Made by a program: the position numbers and the translations under genes | Source of the DNA: Thermoanaerobaculia bacterium | GTDB lineage: Bacteria > Acidobacteriota > Thermoanaerobaculia > Multivoradales > JAGPDF01 | Length of the DNA: 64,000 nucleotides | NCBI GenBank assembly: GCA_031403995.1 | Contig: JANNGS010000057.1 | Span: forward strand, 12,173 to 76,172 | Reading direction: 5' to 3' | The notes under the pieces: generated by a model | The model's input: only the letters and a program-made list of their open reading frames with translations | Told to the model about the DNA's origin: nothing | Database searches by the model: none | Part shown: positions 1 to 64,000 of the stretch, piece by piece | How the letters are laid out: each line of letters begins with the position of its first letter | How positions within the stretch are numbered: the stretch's first letter is position 1

Positions 1-254
1 GCCCGCGATCAGCGGCACCAACGCCCGAAACACTCCATGCCCTTGCTTCACCGGGTCCTTCTCTGCTTTCCTTCGCATCGTCGGCTCCTTTTCCCCGAAG
101 GGAACGGTTGCTTGACACAGTCATTCTCTGACTGGACAAGGGGCCGCCGCTACTTCACGTCAAATTCAACAGAGTTCGGGACATTGCCTGCCTCACCGGC
201 GTCTGTATCTTCCAAAACCCCGGCCGCAACGACCTGCTCGGGGAAGGAGACCGC

Positions 255-1100
255 TTGCTCTTGCAGCCAGCGCAGAGCGTCAGTGGCTTGAGCTGGGTAG
301 GGGAGAGCGGCGATTTCGTGCAAGTGTTCGAGGGCAGGTATGCGGTCGAAGAGACCTGGGGAATCTGGGGCGAGCTCTACGAATCAGACAGCTCGTTCGT
401 GAGTGGGCCGGTTCGTATCAGCGACCCCGCGGTCCGCGAGGCCCGTCACCCCGCAGTGTCTCGAGACGCGCAAGGCGAGTTTCTCGTGGTTTGGGAGGCC
501 GATGGAAATCAGGACGGCGTTCCCGAGATTCGTGGCCGCAGGCTGGATCGCAATGGCGTACCCGTTGGCCCCGAGTTCGCGGTGGGCCCGGGGGAAGCGG
601 GAGAGAGCCAACGTCCGAGCGTGGCGCTCGACGCCGGAGGCAACGCCATTGTCGCCTGGGAGAGCCTCGATGCGACCACGGGGCTCAAGCAGGTTTGGAT
701 TCAAAGGCTGGACCGTGCCAACCGACGCGATGGTGATCCGCAGAGGGTGGGCGAGCCGCAGGACGCTTGGCCCGGGCCGAGAGTCGCCGGCGATCCCGCC
801 GGAAACGCCCTGCTCGTGTGGATGGAGGCGGACGGGGCCGCTGGAAATCAGCTTGTCTCCTTGTTCATCGGAGAGTCGGGGCGATTGAGAAATCAAGTCG
901 TCGCTTCGAGCCTGGCGACCGAGTTTCTCGCGCTTTCAGCCGTCGTCGCGACGAAGGCCGGTCGTTTCCAGGTGGAGTGGGAAGCGCTCGACCAGGGAAG
1001 CCCGACGCGTCGAAGCGCGCGCGACTACTCCACGCAGGGAGTCGCGATCGGGGGCGAACGTGCCGCTCCTTCAACTCTTGCCGGCGGCCCGGCTCAATGA
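255..1100 (+). CDS. Repeat protein paralogous to the downstream gene. It has four copies of a 40-50 aa unit of the form G-x-(F/I)-x-V-x-W-E...DG...R-R-x-D-x-x-G. No signal peptide is visible. The start is uncertain: TTG at 255, and in-frame sequence stays open back to 132.
   Basis: The ORF shares the repeat motif GxxxVVWE/GNAIVAWE/GNALLVWME with ORF 1097..3079. Its stop TGA overlaps the ATG of the next gene (ATGA). Composition is protein-like. Confidence 0.5.
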   Translation: MLLQPAQSVSGLSWVGESGDFVQVFEGRYAVEETWGIWGELYESDSSFVSGPVRISDPAVREARHPAVSRDAQGEFLVVWEADGNQDGVPEIRGRRLDRNGVPVGPEFAVGPGEAGESQRPSVALDAGGNAIVAWESLDATTGLKQVWIQRLDRANRRDGDPQRVGEPQDAWPGPRVAGDPAGNALLVWMEADGAAGNQLVSLFIGESGRLRNQVVASSLATEFLALSAVVATKAGRFQVEWEALDQGSPTRRSARDYSTQGVAIGGERAAPSTLAGGPAQ

Positions 1101-3079
1101 GAGCTTGGAATTGCAGCGTTCTCCTCACGGTTCTCATAGTGCCCTCGGTCTGGGCGCAAGCCCCCGTGGGCGATGAGTTTCGTGTCCACGAGAATATCGA
1201 CCGGGCCCAGAGAAACTCAGCGTCCTGCATGGATGCTACGGGCAGAGTCTTCTTCGTATGGGAGCAGGATTTTCAGATCTGGGGAAGGAACTTTGGCTCT
1301 TCGGGAGTTCCTACCTCACCTTCGTCGGAACTGACTGTACCGTCTTCTCCTCCATATGGGCACCGCCCACGCTGCGAATCGAACGCCTGGGGGGAGGGTG
1401 CGGCGGTTTGGGCGGGGGGGCCGCCAGCGCTCGTCGCCTTGAGGCCGATTGAGCTCGGAGTCGGAGCGCTTCCGGAGACTTTCTCGCTCTGGTCCGATCT
1501 CGCGTTTTCACCCGGCAATGCCTCCGTCAGCGTTCGTGCTGACGGGACTCGGGCGGTCAGCTGGGTGACAAGCGGTTCAACCTTGAGTCTCACAGATGTT
1601 TGGGTGCGAACGATCGGTCTCGATGGCAGCCTCGGTCCAGGGCCGATCCGGGCACAGCAGGACGGCGGTTACAACTCGAGCTATCCCACCGAGACGGACG
1701 TGGCTTGGCTCGATTCCGGGCGTCTGGTGGTGGTGTGGAACGCGCCGGGCGCCGACCTCGATCAGGATGGGGTACTGGCGCGGATCTTCGACGCAAATGG
1801 AAATCCGGAGGGACCGGCCTTTCTGGTCAACACCTACGAGATCGACCTCCAGGTCGATCCCGAGGTCGATTCCGACTCGTACGGCAACTTCACCGTCGTC
1901 TGGGACAGCTTCTGGCAGGATGGCAGTGGCGAGGGGATCTTCGCCCAGCGCTTCGACCATCTGGGCCAGAAGTTGGGGAACGAGATGCAGGTGAGCTCCA
2001 ACGCATACTCGGGTCAATACGAGCCGTCGATCTCTATCGATTGGGCCGGGAATTCGGTGGTCTCCTTCTCGAGCATCCAAGAAGAAAACCATCTCCGCGA
2101 AGACACATTCGTGAAGGCGTATAGGGCCGACGGAAGCACGCTTGGAGAGCAGTTGATGGTCAACCAGCAGATCATCTACGAGCAGGACGTGCCGAGCGTC
2201 TCGCTTTCGGACTCCGGGACCTTCGTCGTCTCTTGGCATAGCCATCAGGTCAACGATCTGCCGCTGGGGGCGGACCCCGACGTCATGGAGCGTCGCTTCA
2301 CGCTCCCGTGTTTGCCAGGACCGACGACGCTCTGCCTACTGGGCGATCGCTTTCTAGTGCGGGCGCTCTACGAAACTGCCGCTGGAGGTCGCGGCTTCGG
2401 CGAGGCGATCCCGCTCACATCGGGATCCGGAGGCTTCTGGTTCTTCTGGCCCGACAACTTCGAGCTGCTGGTGAAGGTCGTCGATGGCTGCAACTTCAAC
2501 AGGAGATTCTGGCTCTTCGCTGCCGGGCTCACCGACGTCAAGGTCGATCTCATTGTTACCGACACCTGGACCGGAACCGTCCAAACCTGGAGGAGCACTC
2601 TCGGTGAACCGTTCGCGCCGGTGCAACAGATCGAGCGCTTCGCGACCTGCGATGCGCCACGGCCAGTGAGCTTTGCGGCGGGCGCGACGAGCATGGCAAG
2701 ACCGCTTGCCACCTCGATGGAAACCGATCTCTGCTCTCCCGACACGACCCATCTCTGCCTCAACGACGGGCGATTCCGCGTTGGCGCCAACTGGCGCGCC
2801 TTCGACGGTCGACAGGGCATCGCGACGGCCGCCCCCCTCGCCGGCGACAGTGGTCTCTTCTGGTTCTTCGCACCCGAGATACTGGAGTTGGCGATCAAGG
2901 TAATTGATGGCTGCCAGTTGAACGATAGATTCTGGGTCTACACTGCTGGACTGACAAACGTCGAGGTTGACCTGACGGTGGAAGACTTGTTGCGGAATCG
3001 GTCATGGTCCTTCCACAACCCGGCGGGGCAGGCTTTCCCTCCCATTCTCGATTCTTCCGCCCTGGACACCTGCCCCTAA
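1097..3079 (+). CDS. Secreted repeat protein. It has a signal peptide, six copies of the same 45-50 aa repeat, and then two tandem copies of a roughly 110 aa Cys-bounded domain (motif FWFFxP..EL..KV.DGC..N.RFW...AGLT.V.VDL.V.D).
   Basis: The Met at 1097 is followed by MRAWNCSVLLTVLIVPSVWAQAP, an n-h-c signal peptide; the ORF track starts further upstream at 767 in the same frame. The repeats and the C-terminal duplication were read directly from the translation. Confidence 0.7.
   Translation: MRAWNCSVLLTVLIVPSVWAQAPVGDEFRVHENIDRAQRNSASCMDATGRVFFVWEQDFQIWGRNFGSSGVPTSPSSELTVPSSPPYGHRPRCESNAWGEGAAVWAGGPPALVALRPIELGVGALPETFSLWSDLAFSPGNASVSVRADGTRAVSWVTSGSTLSLTDVWVRTIGLDGSLGPGPIRAQQDGGYNSSYPTETDVAWLDSGRLVVVWNAPGADLDQDGVLARIFDANGNPEGPAFLVNTYEIDLQVDPEVDSDSYGNFTVVWDSFWQDGSGEGIFAQRFDHLGQKLGNEMQVSSNAYSGQYEPSISIDWAGNSVVSFSSIQEENHLREDTFVKAYRADGSTLGEQLMVNQQIIYEQDVPSVSLSDSGTFVVSWHSHQVNDLPLGADPDVMERRFTLPCLPGPTTLCLLGDRFLVRALYETAAGGRGFGEAIPLTSGSGGFWFFWPDNFELLVKVVDGCNFNRRFWLFAAGLTDVKVDLIVTDTWTGTVQTWRSTLGEPFAPVQQIERFATCDAPRPVSFAAGATSMARPLATSMETDLCSPDTTHLCLNDGRFRVGANWRAFDGRQGIATAAPLAGDSGLFWFFAPEILELAIKVIDGCQLNDRFWVYTAGLTNVEVDLTVEDLLRNRSWSFHNPAGQAFPPILDSSALDTCP
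2290..3079 (+). repeat. Internal tandem duplication encoding two roughly 110-aa domains (TLCLLGDRF...RFATC and HLCLNDGRF...LDTC) at the C-terminus of the 1097..3079 protein.
   Basis: The two segments align motif-for-motif: FWFF, ELxxKVxDGC, RFWxxxAGLTxVxVDL. Confidence 0.6.
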
Positions 3080-3185
3080 GTTCGCGTTGTCTGGGGAAGC
3101 ACCCGCACGCAGGATCCGAGTCCGCCCACCCAGGCTAGCTGGTTTCGCGCTGTCGCACGGATGCTAGGCTCGTCCGGGCCTCGCC
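3080..3185 (+). promoter_or_regulatory. 5' leader/promoter region of the Ni/Co ECF-transporter operon. It may hold a metal- or B12-responsive element, but no riboswitch consensus was recognised by eye.
   Basis: A 106-nt non-coding gap lies directly upstream of cbiM. cbiM/nikM operons are usually controlled by B12 riboswitches or NikR; this element is inferred, not observed. Confidence 0.2.
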
Positions 3186-4286
3186 ATGCACATTCCGGAC
3201 GGTTATCTCAGTCCCTCGACCTGCGCGGCGCTCTATGCCGCGGCGCTGCCGTTCTGGACGGTGGCGCTGCGCCGGGTGCGGACGCTGCTGGCAACGCGCT
3301 TCGTGCCTTTGATCTCGCTCTTCGCGGCTTTCTCCTTCGTCATCATGATGTTCAATCTGCCGCTGCCCGGTGGAACGACGGGGCATGCGGTGGGGATCGC
3401 GATGGCGGCGATCGTGCTCGGGCCGTGGGGGGCGACTATCGCGATCTCGGTGGCGCTCGCGATCCAGGCGTTGCTCTTCGGCGACGGCGGAATCCTCACC
3501 CTGGGCGCCAACTGCTTCAACATCGCCATCGCCGGCTCGTGGGTCGCGGCGGCGGTCTACCGGTTGGCCGCGGCAGGGGCACCCCTGCTCGCGCCGCGGC
3601 GCGTCTTCGCCGCTGGGCTGGCCGGATACTGTGCGATCAACGCCGCGGCATTCCTGACCGCGCTCGAGCTGGGTGTGCAGCCGATGCTCTTTCACGACGC
3701 GACCGGCGCGGCGCTCTACGCTCCCTACCCGTTGAAGGTCGCGGTGCCGGCGATGATGCTCGGGCATCTGACCTTCGCCGGACTGGCAGAGGCTCTGCTC
3801 ACCGCCGGTGTCGTGCGCTACCTGCAGCAGAGCGAGCGTGAGCTCCTGGGCGGGGGCGCCCGAACCTCCGTCGGCATGTCGCCATTGGGTGGCATCGCGC
3901 CTGCCGGGGGCGGCTCCACGCGCCGGCTCTGGGCGTGGCTCGGCCTGCTCCTGGTGCTCTCGCCGCTCGGTCTGCTCGCCGCCGGCAGCGCCTGGGCGGA
4001 GTGGAGCCCGGAAGATCTCGCTGACCCGGTTGCACGAGCGGCGATCGCGGCGGTGAGTGGCGGAGCGGAGCTGCCCGCGGTAGCTCCGAGCGGTCTCGGC
4101 CGCCTAGCGACTCTTTGGACGGCGCCGGTGCCGGACTACGCTCCGGCTTTCCTGCGCAGCGCAGCGATGGGCTATCTAATCTCGGCCCTCGTCGGGGTCG
4201 GGATCATCGTGCTCACGGTCGTCGGACTGCAACTCCTCGTCGACCGGACGCGACGCGGCGGGCCGCAAGCCGCGCCCTCCCTCTGA
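3186..4286 (+). CDS. cbiM: ECF-transporter substrate-capture component CbiM/NikM (Ni2+/Co2+) with a fused C-terminal CbiN/NikN-like two-TM extension.
   Basis: The N-terminus MHIPDGYLS is the hallmark metal-binding start of CbiM/NikM. The body is polytopic and hydrophobic. An extra roughly 120 aa with two TM segments resembles the small N component. Confidence 0.8.
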   Translation: MHIPDGYLSPSTCAALYAAALPFWTVALRRVRTLLATRFVPLISLFAAFSFVIMMFNLPLPGGTTGHAVGIAMAAIVLGPWGATIAISVALAIQALLFGDGGILTLGANCFNIAIAGSWVAAAVYRLAAAGAPLLAPRRVFAAGLAGYCAINAAAFLTALELGVQPMLFHDATGAALYAPYPLKVAVPAMMLGHLTFAGLAEALLTAGVVRYLQQSERELLGGGARTSVGMSPLGGIAPAGGGSTRRLWAWLGLLLVLSPLGLLAAGSAWAEWSPEDLADPVARAAIAAVSGGAELPAVAPSGLGRLATLWTAPVPDYAPAFLRSAAMGYLISALVGVGIIVLTVVGLQLLVDRTRRGGPQAAPSL

Positions 4287-5167
4287 TGTCTCGCGAGCGA
4301 CCGAAGGCGACAGCGGCGGCGATCGCCTCGCCGGGTTTTCGCCTGGCCGGCAGGTCGCCGGTGGAACGAACGCTGGAGGAGCTGTTGCGGGTCGCCGAGC
4401 GCTCCCTGCACGCCGAAGAGACGGCGAGGCGCGGTGGACTTCTGCAGAAGCTCGACGCGCGCGCCAAGTGGATCGGCCTCGGCGGTCTCGTCCTGGCGGC
4501 GGGACTGGCGCGCAGCTTCGCGGTGCTCGGAGCGCTGTTCAGCCTCGCGCTGCTGCTCGCCCTGCTCTCTCGCCTGCGCTTGCGCGAGCTCGCACTGCGG
4601 GCCTGGTTGCCGGCGCTGCTCTTCACGGGGTTGGTCGCCGGCCCGGCGCTCTTTCTCACCCCGGGGCCGGCACTCGCCGGGTTCGCGGGTTTGCCCGAGG
4701 CGCTGGGGGTAAGTACCACCGGGGCGCGCGCTGTCGGCTTCCTCCTGCTGCGCGTCGAGGCGATCACCTCGTTCACGCTGCTCCTCGTGTTGACCACTCC
4801 GTGGGCGCGCCTGCTCGCGGCGCTGCGCGGCCTGCGCGTGCCGGCGACGGTGGTGGTCATCCTCGGCATGACCTATCGCTTCCTCTTTCTGCTTCTTTCG
4901 AGCACCCACGATCTCTTCCTCGCCCGGCGCAGCCGGTCGGTCGGCCGCCTCGCGCCGCGCGCGTCACGGCAGCTCTTCGCGCGTACGACCGGCGTTTTGC
5001 TCTCGCGAACCGTCGCCACCAGCCAGCAGGTCTACCTCGCGATGATCTCGCGCGGTTCCTCCGGCGACGTGCGGCTGCTCGATCCGCTGGCGATGCAGGG
5101 GCGGGATTGGGGCGCCGTCGCGACGAGTCTCGGGCTCGCTGCCGTGGCTATCTGGGTGGGTCGATGA
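4286..5167 (+). CDS. cbiQ: ECF transporter transmembrane (T) component CbiQ.
   Basis: The segment VLTTPWARLLAALRGLRVP...ILGMTYRFLF is typical of CbiQ/EcfT. Its ATG overlaps the cbiM stop (TGATG). The track ORF 4115..5167 is in the same frame. Confidence 0.75.
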   Translation: MSRERPKATAAAIASPGFRLAGRSPVERTLEELLRVAERSLHAEETARRGGLLQKLDARAKWIGLGGLVLAAGLARSFAVLGALFSLALLLALLSRLRLRELALRAWLPALLFTGLVAGPALFLTPGPALAGFAGLPEALGVSTTGARAVGFLLLRVEAITSFTLLLVLTTPWARLLAALRGLRVPATVVVILGMTYRFLFLLLSSTHDLFLARRSRSVGRLAPRASRQLFARTTGVLLSRTVATSQQVYLAMISRGSSGDVRLLDPLAMQGRDWGAVATSLGLAAVAIWVGR

Positions 5168-5985
5168 GCTCTGCACAGGTACCGCTCTACGAGCTGCGCG
5201 AGGTGAGCTATCGCTACGAGGAGATCGTCGCGATCGACGCCTGCTCGCTGACCATCGAGCGCGGCTCGCGTGTCGCGCTGCTCGGCGCCAACGGTTCAGG
5301 CAAGTCGACGCTGCTCATGCTGCTCGATGCCCTGCAGCCGCCGAGCGCGGGGTCGATCCACTTCGACGGCCGCGAGCTCTCGCCCGCGGCGCTGCTCGAC
5401 GAACGCGTGAACCACGACTTCCGGCGCCGTGTCGGTTTCGTCTTCCAGAACCCGGAGGTGCAGCTCTTCAATCCGACGGTGCGCGACGAGATTGCCTTCG
5501 CCCCGCTGCAGCTCGGCTGGCCGGCGGAGAAGATCCGCGACGAAGTGGAGCGGATGGTCGACCGGATGCAGCTGCGCCAGGTCGTCGAGCGCCCGACCTT
5601 CCGGCTCTCGATGGGCGAGAAGAAGCGGGTTGCGATCGCCTCTGTACTCATCCTCGACCCGGAGGTGATGCTCCTCGACGAGCCGACCGCCGGCCTCGAC
5701 CCGCGCAGCCAGAGCGGGGTCATCGACCTGCTCGAGGAGTGGCAGGGGAGCGGACGGACGGTAGTGCTGGCGACCCACGACCTCGGCGTGATCGAGGAGG
5801 TCGCCGACCGCTGCCTGGTCTTCCAGGAAGGCCGGCTGGTCGCCGACCACACCCCGAAAGAGACCGTCACCGACCTCGACCTTCTCGCCCGCACCGGCCT
5901 CGTCCACAGCCATCGGCATTCGCACCGCTCGGGTCTGCACCACGCGCATCCTCATCTCCACCGCCACGAGCACGGCGAGTCGTAG
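5164..5985 (+). CDS. cbiO: ECF transporter ATPase CbiO with a His-rich C-terminal tail (HSHRHSHRSGLHHAHPHLHRHEHGES).
   Basis: It has Walker A GANGSGKST, the ABC signature LSMGEKKRVAIA and Walker B LLDEPTAGLD. The ATGA overlap with cbiQ was seen in the sequence. Confidence 0.85.
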   Translation: MSSAQVPLYELREVSYRYEEIVAIDACSLTIERGSRVALLGANGSGKSTLLMLLDALQPPSAGSIHFDGRELSPAALLDERVNHDFRRRVGFVFQNPEVQLFNPTVRDEIAFAPLQLGWPAEKIRDEVERMVDRMQLRQVVERPTFRLSMGEKKRVAIASVLILDPEVMLLDEPTAGLDPRSQSGVIDLLEEWQGSGRTVVLATHDLGVIEEVADRCLVFQEGRLVADHTPKETVTDLDLLARTGLVHSHRHSHRSGLHHAHPHLHRHEHGES

Positions 5986-6008
5986 CCCGACAATAGGCGC
6001 GGCGGCAG

Positions 6009-9000
6009 TCAGCCCAGGCGCTCGAGCTCGGCGGCGAGGACGTCGACGTGTGGTGGCTCGAGCATTGAGAGATGGTCGCCCGGCACCGGCACAATCGCGA
6101 GCTCGCAGCCGGTTCGCCGCATGAACTCCGCATAGAGTCCGCCGGAACGCACGGTGGCGGCTAGAAAGGTCACCCTGCCGTCCCAGGCGCCGGGAAGGTA
6201 GCGCGCCAAGGCGGCTTCGTTGGCTCGCAAGACGCGGGTGAAGTGGCGGTATTCGTTCGCCTTGATCACCTCGTCGCGGCCATCCTTGAAGCGGCGAAGG
6301 CGGCGCCGCAGGCGCCCCAGGAGATCGCCCGCGGAGCGCCGCAGCCGGTCGTGAATCCACGCCCTTGCGGAGAGGGGCTCAGGGCGAACCCCGGGCAGGA
6401 CCTCGGCCAGCTCGGTGTCGAACATAGCGATCCAGGAGATTTCGTTGGGCCTCGCGAGGCGCGCCATCTCGTAGGCCACGACGCCTCCGAACGACATGCC
6501 GGCGATGCGGTAGGGCGGCGGGATCGGATGCGCCCGAACCTCCGCCAGAAGAATCTCCGCGAGCTCCTCGATCGTCTGCGGGATCGGTCGGTGGTCGTCG
6601 AGGCCCGGACTCTGAAGGCCGATGAGGAGGCGCCCGGGTGCAAGGATTCGCGCCAACGCGACCAGGCGGAGCAAGTGCCCACCGAGCCCGTGAACGCAGA
6701 AGATAACCGACGCCGCCCGCGCCGCCGGCGACGTCGGCGGGACGATCGTCACCAGGTTCGAGGCTTCTCCGAGACCAGACTCCGGCGCCATCTTGGAGCG
6801 CAATTCGGCCACGAGACCCGCGAGCGTCGGCGAGCGCAGGAGCTCGGCCACGCGGAGTGGAGCTCCGAACGCGGCTTCGATCCCGACGAGCAGCGAGACC
6901 GCGGCGAGAGAATCGCCGCCCGAAGCGAAGAAATCGGCGTCGCGAGAGATCGGCGTCACGTCGCCACGGCCGAGGGCGAGCTGCCAGATCTTCGCCAGCC
7001 GCTGTTCCAGAGGATCGCCGACCGACCCGAGCGCTTTCTCCCCGCACGCAGCCTCCGGCTTCGCGGGCGGAGGCGACGAGCTCTCACCCACCAGGCGATC
7101 GAAGTCGACCTTGCCGGCGAGGGTGAGTGGCAGGAAGGCGACGGCGAGGAGCGGGCTTGGGCGCAAGTACGCGGGCAGCCGCCGTTCGCACTCGCCCGCG
7201 ACCGCGGCGAGGTCTGCCCCGGTCGCGAGCACGACCCATCCGCTCAGGCGGAAGCCGCCCGCGGCCAGCGGTGCTGGCGCGACTGCGGCTGCGGAGACGC
7301 CGGCAATCGCGCGCAGCGTCGCCTCGACCTCTCCCGGCTCGACCCGTCGTCCAGCGATCTTGACTTGCCGATCGAGCCGGCCGAGAAACTCCAGCTCGCC
7401 GTCGCCGCGCCGGCGCACCCGGTCGCCGGTGGCATAGAAGCGATCAGAGCCACGACCTTGCTCGTCGCCGCCATCGCCGTCGGCGTTGCCGGAGGGGTCG
7501 AAGCGGGCGAATCGCGCCGCGGTCAGGTCGGGCCGCAGGTGATAGCCCCGCGCCAAGCCGCGGCCGCCGAGCCAGAGCTCCCCGGACTCGCCGGCAGCGA
7601 CTTGCCGGCGTTCGGTATCGAGGACGACGGCCCGCACTCCCTCGACCGGGTGCCCGATCGGCAGGCCGTTTCTCTCTGTGAGGTCGGAGGCGCGACGCGG
7701 CGCGTTCCACCATGTCGCCACGATCGTCGTTTCGGTCGGACCGTAGGTGTTGATGAGGCGCTTGCCGGCGGTGGCCTCGAGCCAGACGCGCGCGGCGCGC
7801 CCGCTCGCCAGCTCGCCGCCGAGAACCAGCAGGCGCAGGCTCGGCGGGAGCTCGAGGCCGTGAGCATCGACTTCCGTCGCGGCCTGCTCCCAGACCGCGG
7901 TCGGCAGGTCGAGGATGGTGACATCGAGCTCGCCGCAGCGCGCCAGGAGCTCGCGTGGCGCCGGCAGTGCAGGCTCGTCGAAGGCTACCAGCGTGGCGCC
8001 GTGGCAGAGCGCTCCGAAGATCTGTTCGAGGGCGAGATCGAACGCCGGCGAGGCAAGCTGAAGAATCCGGTCGCTGGGGGAAATCTCGAACTCGCGGCCC
8101 GCGGCTGCGATGTAGTGGGCGAACGCATGGTGCTCGACCGCGACTCCCTTGGGCGCGCCGGTCGAGCCCGAGGTCGCGGCGACGTAGGCGAGATCCCAAG
8201 GTTGCGCCGCCTGCCGCGGTTCGGCGCCGCTGCTCAAGGGCGAGTGCTCGCAGCCGTCCGCGAGACCGACCGGATGCATCGGAAGGTGCTGCAGAAGCGG
8301 CAGTAATGCAGCGGGGCGGTGCGGTGCGGATTCTCCGACTGCCAGCAGCGGGCGGTTCTCGGCGAGGATCCGAGCCACGCGATCCGGCGAGTCGAGGGCA
8401 TCGAGGACGAGAAAAGCGCCGCCGGCCTCGTGCACGGCGAGCATGGCCGTGACCAGATCGGGAAGGCGCCGGAGGCGCAGCGCCACTAGTCTCCCAGGCC
8501 CGACGCCGCGCCGCGCGAGGGCCGCAGCGAGGCGGCTCGCCCGCTCATTCAATTGCCGATAGCTCCAGCGCTCGTCACCCCACTCGACGGCGAGCGCGTC
8601 CGGCCTCCTTTCGGCGTGGGCCCGAAAGCGCTCGCCCACCGTGGGGATGCGTTCCGCAGGGAGGAGCGTCCCTGGCGTCGGACGACCGGCGACGTGCCTG
8701 CGGAGCCGGCGAGCGAAGCGGTGTGCAAAGTCTGTGAGGGAATCGCTCTCCGGAGGCAAGCGGGTGCGCAACGTCACCTTGCGGAGTCCGGGATCGACGG
8801 CGATCGTGAGGCGTATCGCACCTTCGGCAGGGAGGCCCGGGGGCGTCTCTCCGACGGTCAGCAGGTCGAGTGCCACGGCTGGACCGCATGGAAGACCGGA
8901 TCCGGTGGCGGCCGCCGTCAGCCGACGGCTGCGCAGGGGGAGATCCGTCGGGAACGTGCCGCGTGTCCGCAGGCGCGTGCGCTGTTCAGTCAAGTCGCGC

Positions 9001-10307
9001 GCCACCTCATCGAGCTCGATGCTCTCCCGAAAGGGTACGTGAATCGGCAGGCGCGCCACGAGAAAGCCCTGCCAGCCGTGCGCGGCGATCTCGGCGCGCA
9101 GCTCGGGTTCGCCGAAAGCGACGTCGAACGGTTGGCCGATCTCACCGCCCACCGCGAGGAGTATGGCGGCGACCAGGGTCTCGGTCTCGACTGGAGTATT
9201 CGGCGGCAGATCGAGCTCGATGCTGGCATCGGTAGTCGCCGAGCCGTGGCAAACGGTTTCGAACTCGGGCGGCAGGAGCGGTGCAAGCTCGACGAGCCTG
9301 CTGATCCACTCTGCCTCGTGGCGTTGGCACTCCCGTTCCCGGGCGACGAGGGGCTCGGGGTCGGGAGCGGTCGCGGCGAGGCGTTCGCCGATGGCCGCTC
9401 CGAGGCGGTCGAGGGCTGCCTGCGGAGCGATCGCGACGCCGTCGAGCGCCGTGAGCTGGGCGATGCGCAAGTCCGAGGTAGCTGTCGCGATCTCGAGGCC
9501 ATGGGCTCCGGCGCGCAGGATCGTGCCGGGCGGGGCTCCGCTGCGCGTGCCGAGGATCGTGACCTGCGGCGCCAGGAAGACTCCGCCAGGGACGACGAGC
9601 TTCGGGATGCCCATCGGGTTGTCGGCCGCGCCGAAGTCGAGCCCGCGCACGAAGGCCGATATGCGCTCCGCGGATTCGTTCCACGGCACGACGCAGCCGG
9701 GCGACGGGCGGCGCCAGCCCGGGAAGTAGGTGCGCGCGGCGCGCGTCTGCGGGCGAGAACTGAGCGTGCCGCTCGCCAGCCCGGCGAGGAGCTCTCCGAA
9801 GCTCTCGATCGCTGCCTCGGTGCAGCGCAGGTTGAGCGTCCAGGCGGTCTCGTCGGGAGCGAGCGCGAGTGCGCGTTCGACGAGGAGCTCGCCCATGTCG
9901 AGCTCTGGTGTCATGCGGTGCCAGACGATGCCGTGCCGATGCTCTCCCTGGTCGATCGCCCACGAGGTGGCGTGGAGCCCGGCGTACCGCGGCAGCGGCG
10001 CATCGTGGTAGTTGATCGCCATCCAGCGCGCCAAAGCGAGGAGCGCCGGCGGCAGAAGGCGCAGGTTGTGAACGGAGAGCAGGAGATCGAAGGGCGCGCC
10101 AGCAATTAGGGCTTCGACGTCGCCGTGGGTGAGGGGCGCCTGCGCTGACAGGAAGCAGCAGGCAATCCGGTTCTCGGCTGCCCAGCTGGCGACCCGGCCG
10201 TCACCCGTGACGACTCCGAGCACGGAATGACCGCCTTCGAGGAGCATCTGCCCACAGCGCACCGTCACTGCAGCGTCGCCTACGAGGACAGAAGAGAGGC
10301 GGCGCAT
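6009..10307 (-). CDS. Single-module NRPS-like megasynthase. The domain order is N-terminal methionyl-tRNA-formyltransferase-like domain, a vestigial linker with no HHxxxDG, an adenylation domain, a peptidyl carrier protein, and a thioesterase (F-A-T-TE).
   Basis: The formyltransferase-like N-terminus (HNLRLLPP...NYHDAPLPRYAG...SWAIDQGEHRHGIVWH) is followed by A-domain cores LAYVAATSGSTGAPKGV, NTYGPTET, YATGD and KIAGRRVEPGEVE. The carrier motif is FFASGGDSLAAV. The thioesterase has VHGLGG and the GMSFGG nucleophile elbow. The track ORF runs to 10403, but the Fmt-like domain begins at the Met at 10307. Confidence 0.85.
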   Translation of the reverse strand: MRRLSSVLVGDAAVTVRCGQMLLEGGHSVLGVVTGDGRVASWAAENRIACCFLSAQAPLTHGDVEALIAGAPFDLLLSVHNLRLLPPALLALARWMAINYHDAPLPRYAGLHATSWAIDQGEHRHGIVWHRMTPELDMGELLVERALALAPDETAWTLNLRCTEAAIESFGELLAGLASGTLSSRPQTRAARTYFPGWRRPSPGCVVPWNESAERISAFVRGLDFGAADNPMGIPKLVVPGGVFLAPQVTILGTRSGAPPGTILRAGAHGLEIATATSDLRIAQLTALDGVAIAPQAALDRLGAAIGERLAATAPDPEPLVARERECQRHEAEWISRLVELAPLLPPEFETVCHGSATTDASIELDLPPNTPVETETLVAAILLAVGGEIGQPFDVAFGEPELRAEIAAHGWQGFLVARLPIHVPFRESIELDEVARDLTEQRTRLRTRGTFPTDLPLRSRRLTAAATGSGLPCGPAVALDLLTVGETPPGLPAEGAIRLTIAVDPGLRKVTLRTRLPPESDSLTDFAHRFARRLRRHVAGRPTPGTLLPAERIPTVGERFRAHAERRPDALAVEWGDERWSYRQLNERASRLAAALARRGVGPGRLVALRLRRLPDLVTAMLAVHEAGGAFLVLDALDSPDRVARILAENRPLLAVGESAPHRPAALLPLLQHLPMHPVGLADGCEHSPLSSGAEPRQAAQPWDLAYVAATSGSTGAPKGVAVEHHAFAHYIAAAGREFEISPSDRILQLASPAFDLALEQIFGALCHGATLVAFDEPALPAPRELLARCGELDVTILDLPTAVWEQAATEVDAHGLELPPSLRLLVLGGELASGRAARVWLEATAGKRLINTYGPTETTIVATWWNAPRRASDLTERNGLPIGHPVEGVRAVVLDTERRQVAAGESGELWLGGRGLARGYHLRPDLTAARFARFDPSGNADGDGGDEQGRGSDRFYATGDRVRRRGDGELEFLGRLDRQVKIAGRRVEPGEVEATLRAIAGVSAAAVAPAPLAAGGFRLSGWVVLATGADLAAVAGECERRLPAYLRPSPLLAVAFLPLTLAGKVDFDRLVGESSSPPPAKPEAACGEKALGSVGDPLEQRLAKIWQLALGRGDVTPISRDADFFASGGDSLAAVSLLVGIEAAFGAPLRVAELLRSPTLAGLVAELRSKMAPESGLGEASNLVTIVPPTSPAARAASVIFCVHGLGGHLLRLVALARILAPGRLLIGLQSPGLDDHRPIPQTIEELAEILLAEVRAHPIPPPYRIAGMSFGGVVAYEMARLARPNEISWIAMFDTELAEVLPGVRPEPLSARAWIHDRLRRSAGDLLGRLRRRLRRFKDGRDEVIKANEYRHFTRVLRANEAALARYLPGAWDGRVTFLAATVRSGGLYAEFMRRTGCELAIVPVPGDHLSMLEPPHVDVLAAELERLG

Positions 10308-10401
10308 GGACAGGCCAAGCGTATAGCGAGAGGAGTCGTTGAAACCCCATCGACGGGAGCTGGCTTCGCGCCGGCACGCGAGGGAGTAGACTCCCCGCCG
10401 C

Positions 10402-11070
10402 ATGGGCGGCCGACACCTGTTTCCGCGCTTGCGCTGGTTGGGGCTCGCCTGGCTGGTGGTCTACCTGCCGTCGTATGCGATCGCCTACGGTTTCACCAAC
10501 TTCCTCTTTCTCTGCAACCTCGGCGTGATGCTCACCGCGGCGGCGCTGCTGGGCGAGAGCCGCCTGGTGCTCTCGAGCCAGGCGGTGGCGGCGCCGGTGA
10601 TCGGCCTCGCCTGGGCAACCGATGCCGGCTGGCGGGTGGTGACCGGGGCGCACCTGTTCGGCGGCACCGAGTACATGTGGGATCCGCAGTACCCGCTGTT
10701 CACCCGGCTGCTCTCGCTCTACCACCTCGCCTGGCCGGTGATCGTCGTCGTGCTCGTGCGGCGGGTCGGTTACGACCGTCGCGGCTGGGCGCTCCAGGCC
10801 ACCATCGCCGCCGCCGCGCTGGTCGTCTGCCGCCTGTTCACGGCGCCGGCGGAGAACATCAACTTCGCCTTCGTCGATCCGGTCTTCGGCCGGGCGTTCA
10901 CGCCGCCGGCGCTGCACCTCGCGATCGTCTTCGTCGCCCTCGCGGGCGTCGCCTACGGCGCGACCCACCTCGCGCTGCTGCGGTTCGCGGCGCGCCGGAG
11001 CGACGGCGGAACCGCAACGGCTCCGGACGCCGCCAGCGACGCCCTCCTCGACCGGGCTACCGCAGGCTGA
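10402..11070 (+). CDS. Hypothetical polytopic membrane protein, divergent from the NRPS-like gene.
   Basis: It has at least five hydrophobic helices and protein-like composition. The opposite-strand ORF 10201..10968 is Arg/Asp-rich junk. Confidence 0.55.
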   Translation: MGGRHLFPRLRWLGLAWLVVYLPSYAIAYGFTNFLFLCNLGVMLTAAALLGESRLVLSSQAVAAPVIGLAWATDAGWRVVTGAHLFGGTEYMWDPQYPLFTRLLSLYHLAWPVIVVVLVRRVGYDRRGWALQATIAAAALVVCRLFTAPAENINFAFVDPVFGRAFTPPALHLAIVFVALAGVAYGATHLALLRFAARRSDGGTATAPDAASDALLDRATAG

Positions 11071-11776
11071 AGAGGACGTTCCAGCGGTAGTAGACCGCTA
11101 CCGGGCGCTCGCCGTAGCGCGCCGGAGCGAACTTCCAGCTGCGAATGGCGTCGAGCGCGCTCTGTTCGAGGCCGAAACCGAGCGGGGCGCTCACGACCCG
11201 TGCCGACTTCAAGGTGCCGTCCGTGGCGATCTCCGCTTCGACGACGACGGCCCCCTGGCGGTGGGCGGTGCGAGCGCTCTCGGGATATCTCGGATCGACC
11301 CGGAAGAGCACCTGCGGTGCGACGATCCCCGCTCCCGGCTGCCAGACGATGGTCCCCGCGGCGGCGGGAACACCACTGCCGGGTCCGACTCCACCCACGT
11401 CGGTGAGGAGCGCTCCCGGACTCGTCGGTCCGCCGGCGCCGATCTCCGCGCTGAGCGGCGCGATCGGATCGTCGGTGAGGGTCGCGGCCGCTGGCGGGCC
11501 GTCCGGCACCACCTCGGGCTGGACGGTCACGGGCACCTTGGCGACCGGCCGGGCCGGCGCCTTCGTCGCTTTGACCAGCGGCGCGCTCCATTCGGAGGGG
11601 AGGAATGCGATCGGCAGATAGATCGTCGTGAAGGTCGGTGCTTCGACGGCATCGATGCGCCACGCGAGCCCGACGACGAGGACGGTGGCCACCGAGAGGT
11701 GGAGCAGCGCCGCCATCGTAGCCAACTGCTTCTTCGACGAAGCCGGTCCCTGAAGAACGCTCTGCATCTCGAACAT
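11057..11776 (-). CDS. tonB: Energy transducer TonB: N-terminal membrane anchor, Pro-rich spacer and a C-terminal TonB domain.
   Basis: The anchor is MAALLHLSVATVLVVGLAW, followed by a PxVxP-rich linker. The C-terminus ...GAVVVEAEIATDGTLKSARVVSAPLGFGLEQSALDAIRSWKFAPA matches the TonB_C fold. The start was chosen at MFEM (11776); an alternative GTG start lies at 11839. Confidence 0.7.
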   Translation of the reverse strand: MFEMQSVLQGPASSKKQLATMAALLHLSVATVLVVGLAWRIDAVEAPTFTTIYLPIAFLPSEWSAPLVKATKAPARPVAKVPVTVQPEVVPDGPPAAATLTDDPIAPLSAEIGAGGPTSPGALLTDVGGVGPGSGVPAAAGTIVWQPGAGIVAPQVLFRVDPRYPESARTAHRQGAVVVEAEIATDGTLKSARVVSAPLGFGLEQSALDAIRSWKFAPARYGERPVAVYYRWNVLFSLR

Positions 11777-11925
11777 CGCGACCTCCCGCCCGCTGGGGGC
11801 ATTGCCCTGCAGAGAGTCAGACACGCGACCTCCCATGCAAGAAACCGACCGGGCCTCCCGGCGAGCCGACGCCGGGCCTCCAGCGGCCGAAGGTCGGGCG
11901 GAACACGGACGGGATCGCCGATAGA

Positions 11926-13512
11926 ATGCCTGGCGTGCTGCGCCTCGACTACCTCTCGCCGCTGCCGCCGGTGCGCTCCGGCATTTCGGACTACAGTCTC
12001 GAGCTCCTGCCGCACCTCGCCGAGCGCGCCGACGTGCGGGTGCTGCATCTGCCGGACCTGCCTCTCGACCCCGAGATCGCGGCGCGCTTCCGGCCGGTCG
12101 AGGCCGCGCGGGTCGGCGAGGACGGGCGCCTGCCGCTCTACCAGATGGGCAACAACAGCTATCACGCGGCGGTCTGGGAGCTCGCCATGGCGCGGCCGGG
12201 CGTCCTCGTGCTGCACGACCTCGTCCTGCATCACTTTCTGCTCGATCGCACAGTGGGAAAGGGGGAGTTCGAGCCCTATCGCGAGGCGCTCGAGCGCGAT
12301 CACGGCTGGGTCGGCGACGCTGCGGCGCGGCCGGTGCGTTGGGGTGCCTTCGGGCGCGCGGCACAGTTCTTCCTGCCGGCGAACCGGACCCTCTTGCGCC
12401 GTCAGCGCGGCGTGCTGGTGCACGGCCAGTGGGCAGCGTCGGTCTTGCGGGAAGAGGACCCGGAGCTCGCCGTGCGGGTGGTCTCGATGGGCATTCCACT
12501 GCCGCCGCCGGCGAGTCGCGCCGTCGGCCTGGCGTTCCGCAAACAGTGGCATATACCGCCCGCGGCGCTTCTCCTCGGCTCGTTCGGCTTCCAGACGCCG
12601 ATCAAACGCACCGACGTGGCGATCTGCGCGCTCGCTTCGCGCGGCCTCGAAGGCGTGCACCTTCTGATTGCCGGCGAGCTTTCGCCGTACTCGAACTACG
12701 CCGCGCTCGCCGCCGAGCTCGGCGTCTCGGACCGCGTGCACGTCACCGGCTTCCTGCCGTTCGAGCAGCTCGACGCAGCGATTTCGGCCACCGATCTCTG
12801 TCTCAACCTGCGCTACCCGACCGCCGGCGAAACCTCGGCCTCGCTCCTGCGCATCCTCGCTGTCGGGCGCCCGGTGGTGGTGTCGGATTACGCCGATTTC
12901 GGCGATCTGCCCGAGGAGCTCGCGGTCCATATCCCTCCCGGCGAGGGCGAGATGGAGAAGCTCGCCGCGGCGCTGGCGCAGCTGCTCGACGACCGCGCCG
13001 GGCTCGACCGGATGGGCGAGGCGGCGCGTCGCTACGTCGCCGATGTGCACGCCCCCGAGCGCGCAGCGGACGAACTGGTGGCCGCCGCCACGGAGCTCGC
13101 GAAGCTCGCGCCGCTGGCCGAGCGCCCGCCGCAGCCGGGTCCGCGCACCACGGCGGTTCAAAGACGTGTGCCGGGCCGGATCGTCGTCTACGGCTGCGAA
13201 GACTGGCCCCCCGGCGAGCGTCGCAAGCTCGAGGTCGAGGTCGTCAACGACAGCCGCATCCGCTGGTTGCCGAGCCAGGCACTGCCGGGCGGGGTCATCT
13301 TCGAGGTGCAGTTCCTCTCCGAAGGGCGTGACCTCTATCGCGGACGGCGCTGGCTCTCGTTGCCGGAGGCGCTCGAACCGGGCGCGTCGCGGCGTTTCGT
13401 CCTCGAGCTGCGCCGTCCCGAAGCGGCGGCCCGCCTGCTGATCAAGCCGACGTTGCAGATCGTCGAGGGGCACCGGCCGCTCGGCGCCTGGGAGTGGGAC
13501 CGGTGGGTCTGA
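11926..13512 (+). CDS. Glycosyltransferase family 1 (GT4-like) with an extra roughly 120-aa C-terminal domain.
   Basis: The GT1 C-terminal Rossmann motifs GFLPFEQLDAAISATDLCL and GETSASLLRILAVGRPVVVSDYADF are present. The extension carries an RRFVLELRRPE beta-rich tail. Confidence 0.8.
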   Translation: MPGVLRLDYLSPLPPVRSGISDYSLELLPHLAERADVRVLHLPDLPLDPEIAARFRPVEAARVGEDGRLPLYQMGNNSYHAAVWELAMARPGVLVLHDLVLHHFLLDRTVGKGEFEPYREALERDHGWVGDAAARPVRWGAFGRAAQFFLPANRTLLRRQRGVLVHGQWAASVLREEDPELAVRVVSMGIPLPPPASRAVGLAFRKQWHIPPAALLLGSFGFQTPIKRTDVAICALASRGLEGVHLLIAGELSPYSNYAALAAELGVSDRVHVTGFLPFEQLDAAISATDLCLNLRYPTAGETSASLLRILAVGRPVVVSDYADFGDLPEELAVHIPPGEGEMEKLAAALAQLLDDRAGLDRMGEAARRYVADVHAPERAADELVAAATELAKLAPLAERPPQPGPRTTAVQRRVPGRIVVYGCEDWPPGERRKLEVEVVNDSRIRWLPSQALPGGVIFEVQFLSEGRDLYRGRRWLSLPEALEPGASRRFVLELRRPEAAARLLIKPTLQIVEGHRPLGAWEWDRWV

Positions 13513-15167
13513 AGACCGTCGGCGTTCTGCTGCTCGCGGTCCTGCTGGGGGGAATACTCTGGCTGGCGGCGACGGTGGCGCCGGAGCGTCCGCCGGCGCC
13601 GGGAGCCGAAACGACGAACTGGCTGGCGGCGCACAGCCTGGCCATCGACCACGATGAGGTTTTCGTCGATGCCGATGCCGTGCGCTTCCGCGCCGCTTTC
13701 GCAGAGAGCCCGCGCGGAGTGCGTACCGATCCGCACGGCGGCAGATTGGAGGCGCCTTATCTCGCGACCCGCCTGTGGAGCTGGTCGATCCTTCTCGCGG
13801 GCGAGCGCGGACCGTTTCTTCTCAATGCCCTGGCGCTCGTGCTGGCGGCCGCTGCGGGGAGCTGGGCGCTGCGCGCGCCGCTCGGCGCGGCCGCGCCGGT
13901 CTGGGTGGCGCTCTTTCTGTTCGGCTCGGTCGCCTTCACTGCGGTCTTCCGTTGGCAGAGCGAAGTCCTCGTGTTCGCCGCTGTCGTTCTCGCCGGTGCG
14001 CTGGTTTGGGGACGCGAGGCGCCGGCGATCCTCGACCGCGGAGCGGACCAGATCTACGGTGGTGACCTCGAGAGGCCCGCGGCAGTCTGGCCCTGGCCGC
14101 TCGCCGGACTGCTGGTCGGTGCCGCGGCCGTGCGCCACCCGGCCTACGCCCTGATCGCCCTGCCGATGCTCCTCGACATGCCGCGCATGCAGGAGTTGGG
14201 CGGCAAAGTCCGGGCAGGTCTGCTCTTCGTGCTCCCTCTGCTGTTGCCGGTCGCTTTCGTCCTGGCCGCGCAGGGAGCTCCCTGGGAGGCGCTGCCAACG
14301 GTCTTTCATCCGGCACTGCTGGGCTGGAACGCTCTCTACCTGGCGATCGGCAGAAACGCCGGGCTGGTGGTGGGCTTCCTGCCGATCCTGGTGTTGCTGC
14401 TCTCGCCGCGCAAGTCCGGCGGCCGGCGCCTCCTGCCGCTGGTGGTCGCGCTGGCGGCGATCGCTCAGCTGGTGCTCGCGCCGTTCGATTGGGCCGGGGA
14501 TCTCTCTGCAGTGGGTAATCCCTGGTTCCTGCCGCTTTACGGTGCCCTCTTTTTCTGCGCCGGACCGGCGCTTCGGTTGCGTTCGGCGCTCCTGGTCGCG
14601 CTCGCGGTCGTGCCGTTTCTGCTGCCCTTCTGGATCTCGCCGCTGTCGGACAGTACCCGGCCTCCGGCGGCACTGGAGGCGTTCACTTCGCGACTCCGGC
14701 AGCGGCTGCCGTTCGAAACCTCGCTGCGGGTCCTCCCCGGGAGCACCGAGCTGGCCCGGGCCGGCGTCCGGCTCCGCAGCACCGGGCCCTCGATCCGGCC
14801 TCTCGGCGGCCGGCTGGCGCTCGACGGCGGGCACGCGACGCTGCTCGTCGCGAGCGATCGCGCCCTCTCTTCGGTGCGCCTCGACTTCAGCGCCAACGCG
14901 CCGGGGACGCTCGCGGTCGAAGGCGGCACGACCGGCAGCACGACCTTCCGGCCGAGCGGCGAGGTGGCGTTCGAGATCGCGCTGGGCCGTCCGGCACGCC
15001 GGCATCCGCTGTGGTGGAGCCGCGCCCCGGTGTCGATCTATGTTCTCCGGTTGGAGCTTCCAGGGGCGAGTAGGATGGGCTCGCAGGGCCCAGCTGCTGC
15101 GACGGATCCGGTGACCTTCGACCTGGGACTGGCGCGCGTGGCCGGGCCGGAGGCCGCCAGACCATGA
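13494..15167 (+). CDS. Polytopic membrane protein (at least 11 TM) with a C-terminal soluble extension. It may be a GT-C/ArnT-like glycosyltransferase or a DUF2079-like protein.
   Basis: Hydrophobic helices run throughout. Its start overlaps the GT1 stop and its stop overlaps the NUDIX start (ATGA), suggesting one operon. Confidence 0.55.
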   Translation: MGPVGLKTVGVLLLAVLLGGILWLAATVAPERPPAPGAETTNWLAAHSLAIDHDEVFVDADAVRFRAAFAESPRGVRTDPHGGRLEAPYLATRLWSWSILLAGERGPFLLNALALVLAAAAGSWALRAPLGAAAPVWVALFLFGSVAFTAVFRWQSEVLVFAAVVLAGALVWGREAPAILDRGADQIYGGDLERPAAVWPWPLAGLLVGAAAVRHPAYALIALPMLLDMPRMQELGGKVRAGLLFVLPLLLPVAFVLAAQGAPWEALPTVFHPALLGWNALYLAIGRNAGLVVGFLPILVLLLSPRKSGGRRLLPLVVALAAIAQLVLAPFDWAGDLSAVGNPWFLPLYGALFFCAGPALRLRSALLVALAVVPFLLPFWISPLSDSTRPPAALEAFTSRLRQRLPFETSLRVLPGSTELARAGVRLRSTGPSIRPLGGRLALDGGHATLLVASDRALSSVRLDFSANAPGTLAVEGGTTGSTTFRPSGEVAFEIALGRPARRHPLWWSRAPVSIYVLRLELPGASRMGSQGPAAATDPVTFDLGLARVAGPEAARP

Positions 15168-15757
15168 GTCAGACACTCCCCTGGATTCTCGCAATGCGCG
15201 CCCGCCTCGAGGCGCCGGCGCCGCGCCGGCTGGTGCCGGGCGAGGCCCGGCAGGCGGCGGTCCTGGTACCGCTCTACGTCGACGCCGGGATGCTCTGGAC
15301 GCTGCTCACCAAGCGCACCGACAGTCTGCCGCAACACCGGGGGCAGGTCGCCTTCCCGGGCGGCGGCAAAGAGATGGGGGAGGACTCCTGGGGCGCCGCG
15401 CTGCGCGAGGCCGACGAGGAGATCGGCCTGCCGCCGAAGCGGGTTCTGCGCCTCGGCGAGCTCGACGAGGTCGCGACGCCTTCGGGTTTCCGCATCGTTC
15501 CCTGTGTTGGCGCGATTCCCTTCCCGTTCGAGCTCAAGCCGAATCCCGGCGAGATCGACGAGACTTTCGCCGCGCCGTTGGGCGAGCTGGCGAACCCGAA
15601 GTTGATCGAGGACCGCGAAGTGCTGATCAACGGTCAGCGCCGGACGCTGCGCATCTACCACGTCGGCCGCTTCCTCATCTGGGGCGTCACCGCCCGCATC
15701 CTGCAGAACCTCCTCGAACGTGTCGGCATCTCGAGCAGCTACGAGCTCGAGCCTTGA
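15164..15757 (+). CDS. NUDIX hydrolase, CoA pyrophosphatase subfamily (NudL-like).
   Basis: The Nudix box is GGGKEMGEDSWGAALREADEEIGL, and the preceding LLTKR...HRGQVAFPGG motif is typical of CoA pyrophosphatases. Confidence 0.8.
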   Translation: MSQTLPWILAMRARLEAPAPRRLVPGEARQAAVLVPLYVDAGMLWTLLTKRTDSLPQHRGQVAFPGGGKEMGEDSWGAALREADEEIGLPPKRVLRLGELDEVATPSGFRIVPCVGAIPFPFELKPNPGEIDETFAAPLGELANPKLIEDREVLINGQRRTLRIYHVGRFLIWGVTARILQNLLERVGISSSYELEP

Positions 15758-15867
15758 GCTCCAGCGCCGGCGGCAGCCGGCGCGAAGAGTGACAACCTCT
15801 GGGATGCGCAGCTGGAGCGTGATGGTGTCAAGCAGAGGGCTCGACCTTCGTTGTCCTGGGTGAAGAT

Positions 15868-16626
15868 GTGAAACTACACAGGCAAAAGCTTTCGGTAAAT
15901 GGGGGTGCACGACGCATCGCCCTCGCCTTCGGAGTGGCGCTTGTTCTCTCTACTGGAGCTTTTCTCCTCTGGCCGTCGACGGCGTCGCGGTGGGTCGGCG
16001 GCCGGGTAGCCAACGGTGGCGCTGGGTCAAAGGATGCCGCCGGTGGTGCCAATTTCGGCTCGGTCATCGACCGTTTTTCTCCCGACGGTTTGACGCCCTT
16101 GATGACCGCGGCGCGAGAAGACGACGTGGTCGCGATCGAGGGCTTGGTGCGCGCCGGCGCTGCGATCGACCGGGTCGACCGCAGGCAGGGCTGGACGGCG
16201 CTCCTGCATGCTATTCACAAGGGCTCGGCTGCGGCTGCCGCGGCCCTCCTCGCCGCTGGCGCCGATCCGGACTTCGCTGGCGATGGCGAGGTTCCGCCGC
16301 TCTTCTTCGCGGTCATGAACGGCGATTTCGCCCTCGTCCGCCTGCTGCTCGACCGCGGGGCAAACCCGCGCGCAACGATCTCCGGCGGCACGAACGCGCT
16401 TCTCCTCGCGGTCGAAGGTGGCTTCCTCGCCGACGTCGACCGGAGCGGTCACCTCTTTGGCAGCTGCCAGGACGAGATCGTCGCCCTGCTGCTCGAGCGC
16501 GCCCCCGACTTGCGGCTGCCGCGAGGTTTCGAGAGCCGACTCGCGCTGGGCCTGGCGCGCCTGCACGGCTGCAAGACGACGCTCTCGATTCTCGCCGGGC
16601 TGCGGCCGGCGAGTGCGGGCGGATAG
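15868..16626 (+). CDS. Ankyrin-repeat protein with an N-terminal membrane anchor or signal sequence.
   Basis: It has at least four ankyrin units (G-TPLM-AA, GWTALLHAIHKG, PPLFFAVMNGD...LLLDRGANP, GTNALLLAVEGG). The start is GTG. Confidence 0.75.
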   Translation: MKLHRQKLSVNGGARRIALAFGVALVLSTGAFLLWPSTASRWVGGRVANGGAGSKDAAGGANFGSVIDRFSPDGLTPLMTAAREDDVVAIEGLVRAGAAIDRVDRRQGWTALLHAIHKGSAAAAAALLAAGADPDFAGDGEVPPLFFAVMNGDFALVRLLLDRGANPRATISGGTNALLLAVEGGFLADVDRSGHLFGSCQDEIVALLLERAPDLRLPRGFESRLALGLARLHGCKTTLSILAGLRPASAGG

Positions 16627-16801
16627 CCCGGACTGCGGCCCTGACGCCACTCATCCACCTGCACAGCCTGCTGTTCACGGCCTGGGTGGTGCTGTTCCTG
16701 GTGCATGTCCGGCTGGTGGGCTTGGCGAAGTAGCTCCGCCGGCCTGCCCCTTCGGGTGTCGGCGGCCGGGCGGGTGCGTGGTACCGTCCGTCGCCGAGCG
16801 C

Positions 16802-18142
16802 ATGGGCACAGATCTCGACGCGATAGAACTCTCCGGCGTTCTGTTCGACTCCTCTGCCGACGCTATCGTCGTGGTGGATGCCGACGGGACGATCGTGATG
16901 GCCAACGCGGCCTGCGAGCGGCTGCTCGGCTACCCTGCGGACGCGTTGCGGCGGAGGCCTCTCGAGCTTCTCGTCCCCGAGCGCTGCGCGCTTCACGAGA
17001 GTCTTCGCACCGAGTACCTGCGGAATCCACGCCCCAGACCGATGGGCCTCGGGTTCTCGCTCAGTGCCCGCCACGCAGAAGGTCACGAGATTCCGGTCGA
17101 CATCTCCCTCAGTCCGCTCGAGGTCGGGGGGCGGAGATTCGCTGCCGCCGCCATGCGCGACATGCGCGGTCGCGCCGAAGGCCCGGACGCCTTGCGCATC
17201 CAGGCGACGACACTGCGCTCGGCCGCCAACGGGATCGTCATCACCGATCGCTCGGGCACGATCGTCTGGGTGAATCCGGCGGCCTGCGCGATCACTGGCT
17301 ATGCCGCCGACGAGCTCGTTGGCTCGCACACGCGGCTCCTCAAGTCGGGTGAGCACGGTCCGGACTTCTATGCCGAGCTCTGGCAGTGCGTCACCGGCGG
17401 CGAGACCTGGTCGGGGACGATCGTGAACCGGCGCAAGGACGGTTCGCTCTACCACGAGGAGCAGACGATCGCTCCCGTCCAGGACGCGTCCGGGAACGTC
17501 ACCCACTTCGTCGCGATCAAGGCCGACGTCAGTGCGCGACGGCAGGCCGAAGAGGAGCTCGCCGTCGCCCACCAGGAGCTCGGTTCGCGGGTCGCCGAGA
17601 TCGAGTCGCTCAACCGGCGCCTGCGCGAACAGGCGGTCCGCGACCCTTTGACCGGTCTCCACAACCGCCGCTACTTCGACGAGTCCGCCGGACGCGACCT
17701 CGCCAGGGCGCGGCGGACCGGCCAGCCGGTGTCGATCGTCGTCTTCGATGTCGACCATTTCAAGGTGGTCAACGACATCCACGGGCATGCCGCCGGCGAT
17801 CTCGTGCTGAAGGCTCTGGCGGAGATCCTCTCCGCCGGAGTGCGCGGTTCGGACCTCGTCTGTCGCGTCGGGGGCGAAGAGTTCGTCGCGCTGCTCCCCG
17901 ATGCCTCGATGGCGGTGGCTGTCGAGCGTGCCGAGGCGGTCCGGAGGCAGTTCGCTGTGACACAGATCGACCTCGGCGACGGTCGCGTCATCGGCGCCAC
18001 CGTTTCCGCCGGCGTTGCGCTTTTTCATGCCGACGGTGAGCTGCCCGAAACCGCGCTTCGCCGTGCCGACGCCGCGCTCTACCAAGCGAAGCGCGCCGGG
18101 CGGAACCGCGTCGTCGCTGCTGCAATCCAGTCGCCTACCTGA
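16802..18142 (+). CDS. PAS/PAC sensor diguanylate cyclase (tandem PAS plus GGDEF).
   Basis: The PAS motifs include GTIVMANAA...LLGY. The GGDEF domain contains RYFDE...DVDHFKVVND..GH.AGD and the active-site RVGGEEF. The track ORF begins at 16418, but that stretch overlaps the ankyrin gene and is low-complexity. Confidence 0.85.
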   Translation: MGTDLDAIELSGVLFDSSADAIVVVDADGTIVMANAACERLLGYPADALRRRPLELLVPERCALHESLRTEYLRNPRPRPMGLGFSLSARHAEGHEIPVDISLSPLEVGGRRFAAAAMRDMRGRAEGPDALRIQATTLRSAANGIVITDRSGTIVWVNPAACAITGYAADELVGSHTRLLKSGEHGPDFYAELWQCVTGGETWSGTIVNRRKDGSLYHEEQTIAPVQDASGNVTHFVAIKADVSARRQAEEELAVAHQELGSRVAEIESLNRRLREQAVRDPLTGLHNRRYFDESAGRDLARARRTGQPVSIVVFDVDHFKVVNDIHGHAAGDLVLKALAEILSAGVRGSDLVCRVGGEEFVALLPDASMAVAVERAEAVRRQFAVTQIDLGDGRVIGATVSAGVALFHADGELPETALRRADAALYQAKRAGRNRVVAAAIQSPT

Positions 18143-18276
18143 TCGAAGCGGCGACGGATTCCGGCCACCCCCCCCGATCGGGTGATGGCAGAGAAACCCG
18201 GACAGGATGAGTTTTAAACTTTTCAGGTCCGCGGCCTTTTTGCGGAGGGTGGACGTCGCAAGTGGAGGAGTGTGCA

Positions 18277-19292
18277 ATGAGAGTCTGTGTCTTGGATTCG
18301 ATCGGTTTGCTCGCCGGAGTCGTTCCGCTGTCGGCGCAGTTCCTGCCCTGTGCGGCGGATACCCACCTCACCCGCAAGGGGGACTATCTCAACGGCACGA
18401 CCGCAGTCGTCGACAGCGGGGTCTGGGAGTGGGAGATCGGCTCCGGCGACACCTACACCAGCATCCAGGGCATTTCTGCCGTCGGCATGTTCTATGCCAC
18501 CGTGCCGACCTCGATCCCGGCGCCTACGGTCTCGCCGCCGGTGCTGCGCTGCAACCGGAAAATTCCGCCTACTGCACCCTTGGCACCCAGTTCTATGCAC
18601 GGTGGATGGCGCAGTTCCCGGATCCACACGACCTCGTCGACTACTACGTAACGAATCGCCTGTCCCTCTCTGGATGGGATATTTCGGCCCACATCCGCGC
18701 CGCGCGGCTGGCCGGATTCGACGTCTATTCGGTCGGGATCGCCGAGCGGATTCTCGCGCGCCGCCCCGACTGGGAGCATGTCCTCTACGGTGGCTGGGAC
18801 TACACCGAGTTGTCCTGGGGCGCGCTGCTGCGGGCGATGCTCGAGCTCGAGGCGGCGGGTGACCTGCCGCCGGCAATGTATACCGAGGTGCTCGTGATCG
18901 CCGACCTGTTGATCGCCGCCCAAGCCGTGGACGGATCCTGGGGCGGGGGCGACTTCCAGGCCACCGCCTACGCCCTGCTCGGACTGCGCGCCGATCCGTG
19001 GAACTTCACCCTGCCGTGGCAGCAGGCGATCATTGAAGGGGTCGACTTCCTGCACGCCACGGTGAGTGCCGAACCGACCTGCGGCTGGAGCTATCCGCCC
19101 GAATACGGTGAGATGAACAGCGAGATCCTCGCCGCGCTGGCGGTCGTGCAGTCGCTGCCGTTCGTGGACGGTTTCGAGACCGCGGATACTTCGGCCTGGA
19201 GCTCCGAGGTTCCGACAGCGCTCGCGGCCCGGGGCAGCCAGGTCGTCGTGCAAGCCCCGGCGCCTCGACCCGCGGCGCAGCCCTTCGACTGA
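18277..19292 (+). pseudogene. Secreted protein interrupted by a frameshift near 18505-18530. It carries a signal peptide, then an alpha/alpha-toroid-like region with a DGSWGGG motif and a conserved C-terminal DGFETADTSAWSSEVP motif. This is either a genuine pseudogene or a sequencing indel.
   Basis: GGAGGAG lies 8 nt upstream of the ATG at 18277. The signal peptide MRVCVLDSIGLLAGVVPLSAQ is read in frame +1 of the track (ORF 18262..18651). The body continues only in the frame of ORF 18207..19292, and no single frame spans both parts. Confidence 0.5.
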
Positions 19293-19307
19293 TCCGGACC
19301 GGTCCTT

Positions 19308-19517
19308 TCAGCGCTTTTTCATCGGGCAGGTGGAGAGCCCGAACAGGGTGTACGCCGGGCACGAACCGAGCAGCCCGGTGACGATCGGGACGATTCCGAC
19401 GAAGCCCCACGGGCTCTTCGGACCGATGAAGGCGAGGGAGAGGATCGCGATCCCGGCGATCACCCGGACGGCGCGATCGACGGTACCTTCGTTGCGGGGC
19501 AAGAGCTTGCTCAACAT
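19308..19517 (-). CDS. Small inner-membrane protein, DUF2892/YgaP-like (69 aa).
   Basis: The C-terminal two-helix motif GPKSPWGFVGIVPIVTGLLGSCPAYTLFGLSTC is present. GGAGA lies 6 nt upstream of the ATG at 19517. Confidence 0.65.
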   Translation of the reverse strand: MLSKLLPRNEGTVDRAVRVIAGIAILSLAFIGPKSPWGFVGIVPIVTGLLGSCPAYTLFGLSTCPMKKR

Positions 19518-19584
19518 GGCGTCTCCTTGGATGGCTCGGATGGCTTCGAATTGTACGACCGATTGCGGTCGCCATCCGGAAAGA

Positions 19585-19977
19585 GCCAGGTCGGAGCAGA
19601 AAGGTTTCATCCGGCCTGGTGCCGGCGCCACCGCCAGGTCCTCCTTGAGTCAGCGGGCGAGCCAGGCGAGCATGGCGATGGCCGCGGCGAGCCGGGTGGA
19701 CCCGCGCCAGGCGCTCTCCGATGGCGCCGTAGAGGCCCGACATCTGGTACTGCGCCGAGAGCAGCATCATGCTGAAGAGCAGCGTCAGCGTGGGCGCGTC
19801 GACCTCGGCTTTTGCCTCCTCGAGCGAGATGCCGCCGGTCGCCAGATACGCCAGAGCGCCGAGCACCGCGAAGCCGGTCCGGTCGAGCGCCAGGCCAGGA
19901 ATGCGGCCGATGGCCAGCAGCAGGTAGGTGGCTCCGAAGAGGGCCAGGGGGAGAGTCGCTGGAGTCGTCGTAAGATG
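19585..19977 (-). pseudogene. Remnant of an ArsB/NhaD-superfamily anion permease: the first 95 aa are preserved with no start codon, and the frame then decays.
   Basis: The minus-strand translation TLPLALFGATYLLLAIGRIPGLALDRTGFAVLGALAYLATGGISLEEAKAEVDAPTLTLLFSMMLLSAQYQMSGLYGAIGERLARV looks like TM1-TM3 of an ArsB/YbiR-type permease. In frame it is preceded by TAG and followed by Arg/His-rich nonsense. Confidence 0.4.
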
Positions 19978-20073
19978 TTGATTCTAAGGCCTTTGATGAG
20001 CGCCGTGCAACATCGGATTGGAGCCCTCTGAAACGCCCGGCTCGGGCAGGGCGTGCTAGTGTCCAACCCCGTC

Positions 20074-22023
20074 ATGTCCAAACCCGAGTCGACGACGGGA
20101 GTCGACCTCAACCCCACCTCCCACGCTCCGATCATCCGCTCGAAGAAGGATCTGGCGCGCCTCAGCCTTGGTGCGCTGGGGGTCGTGTATGGCGACATCG
20201 GCACCTCGCCGCTCTACGCGATCAAGGAGTGCTTCGCACTGCCCCACGGTGTCGCGATCAACCTCGGCAACGTCCTCGGCATCCTCTCGCTCGTCTTCTG
20301 GGCGCTGACGCTCATCGTGGTCGTCAAGTACATCGGCTACGTGATGCGCGCCGACAACCACGGTGACGGCGGCATCCTCGCTCTCCTTGCGTTGGTCACC
20401 GAGCAGCGCAGCCACCCAAAGCGCGGCGAGTCCGGCCACCGGCGATGGATCACGCTCGTTGCGCTGGCGCTCTTTGGCGCGGCGCTGCTGTGGGCCGACG
20501 GGATGATCACGCCGGTCATCTCCGTCCTCGGCGCGCTCGAGGGGCTCGACGTCGCGACGCCGTTCTTCCGCCCGTGGATCGTGCCCATCGCCTTGGGGAT
20601 CCTCGTCGCCCTCTTTCTCGTGCAGCGACGGGGAACCGCCGGTATCGGCGCCGTTTTCGGCCCGCTCATGCTCGTCTGGTTCGCGTCGATCGCCGCTCTG
20701 GGAATCCCGGCGATCGTGCGTCATCCGGAGGTGCTGGCGGCGGTCAATCCGATGCACGCCTTTCACTTCTTCCGCGCCAACGGGTTGCACGGCTTCCTGA
20801 TTCTCGGCGCGGTCGTTCTCTGCGTCACCGGCAGCGAGGCTCTGTACGCCGATATGGGGCATTTCGGACGCCGCCCGATCCGCGTCGCCTGGTTCTGGCT
20901 GGTCTTCCCGGCGCTGCTCGCGAACTACTTCGGACAGGGAGCGCTGCTGCTCGCCCGCGGACAGGAGGTGGTCGCGAATCCGTTCTACGGCCTCGCGCCG
21001 GACTGGTTCCTCTATCCGCTGGTGGCGATCGCCACCGCGGCCGCGGTGATCGCCTCGCAGGCCCTCATCTCCGGCGCTTTCTCCCTCGCCCAGCAGGCCA
21101 TCCAGCTGGGCTTCTCGCCCCGCATGACGATCGTCCACACTTCGGGAGAGGCCAGCGGCCAGATCTACGTTCCGGAAGTGAATACGATCCTCATGGTCTC
21201 CTGCGTCGCCCTGACCCTGATGTTCCAGAAGTCCGGCAACCTGGCGGCGGCCTACGGCATCGCGGTGATGGGGACGATGGTGATCACCACGATCCTGCTC
21301 TTCTCCGTCGAGCTCCGGATATGGAAGTGGCCGCTCTGGCAGGCGCTCGCGCTGAGCGCGGCCTTCATGGTCATCGACATCCCTTTCCTCGCCGCCAACG
21401 TGGTCAAGATCGTGAGCGGCGGCTGGGTGCCGCTCGCCGTCGCCCTTGCGATCTATGTCCTGATGACGACCTGGAAGCGCGGCCGCCGAGCCGTCCGCAA
21501 GACCCTCGAGGCCGGCAGCTTGCCGATCGATCTCTTCCTCGCCGGGCTCTCGACCTACGAGCCCTTCAGGGTGAAAGGTACGGCGGTGTTCATGACATCG
21601 TCTATGAACGTCACGCCGCCCATCCTGCTGCACCATTTCAAGCACAACAAGGTGCTGCACGAGAAGGTCATCCTGTTCACCATCGTGACCGAGGGCATTC
21701 CGGAGGTCCCGAAACGGGACCGCATCGGGATGCGCGAGCTCGACCACGGGTTCGCCGAGGTCATAGCGCACTATGGCTTCATGCAGACCCCGAACGTGCC
21801 GCTGGCGTTGCGCCGGGCAGCGGAACTGGGTCTCCAGTTCGATGCCAATTCGGTGAGCTACTTCCTCGGCCGCGAGACGATTCTCACGACCGGCAAGTCG
21901 GCCATGGCCGGCTGGCGCAAGAGCCTGTTCGTCTACCTCGCCCGCAACGCGCGGCCCGCCAACGCCTTCTTCCGCATTCCCCCGAATCGCGTCATCGAGC
22001 TCGGCGCCCAGGTCGAGATCTAG
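20074..22023 (+). CDS. kup: KUP/HAK/KT potassium uptake transporter.
   Basis: The KUP signature GALGVVYGDIGTSPLYA is present, with 12 TM segments and the conserved C-terminal cytosolic domain. Confidence 0.9.
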   Translation: MSKPESTTGVDLNPTSHAPIIRSKKDLARLSLGALGVVYGDIGTSPLYAIKECFALPHGVAINLGNVLGILSLVFWALTLIVVVKYIGYVMRADNHGDGGILALLALVTEQRSHPKRGESGHRRWITLVALALFGAALLWADGMITPVISVLGALEGLDVATPFFRPWIVPIALGILVALFLVQRRGTAGIGAVFGPLMLVWFASIAALGIPAIVRHPEVLAAVNPMHAFHFFRANGLHGFLILGAVVLCVTGSEALYADMGHFGRRPIRVAWFWLVFPALLANYFGQGALLLARGQEVVANPFYGLAPDWFLYPLVAIATAAAVIASQALISGAFSLAQQAIQLGFSPRMTIVHTSGEASGQIYVPEVNTILMVSCVALTLMFQKSGNLAAAYGIAVMGTMVITTILLFSVELRIWKWPLWQALALSAAFMVIDIPFLAANVVKIVSGGWVPLAVALAIYVLMTTWKRGRRAVRKTLEAGSLPIDLFLAGLSTYEPFRVKGTAVFMTSSMNVTPPILLHHFKHNKVLHEKVILFTIVTEGIPEVPKRDRIGMRELDHGFAEVIAHYGFMQTPNVPLALRRAAELGLQFDANSVSYFLGRETILTTGKSAMAGWRKSLFVYLARNARPANAFFRIPPNRVIELGAQVEI

Positions 22024-22125
22024 TCGGCGCGCGATTTGTTGCGCGGCAAGTCACTGATTCTGCTGCAGTTGCCTGCCTGAACCCGGGCGGTGGCCGGGGC
22101 TCGCGTGCTACGCTCCCCACCCGCC

Positions 22126-24075
22126 ATGGCCAAGACAGACTCGTCGACCGGCGTCGACGTCCATCTGACCTCCCACGCACCGATCATCCGCTCGCCGAAG
22201 GACCTGGCGCGGTTGGGGTTGGGTGCATTGGGAGTGGTCTACGGCGACATCGGAACCTCGCCGCTCTATGCCATGAAGGAGTGCTTCAACTCCGCGCACG
22301 GTGTCGCGCCGCTGCTCGGCAATGTGCTGGGGGTCCTCTCGCTGGTCTTCTGGGCGCTCACGCTGATCATCTCCGTCAAGTACATCTCTTTCGTGCTGCG
22401 GGCCGACAACCATGGCGACGGCGGCATCCTCGCGCTCCTCGCTCTGGTTACCGAACAGCGCAGTCACCCCGGCAAAGGCGAGACGGGCAGGAAGCGCTGG
22501 ACAGTCCTGGTCAGTCTCGCTCTGGTCGGCACGTCGCTGCTCCTCGCCGAGGGCATGATCACCCCGGCCATCTCCGTCCTCTCCGCGCTCGAAGGGCTCG
22601 ACATGGCGACCCCGATCTTCCGCCCCTTTATCTTGCCGCTGGCGGTCGGAATTCTCCTCGCCCTGTTTCTCGTCCAGCGCAAGGGCACGGCCGGGATCGG
22701 TGCGGTCTTCGGCAAGGTGATGCTCGTCTGGTTCGCGGCGATCGCGGCCCTGGGACTCCCGGCCATCCTCCGCCATCCGGAGGTGCTGGGAGCGATCAAC
22801 CCGGCGCACGCCGTGCGCTTCTTCGCCGAGAACGGGCTGCACGGATTCCTCATCCTGGGGTCGGTCGTTCTCTGCGTCACGGGAGGAGAGGCGCTCTACG
22901 CGGACATGGGACATTTCGGGCGCGGCCCGATCCGCATCTCCTGGTTCTCGCTCGTCTTCCCGGCCCTTCTGATCAACTACTTCGGCCAGGGGAGCCTGCT
23001 GCTCGAGCGCGGCACGAGTGCGGTGGCGAATCCGTTCTTCGGTCTCGCACCCTCGATACTCCTCTATCCGCTGGTGATCCTGGCGACCGCCGCGGCGGTG
23101 ATCGCTTCCCAGGCGATGATCTCGGGCGCCTTCTCGCTCGCCCAGCAGGCGGTGCAACTGGGCTATCTTCCACGGCTCTCGATCATCCACACCTCGGGCG
23201 AGGCGAGCGGCCAGATCTACGTGCCGGAGATTAACCGGCTCCTGATGGTCGCCTGCATCGCGCTCACGCTCGGTTTCCGCGACTCCTCCAAGCTCGCCGG
23301 CGCCTATGGCATCTCGGTCATGGGCGCGATGATCTGCACCTCCGTCCTGCTCTCCGCGGTCGCCATCCGGCGCTGGAAGTGGTCCCCCGCGCTGGCCTTC
23401 GGGCTCGTGGCCCTATTCCTCGCGGTGGAAGTTCCGCTCCTCCTCGCCAACATCCCGAAGATCGTCCATGGCGGGTGGTTTCCACTCCTGGTGGGGTCGG
23501 TCTTCTTCTTCGCCATGACCACCTGGAACATCGGCCGGCGCGCAGTGCGGAGCTTTCTCGAGCTCGGAAGCCTGCCGATCGACCCCTTTCTGGCCCGTCT
23601 CGAGTCGTACAACGCGCACCGGGTGAAAGGAACGGCGGTTTTCATGACCTCGGCGATGGGGGTGACGCCGCCGATCCTGCTGCACCACTTCAAGCACAAC
23701 AAGGTGCTGCACGAGAAGGTCATCCTGTTCACGATCGTGACCGAGGGTATCCCGGAGGTCCCGAAGCGGGACCGGATCCAGATGCGCGAGCTGGCACATG
23801 GCTTCAGCGAGGTCATCGCGCACTACGGTTTCATGCAGACGCCGAACGTGCCGCTCGCCCTGCGCCGCGCGGCGGAGCAGGGGCTCGAGTTCGACCCCGG
23901 GACGGTGAGCTACTTCCTCGGCCGCGAGACCATTCTCACCACCGGCAAGTCGCGGATGTCCGGCATGCGCAAGAGCCTGTTCGTCTACCTCGCCCGCAAC
24001 GCGCGGCCTGCCAACGCCTTCTTCCGCATTCCTCCGAACCGCGTCATCGAGCTCGGCGCGCAGGTCGAGCTTTAG
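22126..24075 (+). CDS. kup: Second KUP potassium transporter, a tandem paralogue of the preceding gene.
   Basis: It is about 80% identical at the protein level to the 20074..22023 product and carries the same GDIGTSPLYA signature. Confidence 0.9.
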   Translation: MAKTDSSTGVDVHLTSHAPIIRSPKDLARLGLGALGVVYGDIGTSPLYAMKECFNSAHGVAPLLGNVLGVLSLVFWALTLIISVKYISFVLRADNHGDGGILALLALVTEQRSHPGKGETGRKRWTVLVSLALVGTSLLLAEGMITPAISVLSALEGLDMATPIFRPFILPLAVGILLALFLVQRKGTAGIGAVFGKVMLVWFAAIAALGLPAILRHPEVLGAINPAHAVRFFAENGLHGFLILGSVVLCVTGGEALYADMGHFGRGPIRISWFSLVFPALLINYFGQGSLLLERGTSAVANPFFGLAPSILLYPLVILATAAAVIASQAMISGAFSLAQQAVQLGYLPRLSIIHTSGEASGQIYVPEINRLLMVACIALTLGFRDSSKLAGAYGISVMGAMICTSVLLSAVAIRRWKWSPALAFGLVALFLAVEVPLLLANIPKIVHGGWFPLLVGSVFFFAMTTWNIGRRAVRSFLELGSLPIDPFLARLESYNAHRVKGTAVFMTSAMGVTPPILLHHFKHNKVLHEKVILFTIVTEGIPEVPKRDRIQMRELAHGFSEVIAHYGFMQTPNVPLALRRAAEQGLEFDPGTVSYFLGRETILTTGKSRMSGMRKSLFVYLARNARPANAFFRIPPNRVIELGAQVEL

Positions 24076-24169
24076 TCCTCTCCAACTCCGTGGAGTGGGG
24101 AGCGCTCGCCGAGGGCGCCGCCGGGGTCATCCGTGACGGGAGCCCCGGCGAAAGTTGGGGTGAGAGACT

Positions 24170-25681
24170 GTGTTGATGGATTCCCCCGCAGAGTTTCGCG
24201 GAGTTCCTCCTGACCGTGTGCGGGTCGTCGTCGACCGCCCGCCGCGGCCCGCAGGCGAGTTCGTCCTCTACTGGATGATCGCCCAGCGGCGGCTCGGCTG
24301 GAATTTCGCTCTCGACCGGGCCATCGCCTGGGCAGAGGAGCTCGGCAAGCCGCTCGTCGTTCTCGAGGCGCTGCGCTGCGACTACCGCTGGGCGAGCGAC
24401 CGAATCCACCGGTTCGTGCTCGATGGCATGGCCGAAAACGCCCGGCGAGCGGTGGGCAAGCGCATTCTCTACATCCCCTACGTCGAGCCTGCGTCCGGCG
24501 CCGGCAAGGGGCTGCTGCGCGCGCTCTCGCAGCGCGCGGCGGTGATCGTCACCGACGACTTTCCTTGCTTCTTCCTGCCGCACATGGTCGACGGGGCCGC
24601 ACGCCAGGTCGAATGCCGTCTGGAAGCGATCGACGGCAACGGCCTTCTGCCGCTATCGGCGACAGATGCAGCTTCGCCGACCGCTTACGCCTTTCGCCGC
24701 ATTCTGCAAAAGAGGCTGCCCGAATTTCTGGAGTCGATGCCGGCGGCTGCGCCGCTGGATTCGCTCGCGGTCCCGGTGCTGGAAAAACTGCTGGTAAAGG
24801 GAGGTGCTCTGCCATGGGCCGGTGCCTCCGACGAACTGCTAGCCGGTTCGCCGGCAGCGCTGGCGGCATTGCCGATCGATCACTCCGTCCGGCCCGGCGT
24901 AGTGCGTGGCGGCAGCGCAGCCGCCGAGGCGCATCTCTCGACTTTCCTTTACCAGAAGCTTGTGCTTTACGCCGAGAATCGCAACCATCCTGACGAGGAG
25001 GGTGCGAGCGGCCTCTCGCCCTACCTGCACTTCGGACAGATCTCCGTGCACCAGGTCCTGCACGAGGTCGCGGCGGTGGAGAGGTGGTCGCCGGAAGACG
25101 TTGCCGCGGGCGCGTCCGGCGCACGCGCGGGCTGGTGGCGGATGTCGCCGCCGGCGGAGGGTTTTCTCGATCAGCTGGTGACCTGGCGCGAGGTCGGGTA
25201 TCACTTTTGTCACCACCGCCCCGACTACGACCGCTATGAGTCGCTGCCGCCCTGGGCGCTGGCGACTCTGGCGAAGCATTCGGGGGACTTGCGCTCGCCG
25301 CGCTACGAGCTCGACGACCTCGCCGCGGCGCAGAGCTACGACCCGCTCTGGAACGCCGCCCAGCGGCAGCTCGCCTTCGAGGGGCGGATTCACAACTACC
25401 TGCGGATGCTGTGGGCGAAGAAAGTGCTCGAGTGGTCGGCGACGCCGCAGGAAGCGCTGGCAGCGCTCATCGAGCTCAACAACCGCTACGCCCTCGACGG
25501 CCGGAATCCGAACTCGTACAGCGGCATCTTCTGGTGCTTCGGGCGCTTCGACCGGCCGTGGGGACCGGAGCGCCCGATCTTCGGCACGGTGCGCTACATG
25601 AGCTCCGCCAACACTGCGCGCAAGCTCCACCTGAAGGATTATCTGGCGCGCCACGCAGAGCAGGCTTCGCTGCCTAGCTGA
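24170..25681 (+). CDS. phr: Class II CPD deoxyribodipyrimidine photolyase.
   Basis: The N-terminal class II motif FVLYWMIAQRRLGWNFAL is present, and the C-terminal FAD-binding region has SPYLHFGQIS and NYLRMLWAK. The ATG at 24176 is an alternative start. Confidence 0.8.
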   Translation: MLMDSPAEFRGVPPDRVRVVVDRPPRPAGEFVLYWMIAQRRLGWNFALDRAIAWAEELGKPLVVLEALRCDYRWASDRIHRFVLDGMAENARRAVGKRILYIPYVEPASGAGKGLLRALSQRAAVIVTDDFPCFFLPHMVDGAARQVECRLEAIDGNGLLPLSATDAASPTAYAFRRILQKRLPEFLESMPAAAPLDSLAVPVLEKLLVKGGALPWAGASDELLAGSPAALAALPIDHSVRPGVVRGGSAAAEAHLSTFLYQKLVLYAENRNHPDEEGASGLSPYLHFGQISVHQVLHEVAAVERWSPEDVAAGASGARAGWWRMSPPAEGFLDQLVTWREVGYHFCHHRPDYDRYESLPPWALATLAKHSGDLRSPRYELDDLAAAQSYDPLWNAAQRQLAFEGRIHNYLRMLWAKKVLEWSATPQEALAALIELNNRYALDGRNPNSYSGIFWCFGRFDRPWGPERPIFGTVRYMSSANTARKLHLKDYLARHAEQASLPS

Positions 25682-25735
25682 GGTGGCCGATGGCGTCCGG
25701 AGCCGGGCTGCGAGGCCCCGGACAGGCCGTCTCTC

Positions 25736-25757
25736 GGTGAGAATGTAATATCATCAA
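25736..25757 (+). promoter_or_regulatory. Isolated AT-rich 17-20-mer (gagaatgtaatatcatcaac) immediately upstream of the metal ABC ATPase gene. It is a candidate Zur/Fur-family operator overlapping the promoter.
   Basis: The genome is otherwise very GC-rich. The imperfect inverted repeat ATGtaATAtcAT sits 4-25 nt before the start codon. Zur boxes are AT-rich palindromes placed like this before znu operons. Confidence 0.35.
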
Positions 25758-25760
25758 CGC

Positions 25761-26462
25761 GTGAGCGACTCCGCCGCACTCGTTCGCCTGTGCCGTGTCT
25801 CCTACCGCTTCGGCGCCGACGTCGTCCTCGACGAGATCGACCTCGAGGTCGTGGCAGGCGAGCGCCTCGCCCTTCTGGGGCCGAACGGCGGCGGCAAGAG
25901 CACGCTGGTGCGACTCCTCCTCGGCCTCCTGCGTCAGGCGACCGGAACGATCGACCGCCGCGCCGGCTTGCGCCTCGGATACGTTCCGCAGTTTCCCGCC
26001 TTCGACCGGCACTTCCCGGTGCGGGTGGAGGAGATGATTCTTCAGGGCCGCCTGCGCGATCGCAGCCGGCTCCGGCCGTTCGCCGCGACCGGTCCGCGCG
26101 ACCGCGGGCTGGTGGACGAGGTGATCGCGCGTCTCGACCTCGGAGCTCTGCGCCGCGCCTACCTGGACGAGCTGTCGGGCGGCGAGATGAAGCGGGCCCT
26201 GGTCGCGCGTGCTCTGGTAGCCGAGCCGGACCTGCTGATCCTCGACGAACCGACGGCGGCGCTCGACGAGCCTTCCCGCCGCGCCTTCTGGGCGCTGCTC
26301 GCCGGACTGCCGCAGAAGACCGCGATCGTTCTCGCCACCCACGACCTCGCGCCCGAGACCTTCGCGGCGAAGCGCGCCGCGCTCGTCGACCGCCGGCTCG
26401 AGCCGCTCGCGCTCAGCGGTCTGCACGTTCAGTCGCTGGTCTGCGGCCATGGACATGGCTGA
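25761..26462 (+). CDS. Metal (Zn/Mn-type) ABC transporter ATP-binding protein, ZnuC-like.
   Basis: It has Walker A GPNGGGKST, the signature LSGGEMKRALVARAL and Walker B LLILDEPTAALD. It is short (233 aa), as is typical of ZnuC/MntB. Confidence 0.8.
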   Translation: MSDSAALVRLCRVSYRFGADVVLDEIDLEVVAGERLALLGPNGGGKSTLVRLLLGLLRQATGTIDRRAGLRLGYVPQFPAFDRHFPVRVEEMILQGRLRDRSRLRPFAATGPRDRGLVDEVIARLDLGALRRAYLDELSGGEMKRALVARALVAEPDLLILDEPTAALDEPSRRAFWALLAGLPQKTAIVLATHDLAPETFAAKRAALVDRRLEPLALSGLHVQSLVCGHGHG

Positions 26463-27321
26463 GGCAGGGTCGCTCTTCGGCGCGGTGGCGGCGGCCTTCG
26501 GCGTGCCGCCGGCGGCGCTCGCGGCGGCGCTTCTCGCCAGCCTCCTCTGTGGCTTCGTGGGGACCGTCGTGGTGCTCCGGCGCCTGGTGGCGCTCGGTGG
26601 CGGAATCGCGCACGCCGCCTTTGGCGGGGTCGGTCTCGCTCTGCTGCTCGGTTTCGATCCGCGGATCGGCGCCGCGGGTGTCGCTGCCCTGGCCGCCGCC
26701 GCGCTCTCCCCCTTGCGGAGCGAGCGCCTGGCGCGTCTGGATGCGGCGATCGGCGTGCTCTGGGCGGTCGGCATGGCGACCGGGATGCTGCTGCTCTCCG
26801 GAGCTGCGCACAGCGACGTTGAGGTCGAATCGATCCTGTTCGGCGATCTCATGAAGGTGCGGCCGGCTGATCTCGCTCTGCTCGGCGGATTCGTCCTGGG
26901 GATGATCGCTCTGCTGCTTCTCTTCGGCCGCGAGCTCGTCGCGACTGCGTTCGACGACGAGCACGCCCGCTTGCAGGGCCTGCCGGTCGGCAGGCTTTCC
27001 TTCCTCCTGCTCCTCGTCGTGGCGCTCGCGGTGGTGGCGCTGCTCTCGCTGGTGGGCGTGGTGCTCGCGATCGCGCTGCTCGCCATCCCGCCGCTGGTCG
27101 CCCTGCGCCTTTTCCGCAGCCTGCCGGCGATCGTCGCCGGCGGCTGCGCGGTCGGCTCGGGAATCACCCTGGGTGGCCTGGCGCTCGCCGCGCGGATCGG
27201 CACACCGGCCGGCCCGACCATCATCCTGCTCGGAGGCGTTGCGCTGGGCCTGGTGCAACTCGTGCCTCACCGGGCCTTGCGCTCTTCGCGTCCCGCGCTA
27301 CCGGCGCGACCTTCGACCTGA
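26449..27321 (+). CDS. Metal ABC transporter permease, ZnuB-like (ABC-3 family).
   Basis: It has eight hydrophobic helices, and the ABC-3 permease motif ESILFGDL...D is present. It overlaps the ATPase gene. No substrate-binding-protein gene is adjacent. Confidence 0.8.
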   Translation: MDMAEAGSLFGAVAAAFGVPPAALAAALLASLLCGFVGTVVVLRRLVALGGGIAHAAFGGVGLALLLGFDPRIGAAGVAALAAAALSPLRSERLARLDAAIGVLWAVGMATGMLLLSGAAHSDVEVESILFGDLMKVRPADLALLGGFVLGMIALLLLFGRELVATAFDDEHARLQGLPVGRLSFLLLLVVALAVVALLSLVGVVLAIALLAIPPLVALRLFRSLPAIVAGGCAVGSGITLGGLALAARIGTPAGPTIILLGGVALGLVQLVPHRALRSSRPALPARPST

Positions 27322-27328
27322 CCCCCGC

Positions 27329-28063
27329 TCAGGGCAGCAGTCGGGCAAGCGCGCGTTCGACGCGCTGGTGGAGGTCGGGCGGGGCGCCGTAGAAAACTTC
27401 GCGGGTGTGGCCCGCAGTGTCGAACAGGAAGAGCGTCGGGACGGCGGAGAGATCGCCGAACTGGCGGGCGAGGTCCGGCGAGCCCATCGCCCAATGGAGC
27501 GGCAGGCCGAGGCCGGCGACGACTTTCTGCACGTCGGCCCGGTCGGACTCGATAGCCAGGGCGACCACCTCGAGCCGGTTGCCGTAGCGCTTCTCGAGCT
27601 CCCCGAGCCAGACCAGCGTCCCGCGGCACGGCGGGCACCAGGTGGCCCAGAACTCGACCAGCACGGGCCTCCCGGAGAGCTTGGCACTCGCCAGCAGGCT
27701 GCCGTCGAGCGCCGGAATCGAGAACTCGGGCAGCGTCACGAGAGCGAGCGCCCGGGACTCGGCTGCGGCGATGGACCCAGCATGGTCTGAGCGCAGCACG
27801 TCGCGCTTGCCGTCCAACACTTCCTGCAGCATCCGGGCGAGATCGTTGCGGAACCGCTCGTGGCTGCGGGCGTCGCGCCAGGGGGCGTAGCGTCCGGCGT
27901 TCTCGCCCTCGCCCTTGCCGTAGAAGCCGAAGTCCTTCGGCGTCGCGACCAGGATGTCGTCGACGAAGATCGCCGGATAGCGGGTCACGCCGAACCGCGT
28001 GGCGAGCTCCGAGTCGCCGTAGTTCTCGACCACGAAGCGCACTCGCCCCTCGAACCCCCTCAC
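27329..28063 (-). CDS. TlpA/ResA-like thiol:disulfide oxidoreductase (thioredoxin fold, WCPPC).
   Basis: The motif VEFWATWCPPCRG was seen in the C-terminal half, and the N-terminal half is also thioredoxin-like. Confidence 0.75.
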   Translation of the reverse strand: MRGFEGRVRFVVENYGDSELATRFGVTRYPAIFVDDILVATPKDFGFYGKGEGENAGRYAPWRDARSHERFRNDLARMLQEVLDGKRDVLRSDHAGSIAAAESRALALVTLPEFSIPALDGSLLASAKLSGRPVLVEFWATWCPPCRGTLVWLGELEKRYGNRLEVVALAIESDRADVQKVVAGLGLPLHWAMGSPDLARQFGDLSAVPTLFLFDTAGHTREVFYGAPPDLHQRVERALARLLP

Positions 28064-28102
28064 GACGCTTTGTGCCAGCAGACCTGCTGGATCAGAGATG
28101 TT

Positions 28103-29239
28103 TCAGGTGTAGGGCCACCGGACGAGTGTCACGGTGGCCTCGGCGCGGCGGTCTGGCGAGCGGGGAGGAGCCGGACCGAGCACGACCGGGAAGTACGGCA
28201 GCACGTCGTCGAGGATCGCCGCAGCGATCTCGCCGCCGCGCGCCGCCGGGTCGGGATCGGCCGCCGAGAACAGGGCGGTGTCGAGAAACAGGCGCTGCAG
28301 GCTGGCGTCGCGAGGGCTTTCGTCGAGCCGGGCAGCGATCACGCTGCTGCGCCTGGCGGCCTCCTCCGCGGAGAGCGTGCGGCCAGGATGGGTGAGCCGG
28401 GAGAGCCGCGCCTTGGCGTCGAGGAGGCGCAGAAGCGCGCCGTAGCGCGCGCCTGCGTTGGCGAGCTCATCGGCCTCCTTGAGCAACGCACTGATACGAA
28501 TGAAGACGGCATGGCTGTCGATCGAGCGCGGCGGCGTGTAGGCCGTCAGGAGCTCGTCGCGCAGCGCTGAGATCGCGCCGCTGACGTCCCCGGGGGCGAG
28601 CGCCGGGAGGTCCACCGGCCGGCGGGGCAGACCGACGGCGAGGGCGATGAAGTCGCGCTGCGCCCGCGCGGCTCCGAGATAGAACAGGCCGTACTCGGGG
28701 GCGGTATTCCTGCCGTAGTCGAGGCTGGCGTCGTAGTAGGTCGGCATCTGGGCCAACGCCGCCTCGGCGAGCGCGCGCGCCGCCGCCGGCAGGAATTCGA
28801 AGGCGGGCCTCGGCCCCGGCGCCCGGTTGTTCCCCAGCTCGGGTCCCAGGCGCAGCCACTCACGTTCGAGCTCGGACATCTGGACGCGCAGGTCGCCGGC
28901 GATGCCACTGCGATACTCGGCGGCCTCGAGGTCGGTCCAGACCCTCTCGAGCCGCGCCAACGCCAGCCATCGCTGGCCCTGCGCGAGCGCCTGTTCGGCT
29001 TGGGCGAGCAACGGTGCGGAAGCAGCGCGAATGGCCTTCGCCTCGTCGTCGACCTCGTCTCCGACGGACGGGGTCGAGCGGACCCGCTCCTGCCAGCGCG
29101 CAATCGCATCGGCGAGCGGATCCTGGGCAGCCTGCGCTCGCAAGGGAGCTCCTGCGCAGAGCGTCAGCAGGCAGAGTACGGCGACCGGCGGAACCCGGGA
29201 GCCCGCGAGGTTCGCAGGGAAGGGTCGACGGCGACTCAT
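28103..29239 (-). CDS. Secreted hypothetical protein (Ala/Leu-rich, helical), co-oriented with the tlpA-like gene.
   Basis: The ATG at 29239 gives MSRRRPFPANLAGSRVPPVAVLCLLTLCAGAPLRAQAA, a signal peptide. The track ORF starts 15 nt upstream at TTG. Confidence 0.55.
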   Translation of the reverse strand: MSRRRPFPANLAGSRVPPVAVLCLLTLCAGAPLRAQAAQDPLADAIARWQERVRSTPSVGDEVDDEAKAIRAASAPLLAQAEQALAQGQRWLALARLERVWTDLEAAEYRSGIAGDLRVQMSELEREWLRLGPELGNNRAPGPRPAFEFLPAAARALAEAALAQMPTYYDASLDYGRNTAPEYGLFYLGAARAQRDFIALAVGLPRRPVDLPALAPGDVSGAISALRDELLTAYTPPRSIDSHAVFIRISALLKEADELANAGARYGALLRLLDAKARLSRLTHPGRTLSAEEAARRSSVIAARLDESPRDASLQRLFLDTALFSAADPDPAARGGEIAAAILDDVLPYFPVVLGPAPPRSPDRRAEATVTLVRWPYT

Positions 29240-29296
29240 AAAAGAACTACGCAAATCGGAGGGAAGAGTTTTTCCGCGGTGCGGGCAGTCTGACTG

Positions 29297-31480
29297 CTAG
29301 TGAATGTAGCCGAGCGCGCGGAGCTTCTGGCGCTCTTCGTCCTCTTCGAGCTGGCTGCGTGCGGCGCGCATGGCGTGGTTGCGCCAGACGAAGAGAGAGG
29401 CGCAGTTCGGATCGAGCGCGAAGCGCGGCACGCCTTCCACAATCCGTTCGATGTCGCGGCTCTCACCGGAAGGGATCGGTGCTCCGTTCCACCGTGCACA
29501 GCCGCCGGTCACGGTGATCCGCGCGCGGGCCGCCTTCGACTCCGGGAAGAAGACGCCGTCGACGTCGCCGGGCGGCAGTTCGAGGTCGAGCTCGACGGCG
29601 CCCGCCTCTCCCCGCAGCATGTCCTCGGGCTCGAGGGCGAACCGTTCGGCCCGGGGCTCGCCGGCCGCGAACGTGAGCCGCAATCGCCCTGCCGTGGCGC
29701 CGCCGAGAACCCGCACTTCGAGACCGCGGCGAGTGTGCGCCAGCGACGTCTCGATGGCGCGCCAATCGGCGCCCATGTCGTGCGCCGGCGCTGCGAGCAA
29801 CGCGCGCTCGAGCGGATCGGTAGCGAGGTCGAACCAGCCGAGCGCCGGCAGGAAGGACCGCAGGTGCAGCGCGACGCGGTTTCCCTTCGGGTCCGCCTGC
29901 GGGTCGGGGAGGCCGCGCGTGCCGAAGCGGTCGAAGAAGTGGAGCTTGGTGCTCTTGCGGACGACGACCGCGCGGGCGCTCCCTCCGGTCAGCATGTGAA
30001 TCGGCGGCAAGACCTCTCTCGTCCAGTTCTTCGGCTCGAGGAGATCGACCCCGTCGACCTTGCGACGCCGCGGTATCTCGAGCTGGTGCTCGATCGTCGG
30101 CAGGAAGTCGGCGAGGGAGAGGAGCGTGTCGGGCGGCACCGGAGGAAAGCGTCGCGCGTTGCCGGGACGGAGGAGGAAAGGCACCCGCAAGACCTCGTCA
30201 TAGAGCGACGGGCCGTGTTTCCAACCCCCATGCTCGAGGAACTCCTCGCCGTGGTCGGACAGGAAGACGAGGGTGGCGCGGTCGCGCAGCGCGGCGTCGA
30301 GGCCGTCCCAGAACTGCCCGATGAGGAGGTCGCCGTAGCGGACGTCGTCGTCGTACAGCGCGCGGAGGTGCTCGACATCGCGGGGCTGGAGCGTCGCGTC
30401 GAAGCTGAGGTCGAAGTGACTCTCGTCGCCGCGATAGCTGCCGGTGTATTCCGGGTCGAACGGAGTCACCCCCTTCGGCTGGTCCGGTCTCCCGTAGGGC
30501 TCGTGCGGCTCGATGAGCTGGAGGTAGAGCAGGAAGCGCTCCCCTTCATGGGCGCGGATCCACCCGGGAAGGCGCGCCAGCATGTCGCTCCCCGGCAGCG
30601 CCATCGAGGCCATCTCGTAGGGAGGCGTATAGAAAGTCGTGAATCCGCGGTGAAAACCGTTGTCGACGTTGAGCGCCGGGTTGGCGTTGAAATGGGCGGT
30701 CGACCAGCCGGCGAAGGCGAAGTCGTGCCCCAGCGTCGGAACGCCGGGGGCGACACCGACCGACGCTCCGGAATCGTCTTCCTGCCCCGCTGGCAGCATC
30801 CCGGTCAGCAGGGCGGCGACGGATGGGGTGGTCCAGGAGGCGAGCGCCCAGGCGCGCTCGGCCTTCCACGCGCCGGCAAAGATGCGATCGAGATGGGGAG
30901 TCGTCGGCCGCCGGCTGCCGTAGAGCCCGACCGCGTCGCGGCGCGTGGTGTCGAGGAGGAGGATGATCAGGGCGTCGTTTCGCGGGCTGGGCTGGACGAT
31001 CCGCAGATCCGAGATCACGATGCCGGCGGGGGAGTCGGAGCGGAAGCTCAGGACGGAGGGCGCGTCGGTGTCGATCTCCAGGTCCTCGTAGAAGAGCCCG
31101 GCTGCGGCGTCGAACGTCCGCTGCAGGGGGGGAAAGAGCGGCCGGCCGGGAGTTGGCGCCGGTGCCGCCGTCGCCACTGTCAGGGTGGCTGTCCCGGGCA
31201 CTTGCGCGGCCCACGCGAAACGCAAACGTCCTGTGGCCGCCCGCCCGAGCGGCCAGGTGAGCGACTCTCCGGCCGGAATCAGGACCCCTTCGTGGCGCAC
31301 CCGCGACGGCTCGATGACGGTGGCGGAGGCGGCGGTCGAGAGGTCGGGACGGAGCGCCGCCGCCTGTCGGCGTTCGCCGCAGGCGGTCAGGGCGAGCGAC
31401 GCCACAAGGCCGACGACCGCCCAGGCCGCGCGCGGCGGCAGGCGAACCGGCAGGCGGCGACCGGGCTCAGCCGCGGACAC
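29297..31480 (-). CDS. Sulfatase-fold (alkaline-phosphatase superfamily) lipoprotein with a long C-terminal extension. The formylglycine Cys is replaced by Thr, and the conserved Arg of the C-x-P-x-R motif by Val.
   Basis: The GTG start at 31480 gives the lipoprotein signal ...AAWAVVGLVASLALTAC. The metal-binding LLDTTRRD motif is followed by SWTTPSVAALLTGMLP in place of CTPSRAALLTG. The upstream 260 aa of track ORF 29297..32155 overlap fur and are low-complexity. Confidence 0.75.
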   Translation of the reverse strand: MSAAEPGRRLPVRLPPRAAWAVVGLVASLALTACGERRQAAALRPDLSTAASATVIEPSRVRHEGVLIPAGESLTWPLGRAATGRLRFAWAAQVPGTATLTVATAAPAPTPGRPLFPPLQRTFDAAAGLFYEDLEIDTDAPSVLSFRSDSPAGIVISDLRIVQPSPRNDALIILLLDTTRRDAVGLYGSRRPTTPHLDRIFAGAWKAERAWALASWTTPSVAALLTGMLPAGQEDDSGASVGVAPGVPTLGHDFAFAGWSTAHFNANPALNVDNGFHRGFTTFYTPPYEMASMALPGSDMLARLPGWIRAHEGERFLLYLQLIEPHEPYGRPDQPKGVTPFDPEYTGSYRGDESHFDLSFDATLQPRDVEHLRALYDDDVRYGDLLIGQFWDGLDAALRDRATLVFLSDHGEEFLEHGGWKHGPSLYDEVLRVPFLLRPGNARRFPPVPPDTLLSLADFLPTIEHQLEIPRRRKVDGVDLLEPKNWTREVLPPIHMLTGGSARAVVVRKSTKLHFFDRFGTRGLPDPQADPKGNRVALHLRSFLPALGWFDLATDPLERALLAAPAHDMGADWRAIETSLAHTRRGLEVRVLGGATAGRLRLTFAAGEPRAERFALEPEDMLRGEAGAVELDLELPPGDVDGVFFPESKAARARITVTGGCARWNGAPIPSGESRDIERIVEGVPRFALDPNCASLFVWRNHAMRAARSQLEEDEERQKLRALGYIH

Positions 31481-31841
31481 AGGTCGCGCAGCGTCCGAAG
31501 AGAGTGATGTCGTGGCTCTCGAGCTTGAATCCGCGGGGGGTGAGCGCGCGCAGGTCGGGAGGACAGGCGTCGACGTCGAAGACCCGGTCGCAGACGCGGC
31601 AGCGGAAGTGATGATGATGGTGCTTCCCGGCCACTTCGTAGCGGCTCGGGGCTCCGGGCAACTGCACCTCGGAGAGCCAGTGCTCTTCGACCAGAGCCTT
31701 GACGTTGCGGTAGATCGTCGCGATTCCCAGGCCCGGGACGTTCTCCTGCGCGACCTCCAGAGCCTCGGCCGGCGACAGTGGGCGATCGGCGCGCTCGAAG
31801 GCTTCGCGGATCGCCGCCCGTTGCTGGGTGTTCCTCTGCAC
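31467..31841 (-). CDS. fur: Fur-family metal-responsive transcriptional regulator with an HHHHH run and CxxC pairs; possibly Zur-like.
   Basis: The winged-helix region reads LSPAEALEVAQENVPGLGIATIYRNVKALVE, followed by GKHHHHHFRCRVCD and a C-terminal CATC. Its 3' end overlaps the sulfatase-fold gene start by 14 nt. Confidence 0.85.
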   Translation of the reverse strand: MQRNTQQRAAIREAFERADRPLSPAEALEVAQENVPGLGIATIYRNVKALVEEHWLSEVQLPGAPSRYEVAGKHHHHHFRCRVCDRVFDVDACPPDLRALTPRGFKLESHDITLFGRCATCVRG

Positions 31842-31869
31842 AAGCTGATTCTAGCCGCGCGGCGGCGCG

Positions 31870-31895
31870 CCAGGGGGCGCGCTTTTTCGTAGGAT
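31870..31895 (+). terminator. GC-rich hairpin plus T5 (GGCGCGCC-AGG-GGCGCGC-TTTTT) in the divergent fur / BNR-protein intergenic region. It is terminator-like, but no upstream plus-strand gene precedes it, so it may be an attenuator or leader structure.
   Basis: A perfect 7-8 bp inverted repeat followed by a T-run was seen in the sequence. It lies about 20 nt upstream of the GGGAGAG RBS of gene 31917. Confidence 0.3.
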
Positions 31896-31916
31896 GCCTC
31901 AAACGGGAGAGAGAAC

Positions 31917-34900
31917 ATGCGCACGCATTCGATGTTGAATCTGTCCGGACGGCTCCTGCTGGCCGCAGCGATCGTGGGGATCGTGGCGATCTCGACCGCG
32001 CCCGCAGCGCTCGGGGCCGCGGTCTCGACTCCTGTGGCCTCGGCGGGCGGCTTCGATGCCGACCTGCTCGCGGGGCTCGTACCGCGGTCGATCGGCCCGG
32101 CCGGGATGAGCGGCCGGGTCGCGGCGATCGCCGCGGTCGAGTCGAATCCCGACATCGTCTACGCCGGGGCCGCGACCGGCGGCGTCTGGAAATCGCTCGA
32201 CGGCGGCATCACCTGGAAGCCGATCTTCGACGACCAGCCGGTCGCCGCGATCGGCGCGCTCGCCATCGACCGCCGCAATCCATCGATCGTCTGGGTCGGG
32301 ACCGGCGAGGGCAACGTGCGCAACAGCGCCTCGGTGGGCAACGGCATCTACCGCTCGGCGGATGGCGGCGAGAGCTGGACCCATCTCGGGCTCGAAGGCA
32401 CCGAGCGCATCCATCGCATCGTGCTGCATCCCGACAACTCCGACGTCGCCTGGGTGGCGGCGCTCGGACGCGAGTGGGGAGAGAACCCCGAGCGTGGCAT
32501 CTTCAAGACGACCGATGGCGGCAAGAGCTGGAAGAAAGTGCTCTACGTCGACGAGAAGACGGGTGGTGCGGACGTCGCGATGGTGGAGGGCAGCCCCAAT
32601 CGCCTGTTCGCCTCGATGTGGCAGTTCCGCCGCTGGCCCTACTACTTCAAGTCGGGCGGTCCGGGCTCGGGGCTCTACAGTTCCCTCGATGGCGGCGAAA
32701 GCTGGAAGCGCCTCGAATCGGAGGACGGGCTCCCCTCAGGCGAGCTCGGCCGCATCGGGCTCGGTCTTTCGCGGTCGCACCCGGAGATCGTCTACGCGAT
32801 GGTCGAGGCAAAGAAAAGCGCGCTGCTGCGCTCGGACGACGGCGGACGGAGCTTCAAGGCGGTGAACTCGGAGCCCAACGTGAATCCGCGGCCGTTCTAC
32901 TTCGGCGAGCTGCGGGTCGATCCGCTGGACCCGAACCGGATTTTCAGCGTCGACTACACGGTGCGCCTGTCGAGCGATGGCGGCAAGAGCTTCGCCACGC
33001 TCGTACGCTGGGACGAGATCCACGGCGATCACCACGCGCTGTGGATCGATCCTGCAAACCCGCGCCATCTGATCACCGGCAACGACGGCGGCATCTCGGT
33101 GAGTCACGACGGTGGCAAGAGCAACCGCTTCGTCTCGAACCTGCCGCTGGCGCAGTTCTACCACGTGGCCTACGACATGGATTCGCCGTACAACCTGTAC
33201 GGCGGCCTGCAGGATAACGGCTCCTGGCGCGGCCCCTCCTCGGTGCGCCAGAACGGTGGCATCCGCAACCACTTCTGGAAGGCTCTCGCCGGTGGAGACG
33301 GCTTCGAGACCCTCCCCGATCCGACCGACTCGCTGCAGGGCTACGCCCTCTGGCAGGGCGGCAACCTGATGCGCTGGAACTGGCGCACCGGCGAGACCAA
33401 GGACATCAAGCCGGCGCCCTCCGCGGGCGTCCGCCTGCGTTTCAACTGGAACGCCGGGCTGGCTGTCGATCCCTTCGAGCCCGGGACCGTCTATCTCGGC
33501 AGCCAATTCCTGCACCGGTCGGCCGACCGGGGCGAGAGCTGGACGACCGTCTCGCCCGATCTGACCTCGAACAACTCCGAGTGGCAGAAGGCCGACGAGA
33601 GCGGCGGTCTGACGCCAGACGTCACCAACGCCGAGACCTACACCACGATCGTCACCATCGAGCCGTCGAAGAAGGAGCGCGGACTGATCTGGGTTGGCAC
33701 CGACGACGGCCGGCTGCATCTGACGCGCGACGGCGGCGCCAGCTGGACGAGCGTCGAGGGCAACGTCCCTGGCGTCCCCGCGAACACCTGGATTCCGGCG
33801 GTGCAGGCTTCGACGCATGCGCCGGGAACGGCGTTCGTCGTCTTCGACAACCATCGGCGTTCGGACTGGACGCCCTACGTCTACCGCACCGACGATTTCG
33901 GCAAGCGCTGGCAGAGCCTCGCAACGCCGGCGCTGCGTGGCTATGCGCTCGCCATCGTTCAAGATCCGGTCGATCCGGATCTCCTCTTCCTCGGCACCGA
34001 GTTCGGCCTCTGGCTGTCGCTCGACGGCGGAGCGCAGTGGACGCGCTGGTCGAACGGTTTCCCGACCGTCTCGGTCATGGATCTCGCGATCCACCCGCGC
34101 GAATTCGACCTCATCATCGCGACGCATGGGCGGGCGCTCTGGGTCGTCGACGACATCTCTCCCCTGCGCGGTCTGGGGGCGAAGGCGCTGGAGGAGAAGC
34201 TGCGCCTCTTCCCGGTGGCGGATCGCGCGCAGCACTGGCTGCTCGCGGAGGATGGCGGTTTCGGTTTCGGCGCGACCGAGTTTCGCGGCGCCAACCGGCC
34301 CTACGGCGCCGCGATCACCTTCGTGGCCAACGGCGACGAGGTGCCGCTCGCCGACAAGGATCGCGATCGCGACCGGCGCATCGCCGAGCGCAAACGGGAG
34401 ACGGCGGCGGAGAGCGCGGCCGCGAAGGCCGAGTCCGCGGCCGAAGCCGACAGCGAGAAGTCTGAGAAAGAAGAGTCCGACAAGAAGGAGGCTGCCAAGG
34501 CGACGCTGGAGATCCGCGACGCGTCGGGTCAGCGTGTTCGCCGGCTGAAAGTCGAGACGAAGCGCGGACTCAATCGGGTGTACTGGGATCTCTCTCGCGA
34601 CGGCTTCAAGCGCCCGCCTGCCGGGACACCCGAGGAGCCCGGTTTCAACCCGAGCGGCCCGCAGGTCCCGCCCGGGCGCTACGAGGCCGTGCTCACTCTG
34701 GGGGGCGAAGAGCGCCGGACGTTCGTCCACGTGCTCGCCGACCCGACCTCCGGCAACAGCGCGGCGGACTGGCAGGCGCGCTGGGCGGCGATCCTCGACG
34801 CCGGCGCCTTGAACGACTCGGCGGTCGCGGCGATCGAGCGCATCGGCGCGACGCGCCGCGATCTCGATGCCGTAGCGGAGCGCATCCGGCTCGCCAACGC

Positions 34901-35264
34901 CGAAGCCCTGCGCGACGAAACGGTGAAGGAGGCCGACCTGCCGCTCGCCAAGGAGGCGAAGGGCGTGCGCGAGGGGCTGGACAGGCTCGAGAAGCGCTTC
35001 TGGTGGCCGCGCGACACGGTGGGCATCACTCCCGACAGCGACATCCTGTCGCGGCTCGCCTACGTCCGCGGCTACCTCGGCTCCTCGTGGGACCGCCCGA
35101 ACCCGACCCACCTCGAGTATCTCCGGCTGGCGCGCCAGGAGCTCGACTCGGCCCTCACCGACCTCAACGCCTTCTACGCCAAGGAGGTCGAGACCTACCG
35201 CACGAGCCTCGCTACCGAGAACCTCACCCTCGTCCCAGCGCTCCTCCCGCTCGAGATGCCCTGA
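31917..35264 (+). CDS. Large secreted BNR/Asp-box (sortilin-Vps10 / GH74-like) tandem beta-propeller protein (1115 aa).
   Basis: It has the signal peptide MRTHSMLNLSGRLLLAAAIVGIVAISTAPAALG and many S-x-D-G-G-x-S/T-W Asp-box repeats (SLDGGITW, SADGGESW, TTDGGKSW, SLDGGESW, SDDGGRSF, SSDGGKSF, SHDGGKS, TRDGGASW, SLDGGAQW). A charged KDRDRDRR...EKSEKEESDKKE linker lies near the C-terminus. Confidence 0.8.
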   Translation: MRTHSMLNLSGRLLLAAAIVGIVAISTAPAALGAAVSTPVASAGGFDADLLAGLVPRSIGPAGMSGRVAAIAAVESNPDIVYAGAATGGVWKSLDGGITWKPIFDDQPVAAIGALAIDRRNPSIVWVGTGEGNVRNSASVGNGIYRSADGGESWTHLGLEGTERIHRIVLHPDNSDVAWVAALGREWGENPERGIFKTTDGGKSWKKVLYVDEKTGGADVAMVEGSPNRLFASMWQFRRWPYYFKSGGPGSGLYSSLDGGESWKRLESEDGLPSGELGRIGLGLSRSHPEIVYAMVEAKKSALLRSDDGGRSFKAVNSEPNVNPRPFYFGELRVDPLDPNRIFSVDYTVRLSSDGGKSFATLVRWDEIHGDHHALWIDPANPRHLITGNDGGISVSHDGGKSNRFVSNLPLAQFYHVAYDMDSPYNLYGGLQDNGSWRGPSSVRQNGGIRNHFWKALAGGDGFETLPDPTDSLQGYALWQGGNLMRWNWRTGETKDIKPAPSAGVRLRFNWNAGLAVDPFEPGTVYLGSQFLHRSADRGESWTTVSPDLTSNNSEWQKADESGGLTPDVTNAETYTTIVTIEPSKKERGLIWVGTDDGRLHLTRDGGASWTSVEGNVPGVPANTWIPAVQASTHAPGTAFVVFDNHRRSDWTPYVYRTDDFGKRWQSLATPALRGYALAIVQDPVDPDLLFLGTEFGLWLSLDGGAQWTRWSNGFPTVSVMDLAIHPREFDLIIATHGRALWVVDDISPLRGLGAKALEEKLRLFPVADRAQHWLLAEDGGFGFGATEFRGANRPYGAAITFVANGDEVPLADKDRDRDRRIAERKRETAAESAAAKAESAAEADSEKSEKEESDKKEAAKATLEIRDASGQRVRRLKVETKRGLNRVYWDLSRDGFKRPPAGTPEEPGFNPSGPQVPPGRYEAVLTLGGEERRTFVHVLADPTSGNSAADWQARWAAILDAGALNDSAVAAIERIGATRRDLDAVAERIRLANAEALRDETVKEADLPLAKEAKGVREGLDRLEKRFWWPRDTVGITPDSDILSRLAYVRGYLGSSWDRPNPTHLEYLRLARQELDSALTDLNAFYAKEVETYRTSLATENLTLVPALLPLEMP

Positions 35265-35297
35265 TGATGTCCGACGAGCGCTGACGAGCGGCGCCGC

Positions 35298-36026
35298 TTG
35301 ACGACCCTTCCTGAGATCGAACTGGCAGATCCGGCCCCGAGAGTGCGGCAGTTGGCGCTCTCGGGGCTCGAGCTCGGCTTGATGACGGTGCTGCCTGCTG
35401 CGCTGCTGCTCGTGACAGCGTTGCGCTGGTGGCCGTTGTCTCTGACGGAGGCGTTGGGGTTCGCCACCGGCGGGACCTGCGTCTGGTTGTGCGTGCGAGA
35501 GCACATCTGGAACTGGCCGTTGGGTCTCGCCAACAACGTCGTCTTCTTCGTCCTGTTCTGGCAAAGCCGGCTGTTCGCCGACATGGGGCTGCAGGTCGTC
35601 TACTTCGCCTTCGGAGTCTACGGCTGGTGGAACTGGCTGTACGGCGGTCAGCGACATGGCGCCTTGGCGGTCTCGCGCACCTCGGCGAGCGAGTGGGTCG
35701 CGCTGGCGCTTCTCGCGCCGCTTGCGACCTGGGGACTCTGGGCCGTGCTCGTCGAAGTGCACGGCGCGTCGCCGTTCTGGGATGCGGCGACGACCGCGCT
35801 GAGCCTGGTCGCGCAGTATCTGCTCTGCCGCAAGCGGCTGGAGAACTGGATCGTCTGGATCGCCGTCGATGCGATCTATGTCCCGCTCTACCTGTCGCGC
35901 AACCTCCACCTCACGGCGCTGCTCTACGCGGTCTTCCTGGTGATGTGCATCGTCGGTTTGCGCGCCTGGCTGCCCGGCCGGAGAACGCTCCAGCGCGCAA
36001 GTGAGGCCGCTGCTGTGCGCGCCTAG
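35298..36026 (+). CDS. pnuC: Nicotinamide riboside transporter PnuC.
   Basis: The Trp-rich PnuC motifs WNWPLGLANN, FGVYGWWNW and LENWIVWIAVDAIYVPLY are present. Confidence 0.8.
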   Translation: MTTLPEIELADPAPRVRQLALSGLELGLMTVLPAALLLVTALRWWPLSLTEALGFATGGTCVWLCVREHIWNWPLGLANNVVFFVLFWQSRLFADMGLQVVYFAFGVYGWWNWLYGGQRHGALAVSRTSASEWVALALLAPLATWGLWAVLVEVHGASPFWDAATTALSLVAQYLLCRKRLENWIVWIAVDAIYVPLYLSRNLHLTALLYAVFLVMCIVGLRAWLPGRRTLQRASEAAAVRA

Positions 36027-36496
36027 CCGGCGAGCGCGGCGGCTTCGGAGAAATTCTCGGGCAGGAGAGCGGAGGCGCGGGCGAAGCCGGAGATCAGCCG
36101 GCCGCCTTCGACCCGCAGGCGATGGAAGAGGAAGTCGCCCAATCCGACGGTCATGGCGGCGCTCGGGAAGGCTTCGACCCAGGCGGAGGCGATCGCTTCG
36201 CGCTCCTCGGCAGGGACCGCCTCGACTTTTCCCTCGAGCACTACGCGTTGGGATTGCAGCGCGTCCACCCCCGGCGCGAGCGGGAGGTGGATCGCCGCCG
36301 AGAACCGCGCGCCGGGCGCGAGGCCCCGGCTGTGGCGGGCGAGAGTCAAGGTGTGAACGAGCAGGCTCTGCAGTCCGGCCTCGGCGCGAAACGGCAGGAC
36401 TCCGGCGACCGGAGCGTCGTCGACGACGACCGCCAGGGTGAGGAGCTTCTCGCCGGTGAGGAGATCGCGCAGCAGCTTCAGGTCAGTCTGTTCCAT
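36023..36496 (-). CDS. Pyridoxamine-5'-phosphate-oxidase-like FMN-binding split-barrel protein (CREG/HugZ-like).
   Basis: The PNPOx-like pattern LLTLAVVVDDAPVAGVLPFRAE...LLVHTLTLARHSRGL...RVVLEGKVEAVP is present. The track ORF starts further upstream in the same frame; the start was set at MEQTDL (36496). Confidence 0.65.
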   Translation of the reverse strand: MEQTDLKLLRDLLTGEKLLTLAVVVDDAPVAGVLPFRAEAGLQSLLVHTLTLARHSRGLAPGARFSAAIHLPLAPGVDALQSQRVVLEGKVEAVPAEEREAIASAWVEAFPSAAMTVGLGDFLFHRLRVEGGRLISGFARASALLPENFSEAAALAG

Positions 36497-36516
36497 AACG
36501 CCTCCAGGGCTTGAAG

Positions 36517-37452
36517 CTAGCTCTCGCCGCGGCGCTCCCGGTCTGGTGACTGGAAGAGGCTCTCGATCCGGCCGAGGAGGTCGCGGGCATCGCGTTGAAA
36601 GTAGACGTTCCATCGCAGCGGGCTCTCGGCCCGGGCGGGATCCTGCGCCAGCACCCACTCGAGATCCAGCCGGAAGGCCGCGCGGTCGCCGGTCTTCACA
36701 TGCAGGTACTTGGCCCGGCCCCAGGGCGCGAGCAGCGAAGTCGGCGCATCGGCGCGCGCTTCGGCGAAGAGCTCCGCCGAGCGGGCGAGGTCCCGGCCGG
36801 CGCTCGGTGGCAGTCCGATGAAGTAGATGGCGAGGGAGAACGGCACGGCGCCGTGCTCGTAGGTGGGATCGAGCGCCATCATCCGTTCCATCACCTGCCG
36901 GGTGCGGAGCATCCAGCGAAACTGCAGCAGATGACCGAGTCCGCCCAGGCACTCCTTGTAGTAGTACGAGACTCCGGTGACCCAGAAGAGCATCGGCCGG
37001 ATCTCGGCGCGGGTGAGCTCGGCGCTCGCCTCGGCGAGCGAGTCGCCCGCCTCGACCCGGCTGAGGAAGGCGCGATTCAGGGCCATCGCGCGCTCGGCAT
37101 AACGAATCCCGGTGGTGTACGAGAGCGCCTTTGCACGCTTGCCGTCGGCGTAAGCGGCGCCGTGCAGGATGTGCGCTTCCGACAGTCGGGCGAGTACCTC
37201 TCCCGGGTCGCTCGCGAGCGGCAGAGCGACCTCGAACTCGAGGATCGCTAGTTGGAGCCGGTCGACATCGCCGGCGTTTTCGAACAGCGTTTCGGCGCGC
37301 GCCAGAGCCGCCCCGGCCGCCTCGGCAGGCGCGAGTGCGCCGGCTCCCGCGCCGGCGCCGTTGCTCGCGGACGGAGTTTCCCAGCCGGGCGTCCAGGTCA
37401 TGCAGCCGCCAAGCACTAGAAGGAGAGCGAGCGATCGCCGCGGCGCGCTCAC
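36517..37452 (-). CDS. Helical lipoprotein with a TPR-like fold; function unknown (possibly TatT-like).
   Basis: The GTG start at 37452 gives VSAPRRSLALLLVLGGC, a lipobox. The upstream part of track ORF 36517..37956 is Arg-rich junk. Confidence 0.55.
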   Translation of the reverse strand: MSAPRRSLALLLVLGGCMTWTPGWETPSASNGAGAGAGALAPAEAAGAALARAETLFENAGDVDRLQLAILEFEVALPLASDPGEVLARLSEAHILHGAAYADGKRAKALSYTTGIRYAERAMALNRAFLSRVEAGDSLAEASAELTRAEIRPMLFWVTGVSYYYKECLGGLGHLLQFRWMLRTRQVMERMMALDPTYEHGAVPFSLAIYFIGLPPSAGRDLARSAELFAEARADAPTSLLAPWGRAKYLHVKTGDRAAFRLDLEWVLAQDPARAESPLRWNVYFQRDARDLLGRIESLFQSPDRERRGES

Positions 37453-37588
37453 GTGACCACCTTGCGGGTCGGTTCCTCGATCTCGGACCTGCGTGCCGTC
37501 ATGCCGTCTCCTCGACGAAACCTGCCTGAACAGGATAGCCGAGGTCGCCGGTTGTGGGAATCGACTGCGGGGATCGAATGCGGCCCGT

Positions 37589-38905
37589 TCAGCTCGGGGC
37601 GGCGTGGCGCGCGACGACCAGGAGAGTCCAGCCCAGCGCGCCGGCGAACGCCAGCAGGAGGGCGACCGGAAGCAGCGCGGCGTGCTCTGTGGGGTCGAAG
37701 ACCCGCAGCAGAATCGGGCTCGGGAGTACGCGCTCCGACGGGCTGGGGGCGGCGGGGTCGAGGAGCGACCCCGGATTCGAGTCGGCGCCAGGCAGCGCCG
37801 CCGCCGGCGCGAATGTCGACCGCACCCAGCCACCGAGCAGCGCGGCGTTGACCCGCGCGTGGTTCCAGGCGGGATCGAACTGCAGCGCGACCTCCGCCCC
37901 CTTCTGCGGCAGGCCGGGCAGGGCTGCGAGCGTCTCTTTCGGGACCGCGGTGCCAAGCGTGTTGACCGCGAGACCGAAGAGGACCGCGGCGATGATCCAG
38001 CGCCGGTGGCCGCCGCGGCGCGCGCGCTCGGTGCGCGAGAGCGCCAGGGCGAGAAGCGCCGGCGCGAAGGCCGCGAGCAGGTGGCGCGGTCCCCACGAGG
38101 AGTCGCTCACGGTGCTCCACTGGCGAATCGCCGCGTAGGGCACGATCAGGCTGGCGGCGGCGAAGAGGGCCAGTTGGCCCGTCCGGCGATCGCTGACCGC
38201 GCCGCGAAAGGCTCGCCAGAGGCCGAGCAGGACGAGCGGTGCGAAGAAGATCAGACCGTAGTTCAGCGACAGAAGAACGGTGTGGAGGTTCACCAGCCAG
38301 CCGACGGGAGAGGTGACCAGGTCGACCGCGCTGCGGTCGAAGGGCGTCGCGCGGAGGGCGAGCAGAGGGAGCAGGAGCGCGAGCATGAGGGTTGCCGTGC
38401 CGTAGAGGAGCGGCTTCGGGTCGGCACGCCGCTCGACGCCGCTGCGCTCGGCGCTCCACCACGCGAGCCAGAGGAGGAGCGGCAGCAGGAGGACGCCGCT
38501 CGCGTCCAGCGCGAGAACGCCCCCGGCGGCGAAGAGCATTCCGGCCTCCCGAGCCGGAAAACGCAGCCTCGTCGGCCCGATGGCGAAGAAGGCGGCGGCG
38601 AGCAACAGGAGCGCCTGGGTCGACTCGAACCCGGAGAAGGCGTAGGGCAGCAGCGGAGTGGTGAAGAGCGCCGCGAGGGCGATGGCGAGGCCGCGTCGCC
38701 GCGACCCCGAGGCGCGCGCGACCCAGACGGCTATCAGCGCGCCGAGCGCCGCGGTGACCGCCAGGGAGGCCAGCGGGGCGAGCGGAGCCGGCGCACGCAG
38801 GGCGGCCATGGAGCTGCCCGAAGCGAGCACCAGCCAGAGGCCGAGAAAGACGGCGGCCGTCCAGAGCCTCTCAGAGTCGCGCAGTCGGGCGACGAAGGAA
38901 CGCAT
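37589..38905 (-). CDS. Polytopic integral membrane protein (at least 10 TM), function unknown.
   Basis: Hydrophobic helices run throughout. The opposite-strand ORF 37493..39745 is Arg/Glu-rich junk. Confidence 0.6.
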   Translation of the reverse strand: MRSFVARLRDSERLWTAAVFLGLWLVLASGSSMAALRAPAPLAPLASLAVTAALGALIAVWVARASGSRRRGLAIALAALFTTPLLPYAFSGFESTQALLLLAAAFFAIGPTRLRFPAREAGMLFAAGGVLALDASGVLLLPLLLWLAWWSAERSGVERRADPKPLLYGTATLMLALLLPLLALRATPFDRSAVDLVTSPVGWLVNLHTVLLSLNYGLIFFAPLVLLGLWRAFRGAVSDRRTGQLALFAAASLIVPYAAIRQWSTVSDSSWGPRHLLAAFAPALLALALSRTERARRGGHRRWIIAAVLFGLAVNTLGTAVPKETLAALPGLPQKGAEVALQFDPAWNHARVNAALLGGWVRSTFAPAAALPGADSNPGSLLDPAAPSPSERVLPSPILLRVFDPTEHAALLPVALLLAFAGALGWTLLVVARHAAPS

Positions 38906-38918
38906 GACAGGGAGGAAT

Positions 38919-40082
38919 CTACTGCGATTCGTCGCCGGCGGGGAGGCGTTCGACGACGACGAGCGTCAGGTCGTCGGCCAGCGGCTCGGCGCCGACATGG
39001 CTCTCGAAGGCGGCGAGGATCTGTTCGTGCGTCCGCGCTGCCGCGCCGCCGGTCGCGAGCGCTGCGCGCAGGCGGTCGAATCCGAAAGCCCGGCCGCCGC
39101 GGTCGATACCCTCGAAGAGTCCGTCGGAGAACAGCAGCAGGAGATCGCCGGGTTCGAGGCGGAGGCGTCCGCTCGCCGGCTGGACCGTCTCGCGCATGCC
39201 GAGCGGGAACGAGCCGAGGGCGGGCTCTTCGATGGCGCCCGAGGCGCGCCGCAGCAACGGAAACGGGTGCCCGGCACAGACGTATTCGATTTCGCCACTG
39301 GCCGGGTCGAGCAGGGCGTAGAAGAGGGTCAGGAAGGAGCGCCGGTCGCCAGTCCGCCAGATGGCGCGGTGGAGGAGGTTCGAGACCGCGATCGGCGAAG
39401 GATCGAGCTCCAGAGCGAGGTACAGGGTCGCATTGGCGACCGCCATCAGCAGCCCCGCCGCCATGCCGTGGCCGCTGGCGTCGGCGACGACGATCGCCAT
39501 CCGGCCGTCCGCAAGGCGGTGGAACTGGTAGTAGTCCCCGCCGATGTCGTTGGCGGTGCGCGAGGAGTGGGCGAAGCCGTAGCCCGGCAGGACGGGGCTC
39601 GCTTTCGGCAGCAGCTCGCGCTGCAGCTGGCGGGCGATCTGGATCTCGTCGCGCACCAGCACGCGGTCGACCATCTCGAAGGCGAGGAGGAGGAGAAGCG
39701 CCACCACCGCGACGACCAGAGGCAGCTTCGAGCCCCCCAGCGTGACGCGTTCGTCACCCTCCATCCAGACGAGTTGGGGGTCGATGATGCCGACCACCGC
39801 CGCGACGATGGCCACCGCGAAAAGGAGCCGGCGGCGCGGCGAGAGCTTCTCGGAGAGGCTGAGAAAGAGGAGCTTGGCGGAGAGGAGGTAGCGCTTCAGG
39901 CCCGAGACCTTCTCCACCTGGGCTTCGCGGTCCCGCATCAGCACCGAGTAGGCGCCCTTGGCGTCGCGGTCGAAGAGCCGGCGCAACTCATCGCCGGAGA
40001 GGCCCCGGGTGTAGTCGAGGAGAAAGGCCTCCGTCCGCCTGAAGACCGACGGTTGCTTCGCCTGCGTCTTTTTCTGCTTCAC
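38919..40082 (-). CDS. Membrane-anchored PP2C-family Ser/Thr phosphatase (SpoIIE/RsbU-like).
   Basis: It has two N-terminal TM helices and then the PP2C motifs GGDYYQF, AIVVADASGHGMAAGLLMA and LLLFSDGLFE. Confidence 0.85.
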   Translation of the reverse strand: MKQKKTQAKQPSVFRRTEAFLLDYTRGLSGDELRRLFDRDAKGAYSVLMRDREAQVEKVSGLKRYLLSAKLLFLSLSEKLSPRRRLLFAVAIVAAVVGIIDPQLVWMEGDERVTLGGSKLPLVVAVVALLLLLAFEMVDRVLVRDEIQIARQLQRELLPKASPVLPGYGFAHSSRTANDIGGDYYQFHRLADGRMAIVVADASGHGMAAGLLMAVANATLYLALELDPSPIAVSNLLHRAIWRTGDRRSFLTLFYALLDPASGEIEYVCAGHPFPLLRRASGAIEEPALGSFPLGMRETVQPASGRLRLEPGDLLLLFSDGLFEGIDRGGRAFGFDRLRAALATGGAAARTHEQILAAFESHVGAEPLADDLTLVVVERLPAGDESQ

Positions 40083-40160
40083 AGCTTCATTTTACGTCCG
40101 CTGGGCCAAGGAGTTGCTCTTGCCGTTCGATAAGCTGGGCCTCGACAGAGGGAGAAGTTC

Positions 40161-42998
40161 ATGCATCGACGTTGCTCCTGGATCGCCTGTTCCGCACTTG
40201 CCTTCGGCTCCGTGATGGCTGGTGCCGGCGGACCGACCTCGCTCGAGCTGCTCGGCCAGACCGCGATACCCGGGGAACCCCCCAGCGGGAGCGTCCCTTT
40301 GGGCGGGCTCTCCGCCCTGACCCTGGAGGAGCGATCGGGGAGATACCTCGCCCTTACCGACGATCGCAGCGAGAACGGCCCGGCGCGCTTCTACCGCCTG
40401 GCGATTACTCTCCCGGCCGAGGGTCGGGGGGCGCCCGTCGTCGTTGTCGAGGGTGCGACGACGCTGCTCGCGCGGAATGGCGCACCGTTTCCCCGCCGCG
40501 GGCTCGATCCTGAAGGGATCGCTCTCGGCGGCGAGCGGATCTACGTCTCATCGGAGGGCGAGGCCAAGGTCGGGCTGGCGCCTTTCGTTCAGGAGTTCGA
40601 CCTCCAGGGTCGCTTCCTGCGCGAGCTGCCGCTGCCCAGGCGCTACCTTCCTCAGGCGGGCGCCGATCTGGGTGTGCGCGACAACCTGGGGTTCGAGTCT
40701 CTCGCCCTCTCTCCCGACTGCCGCTACCTCTTCTCCGGCGCAGAGAACGGATTGGCGCAGGAGAGCCCGGCGTCGGCACCCGGCGTCGCGAGCCTCTCCC
40801 GCCTCCTGCGCTGGGATCTCGAGCGGGGCGGAGCCCCCGTGGAGTACCTCTATCGTGTCGAAGCGGTGAGCCGCACGCCGCCGTCGCCAACCGACCTGAT
40901 CATGAACGGCCTGGTCGAGCTGATCGCCCTCGATCGCGACCGGCTGCTGGCACTCGAACGCCAGTGGGTGCCCGGCGTCGGGGTCGAGATCAAGCTCTAC
41001 GCGGTTTCGCTCGCCGGGATTCCTGACGCCGCCAAGGTCGATCCGCCGGCGAGCCTGGAGCTCGCGACGGCGCAGAAGACCCTGTTGCTCAACTTCGCCG
41101 ATCTCGGGCTGCCGCTGGACAACTTCGAGGGCATGGCGTTGGGGCCGCCGCTGCCCGACGGAAGGCGCCCGCTCTTCATCGTCAGCGACGACAACTTCAA
41201 TCCCGATCTGCAGAAGACCTTCGTTCTCGCCCTCGCTGCCGGGTTCGAGCCGCTCACGATCGCTGCGCTGCAGGGCGGCGCTCATCGTTCGCCGCTCGTC
41301 GGCCGCTGGGTTGCCGGTGTCGAAGGCGTCGTAACGGCGACCGAGGACAGCGCGCGATCCAAGGGCTTCTGGATGGAGAGTGCGCAGCCCGATGCGGACC
41401 CGGCAACCTCGGATGGCATCTATGTCGCCTGGGAGGGCGCCTTCACCTTGCACCCGGGAGACCGGGTGCGGATCGGCGGGCGGGTCGAAGAGGTGGCGCC
41501 GTCGCCGACCGGCCTGCCGGTCACGACCGTCAGGCTCGTCGCGCTCGAAGCTCTGTCGGCAGGCGAGCGAGCGCTGCCGCCGCCGGTGCGGCTGATCGAC
41601 GGGCTGCGGATCCCGGGGCAGGTCGACGACGACGGCCTGACGAAGTTCGAACCCGGGACGGATGCCATCGACTTCTGGGAGAGCCTCGAGGGGATGCGGG
41701 TCGAGGTTCCTCCGGGGACCGTTGTCGGCGCCACCCGCTCGTTCGGGGATGTCGTCCTGCTCGCCGACGGGGCCGATACGGCCGGCGCCTTGCGCACCCC
41801 TGCCGGCGGGCTGCGGCAGCCGGCAGCGGGCAAGCTCTTCGAGCGCATCTTCCTGAGCCGCAGGATCGCCAGCAAGATGCCCGACTTCCAGGTCGGTGAC
41901 CGGATCGACTCGACCCTCACCGGCATCGTCGACTACGGCTTCTCGAACTACCGGGTGCAGCTGCTCGCGCCACCGCCGCTGCCGTCGCCTCCGGCGCCAG
42001 CTCGCGGGGCGCGGCCGGAGTGCGGCGACCGCACGGAGCTCACACCGGCGGCGGGGAAGCTCACCCTCGCCACGTGGAACGTCGAGAACCTCTCGATCGC
42101 CAGGGACGCACCGCGGATCGCGCGACTGGGACAGGCGCTCGTCGAAGCCCTCGCGGCGCCGGCGATCGTCGCCCTGCAGGAGATCCAGGACGACAGTGGC
42201 CCGGCCGACGACGGCGTGGTCACCGCGCACGCATCGCTGGCCGCTCTCGTCGAGGCGATCGTCGCCGCCGGCGGGCCGCGCTACGAACCGGTCGCGATCG
42301 ATCCCGAGAACAATCGCGACGGCGGCCAGCCCGGCGGCAACATCCGCGTGGCGCTGCTCTTCGATCCGACCCGGGTGGAGTTGGTGAAGCGCGGCGTGGC
42401 GCGCCCCAACGATCCGGTGGAGATCGTCGGCCGCGGCCGCACGATGACACTGTCGCTCTCGCCGGGACGGCTCGCGCCGGTGTCGAACGCATTCGACCTG
42501 CGCGCCGGAGAAGGAGTCCGCAAGTCGCTGGTGGTGCAGTTCCGGGCCGCCGGCGACTCCCTTTTCGTCATCGCCAATCACTGGACCTCGAAGTGGGACG
42601 ACGATCGCGCGTTCGGTTCCCGCCAGCCCCCGCACGCCCCGACTGCCCCGAAGCGTTTCGCCCAGGCGAAGGTGGTGCGCGAGTTCGTCGATCGCCTGCT
42701 CGCCGCCGAGCCCATGGCGCGGGTCGTCGTCCTGGGCGACCTGAACGAGTCGGAGACCAGTCCGGGAGTGGCCGCGCTCGGCGCTCTACCGCTCGTCAAC
42801 CTGGTGAGCAAGGCGACGGATGAGGATCGCTACAGCTACAACTTCGAGGGTGCCTCCGAGATCATCGACCACATCGTCGTGAGCCCGGCGCTCGCAGGAG
42901 GCGCCGAGGTGGACATCGTCCACCTCAACTCGAACTGTCCAGATTCCGAACGGCTCAGCGACCACGATCCGGTGGTCGCGCGGGTATCGATCCGTTGA
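40161..42998 (+). CDS. Secreted two-domain enzyme: an N-terminal esterase-like/phytase-like beta-propeller domain and a C-terminal endonuclease/exonuclease/phosphatase (EEP) domain (ExeM/NucH-type extracellular nuclease-like architecture).
   Basis: It has a signal peptide. The phytase-like region reads GLSALT...DPEGIAL...YVSSEG...FESLALSPD. The EEP motifs are LATWNVENLS, ALQEIQDD, IANHWTSK, GDLNE and SDHDPVVARVSI. Confidence 0.75.
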   Translation: MHRRCSWIACSALAFGSVMAGAGGPTSLELLGQTAIPGEPPSGSVPLGGLSALTLEERSGRYLALTDDRSENGPARFYRLAITLPAEGRGAPVVVVEGATTLLARNGAPFPRRGLDPEGIALGGERIYVSSEGEAKVGLAPFVQEFDLQGRFLRELPLPRRYLPQAGADLGVRDNLGFESLALSPDCRYLFSGAENGLAQESPASAPGVASLSRLLRWDLERGGAPVEYLYRVEAVSRTPPSPTDLIMNGLVELIALDRDRLLALERQWVPGVGVEIKLYAVSLAGIPDAAKVDPPASLELATAQKTLLLNFADLGLPLDNFEGMALGPPLPDGRRPLFIVSDDNFNPDLQKTFVLALAAGFEPLTIAALQGGAHRSPLVGRWVAGVEGVVTATEDSARSKGFWMESAQPDADPATSDGIYVAWEGAFTLHPGDRVRIGGRVEEVAPSPTGLPVTTVRLVALEALSAGERALPPPVRLIDGLRIPGQVDDDGLTKFEPGTDAIDFWESLEGMRVEVPPGTVVGATRSFGDVVLLADGADTAGALRTPAGGLRQPAAGKLFERIFLSRRIASKMPDFQVGDRIDSTLTGIVDYGFSNYRVQLLAPPPLPSPPAPARGARPECGDRTELTPAAGKLTLATWNVENLSIARDAPRIARLGQALVEALAAPAIVALQEIQDDSGPADDGVVTAHASLAALVEAIVAAGGPRYEPVAIDPENNRDGGQPGGNIRVALLFDPTRVELVKRGVARPNDPVEIVGRGRTMTLSLSPGRLAPVSNAFDLRAGEGVRKSLVVQFRAAGDSLFVIANHWTSKWDDDRAFGSRQPPHAPTAPKRFAQAKVVREFVDRLLAAEPMARVVVLGDLNESETSPGVAALGALPLVNLVSKATDEDRYSYNFEGASEIIDHIVVSPALAGGAEVDIVHLNSNCPDSERLSDHDPVVARVSIR

Positions 42999-44595
42999 CC
43001 GCAGGGCGCACCGACGCCGGTCCGTCTTCAGATCGGATGGCGTCGTCCCGGAGCGGACTGCATTCCGCTCCGACGAGACGCTCATAGCGGACCGGGGCCG
43101 AGCAGCTCCATCCAGCGTCGCGCAAGCGCAGCAGGAGGCCGGCCGACCGGCGCGCGTCCATGAGCATGAGGTGCGGAATATTCTCCCGGGCGATCTCGGG
43201 GAGTGCCTCCTCGAGAAGCGCAGGTGGTTTGAAGAGGGGATAGGACGTTCTTCCCTCGCGCACCCAACGGAAGTGGGTAAAGCCGTAGAAGGAAAGTCCG
43301 TTGGCTTGCGCCGAAATAACGACCAGCGAGGTCGAGCCGGGGGAGTGGGTGGATGCCAGGGAGTTGGCCAGTCGGCGCGAGTCGCGAGCGCCGACTGGCA
43401 AGTATGCGGCCCCCGCCTTGATGGCGACGAGAAAGAGGACCCAAGCCGCCAGAGGCTTCAGGAGGCGCCGCGACAGCATGTGCGTGTTCTCGAGTCGGCG
43501 CGCCAGGACGAGCGCCAGCGGTGTCCAGATCGGGAGGATGTAGAGCGGGAGGCGCGAGCTCGCTGCCATGAACAGCGCGAGCGGGAAGAGGACCCCGGAG
43601 AGCAGGAGCCAGTCGACAGGATTCTTGCGCGCGCCAACAAGTCGCCGCCAGGTAGCATTGCGCCAGGATGACGTGCCCAGCGTGCCTGCGGCAGCGATGG
43701 GCCACCAGGGAAGGGCGCCGAGCAGGAGGGTGGGCAAATAGGTGGCGACCGCACCCGTGACGCCGGGATTGCGTTGGTAGGAAGAGGTGAGGAGTCGCCC
43801 GGTCACCTGGTTGTCCATCATGTAGCTCGCAGATTCGGGGATGGTCCGGAGGATCGGTACGTACCAGGCGGCAGCGATTCCAAGCGCGAGGAGCACGCCG
43901 ATCCAGGCCTGCGGAGCCCGGAGCGCGGCCCGCAGGCGCCCCGATCCGGCGAGGTAGAACAGCACTGGCGGCAACGAGACAAGGAGAGCCGGCCCTTTGG
44001 TGAGCATCGCGAGGCCAGCTGCGAGGCCGGCAACCAGCCACCAGCGCCAACGCTGTGCGGGCGTCGAGGCCCCAGCGGCCCGAACCACGCCGAGCCAGGT
44101 GAAGGCGGAGAAGCAGGCGAGGGCGAGATCCGGCGTCACCATGTTCGCGGCGAGGAACGGCAGCAGGCTCGTTCCCCAGATCCCCGCGGCGAGCCAGCCC
44201 GTCTTGCGATCCCAGAGTGCCCGGCCGATGCCGGCCAGGGCCACGGCCTGCGCGAGGAAGAGAAACGCCAGCGGCAGGCGCGCCCCCCACTCGTTCCTGC
44301 CGCCGAGCGCCATGCCTCCCGCTAGACTCCAGTAGAGCAGCGGCGGCTTGTCCAGATACGGTTCGCCGTTCAGCCTCGGCACAAGCCAGTCTCCGGACCG
44401 GAGCATCTGCGCTGCGATCGCGGCGTACCGCCCTTCGTCCGGCTCCCAGAGCCCCCTGGAACCTTGAAAGGAAAGCGCAAGGACGGCGAGCAGCGCAACA
44501 ATGCCGAGGGCGCTCGACCGGCCCTCGACGGCTTCCACGCCAGCGCGTAACTTGCTGCCCCAGCCGACGTCGAAACGAGTCCCTGCGACGGTCAC
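42955..44595 (-). CDS. ArnT/PMT-family (GT39/GT83-like) undecaprenyl-phosphate-sugar:lipid glycosyltransferase.
   Basis: The N-terminal signature LWEPDEGRYAAIAAQMLRSGDWLVPRLNGEPYLDKPPLLYW is present, followed by polytopic hydrophobic segments. Its stop overlaps the convergent gene 40161..42998 by 44 nt. Confidence 0.8.
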   Translation of the reverse strand: MTVAGTRFDVGWGSKLRAGVEAVEGRSSALGIVALLAVLALSFQGSRGLWEPDEGRYAAIAAQMLRSGDWLVPRLNGEPYLDKPPLLYWSLAGGMALGGRNEWGARLPLAFLFLAQAVALAGIGRALWDRKTGWLAAGIWGTSLLPFLAANMVTPDLALACFSAFTWLGVVRAAGASTPAQRWRWWLVAGLAAGLAMLTKGPALLVSLPPVLFYLAGSGRLRAALRAPQAWIGVLLALGIAAAWYVPILRTIPESASYMMDNQVTGRLLTSSYQRNPGVTGAVATYLPTLLLGALPWWPIAAAGTLGTSSWRNATWRRLVGARKNPVDWLLLSGVLFPLALFMAASSRLPLYILPIWTPLALVLARRLENTHMLSRRLLKPLAAWVLFLVAIKAGAAYLPVGARDSRRLANSLASTHSPGSTSLVVISAQANGLSFYGFTHFRWVREGRTSYPLFKPPALLEEALPEIARENIPHLMLMDARRSAGLLLRLRDAGWSCSAPVRYERLVGAECSPLRDDAIRSEDGPASVRPAVNGSIPARPPDRGR

Positions 44596-44699
44596 GACAT
44601 TTCCTCCACGACGGAAGAGTCTCTGCGCCCTGCATGAGAGTTCGATGAAGTTCGAGGCGGAATCCTTCGGACGAGCCGAATGAAGTTGCCAGCGCTAGG

Positions 44700-45380
44700 A
44701 TGGCGCCGATGAAGGTGCTCGTCGTCGAGGATTCCGAGAGTCTGCGCAGGTCCCTCGGAGAGGGCCTGCGGCGCAGTGGTTTCGCGGTGGATGTGGCAGC
44801 CGACGGCGACGCAGGTCTGTCGTTCGCCGAGCACGCTGGATACGACGCGATCGTGCTCGACCTCATGCTGCCGAAGCTCGACGGCCTGACCCTGCTGCGC
44901 CGCCTGCGGGCAATGAAGAAGAAGACGCACGTGCTGGTGCTTTCAGCCCGGGGGAAGGTGCGGGACCGCGTTGAGCTCTTGAACGCGGGAGCCGACGACT
45001 ACCTCGTCAAGCCGTTCGCGTTCGACGAGCTTTTCGCTCGGCTGCATGCCCTGGTTCGCCGCAGCTACGCCGAGAAGTTCCCAATCCTCGCGTTCGCGGG
45101 TCTGGAGATCGACACCACCTCGAAGTCAGTGCAGCTCCGCGGCCGGCCGGTCGAGCTTGTGGGCCTGGAATACGGTCTCCTCGAGGTCCTTGCCCTGCGG
45201 CGCGGACGCGTGACCAGCCGGGAGGAGATCCTCGACCGTCTCTATGCCTCCGGCTACGAGCCGACGAGCAACGTCGTCGAGGCCCTGGTCTATTCCCTGC
45301 GTAAGAAGATCCAGCCTCCAGGGACTCTACCGATCATTCTGAATCGGCGAGGCGTGGGCTATCTCATCGAGGCGGACTGA
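44700..45380 (+). CDS. OmpR-family response regulator.
   Basis: The receiver has D (VVEDSE), DAIVLDLMLP and K. The winged-helix C-terminus has the OmpR-type recognition helix. Confidence 0.85.
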   Translation: MAPMKVLVVEDSESLRRSLGEGLRRSGFAVDVAADGDAGLSFAEHAGYDAIVLDLMLPKLDGLTLLRRLRAMKKKTHVLVLSARGKVRDRVELLNAGADDYLVKPFAFDELFARLHALVRRSYAEKFPILAFAGLEIDTTSKSVQLRGRPVELVGLEYGLLEVLALRRGRVTSREEILDRLYASGYEPTSNVVEALVYSLRKKIQPPGTLPIILNRRGVGYLIEAD

Positions 45381-45381
45381 G

Positions 45382-46854
45382 TTGCGATCGATCCGGCGCG
45401 ACCTCGTGCTCGAGCTGTCGGTCGGCACCGCGGTGCTCGCCGCTCTGGCCGGTCTCGTTTCCGGACGGGCGATCGAGAATCGGATCCGGCGCGACTTCGA
45501 TGACGCACTCCACTCCAAGGCGCAGGCGCTCGTGACCCTGACCGAGCAGAAGTCCGGCGTGATCCAGCTCGAGTTCGCCGACGAAGCGATGCCCGAGTTC
45601 TCCGTGCGTCAGCCACTCGAGTACTTCGAGATCTGGGCTTCGACCGGAGAGGTCGTCGAACGTTCGAGGTCGCTGCAGGATGGACACCTGCCGCGGAGGA
45701 TGGGTTCGAATGGCGAACCGCGCTTCAGCGACGCGCTCCTGCCGGACGGCAGACGAGGGCACCTCATATCGCTCGCCTTCGTCCCGCAGCTGGAGGACGA
45801 CAGGGATCCTTGGGCCGAGCATGCCGCCAATCAGCATCCAGAGTCGAGCAACGAGCTCCGGGAAGCCTCGCTCACGCTCGCGCGCGGCACCGAAGAGCTC
45901 GAGGGTCTGGTGCGATCGATCTACGCCGCCGACCTCGCCGTAGCGGGCGGGCTCGCGTGCGCTCTTGCGTTGCTGGTCGGATGGGTCGTGCGCAGGGGCT
46001 TCGCGCCGCTAAGCGAAGTCGCGCGGCGCGTCGGCACTCTCGACGAGCACAGCCTCGCATCGCGTCTCGAGGTGAATCCGCCGGTGCTCGAGCTCGAGCC
46101 GATCGTCCGCCGCCTGAACCTCCTGCTCGAGCGACTGGAAGGCGCCTTCGAGCGCGAGCGTCGCTTCTCCGGCGATGTCGCCCACGAGCTGCGGACCCCG
46201 GTGGCCGAGCTGCGGACGCTCTCCGAGGTGGGGGAGCGGTGGTCGGGCGATGCCGACCTGGCGCGTGACCTGTTTCGCGATGCCGCGAAGGTTGCCGGGC
46301 GGATGGAGCGCTCGGTCGAACAGATGCTCGCCATGGCGAGGGCGGAGGCCGGACGCGACGTGGGATTGGAGGAGGCGATCTACCTCGAAGCCCTGATCGA
46401 CGAATGCCTCTCCGCTCAGGGCGTGGTGAGCGAGAGCGCAGGGACGCGGGTGACCAGGAATCTGGATCGGTCGCTGGTCGTCTGCACCCATCGTGAAATG
46501 TTCGTTCTGGTGCTGCGGAACCTCCTCGACAACGCATTCGACTACAGCCCCGCTGAGAGCAGCATCGAGATCGTGTCGCGAGCGCTGCCCGACGGGCAGT
46601 TCGTGCTCGAGATCTCGAATCTGGCGCCGAATCTCGAAGCTCGAGATGTCGCGCACCTGTTCGAACGCTTTTGGCGCAAGGACGCCGCGCGGAGCGATTC
46701 TCGGCACTCGGGTCTGGGCCTCGCTCTTGTTCGCAGTCTCTGCGGTCTGCTCGGCTTCGGCGTCGAGGCCAGCCTCGACGAAACGGATCGACGATTGACC
46801 GTAGTAGTCAAGGGTGCGACTGGCGCGGGGAAGCAGTCTCCTTCAGCGGTTTGA
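45382..46854 (+). CDS. Sensor histidine kinase (two TM, HAMP, HisKA, HATPase_c), partner of the preceding regulator.
   Basis: The H-box is FSGDVAHELRTPVAEL, and the N/G-boxes are LLDNAFDYS and GLGLALVRSL. The TTG start abuts the regulator gene's stop codon. Confidence 0.8.
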   Translation: MRSIRRDLVLELSVGTAVLAALAGLVSGRAIENRIRRDFDDALHSKAQALVTLTEQKSGVIQLEFADEAMPEFSVRQPLEYFEIWASTGEVVERSRSLQDGHLPRRMGSNGEPRFSDALLPDGRRGHLISLAFVPQLEDDRDPWAEHAANQHPESSNELREASLTLARGTEELEGLVRSIYAADLAVAGGLACALALLVGWVVRRGFAPLSEVARRVGTLDEHSLASRLEVNPPVLELEPIVRRLNLLLERLEGAFERERRFSGDVAHELRTPVAELRTLSEVGERWSGDADLARDLFRDAAKVAGRMERSVEQMLAMARAEAGRDVGLEEAIYLEALIDECLSAQGVVSESAGTRVTRNLDRSLVVCTHREMFVLVLRNLLDNAFDYSPAESSIEIVSRALPDGQFVLEISNLAPNLEARDVAHLFERFWRKDAARSDSRHSGLGLALVRSLCGLLGFGVEASLDETDRRLTVVVKGATGAGKQSPSAV

Positions 46855-46889
46855 CCCTGCTTCAGGCCAAAGATATCCTCGCCGCTCCC

Positions 46890-48188
46890 ATGCCCCGTCG
46901 CCTGCCGTTGCACACCCGGATGCTGATCGGTTTCGCGATCGGCATCGTCGCCGGGCTTGTCGCGCACCGCTACTTCGCGGGCGATCCGCGGCTGGTCTGG
47001 TTCCTCTCCCATGTCTCTCAGCCGGTGGGGAAGGTCTTCCTCCGCCTGCTCTTCATGCTGGTCGTGCCGCTCATCTTTTCGGCCCTGGTGCTCGGGATCA
47101 CCGGCCTCGGCGACCTGAAGAGCCTCGGGCGGATCGGCCTGAAGACTCTCGCCTACACAGTCGTGGTGTCGTCGATCGCGGTCCTTCTCGGGCTTGTGCT
47201 GGTGAACGTCCTCAAACCCGGCGAGGGGCTCTCCGAAGAAACCCGGGCGCGCATGATGGCCGGCGCCGCTGAGCGCTCCGCGGTGCTCGCCAAGGCGCAG
47301 GCGCCGAAATCGGGGATGGACCTGGTGACCGAGATCGTGCCGGCGAATCCGCTCAAGGCGGCGGCCGACGGCGACCTCCTGGCCTGGATGTTCTTCGCCC
47401 TGCTCTTCGGCATCGGTCTCTCGCTCACCCGCACCGAGGCCGCGCGGCGCCTCGAGGAGATGATCGAAGGGCTCTACAACGTCACCATGCGGCTCATCGC
47501 CATCGTCATCGGGCTCGCTCCGATCGGGGTGGCGGCGCTGCTGTTCTCGATCACCGCCGATCTCGGCCTCGAGATCGTGGTCCAGCTGGCGCGCTACGTC
47601 GGCGTCGTGGTGCTGGCGCTCGCCATCCACCAGTTCGTCGTCTACTCGGCGGTGGTCAAGCTCTTCGGCGGCATGAGCCCGCGCTTCTTCTTCAGCAGCA
47701 TCCAGGAGGCGATGATCACGGCTTTCTCGACCGCCTCTTCGAACGCCACCCTGCCGACGGCGTTGCGCGTCGCCGAGGAGAAGCTGAAGCTCCCGTCGCA
47801 CGTCAGCCGCTTCGTCCTCACCCTCGGCTCGACCGCCAACCAGAACGGCACCGCGCTTTTCGAAGGCGTCACGGTGCTCTTCCTGGCGCAGTTCTACGGC
47901 ATCGAGCTCGCGCTCTCGCAACAGGTTCTGGTGCTGTTCATCTGCATTCTCGGCGGCATCGGGACGGCGGGCGTCCCGGCGGGTTCGATCCCGGTGGTGG
48001 CGATGATCCTCGGGCAGGTCAACGTGCCGATCGAGGGGATCGGCATCATCCTCGGCGTCGACCGCTTCCTCGACATGTGCCGCACCACCCTGAACGTCTC
48101 GGGCGACCTCGCCGCGGCGGTCGTCGTGTCGCGCGGCGAGGCCCACCCCGCGCCGCCGCTGGTACCGCCAGCGCCGCTGGGCGCGTAG
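46890..48188 (+). CDS. Dicarboxylate/amino-acid:cation symporter (DAACS; GltP/DctA family).
   Basis: The family motifs LGITGLGDLKSLGRIGLKTL, FFSSIQEAMITAFSTASSNATLP and IPVVAMILGQVNVPIEGIGIILGVDRFLDM are present. The track ORF starts at 46671 in the same frame. Confidence 0.85.
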   Translation: MPRRLPLHTRMLIGFAIGIVAGLVAHRYFAGDPRLVWFLSHVSQPVGKVFLRLLFMLVVPLIFSALVLGITGLGDLKSLGRIGLKTLAYTVVVSSIAVLLGLVLVNVLKPGEGLSEETRARMMAGAAERSAVLAKAQAPKSGMDLVTEIVPANPLKAAADGDLLAWMFFALLFGIGLSLTRTEAARRLEEMIEGLYNVTMRLIAIVIGLAPIGVAALLFSITADLGLEIVVQLARYVGVVVLALAIHQFVVYSAVVKLFGGMSPRFFFSSIQEAMITAFSTASSNATLPTALRVAEEKLKLPSHVSRFVLTLGSTANQNGTALFEGVTVLFLAQFYGIELALSQQVLVLFICILGGIGTAGVPAGSIPVVAMILGQVNVPIEGIGIILGVDRFLDMCRTTLNVSGDLAAAVVVSRGEAHPAPPLVPPAPLGA

Positions 48189-48277
48189 TTCGGCCGGTTC
48201 CGGGATTCTCCGCGAATGGCACCGCCGCGCGCTGCGGCCGCGTTCGGAGTATGCTGCGGCGCGTTCGCTGACAGTAC

Positions 48278-51200
48278 TTGGGGGAAGCCATTTTGACAGG
48301 TTCTGCCTGCCTCAAACAATGCTCTCTATGGTTGGGCCGGGTGGCGCTTTTCCTGTTGGCTGTAGCGGCAGGGGCAGATCAGCTCTGGTTGGTGTCGCGG
48401 GGCCTGCCCAGCGACACGCCGGCGGGATGGTCGCAGCCGCACACGATGACTCCGGACGGACGCTACGTCCTCATGAGCTCGGCGGCCACGGGTTGGGTGA
48501 GCGGCATCGTGGACTCGAACGGCGGCCCGGACGTCTACCTGTGGGACCGGGATACGGGCGAGCACACCCTCGTCTCGCACACCGTCGGGGATCCGGCGAC
48601 GGCGGCGAACGACGAGTCGTTTCCCGGTTCGATCAGCGACGACGGCCGATTCGTGACCTTCAGCTCCTACGGTTCGGACCTGGTCGACGGCGCAACCGAC
48701 ATCAACTTCGTCGCCGACGTCTTTCTCTGGGACGGCGCCACCGGCTCGATCCAGCTCGTCTCGCACATGGGGGTCGCCGTAGCGATGACCGCGAACGAGC
48801 GCTCGACGCCGAACGCCATGAGCGCCGACGGCCGCTACGTCGTCTTCCAGTCCGTGGCCGACGATCTCGTCGCTGGCGGAGTCGACGACAACCAGACCTG
48901 GGACGTTTTCGTCTGGGACCGCGACACCTCCGAGGTGGTCCTGGTCTCGCACGATGCGGTCGATCCGGCGAGCGCGGCAGATGGACTGTCCGAGCCTGCC
49001 GCGATGAGCACCGACGGGCGCTACATCGCCTTCACTTCGTCGGCGACCAATCTGGTCGCCGGGACCACCGATGCCAATGCCGTCGAGGACGCCTTCGTCT
49101 GGGATCGGGTCGCGGGCGCTTCGACCCTGGTCTCGCACGCGGCGCCCTCGGCGACGACGGCGGCGAACAACTTCTCCGTCGCCCGGGCCATCAGTGCCGA
49201 CGGCCGCTATGTCGCTTACGACTCCAACGCCACCAACCTGATCACCGGCTGGTCGGGCTCGGCCGCCAACGTCTTTCTCTGGGATCGCGACACCGGCGGA
49301 GCGACCCTGGTCTCCCATCGCGCGACCGGTCTCGCCGCGGGAGCCGGCGGCTCCGAGCTCGGCGCGCTCAGTCCGGACGGCCAGAGCGTCGCCTTCGTGT
49401 CGAAGGCGGAAACGCTCATCGCCGGCGGCAGCGACGCCAATGCGGAGGACGACACCTTTCACTGGCGGGCCGACAGCGGCGCGGTGGCGCTGGTTTCCCA
49501 CACGGCTTCGTCGACGACCACGGCGGGAGATCGCGCGGCGCTGCCGGTGGCGATCAGCGCCGACGGTCAGTTCGTGCTCTATCGCTCGGCGTCGAGCGAT
49601 CACATCGCCGGGGGGAGCGACGCGAACGGCGTCGAAGACGCCTTTTTCTGGGACCGCGACAGCGGCGCGATCGAGCTCGTCTCGCGAACTCCTGCCAGCG
49701 CGACGACTCCGGGCGGCGCGGCTTCGACGCCGCGCGCGATGAGCGCCGACGGGCTGTGGGTCGCCCTCGCCTCCAAAGCCAGCGACCTGCTCTCGGGAGG
49801 CGTGGACGGCAACGGTGCCCAGGACGCCTTTCTCTGGGACCGCACGAGCGGCGCCCACAGTTTGATCTCAAGCGCCACTGTGGCGGAGGTAACCGGCGCG
49901 AACGGCCTGGTCAGCCCGCTGGCGCTGAGCTCCGATGGGCGGTTCGTCCTGTTCAGCTCGGAGGCGACCAATCTGCTGGCCGGTGGGACCGCAACCAGCG
50001 ACCTCTGGGACCTTCTGCAGTGGGATCGCACGACCGAAGCCTTGACCCTGGTCGCCCACGTCGCCGGCGAGCGGCCGACCGCGACGAACGAGGCCGGCAG
50101 CATGAGCTCCGACGGCCGCTACGTGGCGTTCTACTCCTTCGCCGCCGACCTGATCGCCGGCGGCAGCGATGCCAACGGCGAGGCCGACGCTTTTCTCTGG
50201 GATCAGACGAGCGGGCTGCGGATCCTCATTTCCGGCGCAGCCGGTTCGGGCACGGTGGCGGCGAACGGGCGCTCGATCCCGGCGGCGATGAGCCTGGACG
50301 GCCGCTACGTGACGTTCTGGTCGCTCTCCACCGACCTCGACGCGGGCCTAACCGACCTCAACGATGCCAGGGACGTCTTCCAATGGGATCGTGACACCGG
50401 CGTCGTGACCCTGATCTCGCACGTCGGCGGACAACCGCAGGTCGCGGCGGACTCCGAATCCGTTCCTACGGCGACGAGCGCCGACGGCCGTTACGTCGCT
50501 TTCTACTCGCAGGCGATGAGCCTGGTCGACGTCGCCAACGATCTCAACGGCACCGTCGAGGACGCCTTCCTTTGGGACCGCATCACCGGTGCGGTCACCC
50601 TCGTCTCGCACATTCCCGGGGCCCCGACGACCACCGGAAACGGCAAGTCGATACCTCTCGGGGTGAGCGCCGACGGCGAGTTCGTCGCCTTTGCCTCCAA
50701 ATCGAGCGACCTGATCGTCGGCAACGACGACGGGAACGGGCAGTTCGACCTTTTCCTCTGGGCGCGATCGAGCGGCGCGGTGACCCTCATCTCGCACTCC
50801 ACCATCGCGTCGACGAGCACCGGCGACGAGTTCAGTGCCTTCAAGGCGCTTTCCGCCGACGGCAATTTCGTCGCCTTCGTGTCGGCGGCGACCGACCTGA
50901 TCGTCGGGGGCATCGACTCCAACGGGCCGGGCGCCGACGCTTATCTGTGGAGTCGCCTGACTGGGGAGGTGCAACTGATCGCGCACGCCCCTGGCGATCC
51001 GGCGGCGACGGCGAACGGTGCCTCCGAGCCCGTGTCGTTGAGCGCCGATGGCCGCTATGTCGTGTTCTCGTCTTCCGCTTCCGACCTGGTCGCGGGTGCG
51101 CTCGACACCAACGAGCTCGCCGACGTCTACCTCTGGGATCGGTTGAGCGACAGCTCGATCCTGGCGTCGCACACGCTGGATGACGCGACCGTTTCGGCGT

Positions 51201-52984
51201 TCGGTCCCTCGACGGCGCGGGCGATGAGCGCGAACGGGAGCTACGTCCTGTTCTCTTCCGCCGCCCGGGACCTCGCGCCGGCAAACACCTCTGCGATCCA
51301 GGTCTACCTCTGGTCGGCCAACACCCTGGACGCGACTCCTCCGCTCAATCCGGCGATTGACTCGACGCTGCCACCGGTGTCGATCTGGTCGAACAGCCCT
51401 TGGGTCGAGATCAGCTGGTCGGGGGCGAGCGACGAGCTCGGCGGCTCGGGGATGCACGGCTATTCGACGCTCTGGGACACCTCAGCGGACACGGTTCCGG
51501 ACGCGGTCGTCGATGAACCGCACGCCACGGACCCCAATTCGGTGACCAGCCCGCCGCTCACCGACGGCGACTCGCACTACTTCCATCTCTCGACTTGCGA
51601 CTCGGCCGGCAACTGCGCTGCGACCGTGCATGCCGGACCGTTCTGGGTGGACACCACGCCGCCCGCTGCAGCCACCGCGCTGGCGAGCTCCAGTCATGCG
51701 GTGGGCGTGCCGTCGAACGACCCGACCGTCGACGTCCAATGGCAGGCGGCGCTCGACCAGGCCGGACTCTCCGGCATCGACGGTTACGCGGTGGAGTTCG
51801 AGGCGAACAGCGGCTGGACCTGTGACGAGGTGCTGGACCTCGAGGAGGGCACACTCTCGACGACGAGCCCGGTGCTCGCCGACGGCGAGTGGTACTTCCA
51901 CCTCTGCGCGCGCGACAACGCCGGCAACTGGGGGCCGGTGGCGTCGCTCGGGCCGTTCGTGATCGAGACCCTGCCGCCGGGCGCGGCCTCCGGGCTCGCG
52001 AGCTCGAGTCACGCGGTGGGCGTGCTGTCGAACGACCCGACCGTCGACGTCTCCTGGCAGGCGGCTCCCGACCTCGAGGTTCCCTCCGGCATCGATGGCT
52101 ACGCGATCCAGTTCGATGGGAACAGCAGTTGGACCTGCGATGAGGTCAAGGACGTCGAGGAGGACACGCTCGCGGCGACGAGCCCGGCGCTCGCCGACGG
52201 CGACAGGTACTTCCACCTCTGCGCGCGCGACAACGCCGGCAACTGGGGGCCGGTGGCGTCGCTCGGGCCGTTCGTGATCGACGCCTCACCGCCGGGCGCG
52301 GCCTCCGCACTCGCGAGCTCGAGTCACTCAGTGGGCGTGCCGTCGAACGACCCGACGGTCGACGTCTCCTGGCAGGCGGCTCCCGACCAGGCGGGTCCCT
52401 CCGGCATCGACGGCTACGCGCTTCAGTTCGATGCGAACAGCAGCTGGACCTGTGACGAGGTGCTGGACGTCGAGGAGGGCACACTCGCAACGACGAGCCC
52501 GGTGCTCGCCGACGGCGACGGGTACTTCCACCTCTGCGCGCGCGACAACGCCGGCAACTGGGGGCCGGTGGCGTCGCTCGGCCCGTTCTTGATCGACGCC
52601 TCCCCGCCGGGCGCGGCCTCCGGGCTCGCGAGCTCGAGCCACGTGGTGGGCGTGCCGTCGAACGACCCGACGGTCGACGTTCAATGGCAGGCGGCTCCCG
52701 ACCAGGCGGAGTCCTCCGGCATCGACGGCTACGCGCTGCAGTTCGATGCGAACAGCGGCTGGGCCTGCGACGAAGTGCAGGACGTCGAGGAGGTCACGCT
52801 CGCGGCGACGAGCCCGGCGCTCGCCGACGGCGACTGGTATTTCCACCTCTGCGCGCGCGACAACGCCGGCAACTGGGGACCGGTAGCGTCGATCGGGCCG
52901 TTCGTGATCGAAATCTCCGCGACCGTTTTCATCGACGGGTTCGAGCTCGGCGATATGTCGCGATGGTCCAGCAATGTGCCTTGA
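48278..52984 (+). CDS. Giant secreted protein (about 1570 aa). It has a signal peptide, about 19 tandem PD40/TolB-like beta-propeller repeats (...SxDGRYVaF.S.A.dLvaG.tD.N...DVFLWDR.TG...LVSH), one diverged and four near-identical roughly 105-aa Fn3/Ig-like modules, and a terminal DGFELGDMSRWSSNVP motif.
   Basis: The repeat architecture was read directly from the translation. The start is approximate; TTG at 48278 or 48293 gives ...CLKQCSLWLGRVALFLLAVAAGADQ. Confidence 0.8.
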   Translation: MGEAILTGSACLKQCSLWLGRVALFLLAVAAGADQLWLVSRGLPSDTPAGWSQPHTMTPDGRYVLMSSAATGWVSGIVDSNGGPDVYLWDRDTGEHTLVSHTVGDPATAANDESFPGSISDDGRFVTFSSYGSDLVDGATDINFVADVFLWDGATGSIQLVSHMGVAVAMTANERSTPNAMSADGRYVVFQSVADDLVAGGVDDNQTWDVFVWDRDTSEVVLVSHDAVDPASAADGLSEPAAMSTDGRYIAFTSSATNLVAGTTDANAVEDAFVWDRVAGASTLVSHAAPSATTAANNFSVARAISADGRYVAYDSNATNLITGWSGSAANVFLWDRDTGGATLVSHRATGLAAGAGGSELGALSPDGQSVAFVSKAETLIAGGSDANAEDDTFHWRADSGAVALVSHTASSTTTAGDRAALPVAISADGQFVLYRSASSDHIAGGSDANGVEDAFFWDRDSGAIELVSRTPASATTPGGAASTPRAMSADGLWVALASKASDLLSGGVDGNGAQDAFLWDRTSGAHSLISSATVAEVTGANGLVSPLALSSDGRFVLFSSEATNLLAGGTATSDLWDLLQWDRTTEALTLVAHVAGERPTATNEAGSMSSDGRYVAFYSFAADLIAGGSDANGEADAFLWDQTSGLRILISGAAGSGTVAANGRSIPAAMSLDGRYVTFWSLSTDLDAGLTDLNDARDVFQWDRDTGVVTLISHVGGQPQVAADSESVPTATSADGRYVAFYSQAMSLVDVANDLNGTVEDAFLWDRITGAVTLVSHIPGAPTTTGNGKSIPLGVSADGEFVAFASKSSDLIVGNDDGNGQFDLFLWARSSGAVTLISHSTIASTSTGDEFSAFKALSADGNFVAFVSAATDLIVGGIDSNGPGADAYLWSRLTGEVQLIAHAPGDPAATANGASEPVSLSADGRYVVFSSSASDLVAGALDTNELADVYLWDRLSDSSILASHTLDDATVSAFGPSTARAMSANGSYVLFSSAARDLAPANTSAIQVYLWSANTLDATPPLNPAIDSTLPPVSIWSNSPWVEISWSGASDELGGSGMHGYSTLWDTSADTVPDAVVDEPHATDPNSVTSPPLTDGDSHYFHLSTCDSAGNCAATVHAGPFWVDTTPPAAATALASSSHAVGVPSNDPTVDVQWQAALDQAGLSGIDGYAVEFEANSGWTCDEVLDLEEGTLSTTSPVLADGEWYFHLCARDNAGNWGPVASLGPFVIETLPPGAASGLASSSHAVGVLSNDPTVDVSWQAAPDLEVPSGIDGYAIQFDGNSSWTCDEVKDVEEDTLAATSPALADGDRYFHLCARDNAGNWGPVASLGPFVIDASPPGAASALASSSHSVGVPSNDPTVDVSWQAAPDQAGPSGIDGYALQFDANSSWTCDEVLDVEEGTLATTSPVLADGDGYFHLCARDNAGNWGPVASLGPFLIDASPPGAASGLASSSHVVGVPSNDPTVDVQWQAAPDQAESSGIDGYALQFDANSGWACDEVQDVEEVTLAATSPALADGDWYFHLCARDNAGNWGPVASIGPFVIEISATVFIDGFELGDMSRWSSNVP
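51653..52915 (+). repeat. Four tandem, nearly identical 315-bp DNA repeats (units starting near 51653, 51969, 52284 and 52593) that encode the Fn3/Ig-like modules, plus one older diverged copy near 51340-51652.
   Basis: Long identical strings recur every 315 bp, for example gacaacgccggcaactgggggccggtggcgtcgctcgggccgttcgtgatcga and tcgaacgacccgac.gtcgacgtc. They produce a stack of phantom overlapping ORFs in the track (51595..52490). Confidence 0.85.
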
Positions 52985-53027
52985 GAGCCTGGGCGGCAGA
53001 GCTTTCGCAAACGACAAGGAGTCTCCG

Positions 53028-53915
53028 ATGGCATCGAAGCGCAGGACGGGTGCAAGGGTCGGGCTGCTCTTGCTGGCAGGCGCGTTGACGTCGTCTGCCT
53101 GGCTGATGGCGGGTGAGAGCGGAGAGCGCGAGACCCTGGCCTCTGCCCGCGTCTCCCGCTGCACGCCGGTCGAGGTCCGGGCGGTCCACGGCGGCGAGCT
53201 GCCGGCCAACGCGCGGCTGGCGCGAATCGAGAACGGCAAGGTGCCGTGCATGCACGTCGAGGAGATGACGATCGCCAGCTGTGAGTTTTCGACCTCGAGC
53301 GAGGCGTTGAGCGGCAAGTGGCTCGAGGGCCCGGAAGGGCAGTTCGCGCTCGTCGGTCAGGCGGTGTCGCGCGACGGCAAGCCGGGCGGGGATTGGATCG
53401 TCGCCGCGCGGGTCGAAGGTGGAGAGTCCGCGTATTGCAGCGAGCCGACCGGTATGGACACCGCCGGGCGTGTCTCACCGGGCGTCGAGCTCGCCAACAT
53501 CTGCGTCATCGAAGATGTTCTCCAGCAATGGAACGCAATGTCGATCTACGGCTCGGGGACGTTGGTGAACGTTGCGACGATGGAGGTCTGCAGCCTCAAC
53601 AACCCCGCGACGCGGCCCCACCCGGACGGCGCAGAGCTCGTCCGCAGCTACTCGTCCAACGGCGGTGACGTCGACGACATCTTCTGCTACACCGGCTGGG
53701 GCGCCGGGCTCAACGACATCAACGGTACCGAGCGCGACGAAACCACCAACTATCTGACTGGCGAACGGTACTGCCACTGGATCGTCAGCTCTGGATTCGA
53801 GGTTCCGGGAGCCAAGCGCCCGGCCACCAAGAGCCTGCCGGCGCCGGGCATCGTCAACGTCAAATCCCTCGTCGTCTGGCGGCCGGTGAATCCCAACGTC
53901 AATATCGCCAACTGA
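53028..53915 (+). CDS. Secreted Cys-containing hypothetical protein (about 295 aa). Its local composition looks less GC-rich than the neighbouring genes.
   Basis: It has the signal peptide MASKRRTGARVGLLLLAGALTSSAWLMA and eight Cys residues. The track ORF starts at 52974 in the same frame. Confidence 0.55.
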   Translation: MASKRRTGARVGLLLLAGALTSSAWLMAGESGERETLASARVSRCTPVEVRAVHGGELPANARLARIENGKVPCMHVEEMTIASCEFSTSSEALSGKWLEGPEGQFALVGQAVSRDGKPGGDWIVAARVEGGESAYCSEPTGMDTAGRVSPGVELANICVIEDVLQQWNAMSIYGSGTLVNVATMEVCSLNNPATRPHPDGAELVRSYSSNGGDVDDIFCYTGWGAGLNDINGTERDETTNYLTGERYCHWIVSSGFEVPGAKRPATKSLPAPGIVNVKSLVVWRPVNPNVNIAN

Positions 53916-53924
53916 AGGTCGAAA

Positions 53925-55094
53925 GTGAACGTGGAGCTCTTCTCGATGGTAGCCCTCCTTCTGGGGTGTCTGCCGTGGGCAGAAGCGGCCTCGCCGCCGA
54001 CTCCGGTCGCGCCGGCGAGGGCGACGGGGGCGGCGCTCCTTGCCAGCCGTTTGCCGCGGGTGGAGTATCGCGGCGGGCTGTTCCTCAGGAAGATCCGCGT
54101 CGTTACCATCACCTTCGCTGGCGACGATCCGGCGCTCGTGGCGCGGCTCGAGCGCTTCGGCGACACGATCGTCCGCTCGCCCTGGTGGCGGGACTCGGTC
54201 GAGGGGTATTGCGCGACCGCGGGCGACTGCATCGGCGCGGGCCGCCCGGGGCTTGCGGTCCGCCTGGACGAGCAGCTGCCCTCGCGGGTCCATGGCGTCG
54301 ACATCTCGGCCCTCCTGCGCCGCGAAGCGCGCGCCGGACGCTTCGGGGCGTACGATCCGGAGAGCGTCTACGTCGTCTATCTGCCCGCCGGAGTCACCCT
54401 GTTCGACGCCTACCAGGAGCATTACTGCGCCGGCGGGCCGCGCGCCTTTCACCGCGCGCTGCGCGACGGCGAGCGGTTGAACGGCTTCTCGGTCATCCCG
54501 CGCTGCGGCGACGAGAGCGAGCTCACCGGGACCGCGAGCCACGAGCTCGTCGAGCTCGCGACCAACCCCGACACACAACAGCGGGGCTTCGCCTTCGAGC
54601 AGAGCTCGAACCAGCTGGCTTTCCTCGCCGCGGGCGTCGAGCCGATGGATCCCTGTGGACTCCTCACCCGGGATAGCCACCGCCTGCAGGAGAGCGGTTT
54701 CACGGTGCAGGGGGCGTGGTCCAACCGCGCCGCCGCGCTGGGACAGGATCCGTGCGCGCCGCTTCCCGCGCCCCAGGCCTATGTGGCGGGCATCCCGCGC
54801 GCGCCTTCGCTGCGGCTGCGACAGGTCGGCGACCGCGCCACCGTCGTCCTGGACGCGACCGCGGACCGCCCGGGCGTCGAATGGCAGCTGTCGGTCGTCG
54901 ACCTGAGCGGCGAGCAGGAGGGCGTGCGCTATGTGGAAGCGGCGCTCGAGAAGTCGACGGTGACCGCCGGCGAGTCCGTCACGCTCACGCTCGAGCTGCG
55001 CCGGCGCCACCCGCAGGAGACGGTCGTCGTGGCCATACTTTCGACCCTCGGCGACCAGACCCGGATGTGGCCGCTGGCGGTGAACACGCGCTGA
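53925..55094 (+). CDS. Secreted hypothetical protein (389 aa) with several Cys pairs and an HELVELATNPD motif.
   Basis: It has the signal peptide MNVELFSMVALLLGCLPWAEA and protein-like composition. The opposite-strand ORF 53475..55265 is junk. Confidence 0.55.
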   Translation: MNVELFSMVALLLGCLPWAEAASPPTPVAPARATGAALLASRLPRVEYRGGLFLRKIRVVTITFAGDDPALVARLERFGDTIVRSPWWRDSVEGYCATAGDCIGAGRPGLAVRLDEQLPSRVHGVDISALLRREARAGRFGAYDPESVYVVYLPAGVTLFDAYQEHYCAGGPRAFHRALRDGERLNGFSVIPRCGDESELTGTASHELVELATNPDTQQRGFAFEQSSNQLAFLAAGVEPMDPCGLLTRDSHRLQESGFTVQGAWSNRAAALGQDPCAPLPAPQAYVAGIPRAPSLRLRQVGDRATVVLDATADRPGVEWQLSVVDLSGEQEGVRYVEAALEKSTVTAGESVTLTLELRRRHPQETVVVAILSTLGDQTRMWPLAVNTR

Positions 55095-55239
55095 AATCGG
55101 CCTTCTGCGCCGAGAGCGCTCGAGGGATTCGGCATGATCCTCGGAGTCGCCTCCGTCCGACCGGTTCCAGAAGGGGCCGGAAGTGTCACCGCCGCGCGAC
55201 TGACTTCGAAACCACCCCTCGCGTAGCCTCCAGACCGGG

Positions 55240-57042
55240 ATGTCGATCCGGCTGGAACAGCTCACGAAGCGCTACGACGGCCGCGCAGTCGTCTCCAACG
55301 TCTCCTTCGAAGTCGCCACAGGCGAGCTCTGCGTGCTCCTCGGCCCATCGGGGAGCGGCAAGAGCACGATCCTGCGGCTCGTCGCCGGTCTCGCTCCCTG
55401 TGACGGCGGGCGGATCCTGCTCGACGGGCAGGACCTCGCCCCGGTGCCGGCGCGCGAGCGCGGGCTCGGCTTCGTATTCCAGAGTTACGCCCTCTTTCGC
55501 CACCTGACGGTCTCGGAGAACGTCGAGTTCGCGCTGCGGGTGCGCGGCGACTCTGCGCCGTCGCGTCGGCAGCGCCGCGAGGAGCTCCTGGAGCTCGTCG
55601 GCCTTGCCGGGCTGGGGCAGCGTTTTCCGGCACAGCTCTCGGGCGGCCAGCAGCAGCGCGTCGCCCTGGCGCGGGCGCTGGCGCATCGCCCGCGGGTGCT
55701 GCTGCTCGACGAACCCTTCGGGGCCCTCGATGCCCGCATCCGGCTGGAGCTGCGCCGCTCGCTGTCGCGGATCCAGCGCGAGCTCGCGGTGACGACGCTC
55801 TTCGTCACCCACGACCAGGAGGAGGCCTTCGAGCTCGCCGATCGACTGGCGGTGATGTCCCAGGGCCGGCTCATCGAGGACGGTCCGCCGCGCGAGCTCT
55901 ACCTGCGCCCGCAGACCGAGTTCGCGGCGACTTTCCTCGGCGGCGCCAACCTCCTGGTCGGCAGGAGCGACGAGCACGGCATCCGTTTCGGTGCCGTCGA
56001 AGTGCCGCTCAAGGGGGGGATCGCGGCGGAGGGGCTGGAGCGGCGTGTCCAGCTCCTCGTGCGCCCAGAAGACGTCGAGCTCGTGGCCCCCGGCGAAGAG
56101 CTCGCTTCGACACCGCTCGGCGAAGGTCTGGTCGAAGAAGTAGCGTTCGTTGGCGCGCAAGAGCGCCTGCGCCTGAAGCTCCCGACGCCTCCCGGAGTGC
56201 GGGTGATCCATCCGCCGCGCCGTTTCGGAGATCCCGACCTGCCGGTCGAGGCGGTGCGCTCGCAGCATGACGCTCGCCGGCTCACACTCCTTCCCGGGGA
56301 TCGCGTTCGGGTCGGCATCCGTCGTTTTCACGTTCTGCTGCATCCCGGACTCTCGTTGCTCCTCGCCGAGAGCGCCGGTCCGGCGGGGGAGGCGGCGCTG
56401 CACGCTGCAACGGAGATTGCGCGGCTCGCGCAGGCGCGCTTGCAGCGCAGCAGCCTCGAAGCGACCTTCGCTGGCCGCGGCTCGGACGAGGGCGTCGAGC
56501 ATCCCGACCTGCTGGTGGTGGGGGCGCGCGCCGGAGCGGTTGCGGCTTCCTCGGAGAAGCTGCTCGCGGCGACCTCGGCGAACCTCTTGCTGGTGCGCGG
56601 CGCGACGCCGATGCCGCCCACCCGCTTCCTGATCGCGGTCGCGGTCGGCGAGCCGGGCAAGGAGGACGTCGCTTTCGCCGGCCGTCTGGCGCGCCACCTG
56701 GGCGCTTCGGCGACGGTCCTCTCGGTCCTCGCTCCGGATGCCGCAGAGAGCGAGCAGCGCGCCGCAGAGCGCTTTCTCGCCGCTTGCGTGCGCACGCTCG
56801 CGGCGCTCGGCGTGCCGGCAGAGATCGATGTGAGGCGCGGCGAGCTCCGTGCTGTCCTCGGCGGGCGAATCGACGAGGCGCGCGACCTTCTCGTTCTGGG
56901 CGCGCCGCCTCCAGACGACGAAGGTCGCTACTCCTGGGGGCGGACGCTGCGCGGTCTGCTCGATGCAGGTGGGTCGGTGCCCATTCTCGTCGTGCGCGCG
57001 GCGCGCGGCCAGGGCCTCGAGCCGGCGGGGGACGTGGAATGA
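55240..57042 (+). CDS. cysA: Sulfate/thiosulfate ABC importer ATPase CysA fused to a TOBE-like domain and two tandem universal-stress-protein (UspA) domains.
   Basis: The ABC domain has [24 protein letters not shown] and [11 protein letters not shown]. The C-terminal 250 aa show USP-like beta-alpha units ([10 protein letters not shown]...[10 protein letters not shown]...LLLVRG, and [12 protein letters not shown]...DLLVLGAPP...VPILVVRA). Confidence 0.75.
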
Positions 57043-57076
57043 GGTTCGAGAAACCGATCCGAGGAGAGGGAAATTC

Positions 57077-58087
57077 ATGAGACCCGCGAGAGCGCCGTTT
57101 GCGTCCGGTTTCGCTGTAGCGCTGGTCGGACTGTTGGCGACGACATCCCTTGCTGCCGCCGAGTCAATCACCCTGCTGAACGTCTCGTACGACCCGACCC
57201 GCGAGCTCTATGGTGAGGTCAACAGGGCCTTTGCCGCGCAGTGGAAGAGCCACACCGGGCAGGAGGTCACCCTCCAGCAGTCGCACGGCGGCTCCGGCAA
57301 GCAGGCGCGGTCGGTGATCGACGGCCTCGAAGCGGACGTCGTTACCCTGGCGCTTGCCGGGGACATCGATGCCATCGCGCGGACCGGCCTCCTGCCCTCG
57401 ACCTGGCAGCAGCGCCTGCCACACAACAGCACCCCGTACACCTCGACGATCGTCTTCCTGGTGCGCAAGGGCAATCCGAAGGCGATCCGCGACTGGGACG
57501 ACCTCGGCAAGGCCGGCGTCTCGGTCATCACGCCGAATCCGAAGACTTCGGGCGGCGCGCGCTGGAACTACCTCGCGGCCTGGGGCGCGGTACTGAAGCG
57601 CGGCGGCGACGAGGCGCAGGCGCGCGACCTCGTCGCACGCATCTTCCGCAACGTGCCGGTGCTCGACACCGGCGCCCGGGGCTCGACCGTGACCTTTGTC
57701 GAGCGCGGCATCGGCGACGTTCTGCTGGCCTGGGAGAACGAGGCCCTGCTCTCTCTGAAGGAGTTCGGAGCCGACAAGTTCGAGATCATCGCGCCGAAGT
57801 ACTCGATCCTCGCCGAGCCGCCGGTGGCGGTGGTCGACAAAGTCGCCGACCGACGGGGAACGCGCAAGGTCGCCGACGCTTATCTCGAGTTCCTCTACTC
57901 GGCGGTGGGCCAGGTCCTCGCGGCGAAGCACTTCTATCGTCCGCGTGATCCGGCGGCGCTCACGACAGCGAAGGTTCAGTTCCCGGTGATCGAGATGTTC
58001 ACCATCGACGAGCTGTTCGGGGGCTGGAAGGCGGCGCAGGAGAAGCACTTCGCCGAGGGCGGCGAGTTCGACCGGTTGCCGCGATGA
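57077..58087 (+). CDS. sbp: Sulfate/thiosulfate ABC transporter periplasmic binding protein (Sbp/CysP).
   Basis: It has a signal peptide. The Sbp-family motifs [58 protein letters not shown] and LLAWENEA are present. GAGGAGAGGG lies upstream of the ATG at 57077. Confidence 0.85.
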
Positions 58088-58103
58088 GCGCTCTCCCGGT
58101 CGG

Positions 58104-58964
58104 ATGAGGGAGCGGCGGGATCGCGGGCCGCTGCCCGGCTTCGGTCTGGCCGGCGGGACGACGCTGCTCTACCTGGGGCTGCTCGTCCTGCTGCCGCTCG
58201 CGGCGCTGGTGTGGAAGGCGACGGAGCTCTCGTGGGCCGACTTCGTGCGTCTCGTCGCCTCCGACCGCGCGCTCGCCTCCTATCGCCTGACGTTCGGCGC
58301 CGCCGCCGCGGCGGCGCTGGTGAATCTCGTCTTCGGCAGCATCGCGGCCTGGGTTCTCGAGCGCTACCGCTTCCCGGGACGGCGGTTGGTGGATGCGCTC
58401 ATCGACCTGCCGTTCGCGCTGCCGACGGCGGTGGCGGGGATCGCCCTTGCCGCGGCCTTCGCGCCGAACGGCTGGATCGGCAGCAGGATCGAACCGCTCG
58501 GCCTCAAAGTCGCCTACACACCGCTCGGGATCGGCGTGGCGCTCACGTTCATCGGACTGCCGTTTGTCGTGCGCACGCTGCAGCCGGTGCTGCGCAGCCT
58601 CGAGCCGGCGCTCGAAGAGGCCGCGGCCTCCCTTGGCGCGACACGGATGCAGACGATCCGCCGGGTCGTCCTGCCCGAAATCGTGCCCGCAGCGGCCACC
58701 GGCTTCGTTCTCGCCCTGGCGCGCGGCCTGGGAGAGTATGGTTCGGTCATCTTCATCGCCGGCAATCTGCCGATGAAATCCGAGATCACCGCGCTGCTGA
58801 TCATGGTCCGACTCGAGGAGTACGACTACGCCGGCGCCACGGCGATCGCCTCGGTCTTCCTGGCTGCGTCGTTCCTGCTCCTGCTGCTGCTCAATCGGCT
58901 CTCGGCAAGGCGCCGGCCGGCAGCGGAGACGGCTCGCGAGCGGCGCGAAAGAGGTGCGAAGTGA
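58104..58964 (+). CDS. cysT: Sulfate ABC transporter permease CysT.
   Basis: The CysT N-terminus is LPGFGLAGGTTLLYLGLLVLLPL, and the EAA loop is EEAAASLGATRMQTIRRVVLPE. Confidence 0.85.
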   Translation: MRERRDRGPLPGFGLAGGTTLLYLGLLVLLPLAALVWKATELSWADFVRLVASDRALASYRLTFGAAAAAALVNLVFGSIAAWVLERYRFPGRRLVDALIDLPFALPTAVAGIALAAAFAPNGWIGSRIEPLGLKVAYTPLGIGVALTFIGLPFVVRTLQPVLRSLEPALEEAAASLGATRMQTIRRVVLPEIVPAAATGFVLALARGLGEYGSVIFIAGNLPMKSEITALLIMVRLEEYDYAGATAIASVFLAASFLLLLLLNRLSARRRPAAETARERRERGAK

Positions 58965-59800
58965 GAGTGCGTTTCGAGGATCCCCGCGCCGACCCGGTCT
59001 GGCTGCGGATCTTCCTGATCGCACTCACGGTCGGATTCCTCGCCCTCTTCCTGGTGGTTCCGCTCACCGTCGTCTTCGCGCAGGCCTTCTCCAAGGGTTG
59101 GGCGGTCTACTTGGCAGCCGTCCGCGACCCGGTCGCCTTGCAGGCGGTGCGACTGACCCTGCTGGTCGCCGTCATCGTGGTACCGATCAACACGATCTTC
59201 GGGCTCGCCGCGGCATGGTGGCTGGCGAACTTCCGCTTCCGCGGCAAGGGTCTGGTGGTGACGCTCCTCGATCTGCCGTTTTCGGTCTCTCCCGTCGTCG
59301 CCGGGATGCTTTTCGTTCTGGTCTTCGGAGCGCAAGGGCTGCTCGGTCCCTGGCTCGCCGAACACGGCATCCGGATCCTGTTCGCGCTGCCAGGAATTGT
59401 CCTGGCGACGCTCTTCGTGACTTCGCCGTTCGTCGCGCGCCAGCTCCTGCCGCTGCTCGAAGCGCGTGGCAGCGCCGAGGAAGAGGCGGCGCTCACCCTG
59501 GGCGCCTCGGGATGGCAGCTCTTCCGCTGGATCACGCTGCCCAAGGTCGTCTGGGGACTGCTCTACGGCGTGATTCTCACCAACGCCAGGGCGATGGGGG
59601 AGTTCGGCGCGGTCTCCGTGGTCTCGGGGCATATCCGCGGGCGCACCAACACGATTCCCCTGCACGTCGAGATCCTCTACAACGAATACCAGTTCGCCGC
59701 CGCCTTCGCGGTGGCCTCGCTCCTCACCCTTCTCGCTCTCGTCACCCTGCTCGCTCAGGCCCTCCTGCGCCGCAAGGTCAGTGGCGGCTCCGTGCACTAG
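58961..59800 (+). CDS. cysW: Sulfate ABC transporter permease CysW.
   Basis: The GTG start overlaps the cysT stop (GTGA). The EAA loop is EEEAALTLGASGWQLFRWITLP, and the SGHIRGRTNTIPLHVE tail is typical of CysW. Confidence 0.85.
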   Translation: MRVRFEDPRADPVWLRIFLIALTVGFLALFLVVPLTVVFAQAFSKGWAVYLAAVRDPVALQAVRLTLLVAVIVVPINTIFGLAAAWWLANFRFRGKGLVVTLLDLPFSVSPVVAGMLFVLVFGAQGLLGPWLAEHGIRILFALPGIVLATLFVTSPFVARQLLPLLEARGSAEEEAALTLGASGWQLFRWITLPKVVWGLLYGVILTNARAMGEFGAVSVVSGHIRGRTNTIPLHVEILYNEYQFAAAFAVASLLTLLALVTLLAQALLRRKVSGGSVH

Positions 59801-61630
59801 GTGCGTTGCGGTAACCTCCACTCCATGCGGCCCTGGAGCTTTCGCGGCCTGCTCATCGTGCTGACGGTCGGCCTCGTGCTCGCGACCGTGGTCGCGCTCG
59901 AGCTTTCCACCTATGCGCAGCTTCGCCGGCTGAGCCGGGAGGAGGCGCGGGCGCGAGCAGCGAGAGAAGTGGCGCGGATCCTCGAGCGCTTCGAAGCCAC
60001 GGTCCTGCCCCTGACGCCAGCGCCGCCGGTCTCGCGTGCGGCCCTGCAAGCGGAGATCGCGCAGTGGAGCTCGACCTCCACGCGCTACCCGTTGGCCGCG
60101 CGACTCGTGCTGCCGCAGGAGGTCGAAAGCCGCTTTGCGGAGGAGCGCGCCGGTCTCTGGCGGGAGGCCCTTGCCGGAGCGGCCGTGGACGCCTTCCTGT
60201 CCGAGAGCGGCGACGCTCAGGCGGCGGCGCCGCTGCGCGGCGCGGACGGCGAGGTCATGGGGGTCGTCGAGGCGGCGATCCCGTCCGCGGAGGTGCACCA
60301 GCCGGTGAGGCGATTCCTGGCGCGCACCGTCCGTACCGCTGCGATCGTCGTCGGGCTGGCGCTCCTGCTCTCGGTCGTTTTCGGCAGAGAGCTGGCGCGG
60401 CCGCTCGCCGAGCTGGCGCGGCGCGCCACGGCGATGGGAGAGGGCGACCTCCGATCGCCGCTGCCCGTCGAGGGCGGACGCGAGGTTCGTGCGCTCGCCG
60501 CCAGTCTCGACCAGATGCGACGGGGGCGAGCCGCCGCCGAAGGCGAGCTCGGTCGCAAGCGCGACGAGCTTGCGGCCGTGCTCGGCGGGATCGCCGAAGG
60601 GGTTTACGCGGTCGATCGCGACCGGCGGGTGCTCTACCTCAACCCGCCGGCGGCGAAGCTGCTCGGTATCGCCGCGGACAAGGCGGTCGGGCAGTTCTGC
60701 GGCGACCTGCTGCAGCCGCGCAGCGAGAACGGTGTGCGGCCTTGCGACGAGCGCTGTCCGATCCTCGACGCCCGTTTTCGCGGCCCGACCCAGGTCGTCG
60801 AGCGCATCGGGCGGCGCAAGGACGCGACCGGTGATCGGGCGGTCGTGTTGCGCAGCTCGCCCCCCTCGGCGGGCATCCAGGTGCAGGTGATGCGCGACGA
60901 GACTGCGGTCGAAGCGGCTCACCGGGCGCGCGACCTCGTGGTCGCCGACCTGGCGCACGAGCTCAAGACGCCGCTCGCCGCCCAGGCGGCGGCGCTCGAG
61001 CTGCTGCGCGAGCGGCTCGGCGAATCGGACCCAGAGCTCGCGGGGCTCGCCGCCAGCGCCGAGGTGGGCACGATGCGCCTGCGCCGCCTGATCGAGAATC
61101 TCCTCGAGAGCATTCGGATCGAGTCCGGCCAACTCGCCATTCGCAAGCTCCAGATCGAGCTCGACGAGCTCGTCGAAGAGGCTTCGGAGATGACGCGCCC
61201 GCTGCTCGGCCAACGGCGCCAGGAGCTCGAGACGGAGCTGCCCTATCCGCTGCCGGCGCTCCACGGAGATCCGCAGCGCCTCGTCCAGGTCCTGGTGAAT
61301 CTACTTTCGAACGCCTCGAAGTTCGCTCCCGCGGGCACGACGATCCGGATCTCCGGCGAGATCGACGTGCCTCTCGTGCGGATCCGGGTGGAGGACGAGG
61401 GACCGGGCTTTCCCGAGACGGCGGAGCCCGGACGCACCGGACGCTTCGAGCGCTGGGCGCCGACCGAGCCGGCGGAGGCCGGCAGCGGACTCGGCCTCTG
61501 GATCTCGCGTTCGATCGTCGAGCGCCATGGCGGTGCGATGACGTTTGCGCGCCGCGGAAAGTGGACCACTGTCGCGGTGGAGCTGCCGATCGACCTGCCG
61601 CAGGAGATGCCGGCGGAGGTCTCGGGATGA
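59801..61630 (+). CDS. Sensor histidine kinase (TM, HAMP, PAS-like, HisKA, HATPase_c).
   Basis: The H-box is [20 protein letters not shown], and the N/G-boxes are [11 protein letters not shown] and [18 protein letters not shown]. The start is uncertain: GTG at 59801 abuts the cysW stop, and an ATG lies at 59825. Confidence 0.75.
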
Positions 61631-62307
61631 AGATCCTGGTGGTCGACGACGACCACGAGCTGCGCTCGATCGTCGGCTTCGCGCTGCGGCAGGGGGGCTT
61701 CCTGGCGCTAGAGGCCGGTGACGGCGGGGCAGCTCTGGCCGCGGTCGAGGCAGAGCAGCCGGCGCTCATCGTGCTCGATCTCAATCTTCCCGGTCGCGAC
61801 GGGTTGGCGCTCCTGCCCGAGCTGCGGGCGCGCACCGCTTCCCCGGTTCTGGTCCTCTCGGTGCGCTCGGCCGAGGAGGACGTCGTGCGCGCGCTCGACC
61901 TCGGCGCCGACGACTACCTGACGAAGCCGTTCAGCCCGCGAACCCTGCTGGCGCGGATTCGCGCGCTCCTCAGGCGCTCCGGCGTCGAGCGCCCGGAGCC
62001 GCTCGTCGCCGGCGATCTGGCGCTCGATCTCGAGCGCCGCACGGCGCGCATCGGCGGCGCCGCGCCGGTGCATCTCACCCCGCTCGAGCTCCGGCTCCTG
62101 CACCTCCTGGTGGCCTCGGCGGGCGAGACCGTCGCCATCGAGCGCCTGCTGGTCCACATCTGGGGCGCGCGCGGCGCCGGCGAGCGCCAGCTCCTCAAGC
62201 AGTTGGTGCACCGGCTGCGACAGAAGATCGAACCCGAACCGGCAGCACCGCGCTACATCGTCACCGTCTCCGGCGAGGGCTACCGCTTCGCTCCCCAGCC
62301 CCGCTGA
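61627..62307 (+). CDS. OmpR-family response regulator, partner of the preceding kinase.
   Basis: It begins MKILVVDDD, with the receiver Asp in [13 protein letters not shown]. The OmpR winged-helix C-terminus ends [12 protein letters not shown]. The ATGA overlap with the kinase gene was seen. Confidence 0.85.
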
Positions 62308-62432
62308 GCCGCGCCCCTGAGCCGGGGCCACTGCGCCTGCGCCGGACCGGGCGAGGCTTGGCCGGGCCGCGGCCGGCGTGAGAGACTTCGCCCCGTCTTC
62401 TCCTACAGGAACAGCCAGCGAGGGAGGCCCGA

Positions 62433-64000
<1,568 letters not shown>

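What the first reader, a model, noticed from the sequence alone, without database searches (positions are those of the whole stretch)
255..3079. Two translationally coupled paralogous secreted repeat proteins with an unrecognised 45-50 aa repeat and a duplicated Cys-bounded C-terminal domain
The repeat GxFxVVW...DG...I.xRRxDxxGxPxGxxFxV recurs four times in the first gene and six times in the second. I cannot place it in a named family (it is not Kelch, BNR, PD40 or YD).

The second protein ends in two tandem roughly 110-aa modules, each framed by Cys residues (FWFFxP..ELxxKVxDGCxxNxRFW..AGLTxVxVDL). The first gene lacks a signal peptide and may be a decaying copy. The pair sits directly upstream of the Ni/Co ECF transporter.
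Basis: seen in the sequence. Interest (0 to 1): 0.5.

Follow-up and report, generated by a model that had tools for sequence, protein, structure and literature searches.

The report
IS-truncated glycosidase remnant plus secreted propeller protein
The two "paralogous repeat proteins" are one intact secreted β-propeller protein, ending in a pair of unnamed disulfide-framed domains, and the leftover tail of a neighbouring glycosidase gene that a mobile element cut off. Both repeat types belong to large protein-domain families, mostly seen in Acidobacteriota, that no database names.

Summary
The sequence features are real. Gene 1 (255-1100) has five repeats of about 50 aa. Gene 2 (true start ATG 1097, to 3079) has a signal peptide, a 7-bladed β-propeller and two C-terminal four-Cys modules (42% identical, E=8e-31). 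Pfam, NCBIfam and PDB sequence searches find nothing for either.

Gene 1 is not an independent paralogue. It is 57-64% identical to the last ~300 aa of ~930-aa GH140-like (PF13204) glycosidases. In all six related contexts read gene by gene, such a glycosidase lies directly upstream of the gene 2 orthologue, usually with overlapping stop and start. In the window that homology starts abruptly at nt ~183. An IS256/Mutator-family transposase gene (minus strand, start codon at nt 78) sits immediately upstream. Gene 1 is therefore a recent 3' remnant.

Function is inferred only: a non-catalytic partner of the glycosidase, carrying a surface-retention or binding tag. The Ni/Co transporter adjacency is not conserved.

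The parts
1..78 (-). First 26 codons of an IS256/Mutator-family transposase gene. The start codon is at nt 78 and the gene continues to the left of the window.
   Evidence: Logan contig L089 is 100% identical to window 1-1918 and extends 685 nt to the left. Its minus-strand ORF (254 aa, cut by the contig end) hits PF00872 Transposase_mut at E=4.9e-17. tblastn places residues 1-26 at window 78..1.
79..182 (.). Presumed terminal part of the IS element, up to the junction with the truncated gene. The boundary lies at about nt 175-190.
   Evidence: This stretch has no similarity in any frame to the related GH140-like genes. Similarity starts at nt 183-195 against L087, L002 and L001. The inverted repeat and the target duplication could not be checked, because only one IS end is in hand.
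183..1100 (+). 3' remnant of a GH140-like (PF13204) glycosidase gene. It comprises the last few residues of the Collagen_bind_2-like domain plus a C-terminal domain of five blade repeats. The callable ORF runs from TTG 255 to TGA 1098-1100 (281 aa).
   Evidence: The remnant is 64/63/57% identical, essentially without gaps, to the last ~300 aa of the upstream genes in L087, L002 and L001. Those genes are full length at about 930 aa. There is an in-frame TGA at 129-131. The five blade repeats lie at residues 17-56, 65-110, 117-165, 174-197 and 229-268, i.e. nt 303-1058.
244..257 (+). Shine-Dalgarno-like AAGGAG (244-249) lying 5 nt upstream of the TTG at 255. This is a possible secondary start for the remnant ORF.
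   Evidence: Read directly from the sequence. The motif lies inside ancestral coding sequence: the window has GEGD where the relatives have GAGD, GSGD or GSSD. A gene caller used this start, since P0262 is in the protein collection.
1097..3079 (+). Gene 2, an intact 660-aa secreted protein.
   Evidence: It has 193 homologues, and full-length relatives are 36-81% identical. The AF2 model has pLDDT 88 and pTM 0.88.
1097..1162 (+). Sec-type signal peptide, MRAWNCSVLLTVLIVPSVWAQA|P.
   Evidence: Judged by inspection: a positive n-region, a hydrophobic core and an A-Q-A cleavage motif. The A-Q-x-P motif is conserved at this position in the family alignment. pLDDT is below 50 for residues 1-17. No dedicated predictor was run.
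1163..2308 (+). Seven-bladed β-propeller (residues 23-404). The N-terminal strand (22-31) closes blade 7. The blades span about residues 35-82, 88-134, 135-186, 196-246, 249-300, 303-357 and 360-404.
2309..2650 (+). Cys-framed β-sandwich module A (residues 405-518; Cys 405, 413, 465, 518).
   Evidence: Module HMM i-E 3e-53. pLDDT is about 90-96.
2732..3076 (+). Cys-framed β-sandwich module B (residues 546-660; Cys 546, 554, 606, 659). The protein ends ...C-P-stop.

Best explanation
Window 183-3079 is a damaged copy of a two-gene cassette that is conserved in Thermoanaerobaculia and Holophagales (Acidobacteriota).

In intact copies, gene A encodes a secreted protein of about 930 aa. In the L002 copy that was scanned, this comprises DUF5060, a GH140-like PF13204 catalytic barrel, Collagen_bind_2 and a C-terminal five-repeat propeller domain. 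Gene B, equivalent to gene 2 here, follows with an overlapping stop and start. It encodes a signal peptide, a 7-bladed CylK-like β-propeller and a tandem pair of disulfide-framed β-sandwich modules.

In this genome an IS256-family element abuts the cassette. The event is recent, because the remnant has no frameshifts or stops and is no more diverged than the intact orthologues.

The following steps are inferred, not shown. Gene 2 is still exported by Sec. Its propeller is non-catalytic and binds either the glycan substrate or the propeller of the partner enzyme. Its tandem module retains the protein at the cell surface by non-covalent binding to an envelope polymer, in the manner of SLH domains. 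In the intact cassette it would thus present or tether the untagged glycosidase. With the enzyme half gone, gene 2 here is an orphan. Its translation may now depend on the remnant ORF, which has acquired an AAGGAG-N5-TTG start, through ATGA termination-reinitiation coupling.
For: Shown.

Orthology of gene 1 to the C-terminus of PF13204 proteins is established.

A full-length GH140-like gene lies directly upstream of the gene 2 orthologue in L001, L002, L082 (twice), L083/84, L085/86 and L087, while the other flanking genes are all different. The same holds in L003-L006 and L008-L010.

The stop and start overlap or nearly abut in most copies.

The transposase gene lies immediately to the left and the homology break is at nt ~183.

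There is no excess divergence: gene 1 is 56.5% identical to the outgroup, against 53.8% and 52.9% for the intact orthologues.

Gene 2 has a high-confidence model with 7 blades and two β-sandwiches.

Support for the inferred roles.

The nearly invariant propeller residues are almost all Gly, Trp, Val and Arg in strands and turns, which gives no obvious catalytic set.

The module family has 10,426 clusters. Of 141 representatives, 138 have two copies and 3 have four, and 119 end within 3 aa of the C-terminus.

The cargo domains are highly diverse: proteases, LRR, Calx-beta, PKD, fn3, BACON, GH113 and sortilin/BNR.

Genome hits are almost all Acidobacteriota, with several loci per genome.

Distant propeller homologues carry SLH, a T9SS sorting domain or RTX repeats instead of the module.

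The four Cys are conserved (CCCC in 207 of 264 modules), with some paired losses, which is consistent with extracytoplasmic disulfides.

The GH140-like partner has no tandem module of its own.
Against: No experiment or direct computational test bears on function.

In 16 of 141 representatives the tandem pair is N-terminal. This fits a binding domain but shows it is not a strict C-terminal tag.

More distant full-length family members lack a GH140-like neighbour (L007, L013, L016, L057, L060). The partnership is therefore not universal.

The strong CylK similarity leaves an enzymatic propeller open.

The IS inverted repeat, the target duplication and the fate of the 5' part of gene A were not seen. 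No protein from a 126,292-nt contig matched the GH140 domain. A simple insertion cannot therefore be told apart from an IS-mediated deletion or rearrangement.

The signal peptide was judged by eye only.
Confidence: 0.55

Rival explanations
1. Two translationally coupled paralogous secreted repeat proteins exist, and gene 1 is a decaying duplicate of gene 2 that lost its signal peptide.
For: The two share the blade repeat (26% identity, E=1.8e-16). They overlap by ATGA. Gene 1 lacks a signal peptide.
Against: Gene 1 is 57-64% identical and collinear with the C-terminus of GH140-like proteins in the syntenic position. Its homology begins upstream of any possible start codon (nt 183 against TTG 255). 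A transposase gene occupies the place where its 5' part should be. It never had the Cys modules.
Confidence: 0.03
2. The tandem Cys-framed modules are a carbohydrate-binding unit, a new CBM-like family, that targets the protein to a substrate polysaccharide rather than to the cell's own surface.
Confidence: 0.25
3. The tandem module is a C-terminal sorting signal. A dedicated, undescribed secretion or attachment machinery of Thermoanaerobaculia recognises it, as a functional analogue of the T9SS C-terminal domain.
For: 84% of representatives end within 3 aa of the C-terminus and 77 of 141 end in Cys-Pro. There are many paralogues per genome with diverse cargo. Bacteroidota homologues of the propeller carry a T9SS type A sorting domain in the equivalent position.
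Against: 11% of representatives have the pair N-terminal, directly after a signal peptide. It is always duplicated and about 270 aa long, far larger than known sorting tags. No machinery was identified. There is no hit to PF18962 or to NCBIfam sorting-domain models.
Confidence: 0.12
4. The gene 2 propeller is itself an enzyme related to CylK or virginiamycin B lyase, not a binding domain.
Against: The CylK active site lies at the interface with its N-terminal Ca2+ β-roll domain, which supplies Arg105 (PMC8916777). Gene 2 has no such domain and no HemolysinCabind hit. No HMMER similarity to 7RON was found with three different profiles or with RTX-bearing relatives. No conserved acid/base set is evident among the nearly invariant columns.
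Confidence: 0.08
5. The pair is functionally tied to the downstream Ni/Co ECF transporter, for example as a metal-scavenging surface protein.
For: The transporter lies 107 nt downstream on the same strand. Some distant propeller homologues carry CopC domains.
Against: None of six related loci has CbiMNQO nearby. GC content jumps from about 0.63 to 0.70 between the two. No conserved regulatory RNA was found.
Confidence: 0.02

Closest known systems
CylK (PDB 7RON), the cyanobacterial Friedel-Crafts alkylating enzyme, C-terminal seven-bladed β-propeller
   Different: Identity is only 12% and no HMMER-detectable sequence similarity exists. Gene 2 lacks the N-terminal Ca2+-binding β-roll that forms half of the CylK active site. 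Gene 2 has a Sec signal peptide and C-terminal Cys modules. Its context is a glycosidase cassette, not a natural-product cluster.
GH140 / PF13204 (DUF4038, apiosidase-like) glycoside hydrolases with a PF12904 C-terminal domain
   Same: Gene 1 is orthologous to the C-terminal part of proteins carrying these domains. The conserved neighbour of gene 2 orthologues is such an enzyme.
   Different: The catalytic barrel is absent from the window. The Acidobacteriota proteins carry an extra five-repeat propeller domain at their C-terminus; whether characterised GH140 enzymes lack one was not checked here. Substrate specificity is unknown.
SLH (S-layer homology) domains and other cell-surface retention modules
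   Same: The grammar is the same: tandem copies at either terminus (mostly the C-terminus here), attached to very diverse secreted cargo, with many paralogues per genome. Distant propeller homologues carry SLH where gene 2 carries the Cys modules.
   Different: The fold is unrelated, a β-sandwich with four Cys. There is no sequence similarity, and binding to an envelope polymer has not been shown.
T9SS C-terminal sorting domains (PF18962 / TIGR04183)
   Same: Both are C-terminal β-sandwiches on diverse secreted cargo within one phylum. Bacteroidota propeller homologues have one.
   Different: The T9SS domain is a single copy of about 80-100 aa, strictly C-terminal and without conserved Cys. 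The module here is duplicated, is sometimes N-terminal, and does not match the Pfam or NCBIfam models.
IS256 family insertion sequences (Mutator-type transposase, PF00872)
   Same: The transposase hit is E=4.9e-17, and the gene starts about 100 nt inside the presumed element end.
   Different: Only one end is available. The inverted repeats and the 8-9 bp target duplication were not verified.

Membership tests
β-propeller fold (7-bladed) | Seven four-stranded antiparallel blades arranged around an axis, with closure by an N-terminal strand. | tested here: met
Named propeller repeat families (Kelch, BNR/Asp-box, PD40, WD40, NHL, FG-GAP, YD, LVIVD) | A match to the family HMM. | tested here: not met
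   hmmscan against Pfam-A and NCBIfam at E<=10 gives no hit for gene 2 and only a chance Secretin_N hit (E 0.19) for gene 1.
CylK/BrtB alkyl-halide-activating enzymes | [quoted passage not shown] | tested here: not met
   Gene 2 goes from the signal peptide straight into the propeller. There is no HemolysinCabind hit.
CylK/BrtB alkyl-halide-activating enzymes | Detectable sequence homology. The paper used >24% identity over both domains. | tested here: not met
CylK/BrtB alkyl-halide-activating enzymes | The catalytic residues Arg105, Tyr473 and Asp440. | not testable with these tools
   No residue-level structural alignment or CylK sequence was available. Arg105 lies in the domain that gene 2 lacks.
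GH140-like glycoside hydrolase (PF13204) | The presence of the apiosidase-like catalytic barrel. | tested here: not met
   There is no PF13204 hit in gene 1. Homology to the relatives starts only at residue ~630 of 934, after the catalytic domain at residues 190-552.
GH140-like glycoside hydrolase (PF13204) | Orthology of the surviving part to the C-terminus of PF13204 proteins in the syntenic position. | tested here: met
   Identity is 57-64% over about 300 aa with L001, L002 and L087, and the position upstream of the gene 2 orthologue is the same.
IS256 family insertion sequence | A Mutator-type DDE transposase (PF00872). | tested here: met
   E=4.9e-17 over profile positions 28-241 of 379. 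The protein is cut by the end of the Logan contig.
IS256 family insertion sequence | Terminal inverted repeats and an 8-9 bp target-site duplication. | not testable with these tools
   Only one end (window ~79-182) is available. The source contig is not in the searchable collections.
T9SS C-terminal sorting domain | A match to PF18962/TIGR04183, in a single copy at the extreme C-terminus. | tested here: not met
   There is no HMM hit. The module is duplicated, and it is N-terminal in 16 of 141 representatives.
Known carbohydrate-binding modules | Sequence or close structural similarity to a CBM family. | tested here: inconclusive
Sec-dependent secreted protein | An N-terminal signal peptide with n-, h- and c-regions and an AXA cleavage site. 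| tested here: met
   MRAWNCSVLLTVLIVPSVWAQA|P was judged by inspection. Homologues align with equivalent hydrophobic N-termini and an AQxP motif. No SignalP-type predictor was available.
CbiMNQO Ni/Co ECF transporter operon membership | Conserved co-location with cbiM, cbiQ and cbiO. | tested here: not met
   The transporter genes are confirmed, but they are absent next to the cassette in L001, L002, L082, L083, L085 and L087.

The most novel reading that the evidence does not exclude
The tandem four-Cys β-sandwich pair is the attachment tag of a surface-display system specific to Thermoanaerobaculia and related Acidobacteriota, functionally equivalent to SLH or T9SS-CTD tagging, and so defines much of the group's exoproteome. 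Gene 2-type proteins would be tagged adaptors that dock an untagged GH140-like enzyme through propeller-propeller pairing, a cohesin-dockerin-like logic built from CylK-type propellers.
Probability: 0.18. Interest if true: 0.75.

Novelty: new variant of a known kind. Interest (0 to 1): 0.45.

Why it matters
Two domain families emerge that the domain libraries searched here (Pfam-A, NCBIfam) and source annotations do not name.

The first is a blade repeat of about 50 aa that builds CylK-like propellers in secreted proteins of many phyla.

The second is a four-Cys β-sandwich module of about 115 aa that almost always occurs as a pair. It has 10,426 50%-identity clusters, mostly in Thermoanaerobaculia, and sits on proteases, glycosidases, adhesin-like repeats and more.

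Naming and characterising the module would annotate thousands of "hypothetical" extracellular proteins in a widespread but almost uncultured soil, sediment and wastewater lineage. It could also reveal how these bacteria display their degradative enzymes.

The conserved GH140-like plus propeller cassette gives a concrete pair of proteins to test.

The particular locus in this window matters less. It is a recently IS-damaged copy. It also shows how a truncated remnant can be mistaken for a paralogous gene.

Tried and rejected
1. I tried to extend gene 1 leftwards through a frameshift into frame 1, which is open from nt 1 to 291. Matches that looked plausible by eye (PEG, RRYF) got no support from tblastn at word size 2 or from tblastx against three relatives. 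The frame is explained instead by the antisense transposase gene.

2. I tried to fetch the source contig. P0001 is not on record. The contig is not in genome contigs, where the best hit is 44%. An exact 41-mer search of metagenome contigs found nothing. Only a 2.6-kb Logan contig was recovered.

3. I looked for the missing 5' part of the glycosidase gene among proteins from the 126,292-nt contig. None was found.

4. I searched for a riboswitch or other RNA between the cassette and cbiM. There was no Rfam hit at E<=1 in 1-7000.

5. The promoter and terminator scan was uninformative, with one site of each kind, close to what the shuffled sequences give.

6. I looked for other copies of the IS end or of the transposase in the window. 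There are none.

7. I looked for other blade or module genes in the 64-kb window. There are none.

8. I tried to link the propeller to CylK by sequence, using profiles A1 and A4 and the RTX-bearing relatives. There were no hits.

9. A fold search against AFDB was not possible, because the library was unavailable.

10. Literature searches for a described Thermoanaerobaculia or Acidobacteriota C-terminal or sorting domain found nothing relevant.

11. The idea that gene 1 is decaying was rejected. It is not more diverged from the outgroup than the intact orthologues.
Full report
**1. What is in the sequence**

The region holds two plus-strand ORFs. The first runs 255..1100 (TTG start, 281 aa). 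The second is listed as 767..3079, but its homologues and its signal peptide place the real start at ATG 1097. That gives 660 aa and an ATGA overlap with the stop codon of the first ORF. In the frame of gene 1 a TGA sits at 129-131, so it cannot be extended to the left in frame. Neither protein matches any Pfam-A or NCBIfam model at E<=10, nor any PDB sequence.

**2. The repeats and modules are real**

I built an HMM from blades 4-6 of 37 aligned gene 2 homologues. It detects five repeats in gene 1 (i-E 2e-4 to 2e-15). In gene 2 it detects six repeats plus the N-terminal closing strand, with a best i-E of 3.5e-23. The consensus is PSDQAEPDVAADAAGRFVVVWSSDEQDGSGEGIFARAFDADGTPLGPEFQVNQ.

The AlphaFold2 model of gene 2 (pLDDT 88, pTM 0.88) shows seven four-stranded blades over residues 23-404, closed by strand 22-29. 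Two β-sandwich domains follow.

The two C-terminal modules (405-518 and 546-659) are 42% identical, E=8e-31. Gene 1 and gene 2 are homologous over the blades only (26% identity, E=1.8e-16).

**3. Gene 1 is a fragment of another gene**

I read gene by gene the contigs that carry six homologues of gene 2: the three closest with a contig on record (P0003 at 81%, P0002 at 78%, P0004 at 63%) and three at about 40%. In each, the gene directly upstream carries a PF13204 apiosidase-like (GH140-like) domain. The loci are L001, L002, L082 (twice, as a tandem duplication), L083/L084, L085/L086 and L087. All other flanking genes differ between loci.

tblastn shows that the upstream gene is full length (about 930 aa) and in one frame in L001, L087, L082 and L083. 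In L085 a single frameshift splits it. A GH140-like hit also lies upstream in L003-L006 and L008-L010. It is absent near more distant family members.

The 934-aa L002 protein consists of DUF5060, the apiosidase-like barrel (residues 190-552), Collagen_bind_2 (588-642) and a tail of about 290 aa. Window gene 1 is 63%, 64% and 57% identical, essentially without gaps, to that tail in L002, L087 and L001.

The similarity begins at window nt 183-195, upstream of the only available start codon. Nothing to the left of that point matches in any frame.

**4. What cut it**

The exact 281-aa product is on record in a Logan assembly. That 2,603-nt contig (L089) is 100% identical to window 1-1918 and extends 685 nt further left. 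The extra DNA encodes a minus-strand protein whose start codon is at window nt 78. It hits PF00872, the Mutator/IS256-type transposase family, at E=4.9e-17.

The roughly 100 nt between the transposase start and the homology break fit the terminal part of such an element. The inverted repeat and target duplication could not be checked, because only one end is available.

A search with the catalytic half of the L002 enzyme found 41 relatives, none from a 126,292-nt contig. I therefore cannot say whether the 5' part lies beyond the IS or was deleted.

The remnant is not degenerating. Against the outgroup L001 it is 56.5% identical, compared with 53.8% and 52.9% for the intact L087 and L002 orthologues. 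It has no stops or indels, so the event is recent.

A Shine-Dalgarno-like AAGGAG at 244-249 lies 5 nt before TTG 255. It arose inside former coding sequence, where the window has GEGD and the relatives have GAGD, GSGD or GSSD. Gene 2 has no clear SD of its own. Translation of the remnant could therefore still feed gene 2 by termination-reinitiation. This is an inference.

**5. The propeller**

Foldseek against the PDB gave only generic propellers at about 10% identity.

No sequence link to CylK could be made with the full-length profile, a blade profile, or RTX-bearing distant homologues. Gene 2 also lacks the N-terminal Ca2+ β-roll domain that supplies half of the CylK active site.

I therefore call it a CylK-like propeller by shape, not a member of the CylK enzyme family.

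The nearly invariant columns of the family are almost all Gly, Trp, Val and Arg, which look structural. I take that as weak evidence for a non-catalytic role.

Sequence homologues of the blade region occur in several phyla. They are fused to T9SS sorting domains, SLH domains, RTX repeats, CopC or proteases.

**6. The Cys-framed module**

A profile of 49 module copies finds 10,426 representatives of 50%-identity clusters among 1.84 billion proteins, 5,457 of them at E<=1e-30.

In the 141 best representatives I counted the following:
- 138 have exactly two copies and 3 have four.
- The median linker is 29 aa.
- 119 end within 3 residues of the C-terminus, and 77 end in Cys-Pro.
- 16 have the pair at the N-terminus, directly after a signal peptide.

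The four Cys are conserved (CCCC in 207 of 264 modules). There are some joint losses of the first pair (13) or the second pair (8), which suggests two disulfides. Residues R19, N55, E57, K61, W73, T80 and D90 are essentially invariant.

In 49 long representatives the other domains are highly diverse: Calx-beta, sortilin/BNR, CarboxypepD_reg, LRR, fn3, PKD, BACON, Laminin_G_3, Peptidase_S8, GH113, Kelch and FG-GAP. No Pfam family covers the module itself. Every source name seen is "hypothetical protein" or refers to another domain.

Genome hits number at least 544 and are almost all Thermoanaerobaculia, Holophagales or unclassified Acidobacteriota MAGs. Up to five loci from one genome appear among the best 80.

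**7. How it most likely works**

The cassette structure, the truncation and the folds are shown. The following points are inferred:
- In intact cassettes the two genes are co-translated and both products are exported.
- The gene 2 protein is a non-catalytic partner. Its propeller binds either the glycan or the paralogous propeller on the enzyme.
- The tandem module holds the partner, and through it the untagged enzyme, at the cell surface.

I prefer a surface-retention role for the module for three reasons. It behaves like SLH domains: tandem copies, at either terminus, on many kinds of cargo, in many paralogues, within one lineage. Its cargo is mostly not carbohydrate-active. Distant propeller homologues carry SLH, T9SS or RTX domains in its place.

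In this genome the enzyme half is gone, so gene 2 is probably an orphan.

**8. Context**

CbiM-PDGLE, CbiQ and CbiO are confirmed downstream, but they never accompany the cassette elsewhere. No regulatory RNA lies between them. GC content rises from about 0.63 in the cassette to about 0.70 beyond it. The link to the transporter is coincidental.

**9. Novelty and verdict**

At fold level nothing is new: the parts are a β-propeller and β-sandwiches. At family level, both the blade repeat and, especially, the paired Cys module are large families that none of the libraries searched here names. The conserved pairing with a GH140-like enzyme was not mentioned in the literature I could search.

The locus itself is a recently IS-damaged copy. 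I rate it a new variant of a known kind, with interest 0.45.

Noticed in passing
window 1-78 (-), continuing left of the window; L089 2-763: An IS256/Mutator-family transposase gene (PF00872, E=4.9e-17) abuts the cassette. No second copy of it, or of its end, is present in the 64-kb window.
   Followed up: yes
window 244-257: A perfect AAGGAG lies 5 nt before the TTG start of the remnant ORF. It was created by a Glu codon where the relatives have Ala or Ser. It may keep the remnant translated, and so keep gene 2 coupled to it.
   Followed up: partly
window 1-4000 versus the rest: The cassette has the lowest G+C of the window (0.63-0.65, against about 0.69 on average and 0.70-0.73 just downstream). 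Together with the IS, this hints at a separate history for the segment.
   Followed up: no
window 6009-10403 (-): A single-module NRPS-like gene with an unusual N-terminal formyltransferase domain: Formyl_trans_N, AMP-binding, PP-binding and Thioesterase, 1,464 aa.
   Followed up: partly
window 3186-4286 (+): CbiM is fused to a C-terminal PDGLE domain (PF13190, just below the Pfam cut-off) instead of there being a separate cbiN gene. CbiQ and CbiO follow.
   Followed up: partly
L082 3368-11885: The cassette is tandemly duplicated in one Acidobacteriota MAG: a GH140-like gene (877 aa), a partner (684 aa), a GH140-like gene called as only 302 aa, and a second partner (684 aa).
   Followed up: partly
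L085 2856-6013; L001 7278-9977; L087 2897-5698; L002 ~9542-10001: Gene calls in the related contigs are often wrong. The GH140-like gene is split by a frameshift in L085 and called from internal starts in L001 and L087. The gene 2 orthologues P0002 and P0003 are called without their signal peptides.
   Followed up: yes
representative proteins P0127, P0135, P0144, P0189, P0213, P0235, P0239 and others: In about 11% of module-bearing proteins the tandem Cys-module pair sits at the N-terminus, right after the signal peptide, with 140-750 further residues behind it.
   Followed up: partly
proteins P0045, P0054, P0055, P0062, P0074, P0092, P0119: The same blade repeat occurs outside Acidobacteriota, fused to SLH, T9SS sorting, RTX, CopC and even a flagellin N-terminal domain (Magnetovibrio blakemorei). 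None of these has a Pfam annotation over the blades.
   Followed up: no

Follow-up and report, generated by a model that had tools for sequence, protein, structure and literature searches.

The window, a stretch of 64,000 nucleotides from a Thermoanaerobaculia bacterium (contig JANNGS010000057.1), carries on its minus strand a gene for a single-module protein resembling nonribosomal peptide synthetases (NRPS). The longest open reading frame at this locus in the ORF list spans 6009..10403 (minus strand), and the ATG at 10307 gives a protein of 1432 amino acids whose N-terminus (MRRLSSVLVGD) aligns with those of the orthologues. The Pfam scan upheld the domain order proposed in the initial annotation, namely formyltransferase (F), adenylation (A), carrier (T) and thioesterase (TE), and a further region, C*, lies between F and A. 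The features are as follows.

6009..10307, minus strand: whole F-C*-A-T-TE gene, single-module NRPS-like, 1432 amino acids (ORF list, translation, Pfam, orthologue-supported start)
9408..10307, minus strand: formyltransferase part, residues 1-300, with N-terminal catalytic and C-terminal beta-barrel subdomains (Fmt/ArnA type)
9897..10013, minus strand: codons of the catalytic residues Asn99, His101 and Asp137 (family alignment A1)
8637..9332, minus strand: C* region, residues ~326-557, a condensation-domain C-terminal lobe without N-lobe and HHxxxDG
7083..8636, minus strand: A domain, residues ~558-1075, code DLEDVGTIVK (Pfam AMP-binding and AMP-binding_C, TIGR01733, alignment to GrsA)
6804..7004, minus strand: carrier (PCP/T) domain, residues 1102-1168, with Ser1133 in GGDS (codon 6909-6911; Pfam PP-binding)
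6033..6704, minus strand: type I thioesterase, residues 1202-1425, with Ser1272 (codon 6492-6494) and His1412 (codon 6072-6074; Pfam)
6009-6011, minus strand: stop codon

The gene is intact and complete. Its 3' end lies 23 bp from the convergent cbiO and its start 95 bp from a divergent gene, and orthologues with the same one-module architecture are found on contigs of 169 kb, 339 kb and 2.9 Mb. This spacing and these orthologues rule out that the protein is a piece of a larger multi-module NRPS, which the initial annotation had named as the finding that would overturn it. A split version in the related locus L001 (540 + 884 amino acids) and a three-piece version in L011 were considered as a two-protein system and rejected as assembly frameshifts, since many neighbouring genes of L001 are also broken and intact orthologues exist. 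The Rfam scan of the entire window returned no lysine, THF or cobalamin riboswitch, and a scan for consensus promoters and terminators near the gene gave either nothing or hits at chance level.

Pfam matched Formyl_trans_N at residues 66-167 (4.5e-16) and Formyl_trans_C at 207-290 (1.3e-3), the latter falling under the curated cut-off on the window sequence alone. The best structural and profile matches of this part were the ArnA formyltransferase domain and Fmt, spanning both subdomains (~300 residues). These matches indicate that the F part is a full Fmt/ArnA fold with both subdomains, and they bear out the earlier assignment of an Fmt-like fold with its C-terminal subdomain. Asn99, His101 and Asp137 do not vary across alignment A1 (14 sequences with 30-51% identity to that of the window). 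We take them to be Asn108, His110 and Asp146 of E. coli Fmt, from reading the sequence by eye against the Fmt motifs. By the same reading, the Asn/His/Asp triad and an HxxLLP-like motif (HDAPLP in the window protein) are common to ArnA and Fmt; the substrates of these enzymes are UDP-Ara4N or Met-tRNA and, unlike the window protein, they have no NRPS fusion.

The region of about 250 amino acids between F and A had been read as a linker without a condensation domain. This reading was half right: HHxxxDG is absent from the whole translated sequence, but half of such a domain is present. Family profiles of C* matched the condensation-domain C-lobe (hhalign 98.7%) as well as solved C domains, and the alignment spans template columns 200-450 only, downstream of the HHxxxDG motif. 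Pfam on residues 300-555 alone returned nothing even at E=10, and the C-lobe emerged only with the family profiles. Judged by these matches, the linker is what remains of a condensation domain, its C-terminal lobe, and the catalytic N-lobe is missing. A spacer of 200-340 residues separates F from A in 122 family members. A comparable half-C domain, catalytically dead and needed for activity, has been published for ACV synthetases before the first A domain. The C* of ACV synthetase and the ADA domain of Lys2-type reductases resemble the window protein by description, in that an isolated C-lobe without HHxxxDG directly precedes the first A domain; unlike in those proteins, a complete formyltransferase here precedes the C-lobe and replaces the lost N-lobe.

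The A domain was matched by AMP-binding at residues 561-923 (5e-72), by AMP-binding_C at 993-1066 and by TIGR01733 (364 bits against a cut-off of 317). Its specificity code was read by alignment to a GrsA sequence whose ten marker residues checked out. The code begins with Asp235 and ends with Lys517, as in A domains that activate amino acids. It is identical in the window protein, L009, L013, P0016 and P0017, although the overall identity of these proteins is ~50%, and the clade that carries it has so far been found only in Acidobacteriota. DLEDVGTIVK agrees at eight of ten positions with DTEDVGTVVK and at seven of ten with DIEDVGSVVK, the published lysine codes of ScoA and Rv0101/MmaA, and by these counts it is closest to published lysine codes. 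Lysine-activating A domains have codes of the type D-x-E-D-x-G-[ST]-[VI]-V-K, with acidic residues at 239 and 278, and ornithine codes can be as close as one residue away. The published codes DGEDHGTVVK (lysine) and DGEDHGTVTK (ornithine) are one residue apart, so the code does not separate the two amino acids, and the amino acid loaded is probably lysine-like. A search of published supplements for matching specificity codes found none.

The carrier domain was matched by PP-binding (residues 1102-1168, 1.6e-12), and Ser1133, the phosphopantetheine attachment site, is invariant in the family. The C-terminal domain is a thioesterase (residues 1202-1425, 1.6e-12; PF00975 with 48.6 bits against a cut-off of 26.4), and profile scans matched no reductase domain at the C-terminus. 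Its GxSxG motif is GMSFG with Ser1272; Gly1270, Gly1274 and His1412 are near-invariant, and the catalytic Asp was not located. Of 18 members, 15 have Ser at position 1272 and three have Cys.

It is usual to describe formylating NRPS modules from one structural model, LgrA, and to call them rare. The initial annotation followed this view, which is countered by the size of the family found here. An exhaustive search at E<1e-30 gave 1309 clusters (50% identity), and more than 600 loci were found in GTDB species-representative genomes. OzmO, CongA and the published Fmt-A-T-R enzyme also speak against rarity. The names in the protein collection ('amino acid adenylation domain-containing protein') were uninformative. 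The family, which extends over many phyla, comprises loading modules, stand-alone F-C* proteins and self-contained F-C*-A-T-TE enzymes. Most members serve larger systems as initiation modules (F-C*-A-T-C, F-C*-A-T with PKS, or multi-module proteins), and about 20 of the best 150 matches are also F-C*-A-T-TE. The window protein has the two-subdomain fold, the triad, the C-lobe and the A and carrier domains of the long (OzmO-type) form and, by these features, belongs to the family.

The family appears to include the F-A-PCP loading module of oxazolomycin type. OzmO, of 1196 amino acids, was proposed to formylate Gly-S-PCP, and N-formylation was also proposed for CongA, whose F domain is 59% identical to that of OzmO. 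The modules of OzmO (oxazolomycin), CongA (conglobatin) and rhizopodin type are thus alike in proposed chemistry, the formylation of a PCP-tethered amino acid. The length of OzmO is the size expected for F(~290)-C*(~280)-A-T, a layout likened to that of the window protein by the published length and by the Streptomyces locus L074. There, a 1207-amino-acid F-C*-A-T gene with a glycine code has Formyl_trans_N, Formyl_trans_C and a gap of ~285 amino acids. Next come a 376-amino-acid gene and one for KS-ACP, as in the published ozmO-P-Q layout. The N-terminal part of the 1207-amino-acid protein shares 34% identity with the window protein over residues 2-463. Modules of the OzmO/CongA type load glycine, which goes to a PKS to form an oxazole, and have no TE, whereas the window protein has a lysine-type code, a C-terminal TE and no partner synthase nearby.

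LgrA, which was shown in vitro to N-formylate its tethered amino acid, has an initiation module (F-A-PCP; PDB 5ES5, 6MFZ) in which, as in the window protein, an N-terminal folate-dependent formyltransferase fold is fused to A-PCP, and its A-PCP is the best solved-structure match to the window protein (E 1.6e-123). However, the LgrA F domain has ~193 residues, aligns to profile positions 64-202 only, and lacks both the Fmt C-terminal subdomain and the C* lobe, so that the A domain starts at residue ~204 instead of 556. LgrA also continues into further modules, whereas the window protein stops at the TE. By profile comparison, the LgrA F domain is a more distant relative than the OzmO/CongA type. 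Closest in logic, compared by description, is the mollusc FmtATR of the bursatellin/oxazinin pathway, a single formylating module followed by a release domain; its proposed product is N-formyl-tyrosinol, and only its T-R part was assayed. FmtATR is animal-encoded, uses tyrosine and releases by an NADPH-dependent reductase in place of a thioesterase. As its loading module belongs to this large and partly characterised family, the window enzyme is an uncharacterised variant and no new kind of system. Literature searches on F-A-T-TE-type proteins and single-module formylating NRPSs found nothing, in agreement with the earlier remark that no characterised pathway could be recognised.

We consider it somewhat more probable than its alternatives combined that this one-module formylating NRPS is a stand-alone enzyme making N-formyl-lysine (or N-formyl-ornithine) or its lactam. 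For a stand-alone single module, one would naturally predict an N-formyl product of one residue, and the release of a single N-formyl amino acid, as first predicted, fits this anatomy. We infer the formyl donor, the formylated amine, the amino acid and the release chemistry as follows. The A domain would activate a basic amino acid, of which L-lysine is the most likely and ornithine a possible one, and load it onto the phosphopantetheine arm of Ser1133. The carrier domain would bring the aminoacyl thioester to the N-terminal Fmt/ArnA-type domain, which would move a formyl group from N10-formyl-tetrahydrofolate onto the amino group of the tethered amino acid. C*, without the catalytic motif, most likely still contacts the A domain as in a usual C-A platform, and the module would pivot on this contact. 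Ser1272 of the TE would then accept the N-formyl-aminoacyl group and release it, either by hydrolysis, giving N-formyl-lysine, or with the free side-chain amine as attacking nucleophile, giving an N-formyl lactam. A published precedent exists for a TE that closes a lactam on a terminal ornithine derivative.

The gene neighbourhood bears on whether the product is released or transferred. Thioesterases may also hand their substrates to outside acceptors or make oligomers, and sequence alone does not tell these activities apart. The TE could pass the (formyl-)aminoacyl group to an envelope glycan or lipid built by a GT1 glycosyltransferase, a polytopic 557-amino-acid protein and a 222-amino-acid membrane protein. 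The genes for GT1, the 557-amino-acid protein and a NUDIX hydrolase are 1.6 kb away and overlap at their stop and start codons, the 222-amino-acid gene is divergent, and at L007 a glycan cluster (GT2, GT4, Wzy_C, Glyphos_transf) contains a distant F-C*-A-T-TE together with A-T-TE and C-A-T-TE proteins. However, the window neighbours (TonB, glycosyltransferase, membrane protein) recur only in relatives of at least 70% identity (L001, L004, L009; Thermoanaerobaculia MAGs), where synteny is uninformative, and are absent within 10 kb of orthologues at 43-57% identity, so the link to them that the initial annotation implied was not supported. In three comparisons (tblastn of the window neighbours against 88 loci, and all-against-all comparison of orthologue flanks and of ten TE-terminated loci), only the gene itself, shadow ORFs and generic histidine kinases recurred, the kinases being the one neighbour family shared among the ten loci. 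Transfer to an envelope acceptor is thus unlikely. The ideas of a TonB/siderophore function and of a dedicated exporter were dropped, as no neighbour was conserved in the three comparisons.

Slightly less likely again is that the protein initiates an assembly line encoded elsewhere, as most of its family do, and passes on N-formyl-lysine, the TE being an editing or vestigial domain. An A-T-C-A-T-TE NRPS lies 3 kb upstream of the orthologue L013, which speaks against the stand-alone reading and makes cooperation in trans possible there. Against this, a type I TE that stands at the C-terminus and has its Ser and His conserved is a domain for product release, and it is kept throughout the clade down to ~42% N-terminal identity. 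Pfam found no other NRPS/PKS gene in the scanned parts of the 64-kb window, and none is near the orthologues L005 and L006. The scanned parts also held no lysine/ornithine N-hydroxylase, MbtH-like protein or phosphopantetheinyl transferase.

Thioesterase domains form oligomers or macrocycles in enterobactin and gramicidin S synthesis, and iterative TEs on single modules are established for EntF. By this precedent, an iterative TE could link N-alpha-formyl-lysyl units via their epsilon-amines into a short oligomer or macrocycle, since a lysine-type code leaves a second nucleophilic amine after one is formylated; we regard this as very improbable, as sequence does not separate an oligomerising from a hydrolytic TE, and epsilon-poly-lysine synthetase has a different, membrane-bound architecture with an A domain that is only a distant match. 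Equally improbable is that the Fmt-like domain hydrolyses formyl-THF, formylates the pantetheine thiol or is purely structural: 10-formyl-THF dehydrogenase, which also uses a pantetheine arm, and HypX move formyl to a thiol or water, but fusion to an amino-acid-activating A domain, as in LgrA, OzmO and CongA, and the invariant triad speak against it.

The formation of a one-residue N-formyl product remains the preferred reading. Beyond it, as a long shot, are the proposals that the DLEDVGTIVK clade makes a previously unseen small metabolite without a helper enzyme and, more generally, that F-C* is a chimeric pseudo-condensation domain. In this view, the formyltransferase would have replaced the N-lobe, with formyl-THF in the role of the upstream donor and the old C-A platform retained. 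The candidate metabolites would be N-formyl-amino-caprolactam or an epsilon-linked N-alpha-formyl-lysine oligomer.

Current concepts are unchanged by the F-C*-A-T-TE finding. The long-form family, with its full Fmt/ArnA fold and leftover half condensation domain, is much larger than the usual description suggests and is present in many phyla. Should N-formyl-lysine or its lactam indeed be made by the window enzyme alone, bacteria would have a simple counterpart of the animal Fmt-A-T-R enzyme, and the protein would also be a compact biocatalyst.

The synthetase is a single-module NRPS-like enzyme made up of a formyltransferase part (F), a condensation-domain C-lobe without its N-lobe (C*), and adenylation (A), carrier (T) and thioesterase (TE) domains. 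Its gene is complete. The longest minus-strand frame in the ORF listing is 6009..10403, and the start is the ATG at 10307 (MRRLSSVLVGD), where the orthologues begin in the alignment, so that the initial annotation had the coordinates, 6009-10307 (1432 aa), correct. Between the stop codon and the end of the convergent cbiO there are 23 bp, and between the start and the divergent gene 95 bp. The window composition fits a genome of ~70% GC, and the nearest relatives are Thermoanaerobaculia (Acidobacteriota) MAGs. In two MAG assemblies (L001 10001-14237, L011 9983-14187), frameshifts divide the orthologous gene into two or three ORFs. Since the genes around the L001 orthologue are likewise fragmented, the broken orthologues are most likely assembly errors, and such assemblies can mimic a split F-C* plus A-T-TE system in databases.

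The Pfam scan found the formyltransferase N-terminus, adenylation, carrier and thioesterase domains that had been proposed from the sequence, and TIGR01733 (NCBIfam amino-acid adenylation) scored above its cut-off:

Residues 66-167: Formyl_trans_N (4.5e-16)
Residues 207-290: Formyl_trans_C (1.3e-3, sub-threshold)
Residues 561-923: AMP-binding (5e-72)
C-terminal to AMP-binding: AMP-binding_C
Residues 1102-1168: PP-binding
Residues 1202-1425: Thioesterase

The TE nucleophile (window residue 1272) is Cys instead of Ser in 3 of the 18 F-C*-A-T-TE proteins in the T-TE alignment.

Asn99, His101 and Asp137 are invariant among 14 sequences aligned over their first ~560 residues (the window protein and relatives 30-51% identical to it). 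These residues lie in NYHDAPLPRYAG and ELDMGELL, which we read as corresponding to the Fmt/ArnA catalytic motifs. Over both subdomains, the family profile matched ArnA residues 17-314 (1.8e-35) and E. coli Fmt 15-301 (5e-33), whereas the match to the LgrA F domain was limited to profile positions 64-202 (about 1e-21).

The region before the A domain had been called a linker, with no condensation domain present. It is true that there is no working C domain, as the catalytic N-lobe is absent, but the region itself is a conserved domain. Residues ~300-555 alone gave no Pfam match. When the C* region of 122 family members was aligned against condensation domains, it matched template columns 200-450, downstream of HHxxxDG, with a probability of 98.7% (E 1.7e-16). 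The family profile also matched the C-terminal halves of solved C domains, namely McyB 180-479 (2e-18), Txo1, Txo2, TycB and SrfA-C, and in the family proteins P0082 and P0097 Pfam Condensation positions 191-455 match the C* region directly. By these profile comparisons, residues ~300-555 are a condensation-domain C-lobe and not a linker. ACV synthetases and Lys2-type reductases likewise have an isolated C-lobe before their first A domain, and their activity depends on it. It is documented that the C-A pair is the core platform of an NRPS module and that the small F domain of LgrA has a smaller interface; the simplest inference is that C* would retain the C-A platform while the formyltransferase stands in for the N-lobe.

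In an exhaustive HMMER search with synthetase residues 1-560, 12,580 proteins passed E<=1e-3, and 1309 cluster representatives reached E<1e-30. When the window's own domains were mapped onto the best 150 matches, the majority were F-C*-A-T (~1170-1230 aa) and about 20 were F-C*-A-T-TE (~1350-1590 aa); others were F-C*-A(insert)-T proteins of ~1550-1600 aa, F-C*-A-T-C proteins, and synthetases of several modules, in some of which F-C*-A units occur internally. When one genome per species was scanned for the pattern, at least 600 loci were found, and the 80 kept came from Acidobacteriota, Chloroflexota, Myxococcota, Cyanobacteria, Streptomyces, Devosia, Mycobacterium and others. Among these 80, F-C*-A-T whose A domain has a luciferase-like monooxygenase insert was the commonest architecture; the insert has ~400 residues at L082 9989-14578 and about 25 other loci (~1550-1590 aa), and in Devosia such a gene adjoins, divergently, a KS-AT-KR-DH-ACP-TE polyketide synthase. 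The A-domain codes of the family are diverse (Gly, Cys, Thr, Asp/Asn, Val/Ile and beta-Ala types, as we read them), which suggests that F-C*-A-T serves as a general-purpose formylating initiation module. Stand-alone F-C* proteins without an A domain also occur (L002 6091-7773, L003 7786-9246); a 560-aa one directly precedes a C-A(luciferase-like insert)-T synthetase, and no synthetase is encoded near the 486-aa one. In-trans formyltransfer, or some other role, is possible for them.

In oxazolomycin biosynthesis, the 1196-aa F-A-PCP protein OzmO has been proposed to formylate glycyl-S-PCP, and its gene precedes ozmP (382 aa) and ozmQ, which encodes a PKS. The F domain of CongA (conglobatin) is 59% identical to that of OzmO and only 23% to that of LgrA. 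A Streptomyces sp. locus (L074) has the ozmO-P-Q layout: a 1207-aa family member (Formyl_trans_N plus Formyl_trans_C, a ~285-residue gap, A, T) with the glycine code DILQLGMIWK, and downstream a 376-aa protein without Pfam matches and a KS-ACP protein. From this gene layout we infer that the window module belongs to the OzmO-type family. A one-module precedent is the mollusc FmtATR (Fmt-A-T-R), the proposed maker of N-formyl-tyrosinol, whose T-R part reduces N-formyl-tyrosyl thioesters.

Alignment of the A domain to GrsA (with its ten marker residues correct) gave the code DLEDVGTIVK. The same code is found in L009, L013, P0016 and P0017 and a nearly identical one in P0018-P0023, although their overall identity is only 42-57%; thus the binding pocket is strongly conserved in a clade that has so far been seen in Acidobacteriota only. 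The closest published codes, DTEDVGTVVK (ScoA) and DIEDVGSVVK (Rv0101, MmaA), were both read as lysine. A single-residue difference can separate lysine from ornithine codes, so we call the substrate lysine-like with moderate confidence.

The synthetase gene lies between a cbiM/N-Q-O transporter on the left and, on the right, genes for a membrane protein, a TonB-C protein, a glycosyltransferase, a polytopic protein and a NUDIX hydrolase:

767-5985, plus strand: cbiM(+PDGLE)-cbiQ-cbiO transporter with an upstream ORF
10402-11070, plus strand: 222-aa hydrophobic protein, divergent from the synthetase gene
11926-13512, plus strand: GT1 glycosyltransferase
13494-15167, plus strand: polytopic 557-aa protein, no Pfam match
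15164-15757, plus strand: NUDIX hydrolase
20053-24075, plus strand: two tandem Kup-type potassium transporter genes (656 and 661 aa)

The scanned parts of the rest of the window held transporters, regulators and hydrolases and no biosynthetic genes. Of the other loci, only L001, L004 and L009, with orthologues 70-87% identical, have the right-hand neighbours; at 43-57% identity the surroundings are entirely different, and the adjacency to tonB and glycosyltransferase genes carries no weight. Ten TE-terminated loci shared no neighbour family beyond histidine kinases. As no neighbours are conserved beyond close relatives, the enzyme appears to work alone.

The stop and start codons of the GT1, 557-aa and NUDIX genes (11926-15757) overlap, which suggests a single operon. 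Compared with L001, GT1 and NUDIX show 96-98% identity, and the N-terminal 560 residues of the synthetase 87%. The 222-aa protein matches no Pfam family, is predicted to span the membrane 4-5 times and occurs only in the closest relatives, and L009 has a partial second match on the opposite side of the synthetase gene. Rfam found no cobalamin or Ni/Co riboswitch at the cbiM-cbiQ-cbiO transporter. The 770-aa ORF upstream of cbiM (767-3079), with no Pfam match and lower GC, may not be a real gene.

We somewhat favour a reading in which the A domain would adenylate a lysine-like amino acid and the carrier tether it, the F domain would formylate it there with formyl-THF as donor, and the TE would release the N-formyl amino acid or its lactam. 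The initial observation was confirmed, and its interpretation was only partly borne out. Transfer of the product by the TE to an envelope acceptor is unlikely but is kept alive by a distant member in a glycan cluster (P0080 locus, L007 1-24416). This locus encodes three TE-terminated NRPS-like proteins, C-A-T-TE, A-T-TE (911 aa) and F-C*-A-T-TE (1471 aa), among GT2/GT4 glycosyltransferases, Wzy_C, a glycerophosphotransferase-like protein, PEP mutase and asparagine synthase, and looks like surface-glycan decoration with amino acids by NRPS-like enzymes. Action in trans with another synthetase is slightly less probable still. An A-T-C-A-T-TE synthetase (2177 aa; L013 153-6686, an Acidobacteriota MAG) lies 3 kb upstream of the orthologous F-C*-A-T-TE gene, and such a neighbour was absent from all other orthologues examined. 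Iterative oligomerisation and an F domain that does not N-formylate are both very improbable.

Taken together, the window synthetase is an uncharacterised variant of a known and widespread module, with TE release, a lysine-type code and a stand-alone setting. Of the side results, the most useful is that the long-form F domain carries the remnant lobe of a condensation domain throughout the family.

Follow-up and report, generated by a model that had tools for sequence, protein, structure and literature searches.

A conserved C-terminal tag on exported Acidobacteriota proteins is homologous to the first hairpin of a lectin-type jelly-roll domain and may dock onto hairpin-less partner proteins

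Results

Two unrelated carriers of one peptide

The window, by which we mean the whole 64-kb stretch of DNA analysed here, has a G+C content of 69%. Two of its genes encode exported proteins of unrelated build which, according to an initial annotation of the sequence, share a peptide motif, and both peptides were indeed found to be present (Table 1). When the six-frame translation of the window was scored with a tag HMM derived from other genomes, the two sites reached 28.7 and 29.8 bits against 5.0 bits for the third-best site, and the window thus has two copies and no more, neither of them a chance match. The two copies were identical at 12 of 18 residues, and not at 14 of 17 as originally stated. 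As DNA they were 62% identical, with flanks at a background level of 30-32%. Both copies are diverged members of the tag family described below.

Table 1. Positions of the two tag copies and of their carrier genes in the window
Feature	Coordinates	Strand	Basis and remarks
Carrier gene 1	18278..19292	+	ATG at 18278; signal-peptide-like N-terminus MRVCVLDSIGLLAGVVPLSAQ; frame change near 18498-18510
Tag copy 1, FVDGFETADTSAWSSEVP	19161..19214	+	Sequence and translation; 28.7 bits against the tag HMM
Extension of 25 residues past tag copy 1, TALAARGSQVVVQAPAPRPAAQPFD, and stop codon	19215..19292	+	Atypical
Carrier gene 2 (1568 aa)	48278..52984	+	Signal-peptide-like N-terminus, PD40 beta-propeller repeats, Ig-like repeats, tag
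Four Ig-like repeats of carrier 2, ~105 aa each	51659-52981	+	Repeat coordinates mapped
Tag copy 2, FIDGFELGDMSRWSSNVP	52928..52981	+	Canonical terminal position; 29.8 bits against the tag HMM
Stop codon TGA right after tag copy 2	52982-52984	+	Sequence

The range 19220-19292, to which the motif had been assigned, was found to hold only the extension that follows copy 1 and the stop codon. Copy 1 is therefore not strictly terminal but sits 25 residues from the end of its protein, whereas copy 2 is followed at once by TGA, so that the description of the motif as the end of both proteins holds strictly for the second alone. The tail that follows copy 1 was not hydrophobic and contained no basic cluster. 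The two halves of the first carrier lie in open reading frames at 18262-18651 and 18207-19292, which a check of the DNA placed in different frames; the frameshift proposed for this gene is thus required. Because it combines a frame change with an extension beyond the usual stop, carrier gene 1 is possibly decaying, and it may either be a pseudogene or contain an assembly indel. Searches of Pfam and NCBIfam with carrier 1 gave zero matches, while carrier 2 matched PD40, Big_13 and Big_3_4 in Pfam.

A very common C-terminal unit in Acidobacteriota

As the window copies were too diverged for a word-indexed protein search, a degenerate DNA scan with the pattern DGFE-x-[AG]D-x-S-x-WS was used on one genome per species. 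The scan returned at least 120 loci, nearly all of them in metagenome-assembled genomes (MAGs) labelled Thermoanaerobaculia, Holophagae, 'Multivoradales' or Acidobacteriota, often with several loci per MAG and, among the matches listed, with at least seven terminal tags in one MAG. This distribution and the G+C content of the window (69%) suggest that its source is probably an Acidobacteriota member of the Thermoanaerobaculia/Holophagae type. Among the matches listed, 93 were strict in-frame instances, and in 58 of these the stop codon came exactly four residues past WS, directly after ..VP, while 76 had six residues or fewer before the stop. Positions that the pattern had left free were nonetheless conserved among the 58, with phenylalanine at -2 in 54, serine after the glutamate in 48 and the final proline in 49. 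The resulting consensus, of about 20 residues, reads [LIV]-F-x-DGFESGDTSAWS-x-T-V-P-stop, with [LIV]-F-x-D-G-F-E-S-G-D-T-S-A-W-S-x-T-V-P as its logo and IFADGFESGDTSAWSATVP as the canonical sequence.

A profile of the tag was then compared with 5.8 billion sequences, giving E values down to 2e-11 and the same ending in 106 of the best 120 matches. When 1.84 billion cluster representatives were searched exhaustively with HMMER, 7,357 matched at E<=0.001, and the motif was terminal in 41 of the 50 best single-copy matches. About 80% of tag copies stand at the exact C-terminus, and tandem tags 20-40 residues apart also exist. The search of other genomes that the initial annotation had proposed thus bore out its expectation, with several copies per genome and nearly always at the C-terminus.

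At the DNA level, synonymous codons varied freely over 94 tags, both serine codon families included; all three stop codons were in use after the tag, and the sequence downstream was unrelated. Identity was 0.65 inside the tag compared with 0.35 upstream and 0.28 downstream, which places the flanks at background. What is conserved is the peptide.

No model in Pfam or NCBIfam spanned the tag, either in the window proteins or in carriers elsewhere, in agreement with the original remark that the motif was unlike known signals. The window tags, when padded, found no match in a word-indexed search of the protein database, because the index requires shared 5-mers and the window copies have diverged. 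A search of the literature for the motif strings and for sorting or the secretome in Thermoanaerobaculia returned nothing relevant. The tag is thus an undescribed and very common C-terminal unit on exported Acidobacteriota proteins.

Carrier proteins and their neighbourhoods

A signal-peptide-like N-terminus, as called by a home-made heuristic of hydrophobicity and charge, was found in 59 of 71 complete carrier ORFs. The carriers are otherwise diverse: 53 of them matched 51 Pfam families, no family being common to more than five, and these families included subtilases, M28, papain-like and trypsin-like peptidases, FG-GAP, BNR, beta-helix and CarboxypepD_reg. Matches in NCBIfam comprised the choice-of-anchor Q, J and B domains as well as homologues of myxosortase-dependent and rhombosortase-dependent M36 peptidases. 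Choice-of-anchor and M36 families bear C-terminal sorting signals in other lineages, and the tag takes the place of known sorting signals on families of this choice-of-anchor or sortase-dependent type. In a single exception among the instances examined (L115), the tag was followed by a hydrophobic helix and RLKER, and no NCBIfam CTERM model matched this protein.

Clustering of the genes that neighbour the 120 tagged loci listed revealed no recurrent protease, sortase-like, transpeptidase or secretion gene, and the dedicated protease or transpeptidase that the initial annotation had anticipated did not appear beside them. The clustering yielded only pairs of an ECF sigma factor and a Ser/Thr kinase, at 14 of the 120 loci listed. 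No sigma or anti-sigma gene adjoined either of the tagged genes in the window.

Homology to the first hairpin of a jelly-roll domain

The top-scoring cluster representatives carried two to six internal copies of the motif. The spacing between copies peaked at 20 residues (terminal or tandem tags), at ~190-220 and at ~285-295 residues. In multi-copy proteins the motif opened every repeat of a domain of ~205 aa with the pattern IFADGFESGDLSAWSS..TDGGDLSVS...YRARFYFDPN...WQAASAPGANDG...DNDT...GTYYFDAFES...IGP. In a Ktedonobacterales protein (L026) the motif aligned with positions 3-48 of CBM_4_9, and in a second protein (P0138) the tag aligned with the first positions of NTTRR-F1. CBM_4_9 and the concanavalin-A-like jelly roll show the same pattern as the tag, ..F-x-D/N-G-x-F-E-x-G-x-x-x-W.., the tag being homologous to the first hairpin of the domain. 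The terminal ..TVP of the tag has no counterpart in the intact domain.

An AlphaFold model of P0138, a protein of two repeats, built from a 17-row alignment, had a mean pLDDT of 89.3, and in each domain the motif was modelled as a strand (6-10), a loop and a short strand (22-24). Its fold matches were CBM22, the PL20 glucuronan lyase (TM 0.62), TtX122, the PL36 alginate lyase and the lectin-like domain of botulinum toxin, and the predicted fold is therefore a concanavalin-A-like jelly roll. A model of another protein (P0234), built from a 12-row alignment, reached a pLDDT of 57 with weak fold matches and left the hairpin unplaced, so that it is uninformative on the hairpin.

A complete domain of the CBM_4_9 or concanavalin-A-like type forms a beta-sandwich of ~130-220 residues, whereas the genes of the window hold only its first ~18 residues. 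The class-A domain HMM aligned to the window proteins at positions 2-18 only, and the remainder of the jelly-roll domain was missing from both. Because the motif opens a jelly-roll domain in proteins of other lineages, the window tag is an orphaned first hairpin of a lectin-type domain. The full C-terminal domain is kept in some Thermoanaerobaculia proteins (L089 and L030). The initial annotation had taken residence of the motif in an internal domain of non-secreted proteins as a finding that would speak against it; the motif did prove to be part of a domain, but that domain occurs in exported proteins.

Hairpin-less body proteins

In a Polyangiaceae MAG (L067), a tagged cytochrome c gene has as its immediate downstream neighbour a gene whose product begins with a signal peptide and continues with the domain from position ~25 on, the hairpin being absent. 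A profile of such domain bodies recovered proteins of the same kind (P0235-P0245; 201-226 aa), each with a signal peptide and the domain from position ~25 to its end, and alignment with the full domain placed the signal peptide of the body exactly where the hairpin would be. The protein search, which was word-indexed, found 12 proteins, among which one body homologue only (P0240) came from a MAG labelled Thermoanaerobaculia; a metagenome scan added 31 further body loci. Every body gene encodes a signal peptide of its own, and its frame with respect to the gene upstream varies from locus to locus; the bodies are therefore encoded by separate genes and are not products of read-through. Read-through or frameshift from the tag into a downstream domain was ruled out on these grounds and by the use of all three stop codons and the unrelated downstream sequence.

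Of about 25 distinct loci with a body gene, 16 also include an adjoining gene whose product has a hairpin tag at its end. In 12 body loci the adjoining gene encoded a secreted protein of ~260 aa with the ending ..NGGIDE..DC.D[VL][IL]FFDNFGTGDxxxWSxxxGS-stop. In others (L121 and L139/140) a zf-HC2 anti-sigma factor was encoded directly upstream of the body gene, its short periplasmic tail bearing one or two hairpin motifs, and elsewhere (L127 and L133/134) a multi-pass membrane protein had the hairpin at its end. The first of these last contigs (L127) carried a body gene and a canonical tag together. A loose pattern for a C-terminal hairpin was found in 14 of 461 segments of at least 150 aa in the body loci, and all 14 belonged to the hairpin families just described. 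No hairpin gene was present in seven body loci with usable flanks. Other neighbours of body genes encoded ECF sigma and anti-sigma factors, a LiaF-like membrane protein, sulfatase-family proteins, glycosyltransferases and methyltransferases.

The hairpins of these operons (FFDNFGTGD..W) do not have the canonical sequence DGFESGDTSAWS..VP. The body gene was absent from 118 of the 120 tag-bearing loci listed, and searches of the window with the domain and body profiles found no hairpin-less body gene there.

Discussion

A split domain is the simplest account of the facts on the hairpin and on the body. The explanation that we consider the best, and that we put forward tentatively at a little under an even chance, is that the tag, a self-contained beta-strand-plus-loop unit of ~20 residues, docks in trans onto the hairpin-less lectin body. 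The hairpin would have become detached from its domain and been set at the C-terminus of many Sec-exported proteins in Thermoanaerobaculia-type genomes. After export, it would insert into a separately exported body protein, that is a jelly roll minus its first hairpin, and complete the beta-sheet of that body by strand complementation in trans, outside the cytoplasm. As the hairpin has spread to many exported C-termini, all of these could dock on one body, and many enzymes and adhesins would thereby have one lectin-like partner in common. In view of the lectin fold and of the polysaccharide-related genes that surround the body genes, the body might hold its carriers on cell-surface polysaccharide or serve as a common adaptor. 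For ordinary tagged proteins such a many-to-one link may be drawn by analogy with the operon cases, and on this reading both window proteins would use a body of this kind.

A more far-reaching version, which we regard as possible but doubtful, is that of a natural 'tag and catcher' of the cell envelope, in which a single secreted lectin body would capture the dozens of tagged proteins of a genome by strand complementation, and an ECF sigma/anti-sigma pair, with decoy hairpins on the anti-sigma factor, would monitor the occupancy of the body.

The mechanism proposed for tag and body has precedents. In donor-strand complementation of the chaperone-usher pathway, and in SpyTag/SpyCatcher, a peptide from another polypeptide completes a partial beta-sandwich, which is the same mechanism as that suggested here. 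The folds there are Ig-like or CnaB, and the systems either assemble polymers or are products of engineering, whereas the tag would involve a concanavalin-A-like fold and many tags to one body. The cellulosome offers a parallel of another kind, in that many enzymes carry a small C-terminal module (dockerin) which docks on a common partner (cohesin), as is proposed for the tag. Dockerin is a calcium-binding module of ~60-70 residues with a duplicated helix, and no dockerin family occurred among the Pfam matches of the carriers; a dockerin was accordingly rejected.

The initial annotation had read the motif as a sorting or processing signal. On such a reading a putative machine (an outer-membrane translocon, a protease or a transpeptidase) would export, cleave or anchor the carriers, and the homology to the jelly roll would concern the origin of the signal only. 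Haft lists six attributes of C-terminal sorting domains, namely C-terminal location, several members per genome, an invariant signature of at least three residues, a transmembrane helix, a basic cluster, and N-terminal signal peptides on the proteins (bioRxiv 10.1101/2023.06.07.544157). Four of the six were found here: the location, in the tag family and in window copy 2; the number per genome, to which the window alone contributes two; a signature of at least three nearly invariant residues, F-x-DGFESGD-T-S-A-WS-x-T-V-P; and signal peptides, which the heuristic called in most carriers and which both window carriers appear to have. The other two were absent from the canonical form, in which the stop after x-T-V-P leaves no hydrophobic transmembrane segment and no terminal basic cluster, and a tripartite signal was rejected for this reason. 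What stands of the original claim is thus that many unrelated proteins with signal peptides share a short, conserved tag at the C-terminus, but this tag lacks the hydrophobic helix and the basic cluster.

In other respects the tag resembles the tripartite systems. LPXTG/sortase, PEP-CTERM/exosortase, GlyGly-CTERM/rhombosortase and MYXO-CTERM/myxosortase likewise place a short C-terminal unit on several unrelated signal-peptide carriers per genome, and the kinds of carrier are the same, with choice-of-anchor domains and M36 proteases in both. Exosortases also occur near polysaccharide-related genes, as do the candidate partner genes of the tag. The differences are that the tag has neither the transmembrane helix nor the Arg/Lys cluster, that no intramembrane protease was found with it, and that the partner in tripartite systems is an enzyme, while the candidate partner of the tag is a soluble beta-sandwich protein. 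The protein with the appended helix and RLKER (L115) would fit a tripartite signal, but no CTERM model recognises it, and no recurrent gene of a protease, sortase-like or secretion machine accompanies the tagged loci, whose clustering gave sigma/kinase pairs alone.

Other export signals were considered in the same way. The C-terminal domain (CTD) of the type IX secretion system (T9SS) resembles the tag in that both are beta-structured C-terminal signals of Sec-exported proteins and neither includes a membrane helix. The CTD folds as an entire domain of roughly 70-100 residues, whereas the tag, with ~20 residues, is unable to fold alone, and no sorting-domain model of this kind in Pfam or NCBIfam matched the window proteins or the top 25 families of the 53 carriers. 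Substrates of type I secretion have no Sec signal peptide, while most tag carriers have a Sec-type N-terminus, and a type I signal was rejected as well. We regard a sorting signal as unlikely, though as the most probable of the rival explanations, and it would be compatible with docking if the body were the receptor of the pathway in question. Taken as a whole, the evidence points to a docking partner, the hairpin-less body, rather than to a cleaving enzyme.

The regulatory genes around the bodies raise the question of whether the main role of the tag could be regulatory, the body and an ECF sigma/anti-sigma pair sensing exposed tags and so monitoring the envelope. E. coli sigma-E, which is activated through DegS and RseA by the C-termini of unassembled outer-membrane proteins, offers a likeness. 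The operons of body genes do contain genes for an ECF sigma factor, for a zf-HC2 anti-sigma factor and for a LiaF-like membrane protein, the periplasmic tail of the anti-sigma factor consists of hairpin motifs in the loci mentioned above (L121 and L139/140), and sigma/kinase pairs flank some tagged genes. Such pairs are numerous in Acidobacteriota, so that their adjacency may be due to chance, and neither window gene has a sigma or anti-sigma gene as its neighbour. Monitoring would, moreover, leave unexplained why 20 residues are strongly conserved on dozens of unrelated enzymes, and we hold it to be improbable as the main role.

That the motif is homologous to the start of a domain, and that some Thermoanaerobaculia proteins (L089 and L030) retain this domain in full at their C-terminus, would agree with the tags being functionless remains of carbohydrate-binding domains truncated by stop codons. 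Vestiges would hardly be expected to share one end point, four residues past WS, in most copies over more than 50 protein families, or to conserve residues outside the search pattern as strongly as the phenylalanine at -2 and the final proline while synonymous sites vary freely, and the unit also occurs in tandem duplications. Decay of this sort is thus very improbable. A repeated DNA element such as a MITE, or an assembly artefact overlapping the gene ends, has the recurrence itself in its favour and nothing more, and is excluded by the background flanks and the free codon variation, with both serine codon families and three stop codons in use, as well as by the presence of the tag in assemblies of many independent projects, so that its probability is negligible.

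Thousands of predicted exported proteins of Acidobacteriota end in the tag, among them proteases, glycoside-hydrolase-like proteins, adhesin-like repeat proteins and cytochromes, and in these it has gone unannotated for want of a model in Pfam or NCBIfam. Such a model would at once flag a large and coherent share of the secretome in an abundant, mostly uncultured lineage of soil and sediment. If the split-domain reading, in which the tag docks onto the body, is true, it would represent a new mode of attachment to the envelope, non-covalent, many-to-one and based on a lectin fold, and would provide a natural peptide/protein pair ready for protein engineering. If the 'tag and catcher' reading also holds, it would bring a new principle both to envelope signalling and to the sorting or surface display of proteins. 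How these bacteria hold and route their extracellular enzymes thus becomes a direct question, posed by one peptide and one protein of ~200 residues.

Carrier gene 1 and other genes of the window

An intact reading of carrier gene 1, the window gene that holds tag copy 1, requires a change of frame near 18498-18510, and its product continues for 25 residues beyond the usual stop site after ..VP; the gene may be a pseudogene, or assembly indels may be present. The two adjoining paralogous membrane proteins encoded in the window have almost identical C-termini and, judged by eye, look like Kup-type potassium transporters. The 1464-aa protein is a single-module NRPS-like enzyme and is not related to the tag finding.

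Features in the window and in loci from other genomes (L numbers)
Feature	Source	Position	Strand
1464-aa protein with formyltransferase, AMP-binding, carrier-protein and thioesterase domains	window	6012-10403	-
Carrier gene 1	window	18278-19292	+
Paralogous membrane protein, ~660 aa	window	20053-22020	+
Paralogous membrane protein, ~660 aa	window	22090-24072	+
Sulfatase-domain protein, 952 aa, ..L[RK]ALGY[IVL]x-stop	window	29300-32155	-
Sulfatase-domain proteins, ..L[RK]ALGY[IVL]x-stop	L121, L127, L133, L137, L141, L145, L146, L148, L152, L154		
zf-HC2 anti-sigma factor, directly upstream of hairpin-less body gene	L121	7090-7896	+
zf-HC2 anti-sigma factor, directly upstream of hairpin-less body gene	L139	712-1419	+
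Multihaem cytochrome with tag, Holophagae MAG	L115	5381-6307	-
Tagged genes flanked by sigma factor and kinase	L016, L019, L028, L046, L047, L052, L054, L057, L064, L068, L090, L098, L102, L105		

Neighbours of tagged and body-only genes

In 14 of the 120 genome loci listed, tagged genes have as neighbours a large (~800-1240 aa) Ser/Thr kinase and a ~200-aa ECF-type sigma factor, both recognised solely by sequence motifs; this adjacency may reflect the simple abundance of such genes in these genomes. Sulfatase-domain proteins adjoining body-only genes (signal peptide and jelly roll lacking the first hairpin) share the ending ..L[RK]ALGY[IVL]x-stop, which is a second recurrent C-terminal motif besides the tag.

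The hairpin unit in other settings

The tagged multihaem cytochrome matched none of the NCBIfam CTERM models; a hydrophobic helix and then RLKER-stop come after its tag, an addition with the layout of classical sorting signals. Tags also occur as tandem pairs 20-40 residues apart (P0134, P0141, P0143, P0146, P0161, P0163, P0127 and P0147), and the ~20-residue unit therefore duplicates by itself. One or two hairpin motifs (LLLDGFESGRFGIWS, TDGGFESGTLEGWS and LFMDGFESGKPDSW) make up nearly all of the periplasmic part of the zf-HC2 anti-sigma factors in L121 and L139. Finally, in the class-A domain (the ConA-like jelly roll, as in the two-repeat P0138) and the body-only family (P0235-P0245), the last strand, ..YYFDAFESRR.TYIGP or ..FDEFESFRTLAP-stop, is similar to the hairpin at the start, ..IFADGFES.., and the D-x-F-E-S motif is thus common to both ends of the jelly roll.

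Follow-up and report, generated by a model that had tools for sequence, protein, structure and literature searches.

The stretch of DNA analyzed here, referred to as the window, is 64,000 nucleotides long and comes from a Thermoanaerobaculia genome. Its minus strand carries a gene for a Fur-family regulator and, overlapping the end of that gene, one for a sulfatase-fold lipoprotein. Two further reading frames follow, with a convergent pair of transporter genes beyond them.

25761-26462, plus strand: ZnuC/AztA-like ATPase gene, convergent (NCBIfam AztA, 1.8e-48)
26449-27321, plus strand: ZnuB/AztB-like permease gene, convergent (NCBIfam AztB, 2.1e-38)
27329..28063, minus strand: TlpA/ResA-like thiol-disulfide oxidoreductase ORF (Pfam Redoxin, 1.6e-13; NCBIfam ResA/TlpA)
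28103..29254, minus strand: ORF with a secretion signal and no family match, probable start ATG at 29239
29297..31480, minus strand: gene for a Thr-type sulfatase-fold (PF00884) lipoprotein, 727 aa
31467..31480, minus strand: 14-nt overlap GTGTCCGCGGCTGA, with the GTG start of the sulfatase-fold gene over the TGA stop of fur
31467..31841, minus strand: Fur-family regulator gene, 124 aa, GTG start (Pfam FUR, E 2.5e-20)
31848..31856, minus strand: -10-like element GGCTAGAAT, of putative function, ending 6 nt before the fur start codon

The TlpA/ResA-like ORF is the last gene of the minus-strand run. The ORF at 28103..29254 is possibly part of the same transcript as the enzyme gene, beside which it is not conserved.

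The sulfatase-fold protein comprises five parts.

31379..31480, minus strand: signal peptide ending in the lipobox L-T-A-C34 (evident in the sequence itself)
30986..31348, minus strand: N-terminal beta-sandwich, approximately residues 45-165 (AF2 block pLDDT about 66-94, mostly 87-94)
29726..30985, minus strand: catalytic core of the alkaline phosphatase superfamily (sulfatase fold), including the C-terminal subdomain, residues 166-585
29366..29725, minus strand: C-terminal beta-sandwich, residues 586-705, with invariant C661 and C693
29300..29365, minus strand: terminal helix ending K-L-R-A-L-G-Y-I-H, with the clade-wide L-[RK]-x-L-G-Y tail

Both the N- and the C-terminal subdomains of the sulfatase fold are present. 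The Pfam PF00884 match covers residues 171-463 (E 4.9e-29), and the fold, with its customary FDLxxDPxE motif, runs to about residue 585 (AF2 model, pLDDT 79.5 and pTM 0.83). A preliminary description of this DNA gave the protein a C-terminal extension of roughly 300 aa; half of this is the ordinary C-terminal subdomain, and only about 140 aa, a beta-sandwich plus helix with no known family match, are extra. The N-terminal beta-sandwich (about 120 aa), overlooked in that description, has no Pfam match even at E <= 10. It and the C-terminal beta-sandwich with its helix are the real additions to the fold. At the N terminus, a positively charged n-region and a hydrophobic core precede L31-T-A-C34, as in bacterial lipoproteins, and the lipobox Cys column is conserved in the orthologues that reach that far, several N termini being incomplete. 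Full-length orthologues fall into about 55 clusters, all from Thermoanaerobaculia/Acidobacteriota MAGs.

The active site is made up of five sequence elements.

30935..30952, minus strand: D177-T-T-R-R-D182, with D177 as first metal ligand and the invariant T178 in place of the second Asp of sulfatases
30818..30832, minus strand: T217-T-P-S-V221, with T217 the predicted nucleophile and V221 at the Arg position
30677..30688, minus strand: N-A-N-P, residues 265-268, at the putative place of the sulfate-binding K-x-H
30503..30505, minus strand: H326 in E-P-H-E-P-Y, equivalent to the His of EptA G-S-H-G-P
30215..30256, minus strand: D409-H410-G-E-E-F-L-E-H-G-G-W-K-H422, with D409 and H410 the predicted metal ligands

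In profile alignments to solved sulfatases (6hhm, 7oz8, and 6pt6), the formylglycine Cys/Ser falls at T217 and the Arg at V221, in agreement with the earlier reading that Thr and Val replace the Cys and Arg of Cys-x-P-x-R. The formylglycine motif (C/S)-x-(P/A)-x-R is absent from all orthologues, and across orthologues and clade the motif reads W-T-[TIM]-P-S, with V, M, or C at the Arg position. From the sulfatase metal site D-D...D-(N/H), D177, D409, and H410 are present. The DTTRRD metal region (residues 177-182), which had been described as kept, thus retains its first Asp, whereas its second is the invariant T178. The sulfatase K-x-H and the Lys at +13 are also missing. N-A-N-P, with A266, N267, and P268 invariant in orthologues, presumably stands at the K-x-H place, an assignment made by eye from motif order against the sulfatase G-K-W-H motif, rather than by structural superposition. 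H422 (+13) takes the place of the Lys, and K421, at +12 after the D-H pair, is not conserved in the wider clade. In the AF2 model, strand beta-1 (170-177) ends with D177, T217 occupies the N terminus of helix 217-226, and strand 402-409 ends with D409.

A Thr-nucleophile site of the phosphotransferase type had also been proposed, and profile-sequence alignment bears this out. All six metal-site residues of E. coli EptA are matched (hhalign, probability 86%), pairing D177 with Glu, T217 with Thr, H326 with His, D409-H410 with Asp-His, and H422 with the His of EptA Y-L-H-G. A Thr nucleophile, E/D, D, and H ligands, and additional His residues are therefore all in place. The set D177, T217, H326, D409, H410, and H422 is invariant in 25 orthologues, down to 44% identity.

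The wider clade was sampled as the best 146 50%-identity cluster representatives, drawn from 1.84 billion proteins. Among these best 146, Thr occupies the nucleophile position in 139 of the 140 that can be aligned there, D177 is present in 139/140 alignable sequences, and the H326 equivalent is found in 143/143. The N267 equivalent is Asn in 120/146, and at least 112 (>=77%) end in L-R-x-L-G-Y, a tail that occurs across phyla. The clade signature reads D-T...W-T-x-P-S...N...P-H-x-P...S-D-H-G-E-x(8)-H-G plus a C-terminal L-[RK]-x-L-G-Y; its elements are common to 139-143 of the best 146 representatives (the tail to at least 112), all are present in the window protein, and most of the relatives P0056-P0120 share them too. 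Judged by sequence, the window protein is a member of a very large, uncharacterized Thr-type clade of the sulfatase-fold branch. The exchange of Cys for Thr is no unusual substitution peculiar to this gene but the rule there, and SulfAtlas counts Thr in 30 of the 59 Pfam PF00884 seed sequences (PMC5066984). A PDB sequence search for a close Thr-type relative returned Cys/Ser sulfatases and phosphonate monoester hydrolases only. The Mn-arylsulfatase of E. faecium (9koq) was considered as a model and rejected, as it uses Cys61.

The regulator belongs to the Fur family, with a FUR domain of the winged-helix DNA-binding type, a His-rich motif, and two CxxC pairs. It has H75-H78, C81xxC84, and C118xxC121, all invariant in its subfamily, plus an extra invariant C93, while P21 occupies the position of the N-terminal His ligand of Fur/PerR. 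Among solved structures it is closest to Mtb Zur/FurB, Nur, and Cj Fur, all at ~1e-13 and matching about equally well in PDB alignment. At the Zur hinge (D) site, Asp/Cys/His/His, E58, H76, and H78 align with three of the Mtb Zur ligands, and Ala71 aligns with the fourth, Cys76. All NCBIfam equivalogs for metal specificity score far under their cut-offs. ZnuA/ABC-3 or ZnuABC-type genes lie near the regulator in the window, in L004 (where the ZnuC/ZnuB-like neighbors are the same), and in L036 and L038, and were not seen at the locus of another relative, L037. The regulator represents a widespread, highly conserved subfamily, often beside ZnuABC-type transporter genes. As the subfamily repeatedly adjoins such genes, as ZnuC/ZnuB-like genes (25761..27321) are nearby in the window, and as the best solved relative is Mtb Zur, the regulator most likely senses zinc (or manganese) in the manner of Zur. 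Members of the subfamily are also found in many unrelated gene contexts.

At the junction of the two genes, the overlap reported in the preliminary description is confirmed. The GTG of the sulfatase-fold gene is at 31480-31478 and the TGA of fur at 31469-31467, and a separate gene prediction, made on a second assembly of this DNA, starts the 727-aa protein at that GTG too and so recovers the overlap. The relatives L001, L003, and L004 likewise have a GTG that overlaps fur in this register, and in L002 an ATG stands 6 nt after the fur stop. The overlap, the lack of a terminator-like site between the genes, and the conservation of the junction in four relatives support co-transcription, as the earlier assignment to one operon had it, though a promoter inside fur may also serve the enzyme gene.

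Upstream of fur, GGCTAGAAT occurs once in the window and is kept at this place in L001-L004, though the remaining upstream DNA diverges. As the element ends so close to the start codon, the fur mRNA is suggested to be leaderless or near-leaderless. The 75-nt region between fur and the BNR gene holds two conserved -10-like elements, TAGAAT for fur and TAGGAT for the BNR gene on the other strand, and a GC-rich hairpin that is not conserved. A Fur box had been expected upstream of 31841, but this intergenic region has no AT-rich palindrome, and neither a Fur nor a Zur box was recognized in it. The znuC-like gene is preceded by a conserved AT-rich 22-mer, which has no second copy in the window, even at 3 mismatches, and no counterpart upstream of fur.

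The gene pair has a narrow distribution. Fur is directly upstream of the enzyme gene only in five close Thermoanaerobaculia genomes, the window and L001-L004. No fur match occurs within 6 kb on either side of the orthologues in L005-L022, where the locus has such upstream DNA, and in five orthologue contexts inspected in full none is nearer than 8 kb, the distance at which a fur gene lies upstream on the same strand in L028. Six orthologue contexts compared for a neighborhood that would name a substrate have none in common. Distant orthologues neighbor GT2, DegT, methyltransferase, and YfhO genes, GT87-like and GT2 genes, or uppS-cdsA-dxr-rseP, and in L032/L033 bfd-bacterioferritin genes follow the orthologue. 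Literature searches returned nothing linking the Zur regulon with a sulfatase and nothing relevant on Thermoanaerobaculia and sulfatases.

What the enzyme does must be judged from its active-site residues, which point to phosphoryl rather than sulfuryl or other chemistry, so that clade members probably cut or transfer phosphate groups. A genuine sulfatase with a different nucleophile or a different formylglycine residue would account for S1 sulfatases being the top sequence and fold matches and for the database annotation "sulfatase/arylsulfatase A-like". Yet every alignment puts T217 in the nucleophile's place, the motif W-T-[TIM]-P-S contains neither Cys nor Ser, and the Arg (V/M/C), the K-x-H (N-A-N-P), and the +13 Lys (His) are all replaced. 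As Thr cannot become formylglycine by oxidation (PMC5066984), the protein cannot be a formylglycine sulfatase, and we give the sulfatase reading almost no credence, in line with the earlier judgment that a true arylsulfatase is unlikely. A non-catalytic role in binding or sensing, such as that of the PbgA/YejM periplasmic domain, is very unlikely, since the six catalytic and metal residues are invariant in orthologues and in the wider clade, a pattern typical of active enzymes. Somewhat better placed, if still unlikely, is a phospho-headgroup transferase of the phosphoethanolamine or glycerophosphate type that decorates an envelope glycan or lipid, with a lipid anchor where EptA/LtaS have a transmembrane domain. 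The metal-site residues are those of EptA/MCR-1, the glycosyltransferase and uppS-cdsA-dxr-rseP neighborhoods of distant orthologues would suit envelope decoration, and the two beta-sandwich domains could bind a polymer. In EptA and LtaS, however, the membrane domain takes the headgroup from phospholipid, and the window protein has only a signal peptide; moreover, the orthologue gene contexts are varied, with none conserved, and no envelope-glycan genes adjoin the gene in the window.

The linkage to fur raises alternatives of its own. Independent transcription of the two genes, with the overlap a by-product of a compact, high-GC genome, is improbable. It would fit the absence of a Shine-Dalgarno-like sequence ahead of the GTG and the orthologues that overlap or abut other upstream genes (one for an unknown protein of 505 aa in L028, one for a pseudouridine synthase in L030), but the 14-nt overlap leaves no intergenic space, neither a promoter-like nor a terminator-like site separates the genes, and relatives conserve the junction. 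That the pair is kept in five genomes, with a conserved overlap, could reflect selection for co-expression. The preliminary description implied a functional regulator-enzyme module. In such a module the enzyme would serve metal homeostasis and its level would have to follow that of the regulator; it might, for example, release or scavenge zinc or iron from organic phosphate complexes or be a metal-sparing isozyme. We consider this slightly less probable again, even though the overlapping start is kept in 4/5 genomes including the window (the fifth having the nearby ATG), L028 retains its distant fur gene on the same strand, bfd-bacterioferritin genes follow the orthologue in L032/L033, and ZnuBC-like genes flank the window pair. 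Against such a module, the adjacency is lineage specific: L005-L022 have no fur match within 6 kb where that much upstream DNA is available, and the five fully inspected contexts have none closer than that of L028. The regulator subfamily also occurs in unrelated contexts, the AT-rich 22-mer comparison within the window found no shared operator, and a repressor that co-transcribes a metal-dependent enzyme with itself has no obvious metal logic. The linkage therefore seems to stem from a local accident of operon structure or from recent recruitment, and does not look like a conserved pairing of regulator and enzyme.

We accordingly favor, with reasonable though not high confidence, an extracytoplasmic, lipid-anchored, Thr-type metalloenzyme of phosphoryl chemistry that in this lineage only is carried in the transcript of a Zur-like regulator. 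Such an enzyme would bind Zn2+ or Mn2+ and activate Thr217, and a covalent phospho-threonine intermediate would form on a phosphate mono- or diester, to be hydrolyzed or to have its group transferred. The two beta-sandwich domains may bind or position a polymeric or surface substrate. In this lineage alone the gene has come to lie directly behind that of a Fur-family repressor, whose transcript, probably leaderless, would start at the conserved TAGAAT -10 box; with its GTG overlapping the fur stop codon, the enzyme would be made from the fur transcript. A further-reaching version strikes us as improbable. In it the LGY-tail clade, which spans several phyla, would form a class of phosphoesterases or phosphotransferases that act outside the cytoplasm, have gone unrecognized, and have a substrate of their own, for example phosphorylated envelope or environmental glycans. 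In this lineage the transcript of a Zur-like regulator would have captured the enzyme gene, making enzyme level follow metal status, and the Fur family would thereby gain a new logic of coupling regulator to enzyme.

The earlier sequence observation is thus correct, but neither the Thr/Val site nor the overlap with fur is unusual. The main value of the result is for annotation. Neither the window protein nor its many relatives annotated as "sulfatase" or "arylsulfatase A-like" can be sulfatases, and these proteins should be left out of sulfatase counts when metagenomes are surveyed for sulfur or glycan cycling. As the clade is large, with a fully conserved Thr/metal site, a conserved LGY tail, and no characterized member, one biochemical characterization would annotate very many genes. 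The fur linkage, a local arrangement, contributes little more than something to test, namely whether expression depends on metal in one lineage.

Compared with known enzymes, the core is by sequence and fold slightly closer to true sulfatases than to LtaS/EptA. Whereas S1 sulfatases (human ARSA, P. aeruginosa AtsA, and Bacteroides carbohydrate sulfatases) have a Cys/Ser nucleophile, the window protein has Thr, with Val/Met/Cys for Arg, Thr for the second metal Asp, N-A-N-P for K-x-H, and His for Lys, and it adds the N- and C-terminal beta-sandwiches and the LGY tail. In EptA/MCR-1, the one- or two-metal site is matched residue for residue by D177/D409/H410 and H326/H422, except that the first metal ligand is Glu in the EptA group and Asp here. 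EptA/MCR-1/EptC and LtaS/LtaP have an N-terminal multi-pass membrane domain; in contrast, the window protein has a lipoprotein anchor only, a 34-residue signal followed directly by a beta-sandwich. NCBIfam models for EptA, CptA, and MCR give 16-42 bits against cut-offs of 404-1250 (e.g., ~42 versus 561). NPP enzymes (PF01663), which belong to this superfamily too and are extracytoplasmic phosphodiesterases, either soluble or anchored, likewise have a Thr nucleophile in T-x-P, and the window protein does not rise above the PF01663 gathering score.

Among regulators, Zur (M. tuberculosis FurB and S. coelicolor Zur) is nearest, Mtb Zur 2o03 being the best solved relative (E 1.5e-13). Two CxxC pairs, an H-H-H-H-H run, and znuABC-type neighbors are common to both, and both lack the N-terminal His ligand of Fur/PerR. 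Unlike Zur, the window regulator has Ala71 for the hinge-site Cys and its own invariant C93. The coupling of regulator and enzyme, described earlier as unusual, has a precedent in furA-katG, where a Fur-family gene lies directly upstream of an enzyme gene and is co-expressed with it (PMC2630230). Although the enzymes are unrelated, and the furA-katG pairing is conserved in mycobacteria with a known logic whereas that of the window is found in five close genomes only, in both a small gene for a Fur-family repressor directly precedes that of an enzyme, apparently in one transcript.

The Fur-family gene and the sulfatase-fold gene belong to a run of four successive minus-strand ORFs, namely fur, the sulfatase-fold gene, a secreted-protein gene, and a TlpA/ResA-like gene, in a window of ~70% G+C. 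The nearest relatives are all metagenome-assembled Thermoanaerobaculia/Acidobacteriota.

Genes surrounding the fur-enzyme pair
25761-27321, plus strand: ZnuC/AztA-like and ZnuB/AztB-like ABC transporter genes, convergent with the minus-strand run
27329-28063, minus strand: TlpA/ResA-like thiol-disulfide oxidoreductase gene
28103-29254, minus strand: gene for a secreted protein of 383 aa without a family match, probable ATG at 29239
29297-31480, minus strand: sulfatase-domain gene, 727 aa (PF00884 at residues 171-463, E 4.9e-29)
31467-31841, minus strand: Fur-family gene, 124 aa, GTG start (Pfam FUR, E 2.5e-20)
31917-35264, divergent from fur: gene for a BNR/sortilin-type protein, 1115 aa

The redoxin domain of the TlpA/ResA-like ORF (27329-28063, minus strand) spans residues 110-229 only, and its first ~100 residues (…RFGVTRYPAIFVDD…) resemble the C-terminal part of another thioredoxin fold; this N-terminal part could be a truncated duplication or reflect a mis-set start. 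Elsewhere in the window, two Kup-type potassium transporter paralogues of 656 and 661 aa stand in tandem (20053-24075, plus strand), followed by a photolyase-like gene (24170-25681).

The preliminary description of this locus concerned a real feature, partly mis-described. Its reading of the active site, with Thr in place of the formylglycine-forming Cys and Val in place of the motif Arg, is borne out: in profile alignments with solved sulfatases, T217 of the TTPSV motif (residues 217-221) takes the place of the formylglycine-forming residue, Cys in 6hhm and Ser in 7oz8, a position occupied by no other Cys or Ser, and V221 aligns with the motif Arg. Across 25 full-length orthologues, aligned at identities down to 44%, the invariant residues are D177, T178, R180, and D182 of DTTRRD (residues 177-182), S215-W216-T217, P219-S220, A266-N267-P268, P325-H326, D409-H410-G411, H417, W420, and H422. 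In an AlphaFold2 model (pLDDT 79.5, pTM 0.83), these residues take up the layout canonical for the alkaline phosphatase superfamily: D177 ends the first core strand, T217 forms a helix N-terminus, and D409 ends a strand. A profile-sequence alignment with EptA, using the Escherichia coli gene from MG1655 (274 columns, 86% probability), pairs the catalytic positions as follows.

Window-protein residues and their EptA counterparts in the profile-sequence alignment
D177: metal Glu
T217: nucleophile Thr of G-T-A-T
H326: His of G-S-H-G-P
D409-H410: D-H
H422: His of Y-L-H-G

The stretch S-D-H-G-E-E-F-L-E-H-G-G-W-K-H-G is near-superimposable on S-D-H-G-E-S-L-G-E-N-G-I-Y-L-H-G of EptA. In contrast to true sulfatases, the motif Arg is replaced by Val/Met/Cys in this protein and its relatives, the second metal Asp by Thr, and the Lys at +13 from the D-H pair by His. 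The sulfatase K-x-H presumably corresponds to N-A-N-P, a position set by eye against the sulfatase G-K-W-H motif rather than by computed alignment. Judged by sequence, then, all residues by which true sulfatases bind sulfate are replaced, the K-x-H position being placed by eye. The proposal that the DTTRRD metal region is kept thus holds for D177, invariant and matched to the EptA metal Glu, and fails for the second sulfatase metal Asp, which is Thr. With the sulfate-binding residues replaced and those of EptA matched, the chemical reading first proposed holds good: the protein is no sulfatase, and its Thr site is of the phosphoryl-transfer type. In NPP, LtaS, EptA, and MCR-1, a metal-bound Thr alkoxide gives rise to a covalent phospho-enzyme. 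Because of this shared mechanism, the most likely chemistry of the window protein is phosphoryl transfer, in which the membrane-anchored enzyme would either hydrolyse a phosphate mono- or diester or transfer its phosphate group, outside the cytoplasm.

Rarity of the site had been implied at the outset, which the survey does not bear out. Distant matches in a first search came from Binatia, Eisenbacteria, Planctomycetota, Vicinamibacteria, Myxococcales, and others, nearly all with W-T-x-P-[SA] and His at +13, and a HMMER scan of 1.84 billion cluster representatives returned 24,467 proteins at E <= 1e-30. Among the best 146 of these, 140 or 143 of which could be aligned depending on the position, D177 and T217 are each present in 139/140, H326 and H410 in 143/143, and D409 and H422 in 142/143, while N267 occurs in 120/146. 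Thr likewise replaces the catalytic Cys/Ser in 30 of the 59 Pfam PF00884 seed sequences, and Thr-type PF00884 proteins are not to be regarded as sulfatases (PMC5066984). T-T-P-S-V is therefore a mark of membership in a large Thr-type clade that is uncharacterised, and not a sign of a degenerate sulfatase. The enzyme gene adds a new member to this clade, very large and known yet uncharacterised; the gene's accessory domains are specific to its lineage. The clade can be recognized by the signature D-T / W-T-x-P-S / N / P-H-x-P / S-D-H-G-E…H-G / C-terminal LRxLGY; this signature and the correction of the annotation are the most useful outcomes of the analysis.

The C-terminal extension of roughly 300 aa proposed earlier is in part the sulfatase fold itself. 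The Pfam model ends at residue 463, and NCBIfam and PDB profile matches reach residues 533-558, taking in the usual FDLxxDPxE motif, which indicates that the predicted fold goes on past residue 463. Truly additional are a C-terminal beta-sandwich at residues 586-705, in which the cysteines C661 and C693 are invariant, and a terminal helix bearing the LGY tail; an N-terminal beta-sandwich (~residues 45-165), also extra to the fold, had been missed. The core, C-terminal sandwich, and tail co-occur beyond the orthologue group, since in relatives of the second tier (E 1e-80 to 1e-112) the profile match extends from ~157 to 728. The window protein ends in …KLRALGYIH, and at least 112 of the best 146 of the 24,467 proteins, like most of the homologues P0056-P0120, have L-[RK]-x-L-G-Y a few residues from the C-terminus. 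The tail may serve as a docking helix, oligomerisation signal, or sorting signal. In the longer form L-[RK]-x-L-G-Y-[VIL]-x (29300-29323, minus strand, in the window), it sits at the very end of most sulfatase-fold proteins of the Thr type, which come from several phyla (P0056-P0120, P0241-P0386); in one, P0108, TPR repeats follow and the motif is internal. C661 and C693 of the sandwich (29366-29725, minus strand) could form a disulfide, and the TlpA-like oxidoreductase gene lies two genes downstream.

The fur gene, with its stop TGA at 31469-31467, and the enzyme gene, with its start GTG at 31480-31478 in another frame, overlap by 14 nt, GTGTCCGCGGCTGA. This GTG opens MSAAEPGRRLPVRLPPRAAWAVVGLVASLALTAC34, a lipoprotein signal peptide that would be lost if the gene began at the next in-frame start, and an independent gene call on a second assembly of this DNA arrives at the identical 727-aa product and overlap. 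The junction is retained in the four closest genomes, with an overlapping GTG in the same register in L001, L003, and L004 and an ATG 6 nt past the fur stop in L002. A search between the two genes for terminator-like or promoter-like sites found none. Co-transcription, proposed earlier from the overlap, is well supported as a prediction because of the overlap, the retained junction, and the lack of such sites between the genes.

Upstream of fur, the sole element kept in all five genomes is GGCTAGAAT (31848-31856, minus strand), which contains TAGAAT, stops 6 nt short of the start codon, and looks like the -10 box of a leaderless fur mRNA. A -10-like TAGGAT precedes the BNR gene on the other strand in three genomes (31880-31895 region), and TAGAGT or TAGAAT stands directly ahead of start codons in the relative loci L036 and L028. 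The proximity of these -10-like elements to start codons suggests that leaderless mRNAs may be common in these organisms. The fur/BNR intergenic region also holds a GC-rich 8-bp hairpin followed by TTTTTCG (31864-31883, plus strand), terminator-like yet at no plus-strand gene end and absent as a conserved feature in L002 and L004. No operator was found upstream of 31841, where a Fur box had been suggested. The znuC-like gene is preceded, 3 nt upstream of its GTG, by an AT-rich 22-mer, GTGAGAATGTAATATCATCAAC (25736-25757, plus strand), that occurs once in the window and recurs unchanged in L004 between differing flanks. Only four 20-mers of the 64 kb reach >=70% A+T, and the 22-mer overlaps one of them. 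It may act as a promoter, a Zur-type operator, or both, and a search for a counterpart near fur found none.

The regulator carries an H-H-H-H-H run as well as two CxxC pairs, and its E69, D89, D96, and H110 stand where ligands usually lie. The protein differs from Fur/PerR by an invariant Pro in place of the N-terminal His ligand and from Zur by Ala in place of the hinge Cys. A fifth Cys, C93 (V-[DE]-x-C93-P), is invariant in the subfamily and, with the Pro, may define a distinct sensing site. The best solved relatives, Mtb Zur (1.5e-13), Nur, and Cj Fur, score almost equally, and all NCBIfam equivalogs fall far under their cut-offs. Because ZnuA/ABC-3 transporter genes lie nearby in three independent contexts (the window with L004, L036, and L038), we regard the regulator, with moderate confidence, as probably Zur-like (or Mn-responsive). 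The subfamily is much better conserved than the enzyme, at 60-93% identity over many lineages, one Roseateles genome included. At L036 (2072-4930), in a Thermoanaerobaculia-like genome, the Fur-family orthologue diverges from a gene for a 952-aa protein that combines Phytase-like and Exo_endo_phos parts, another secreted phosphoesterase-type gene adjoining this subfamily.

Of the orthologue loci, only the window and four relatives with >=70% identity have fur immediately upstream of the enzyme gene. At L028 (65% identity), fur is 8 kb upstream, separated by a CHAT/TPR protein gene, an ECF sigma/anti-sigma pair, and two unknown genes, one of which abuts the enzyme gene; in an orthologue at 58% identity, bfd-bacterioferritin genes come after the enzyme gene. 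At ~45% identity, the neighbors are GT2/DegT/methyltransferase/YfhO genes, GT87-like and GT2 genes with uppS-cdsA-dxr-rseP, or another YfhO gene. As the upstream fur is confined to five close genomes, other contexts differ, and the downstream genes vary even among those five, the pairing is a lineage-specific operon arrangement, which sets the enzyme gene behind a probably Zur-like regulator in one narrow lineage. Coupling of a Fur paralogue to an enzyme had been considered unusual; the pairing is narrow here, and a precedent exists in furA-katG of mycobacteria, where a Fur-family gene is directly upstream of, and co-expressed with, an enzyme gene (PMC2630230). Common to furA-katG and the fur-enzyme pair is a Fur-family gene immediately 5' of the gene for an enzyme.
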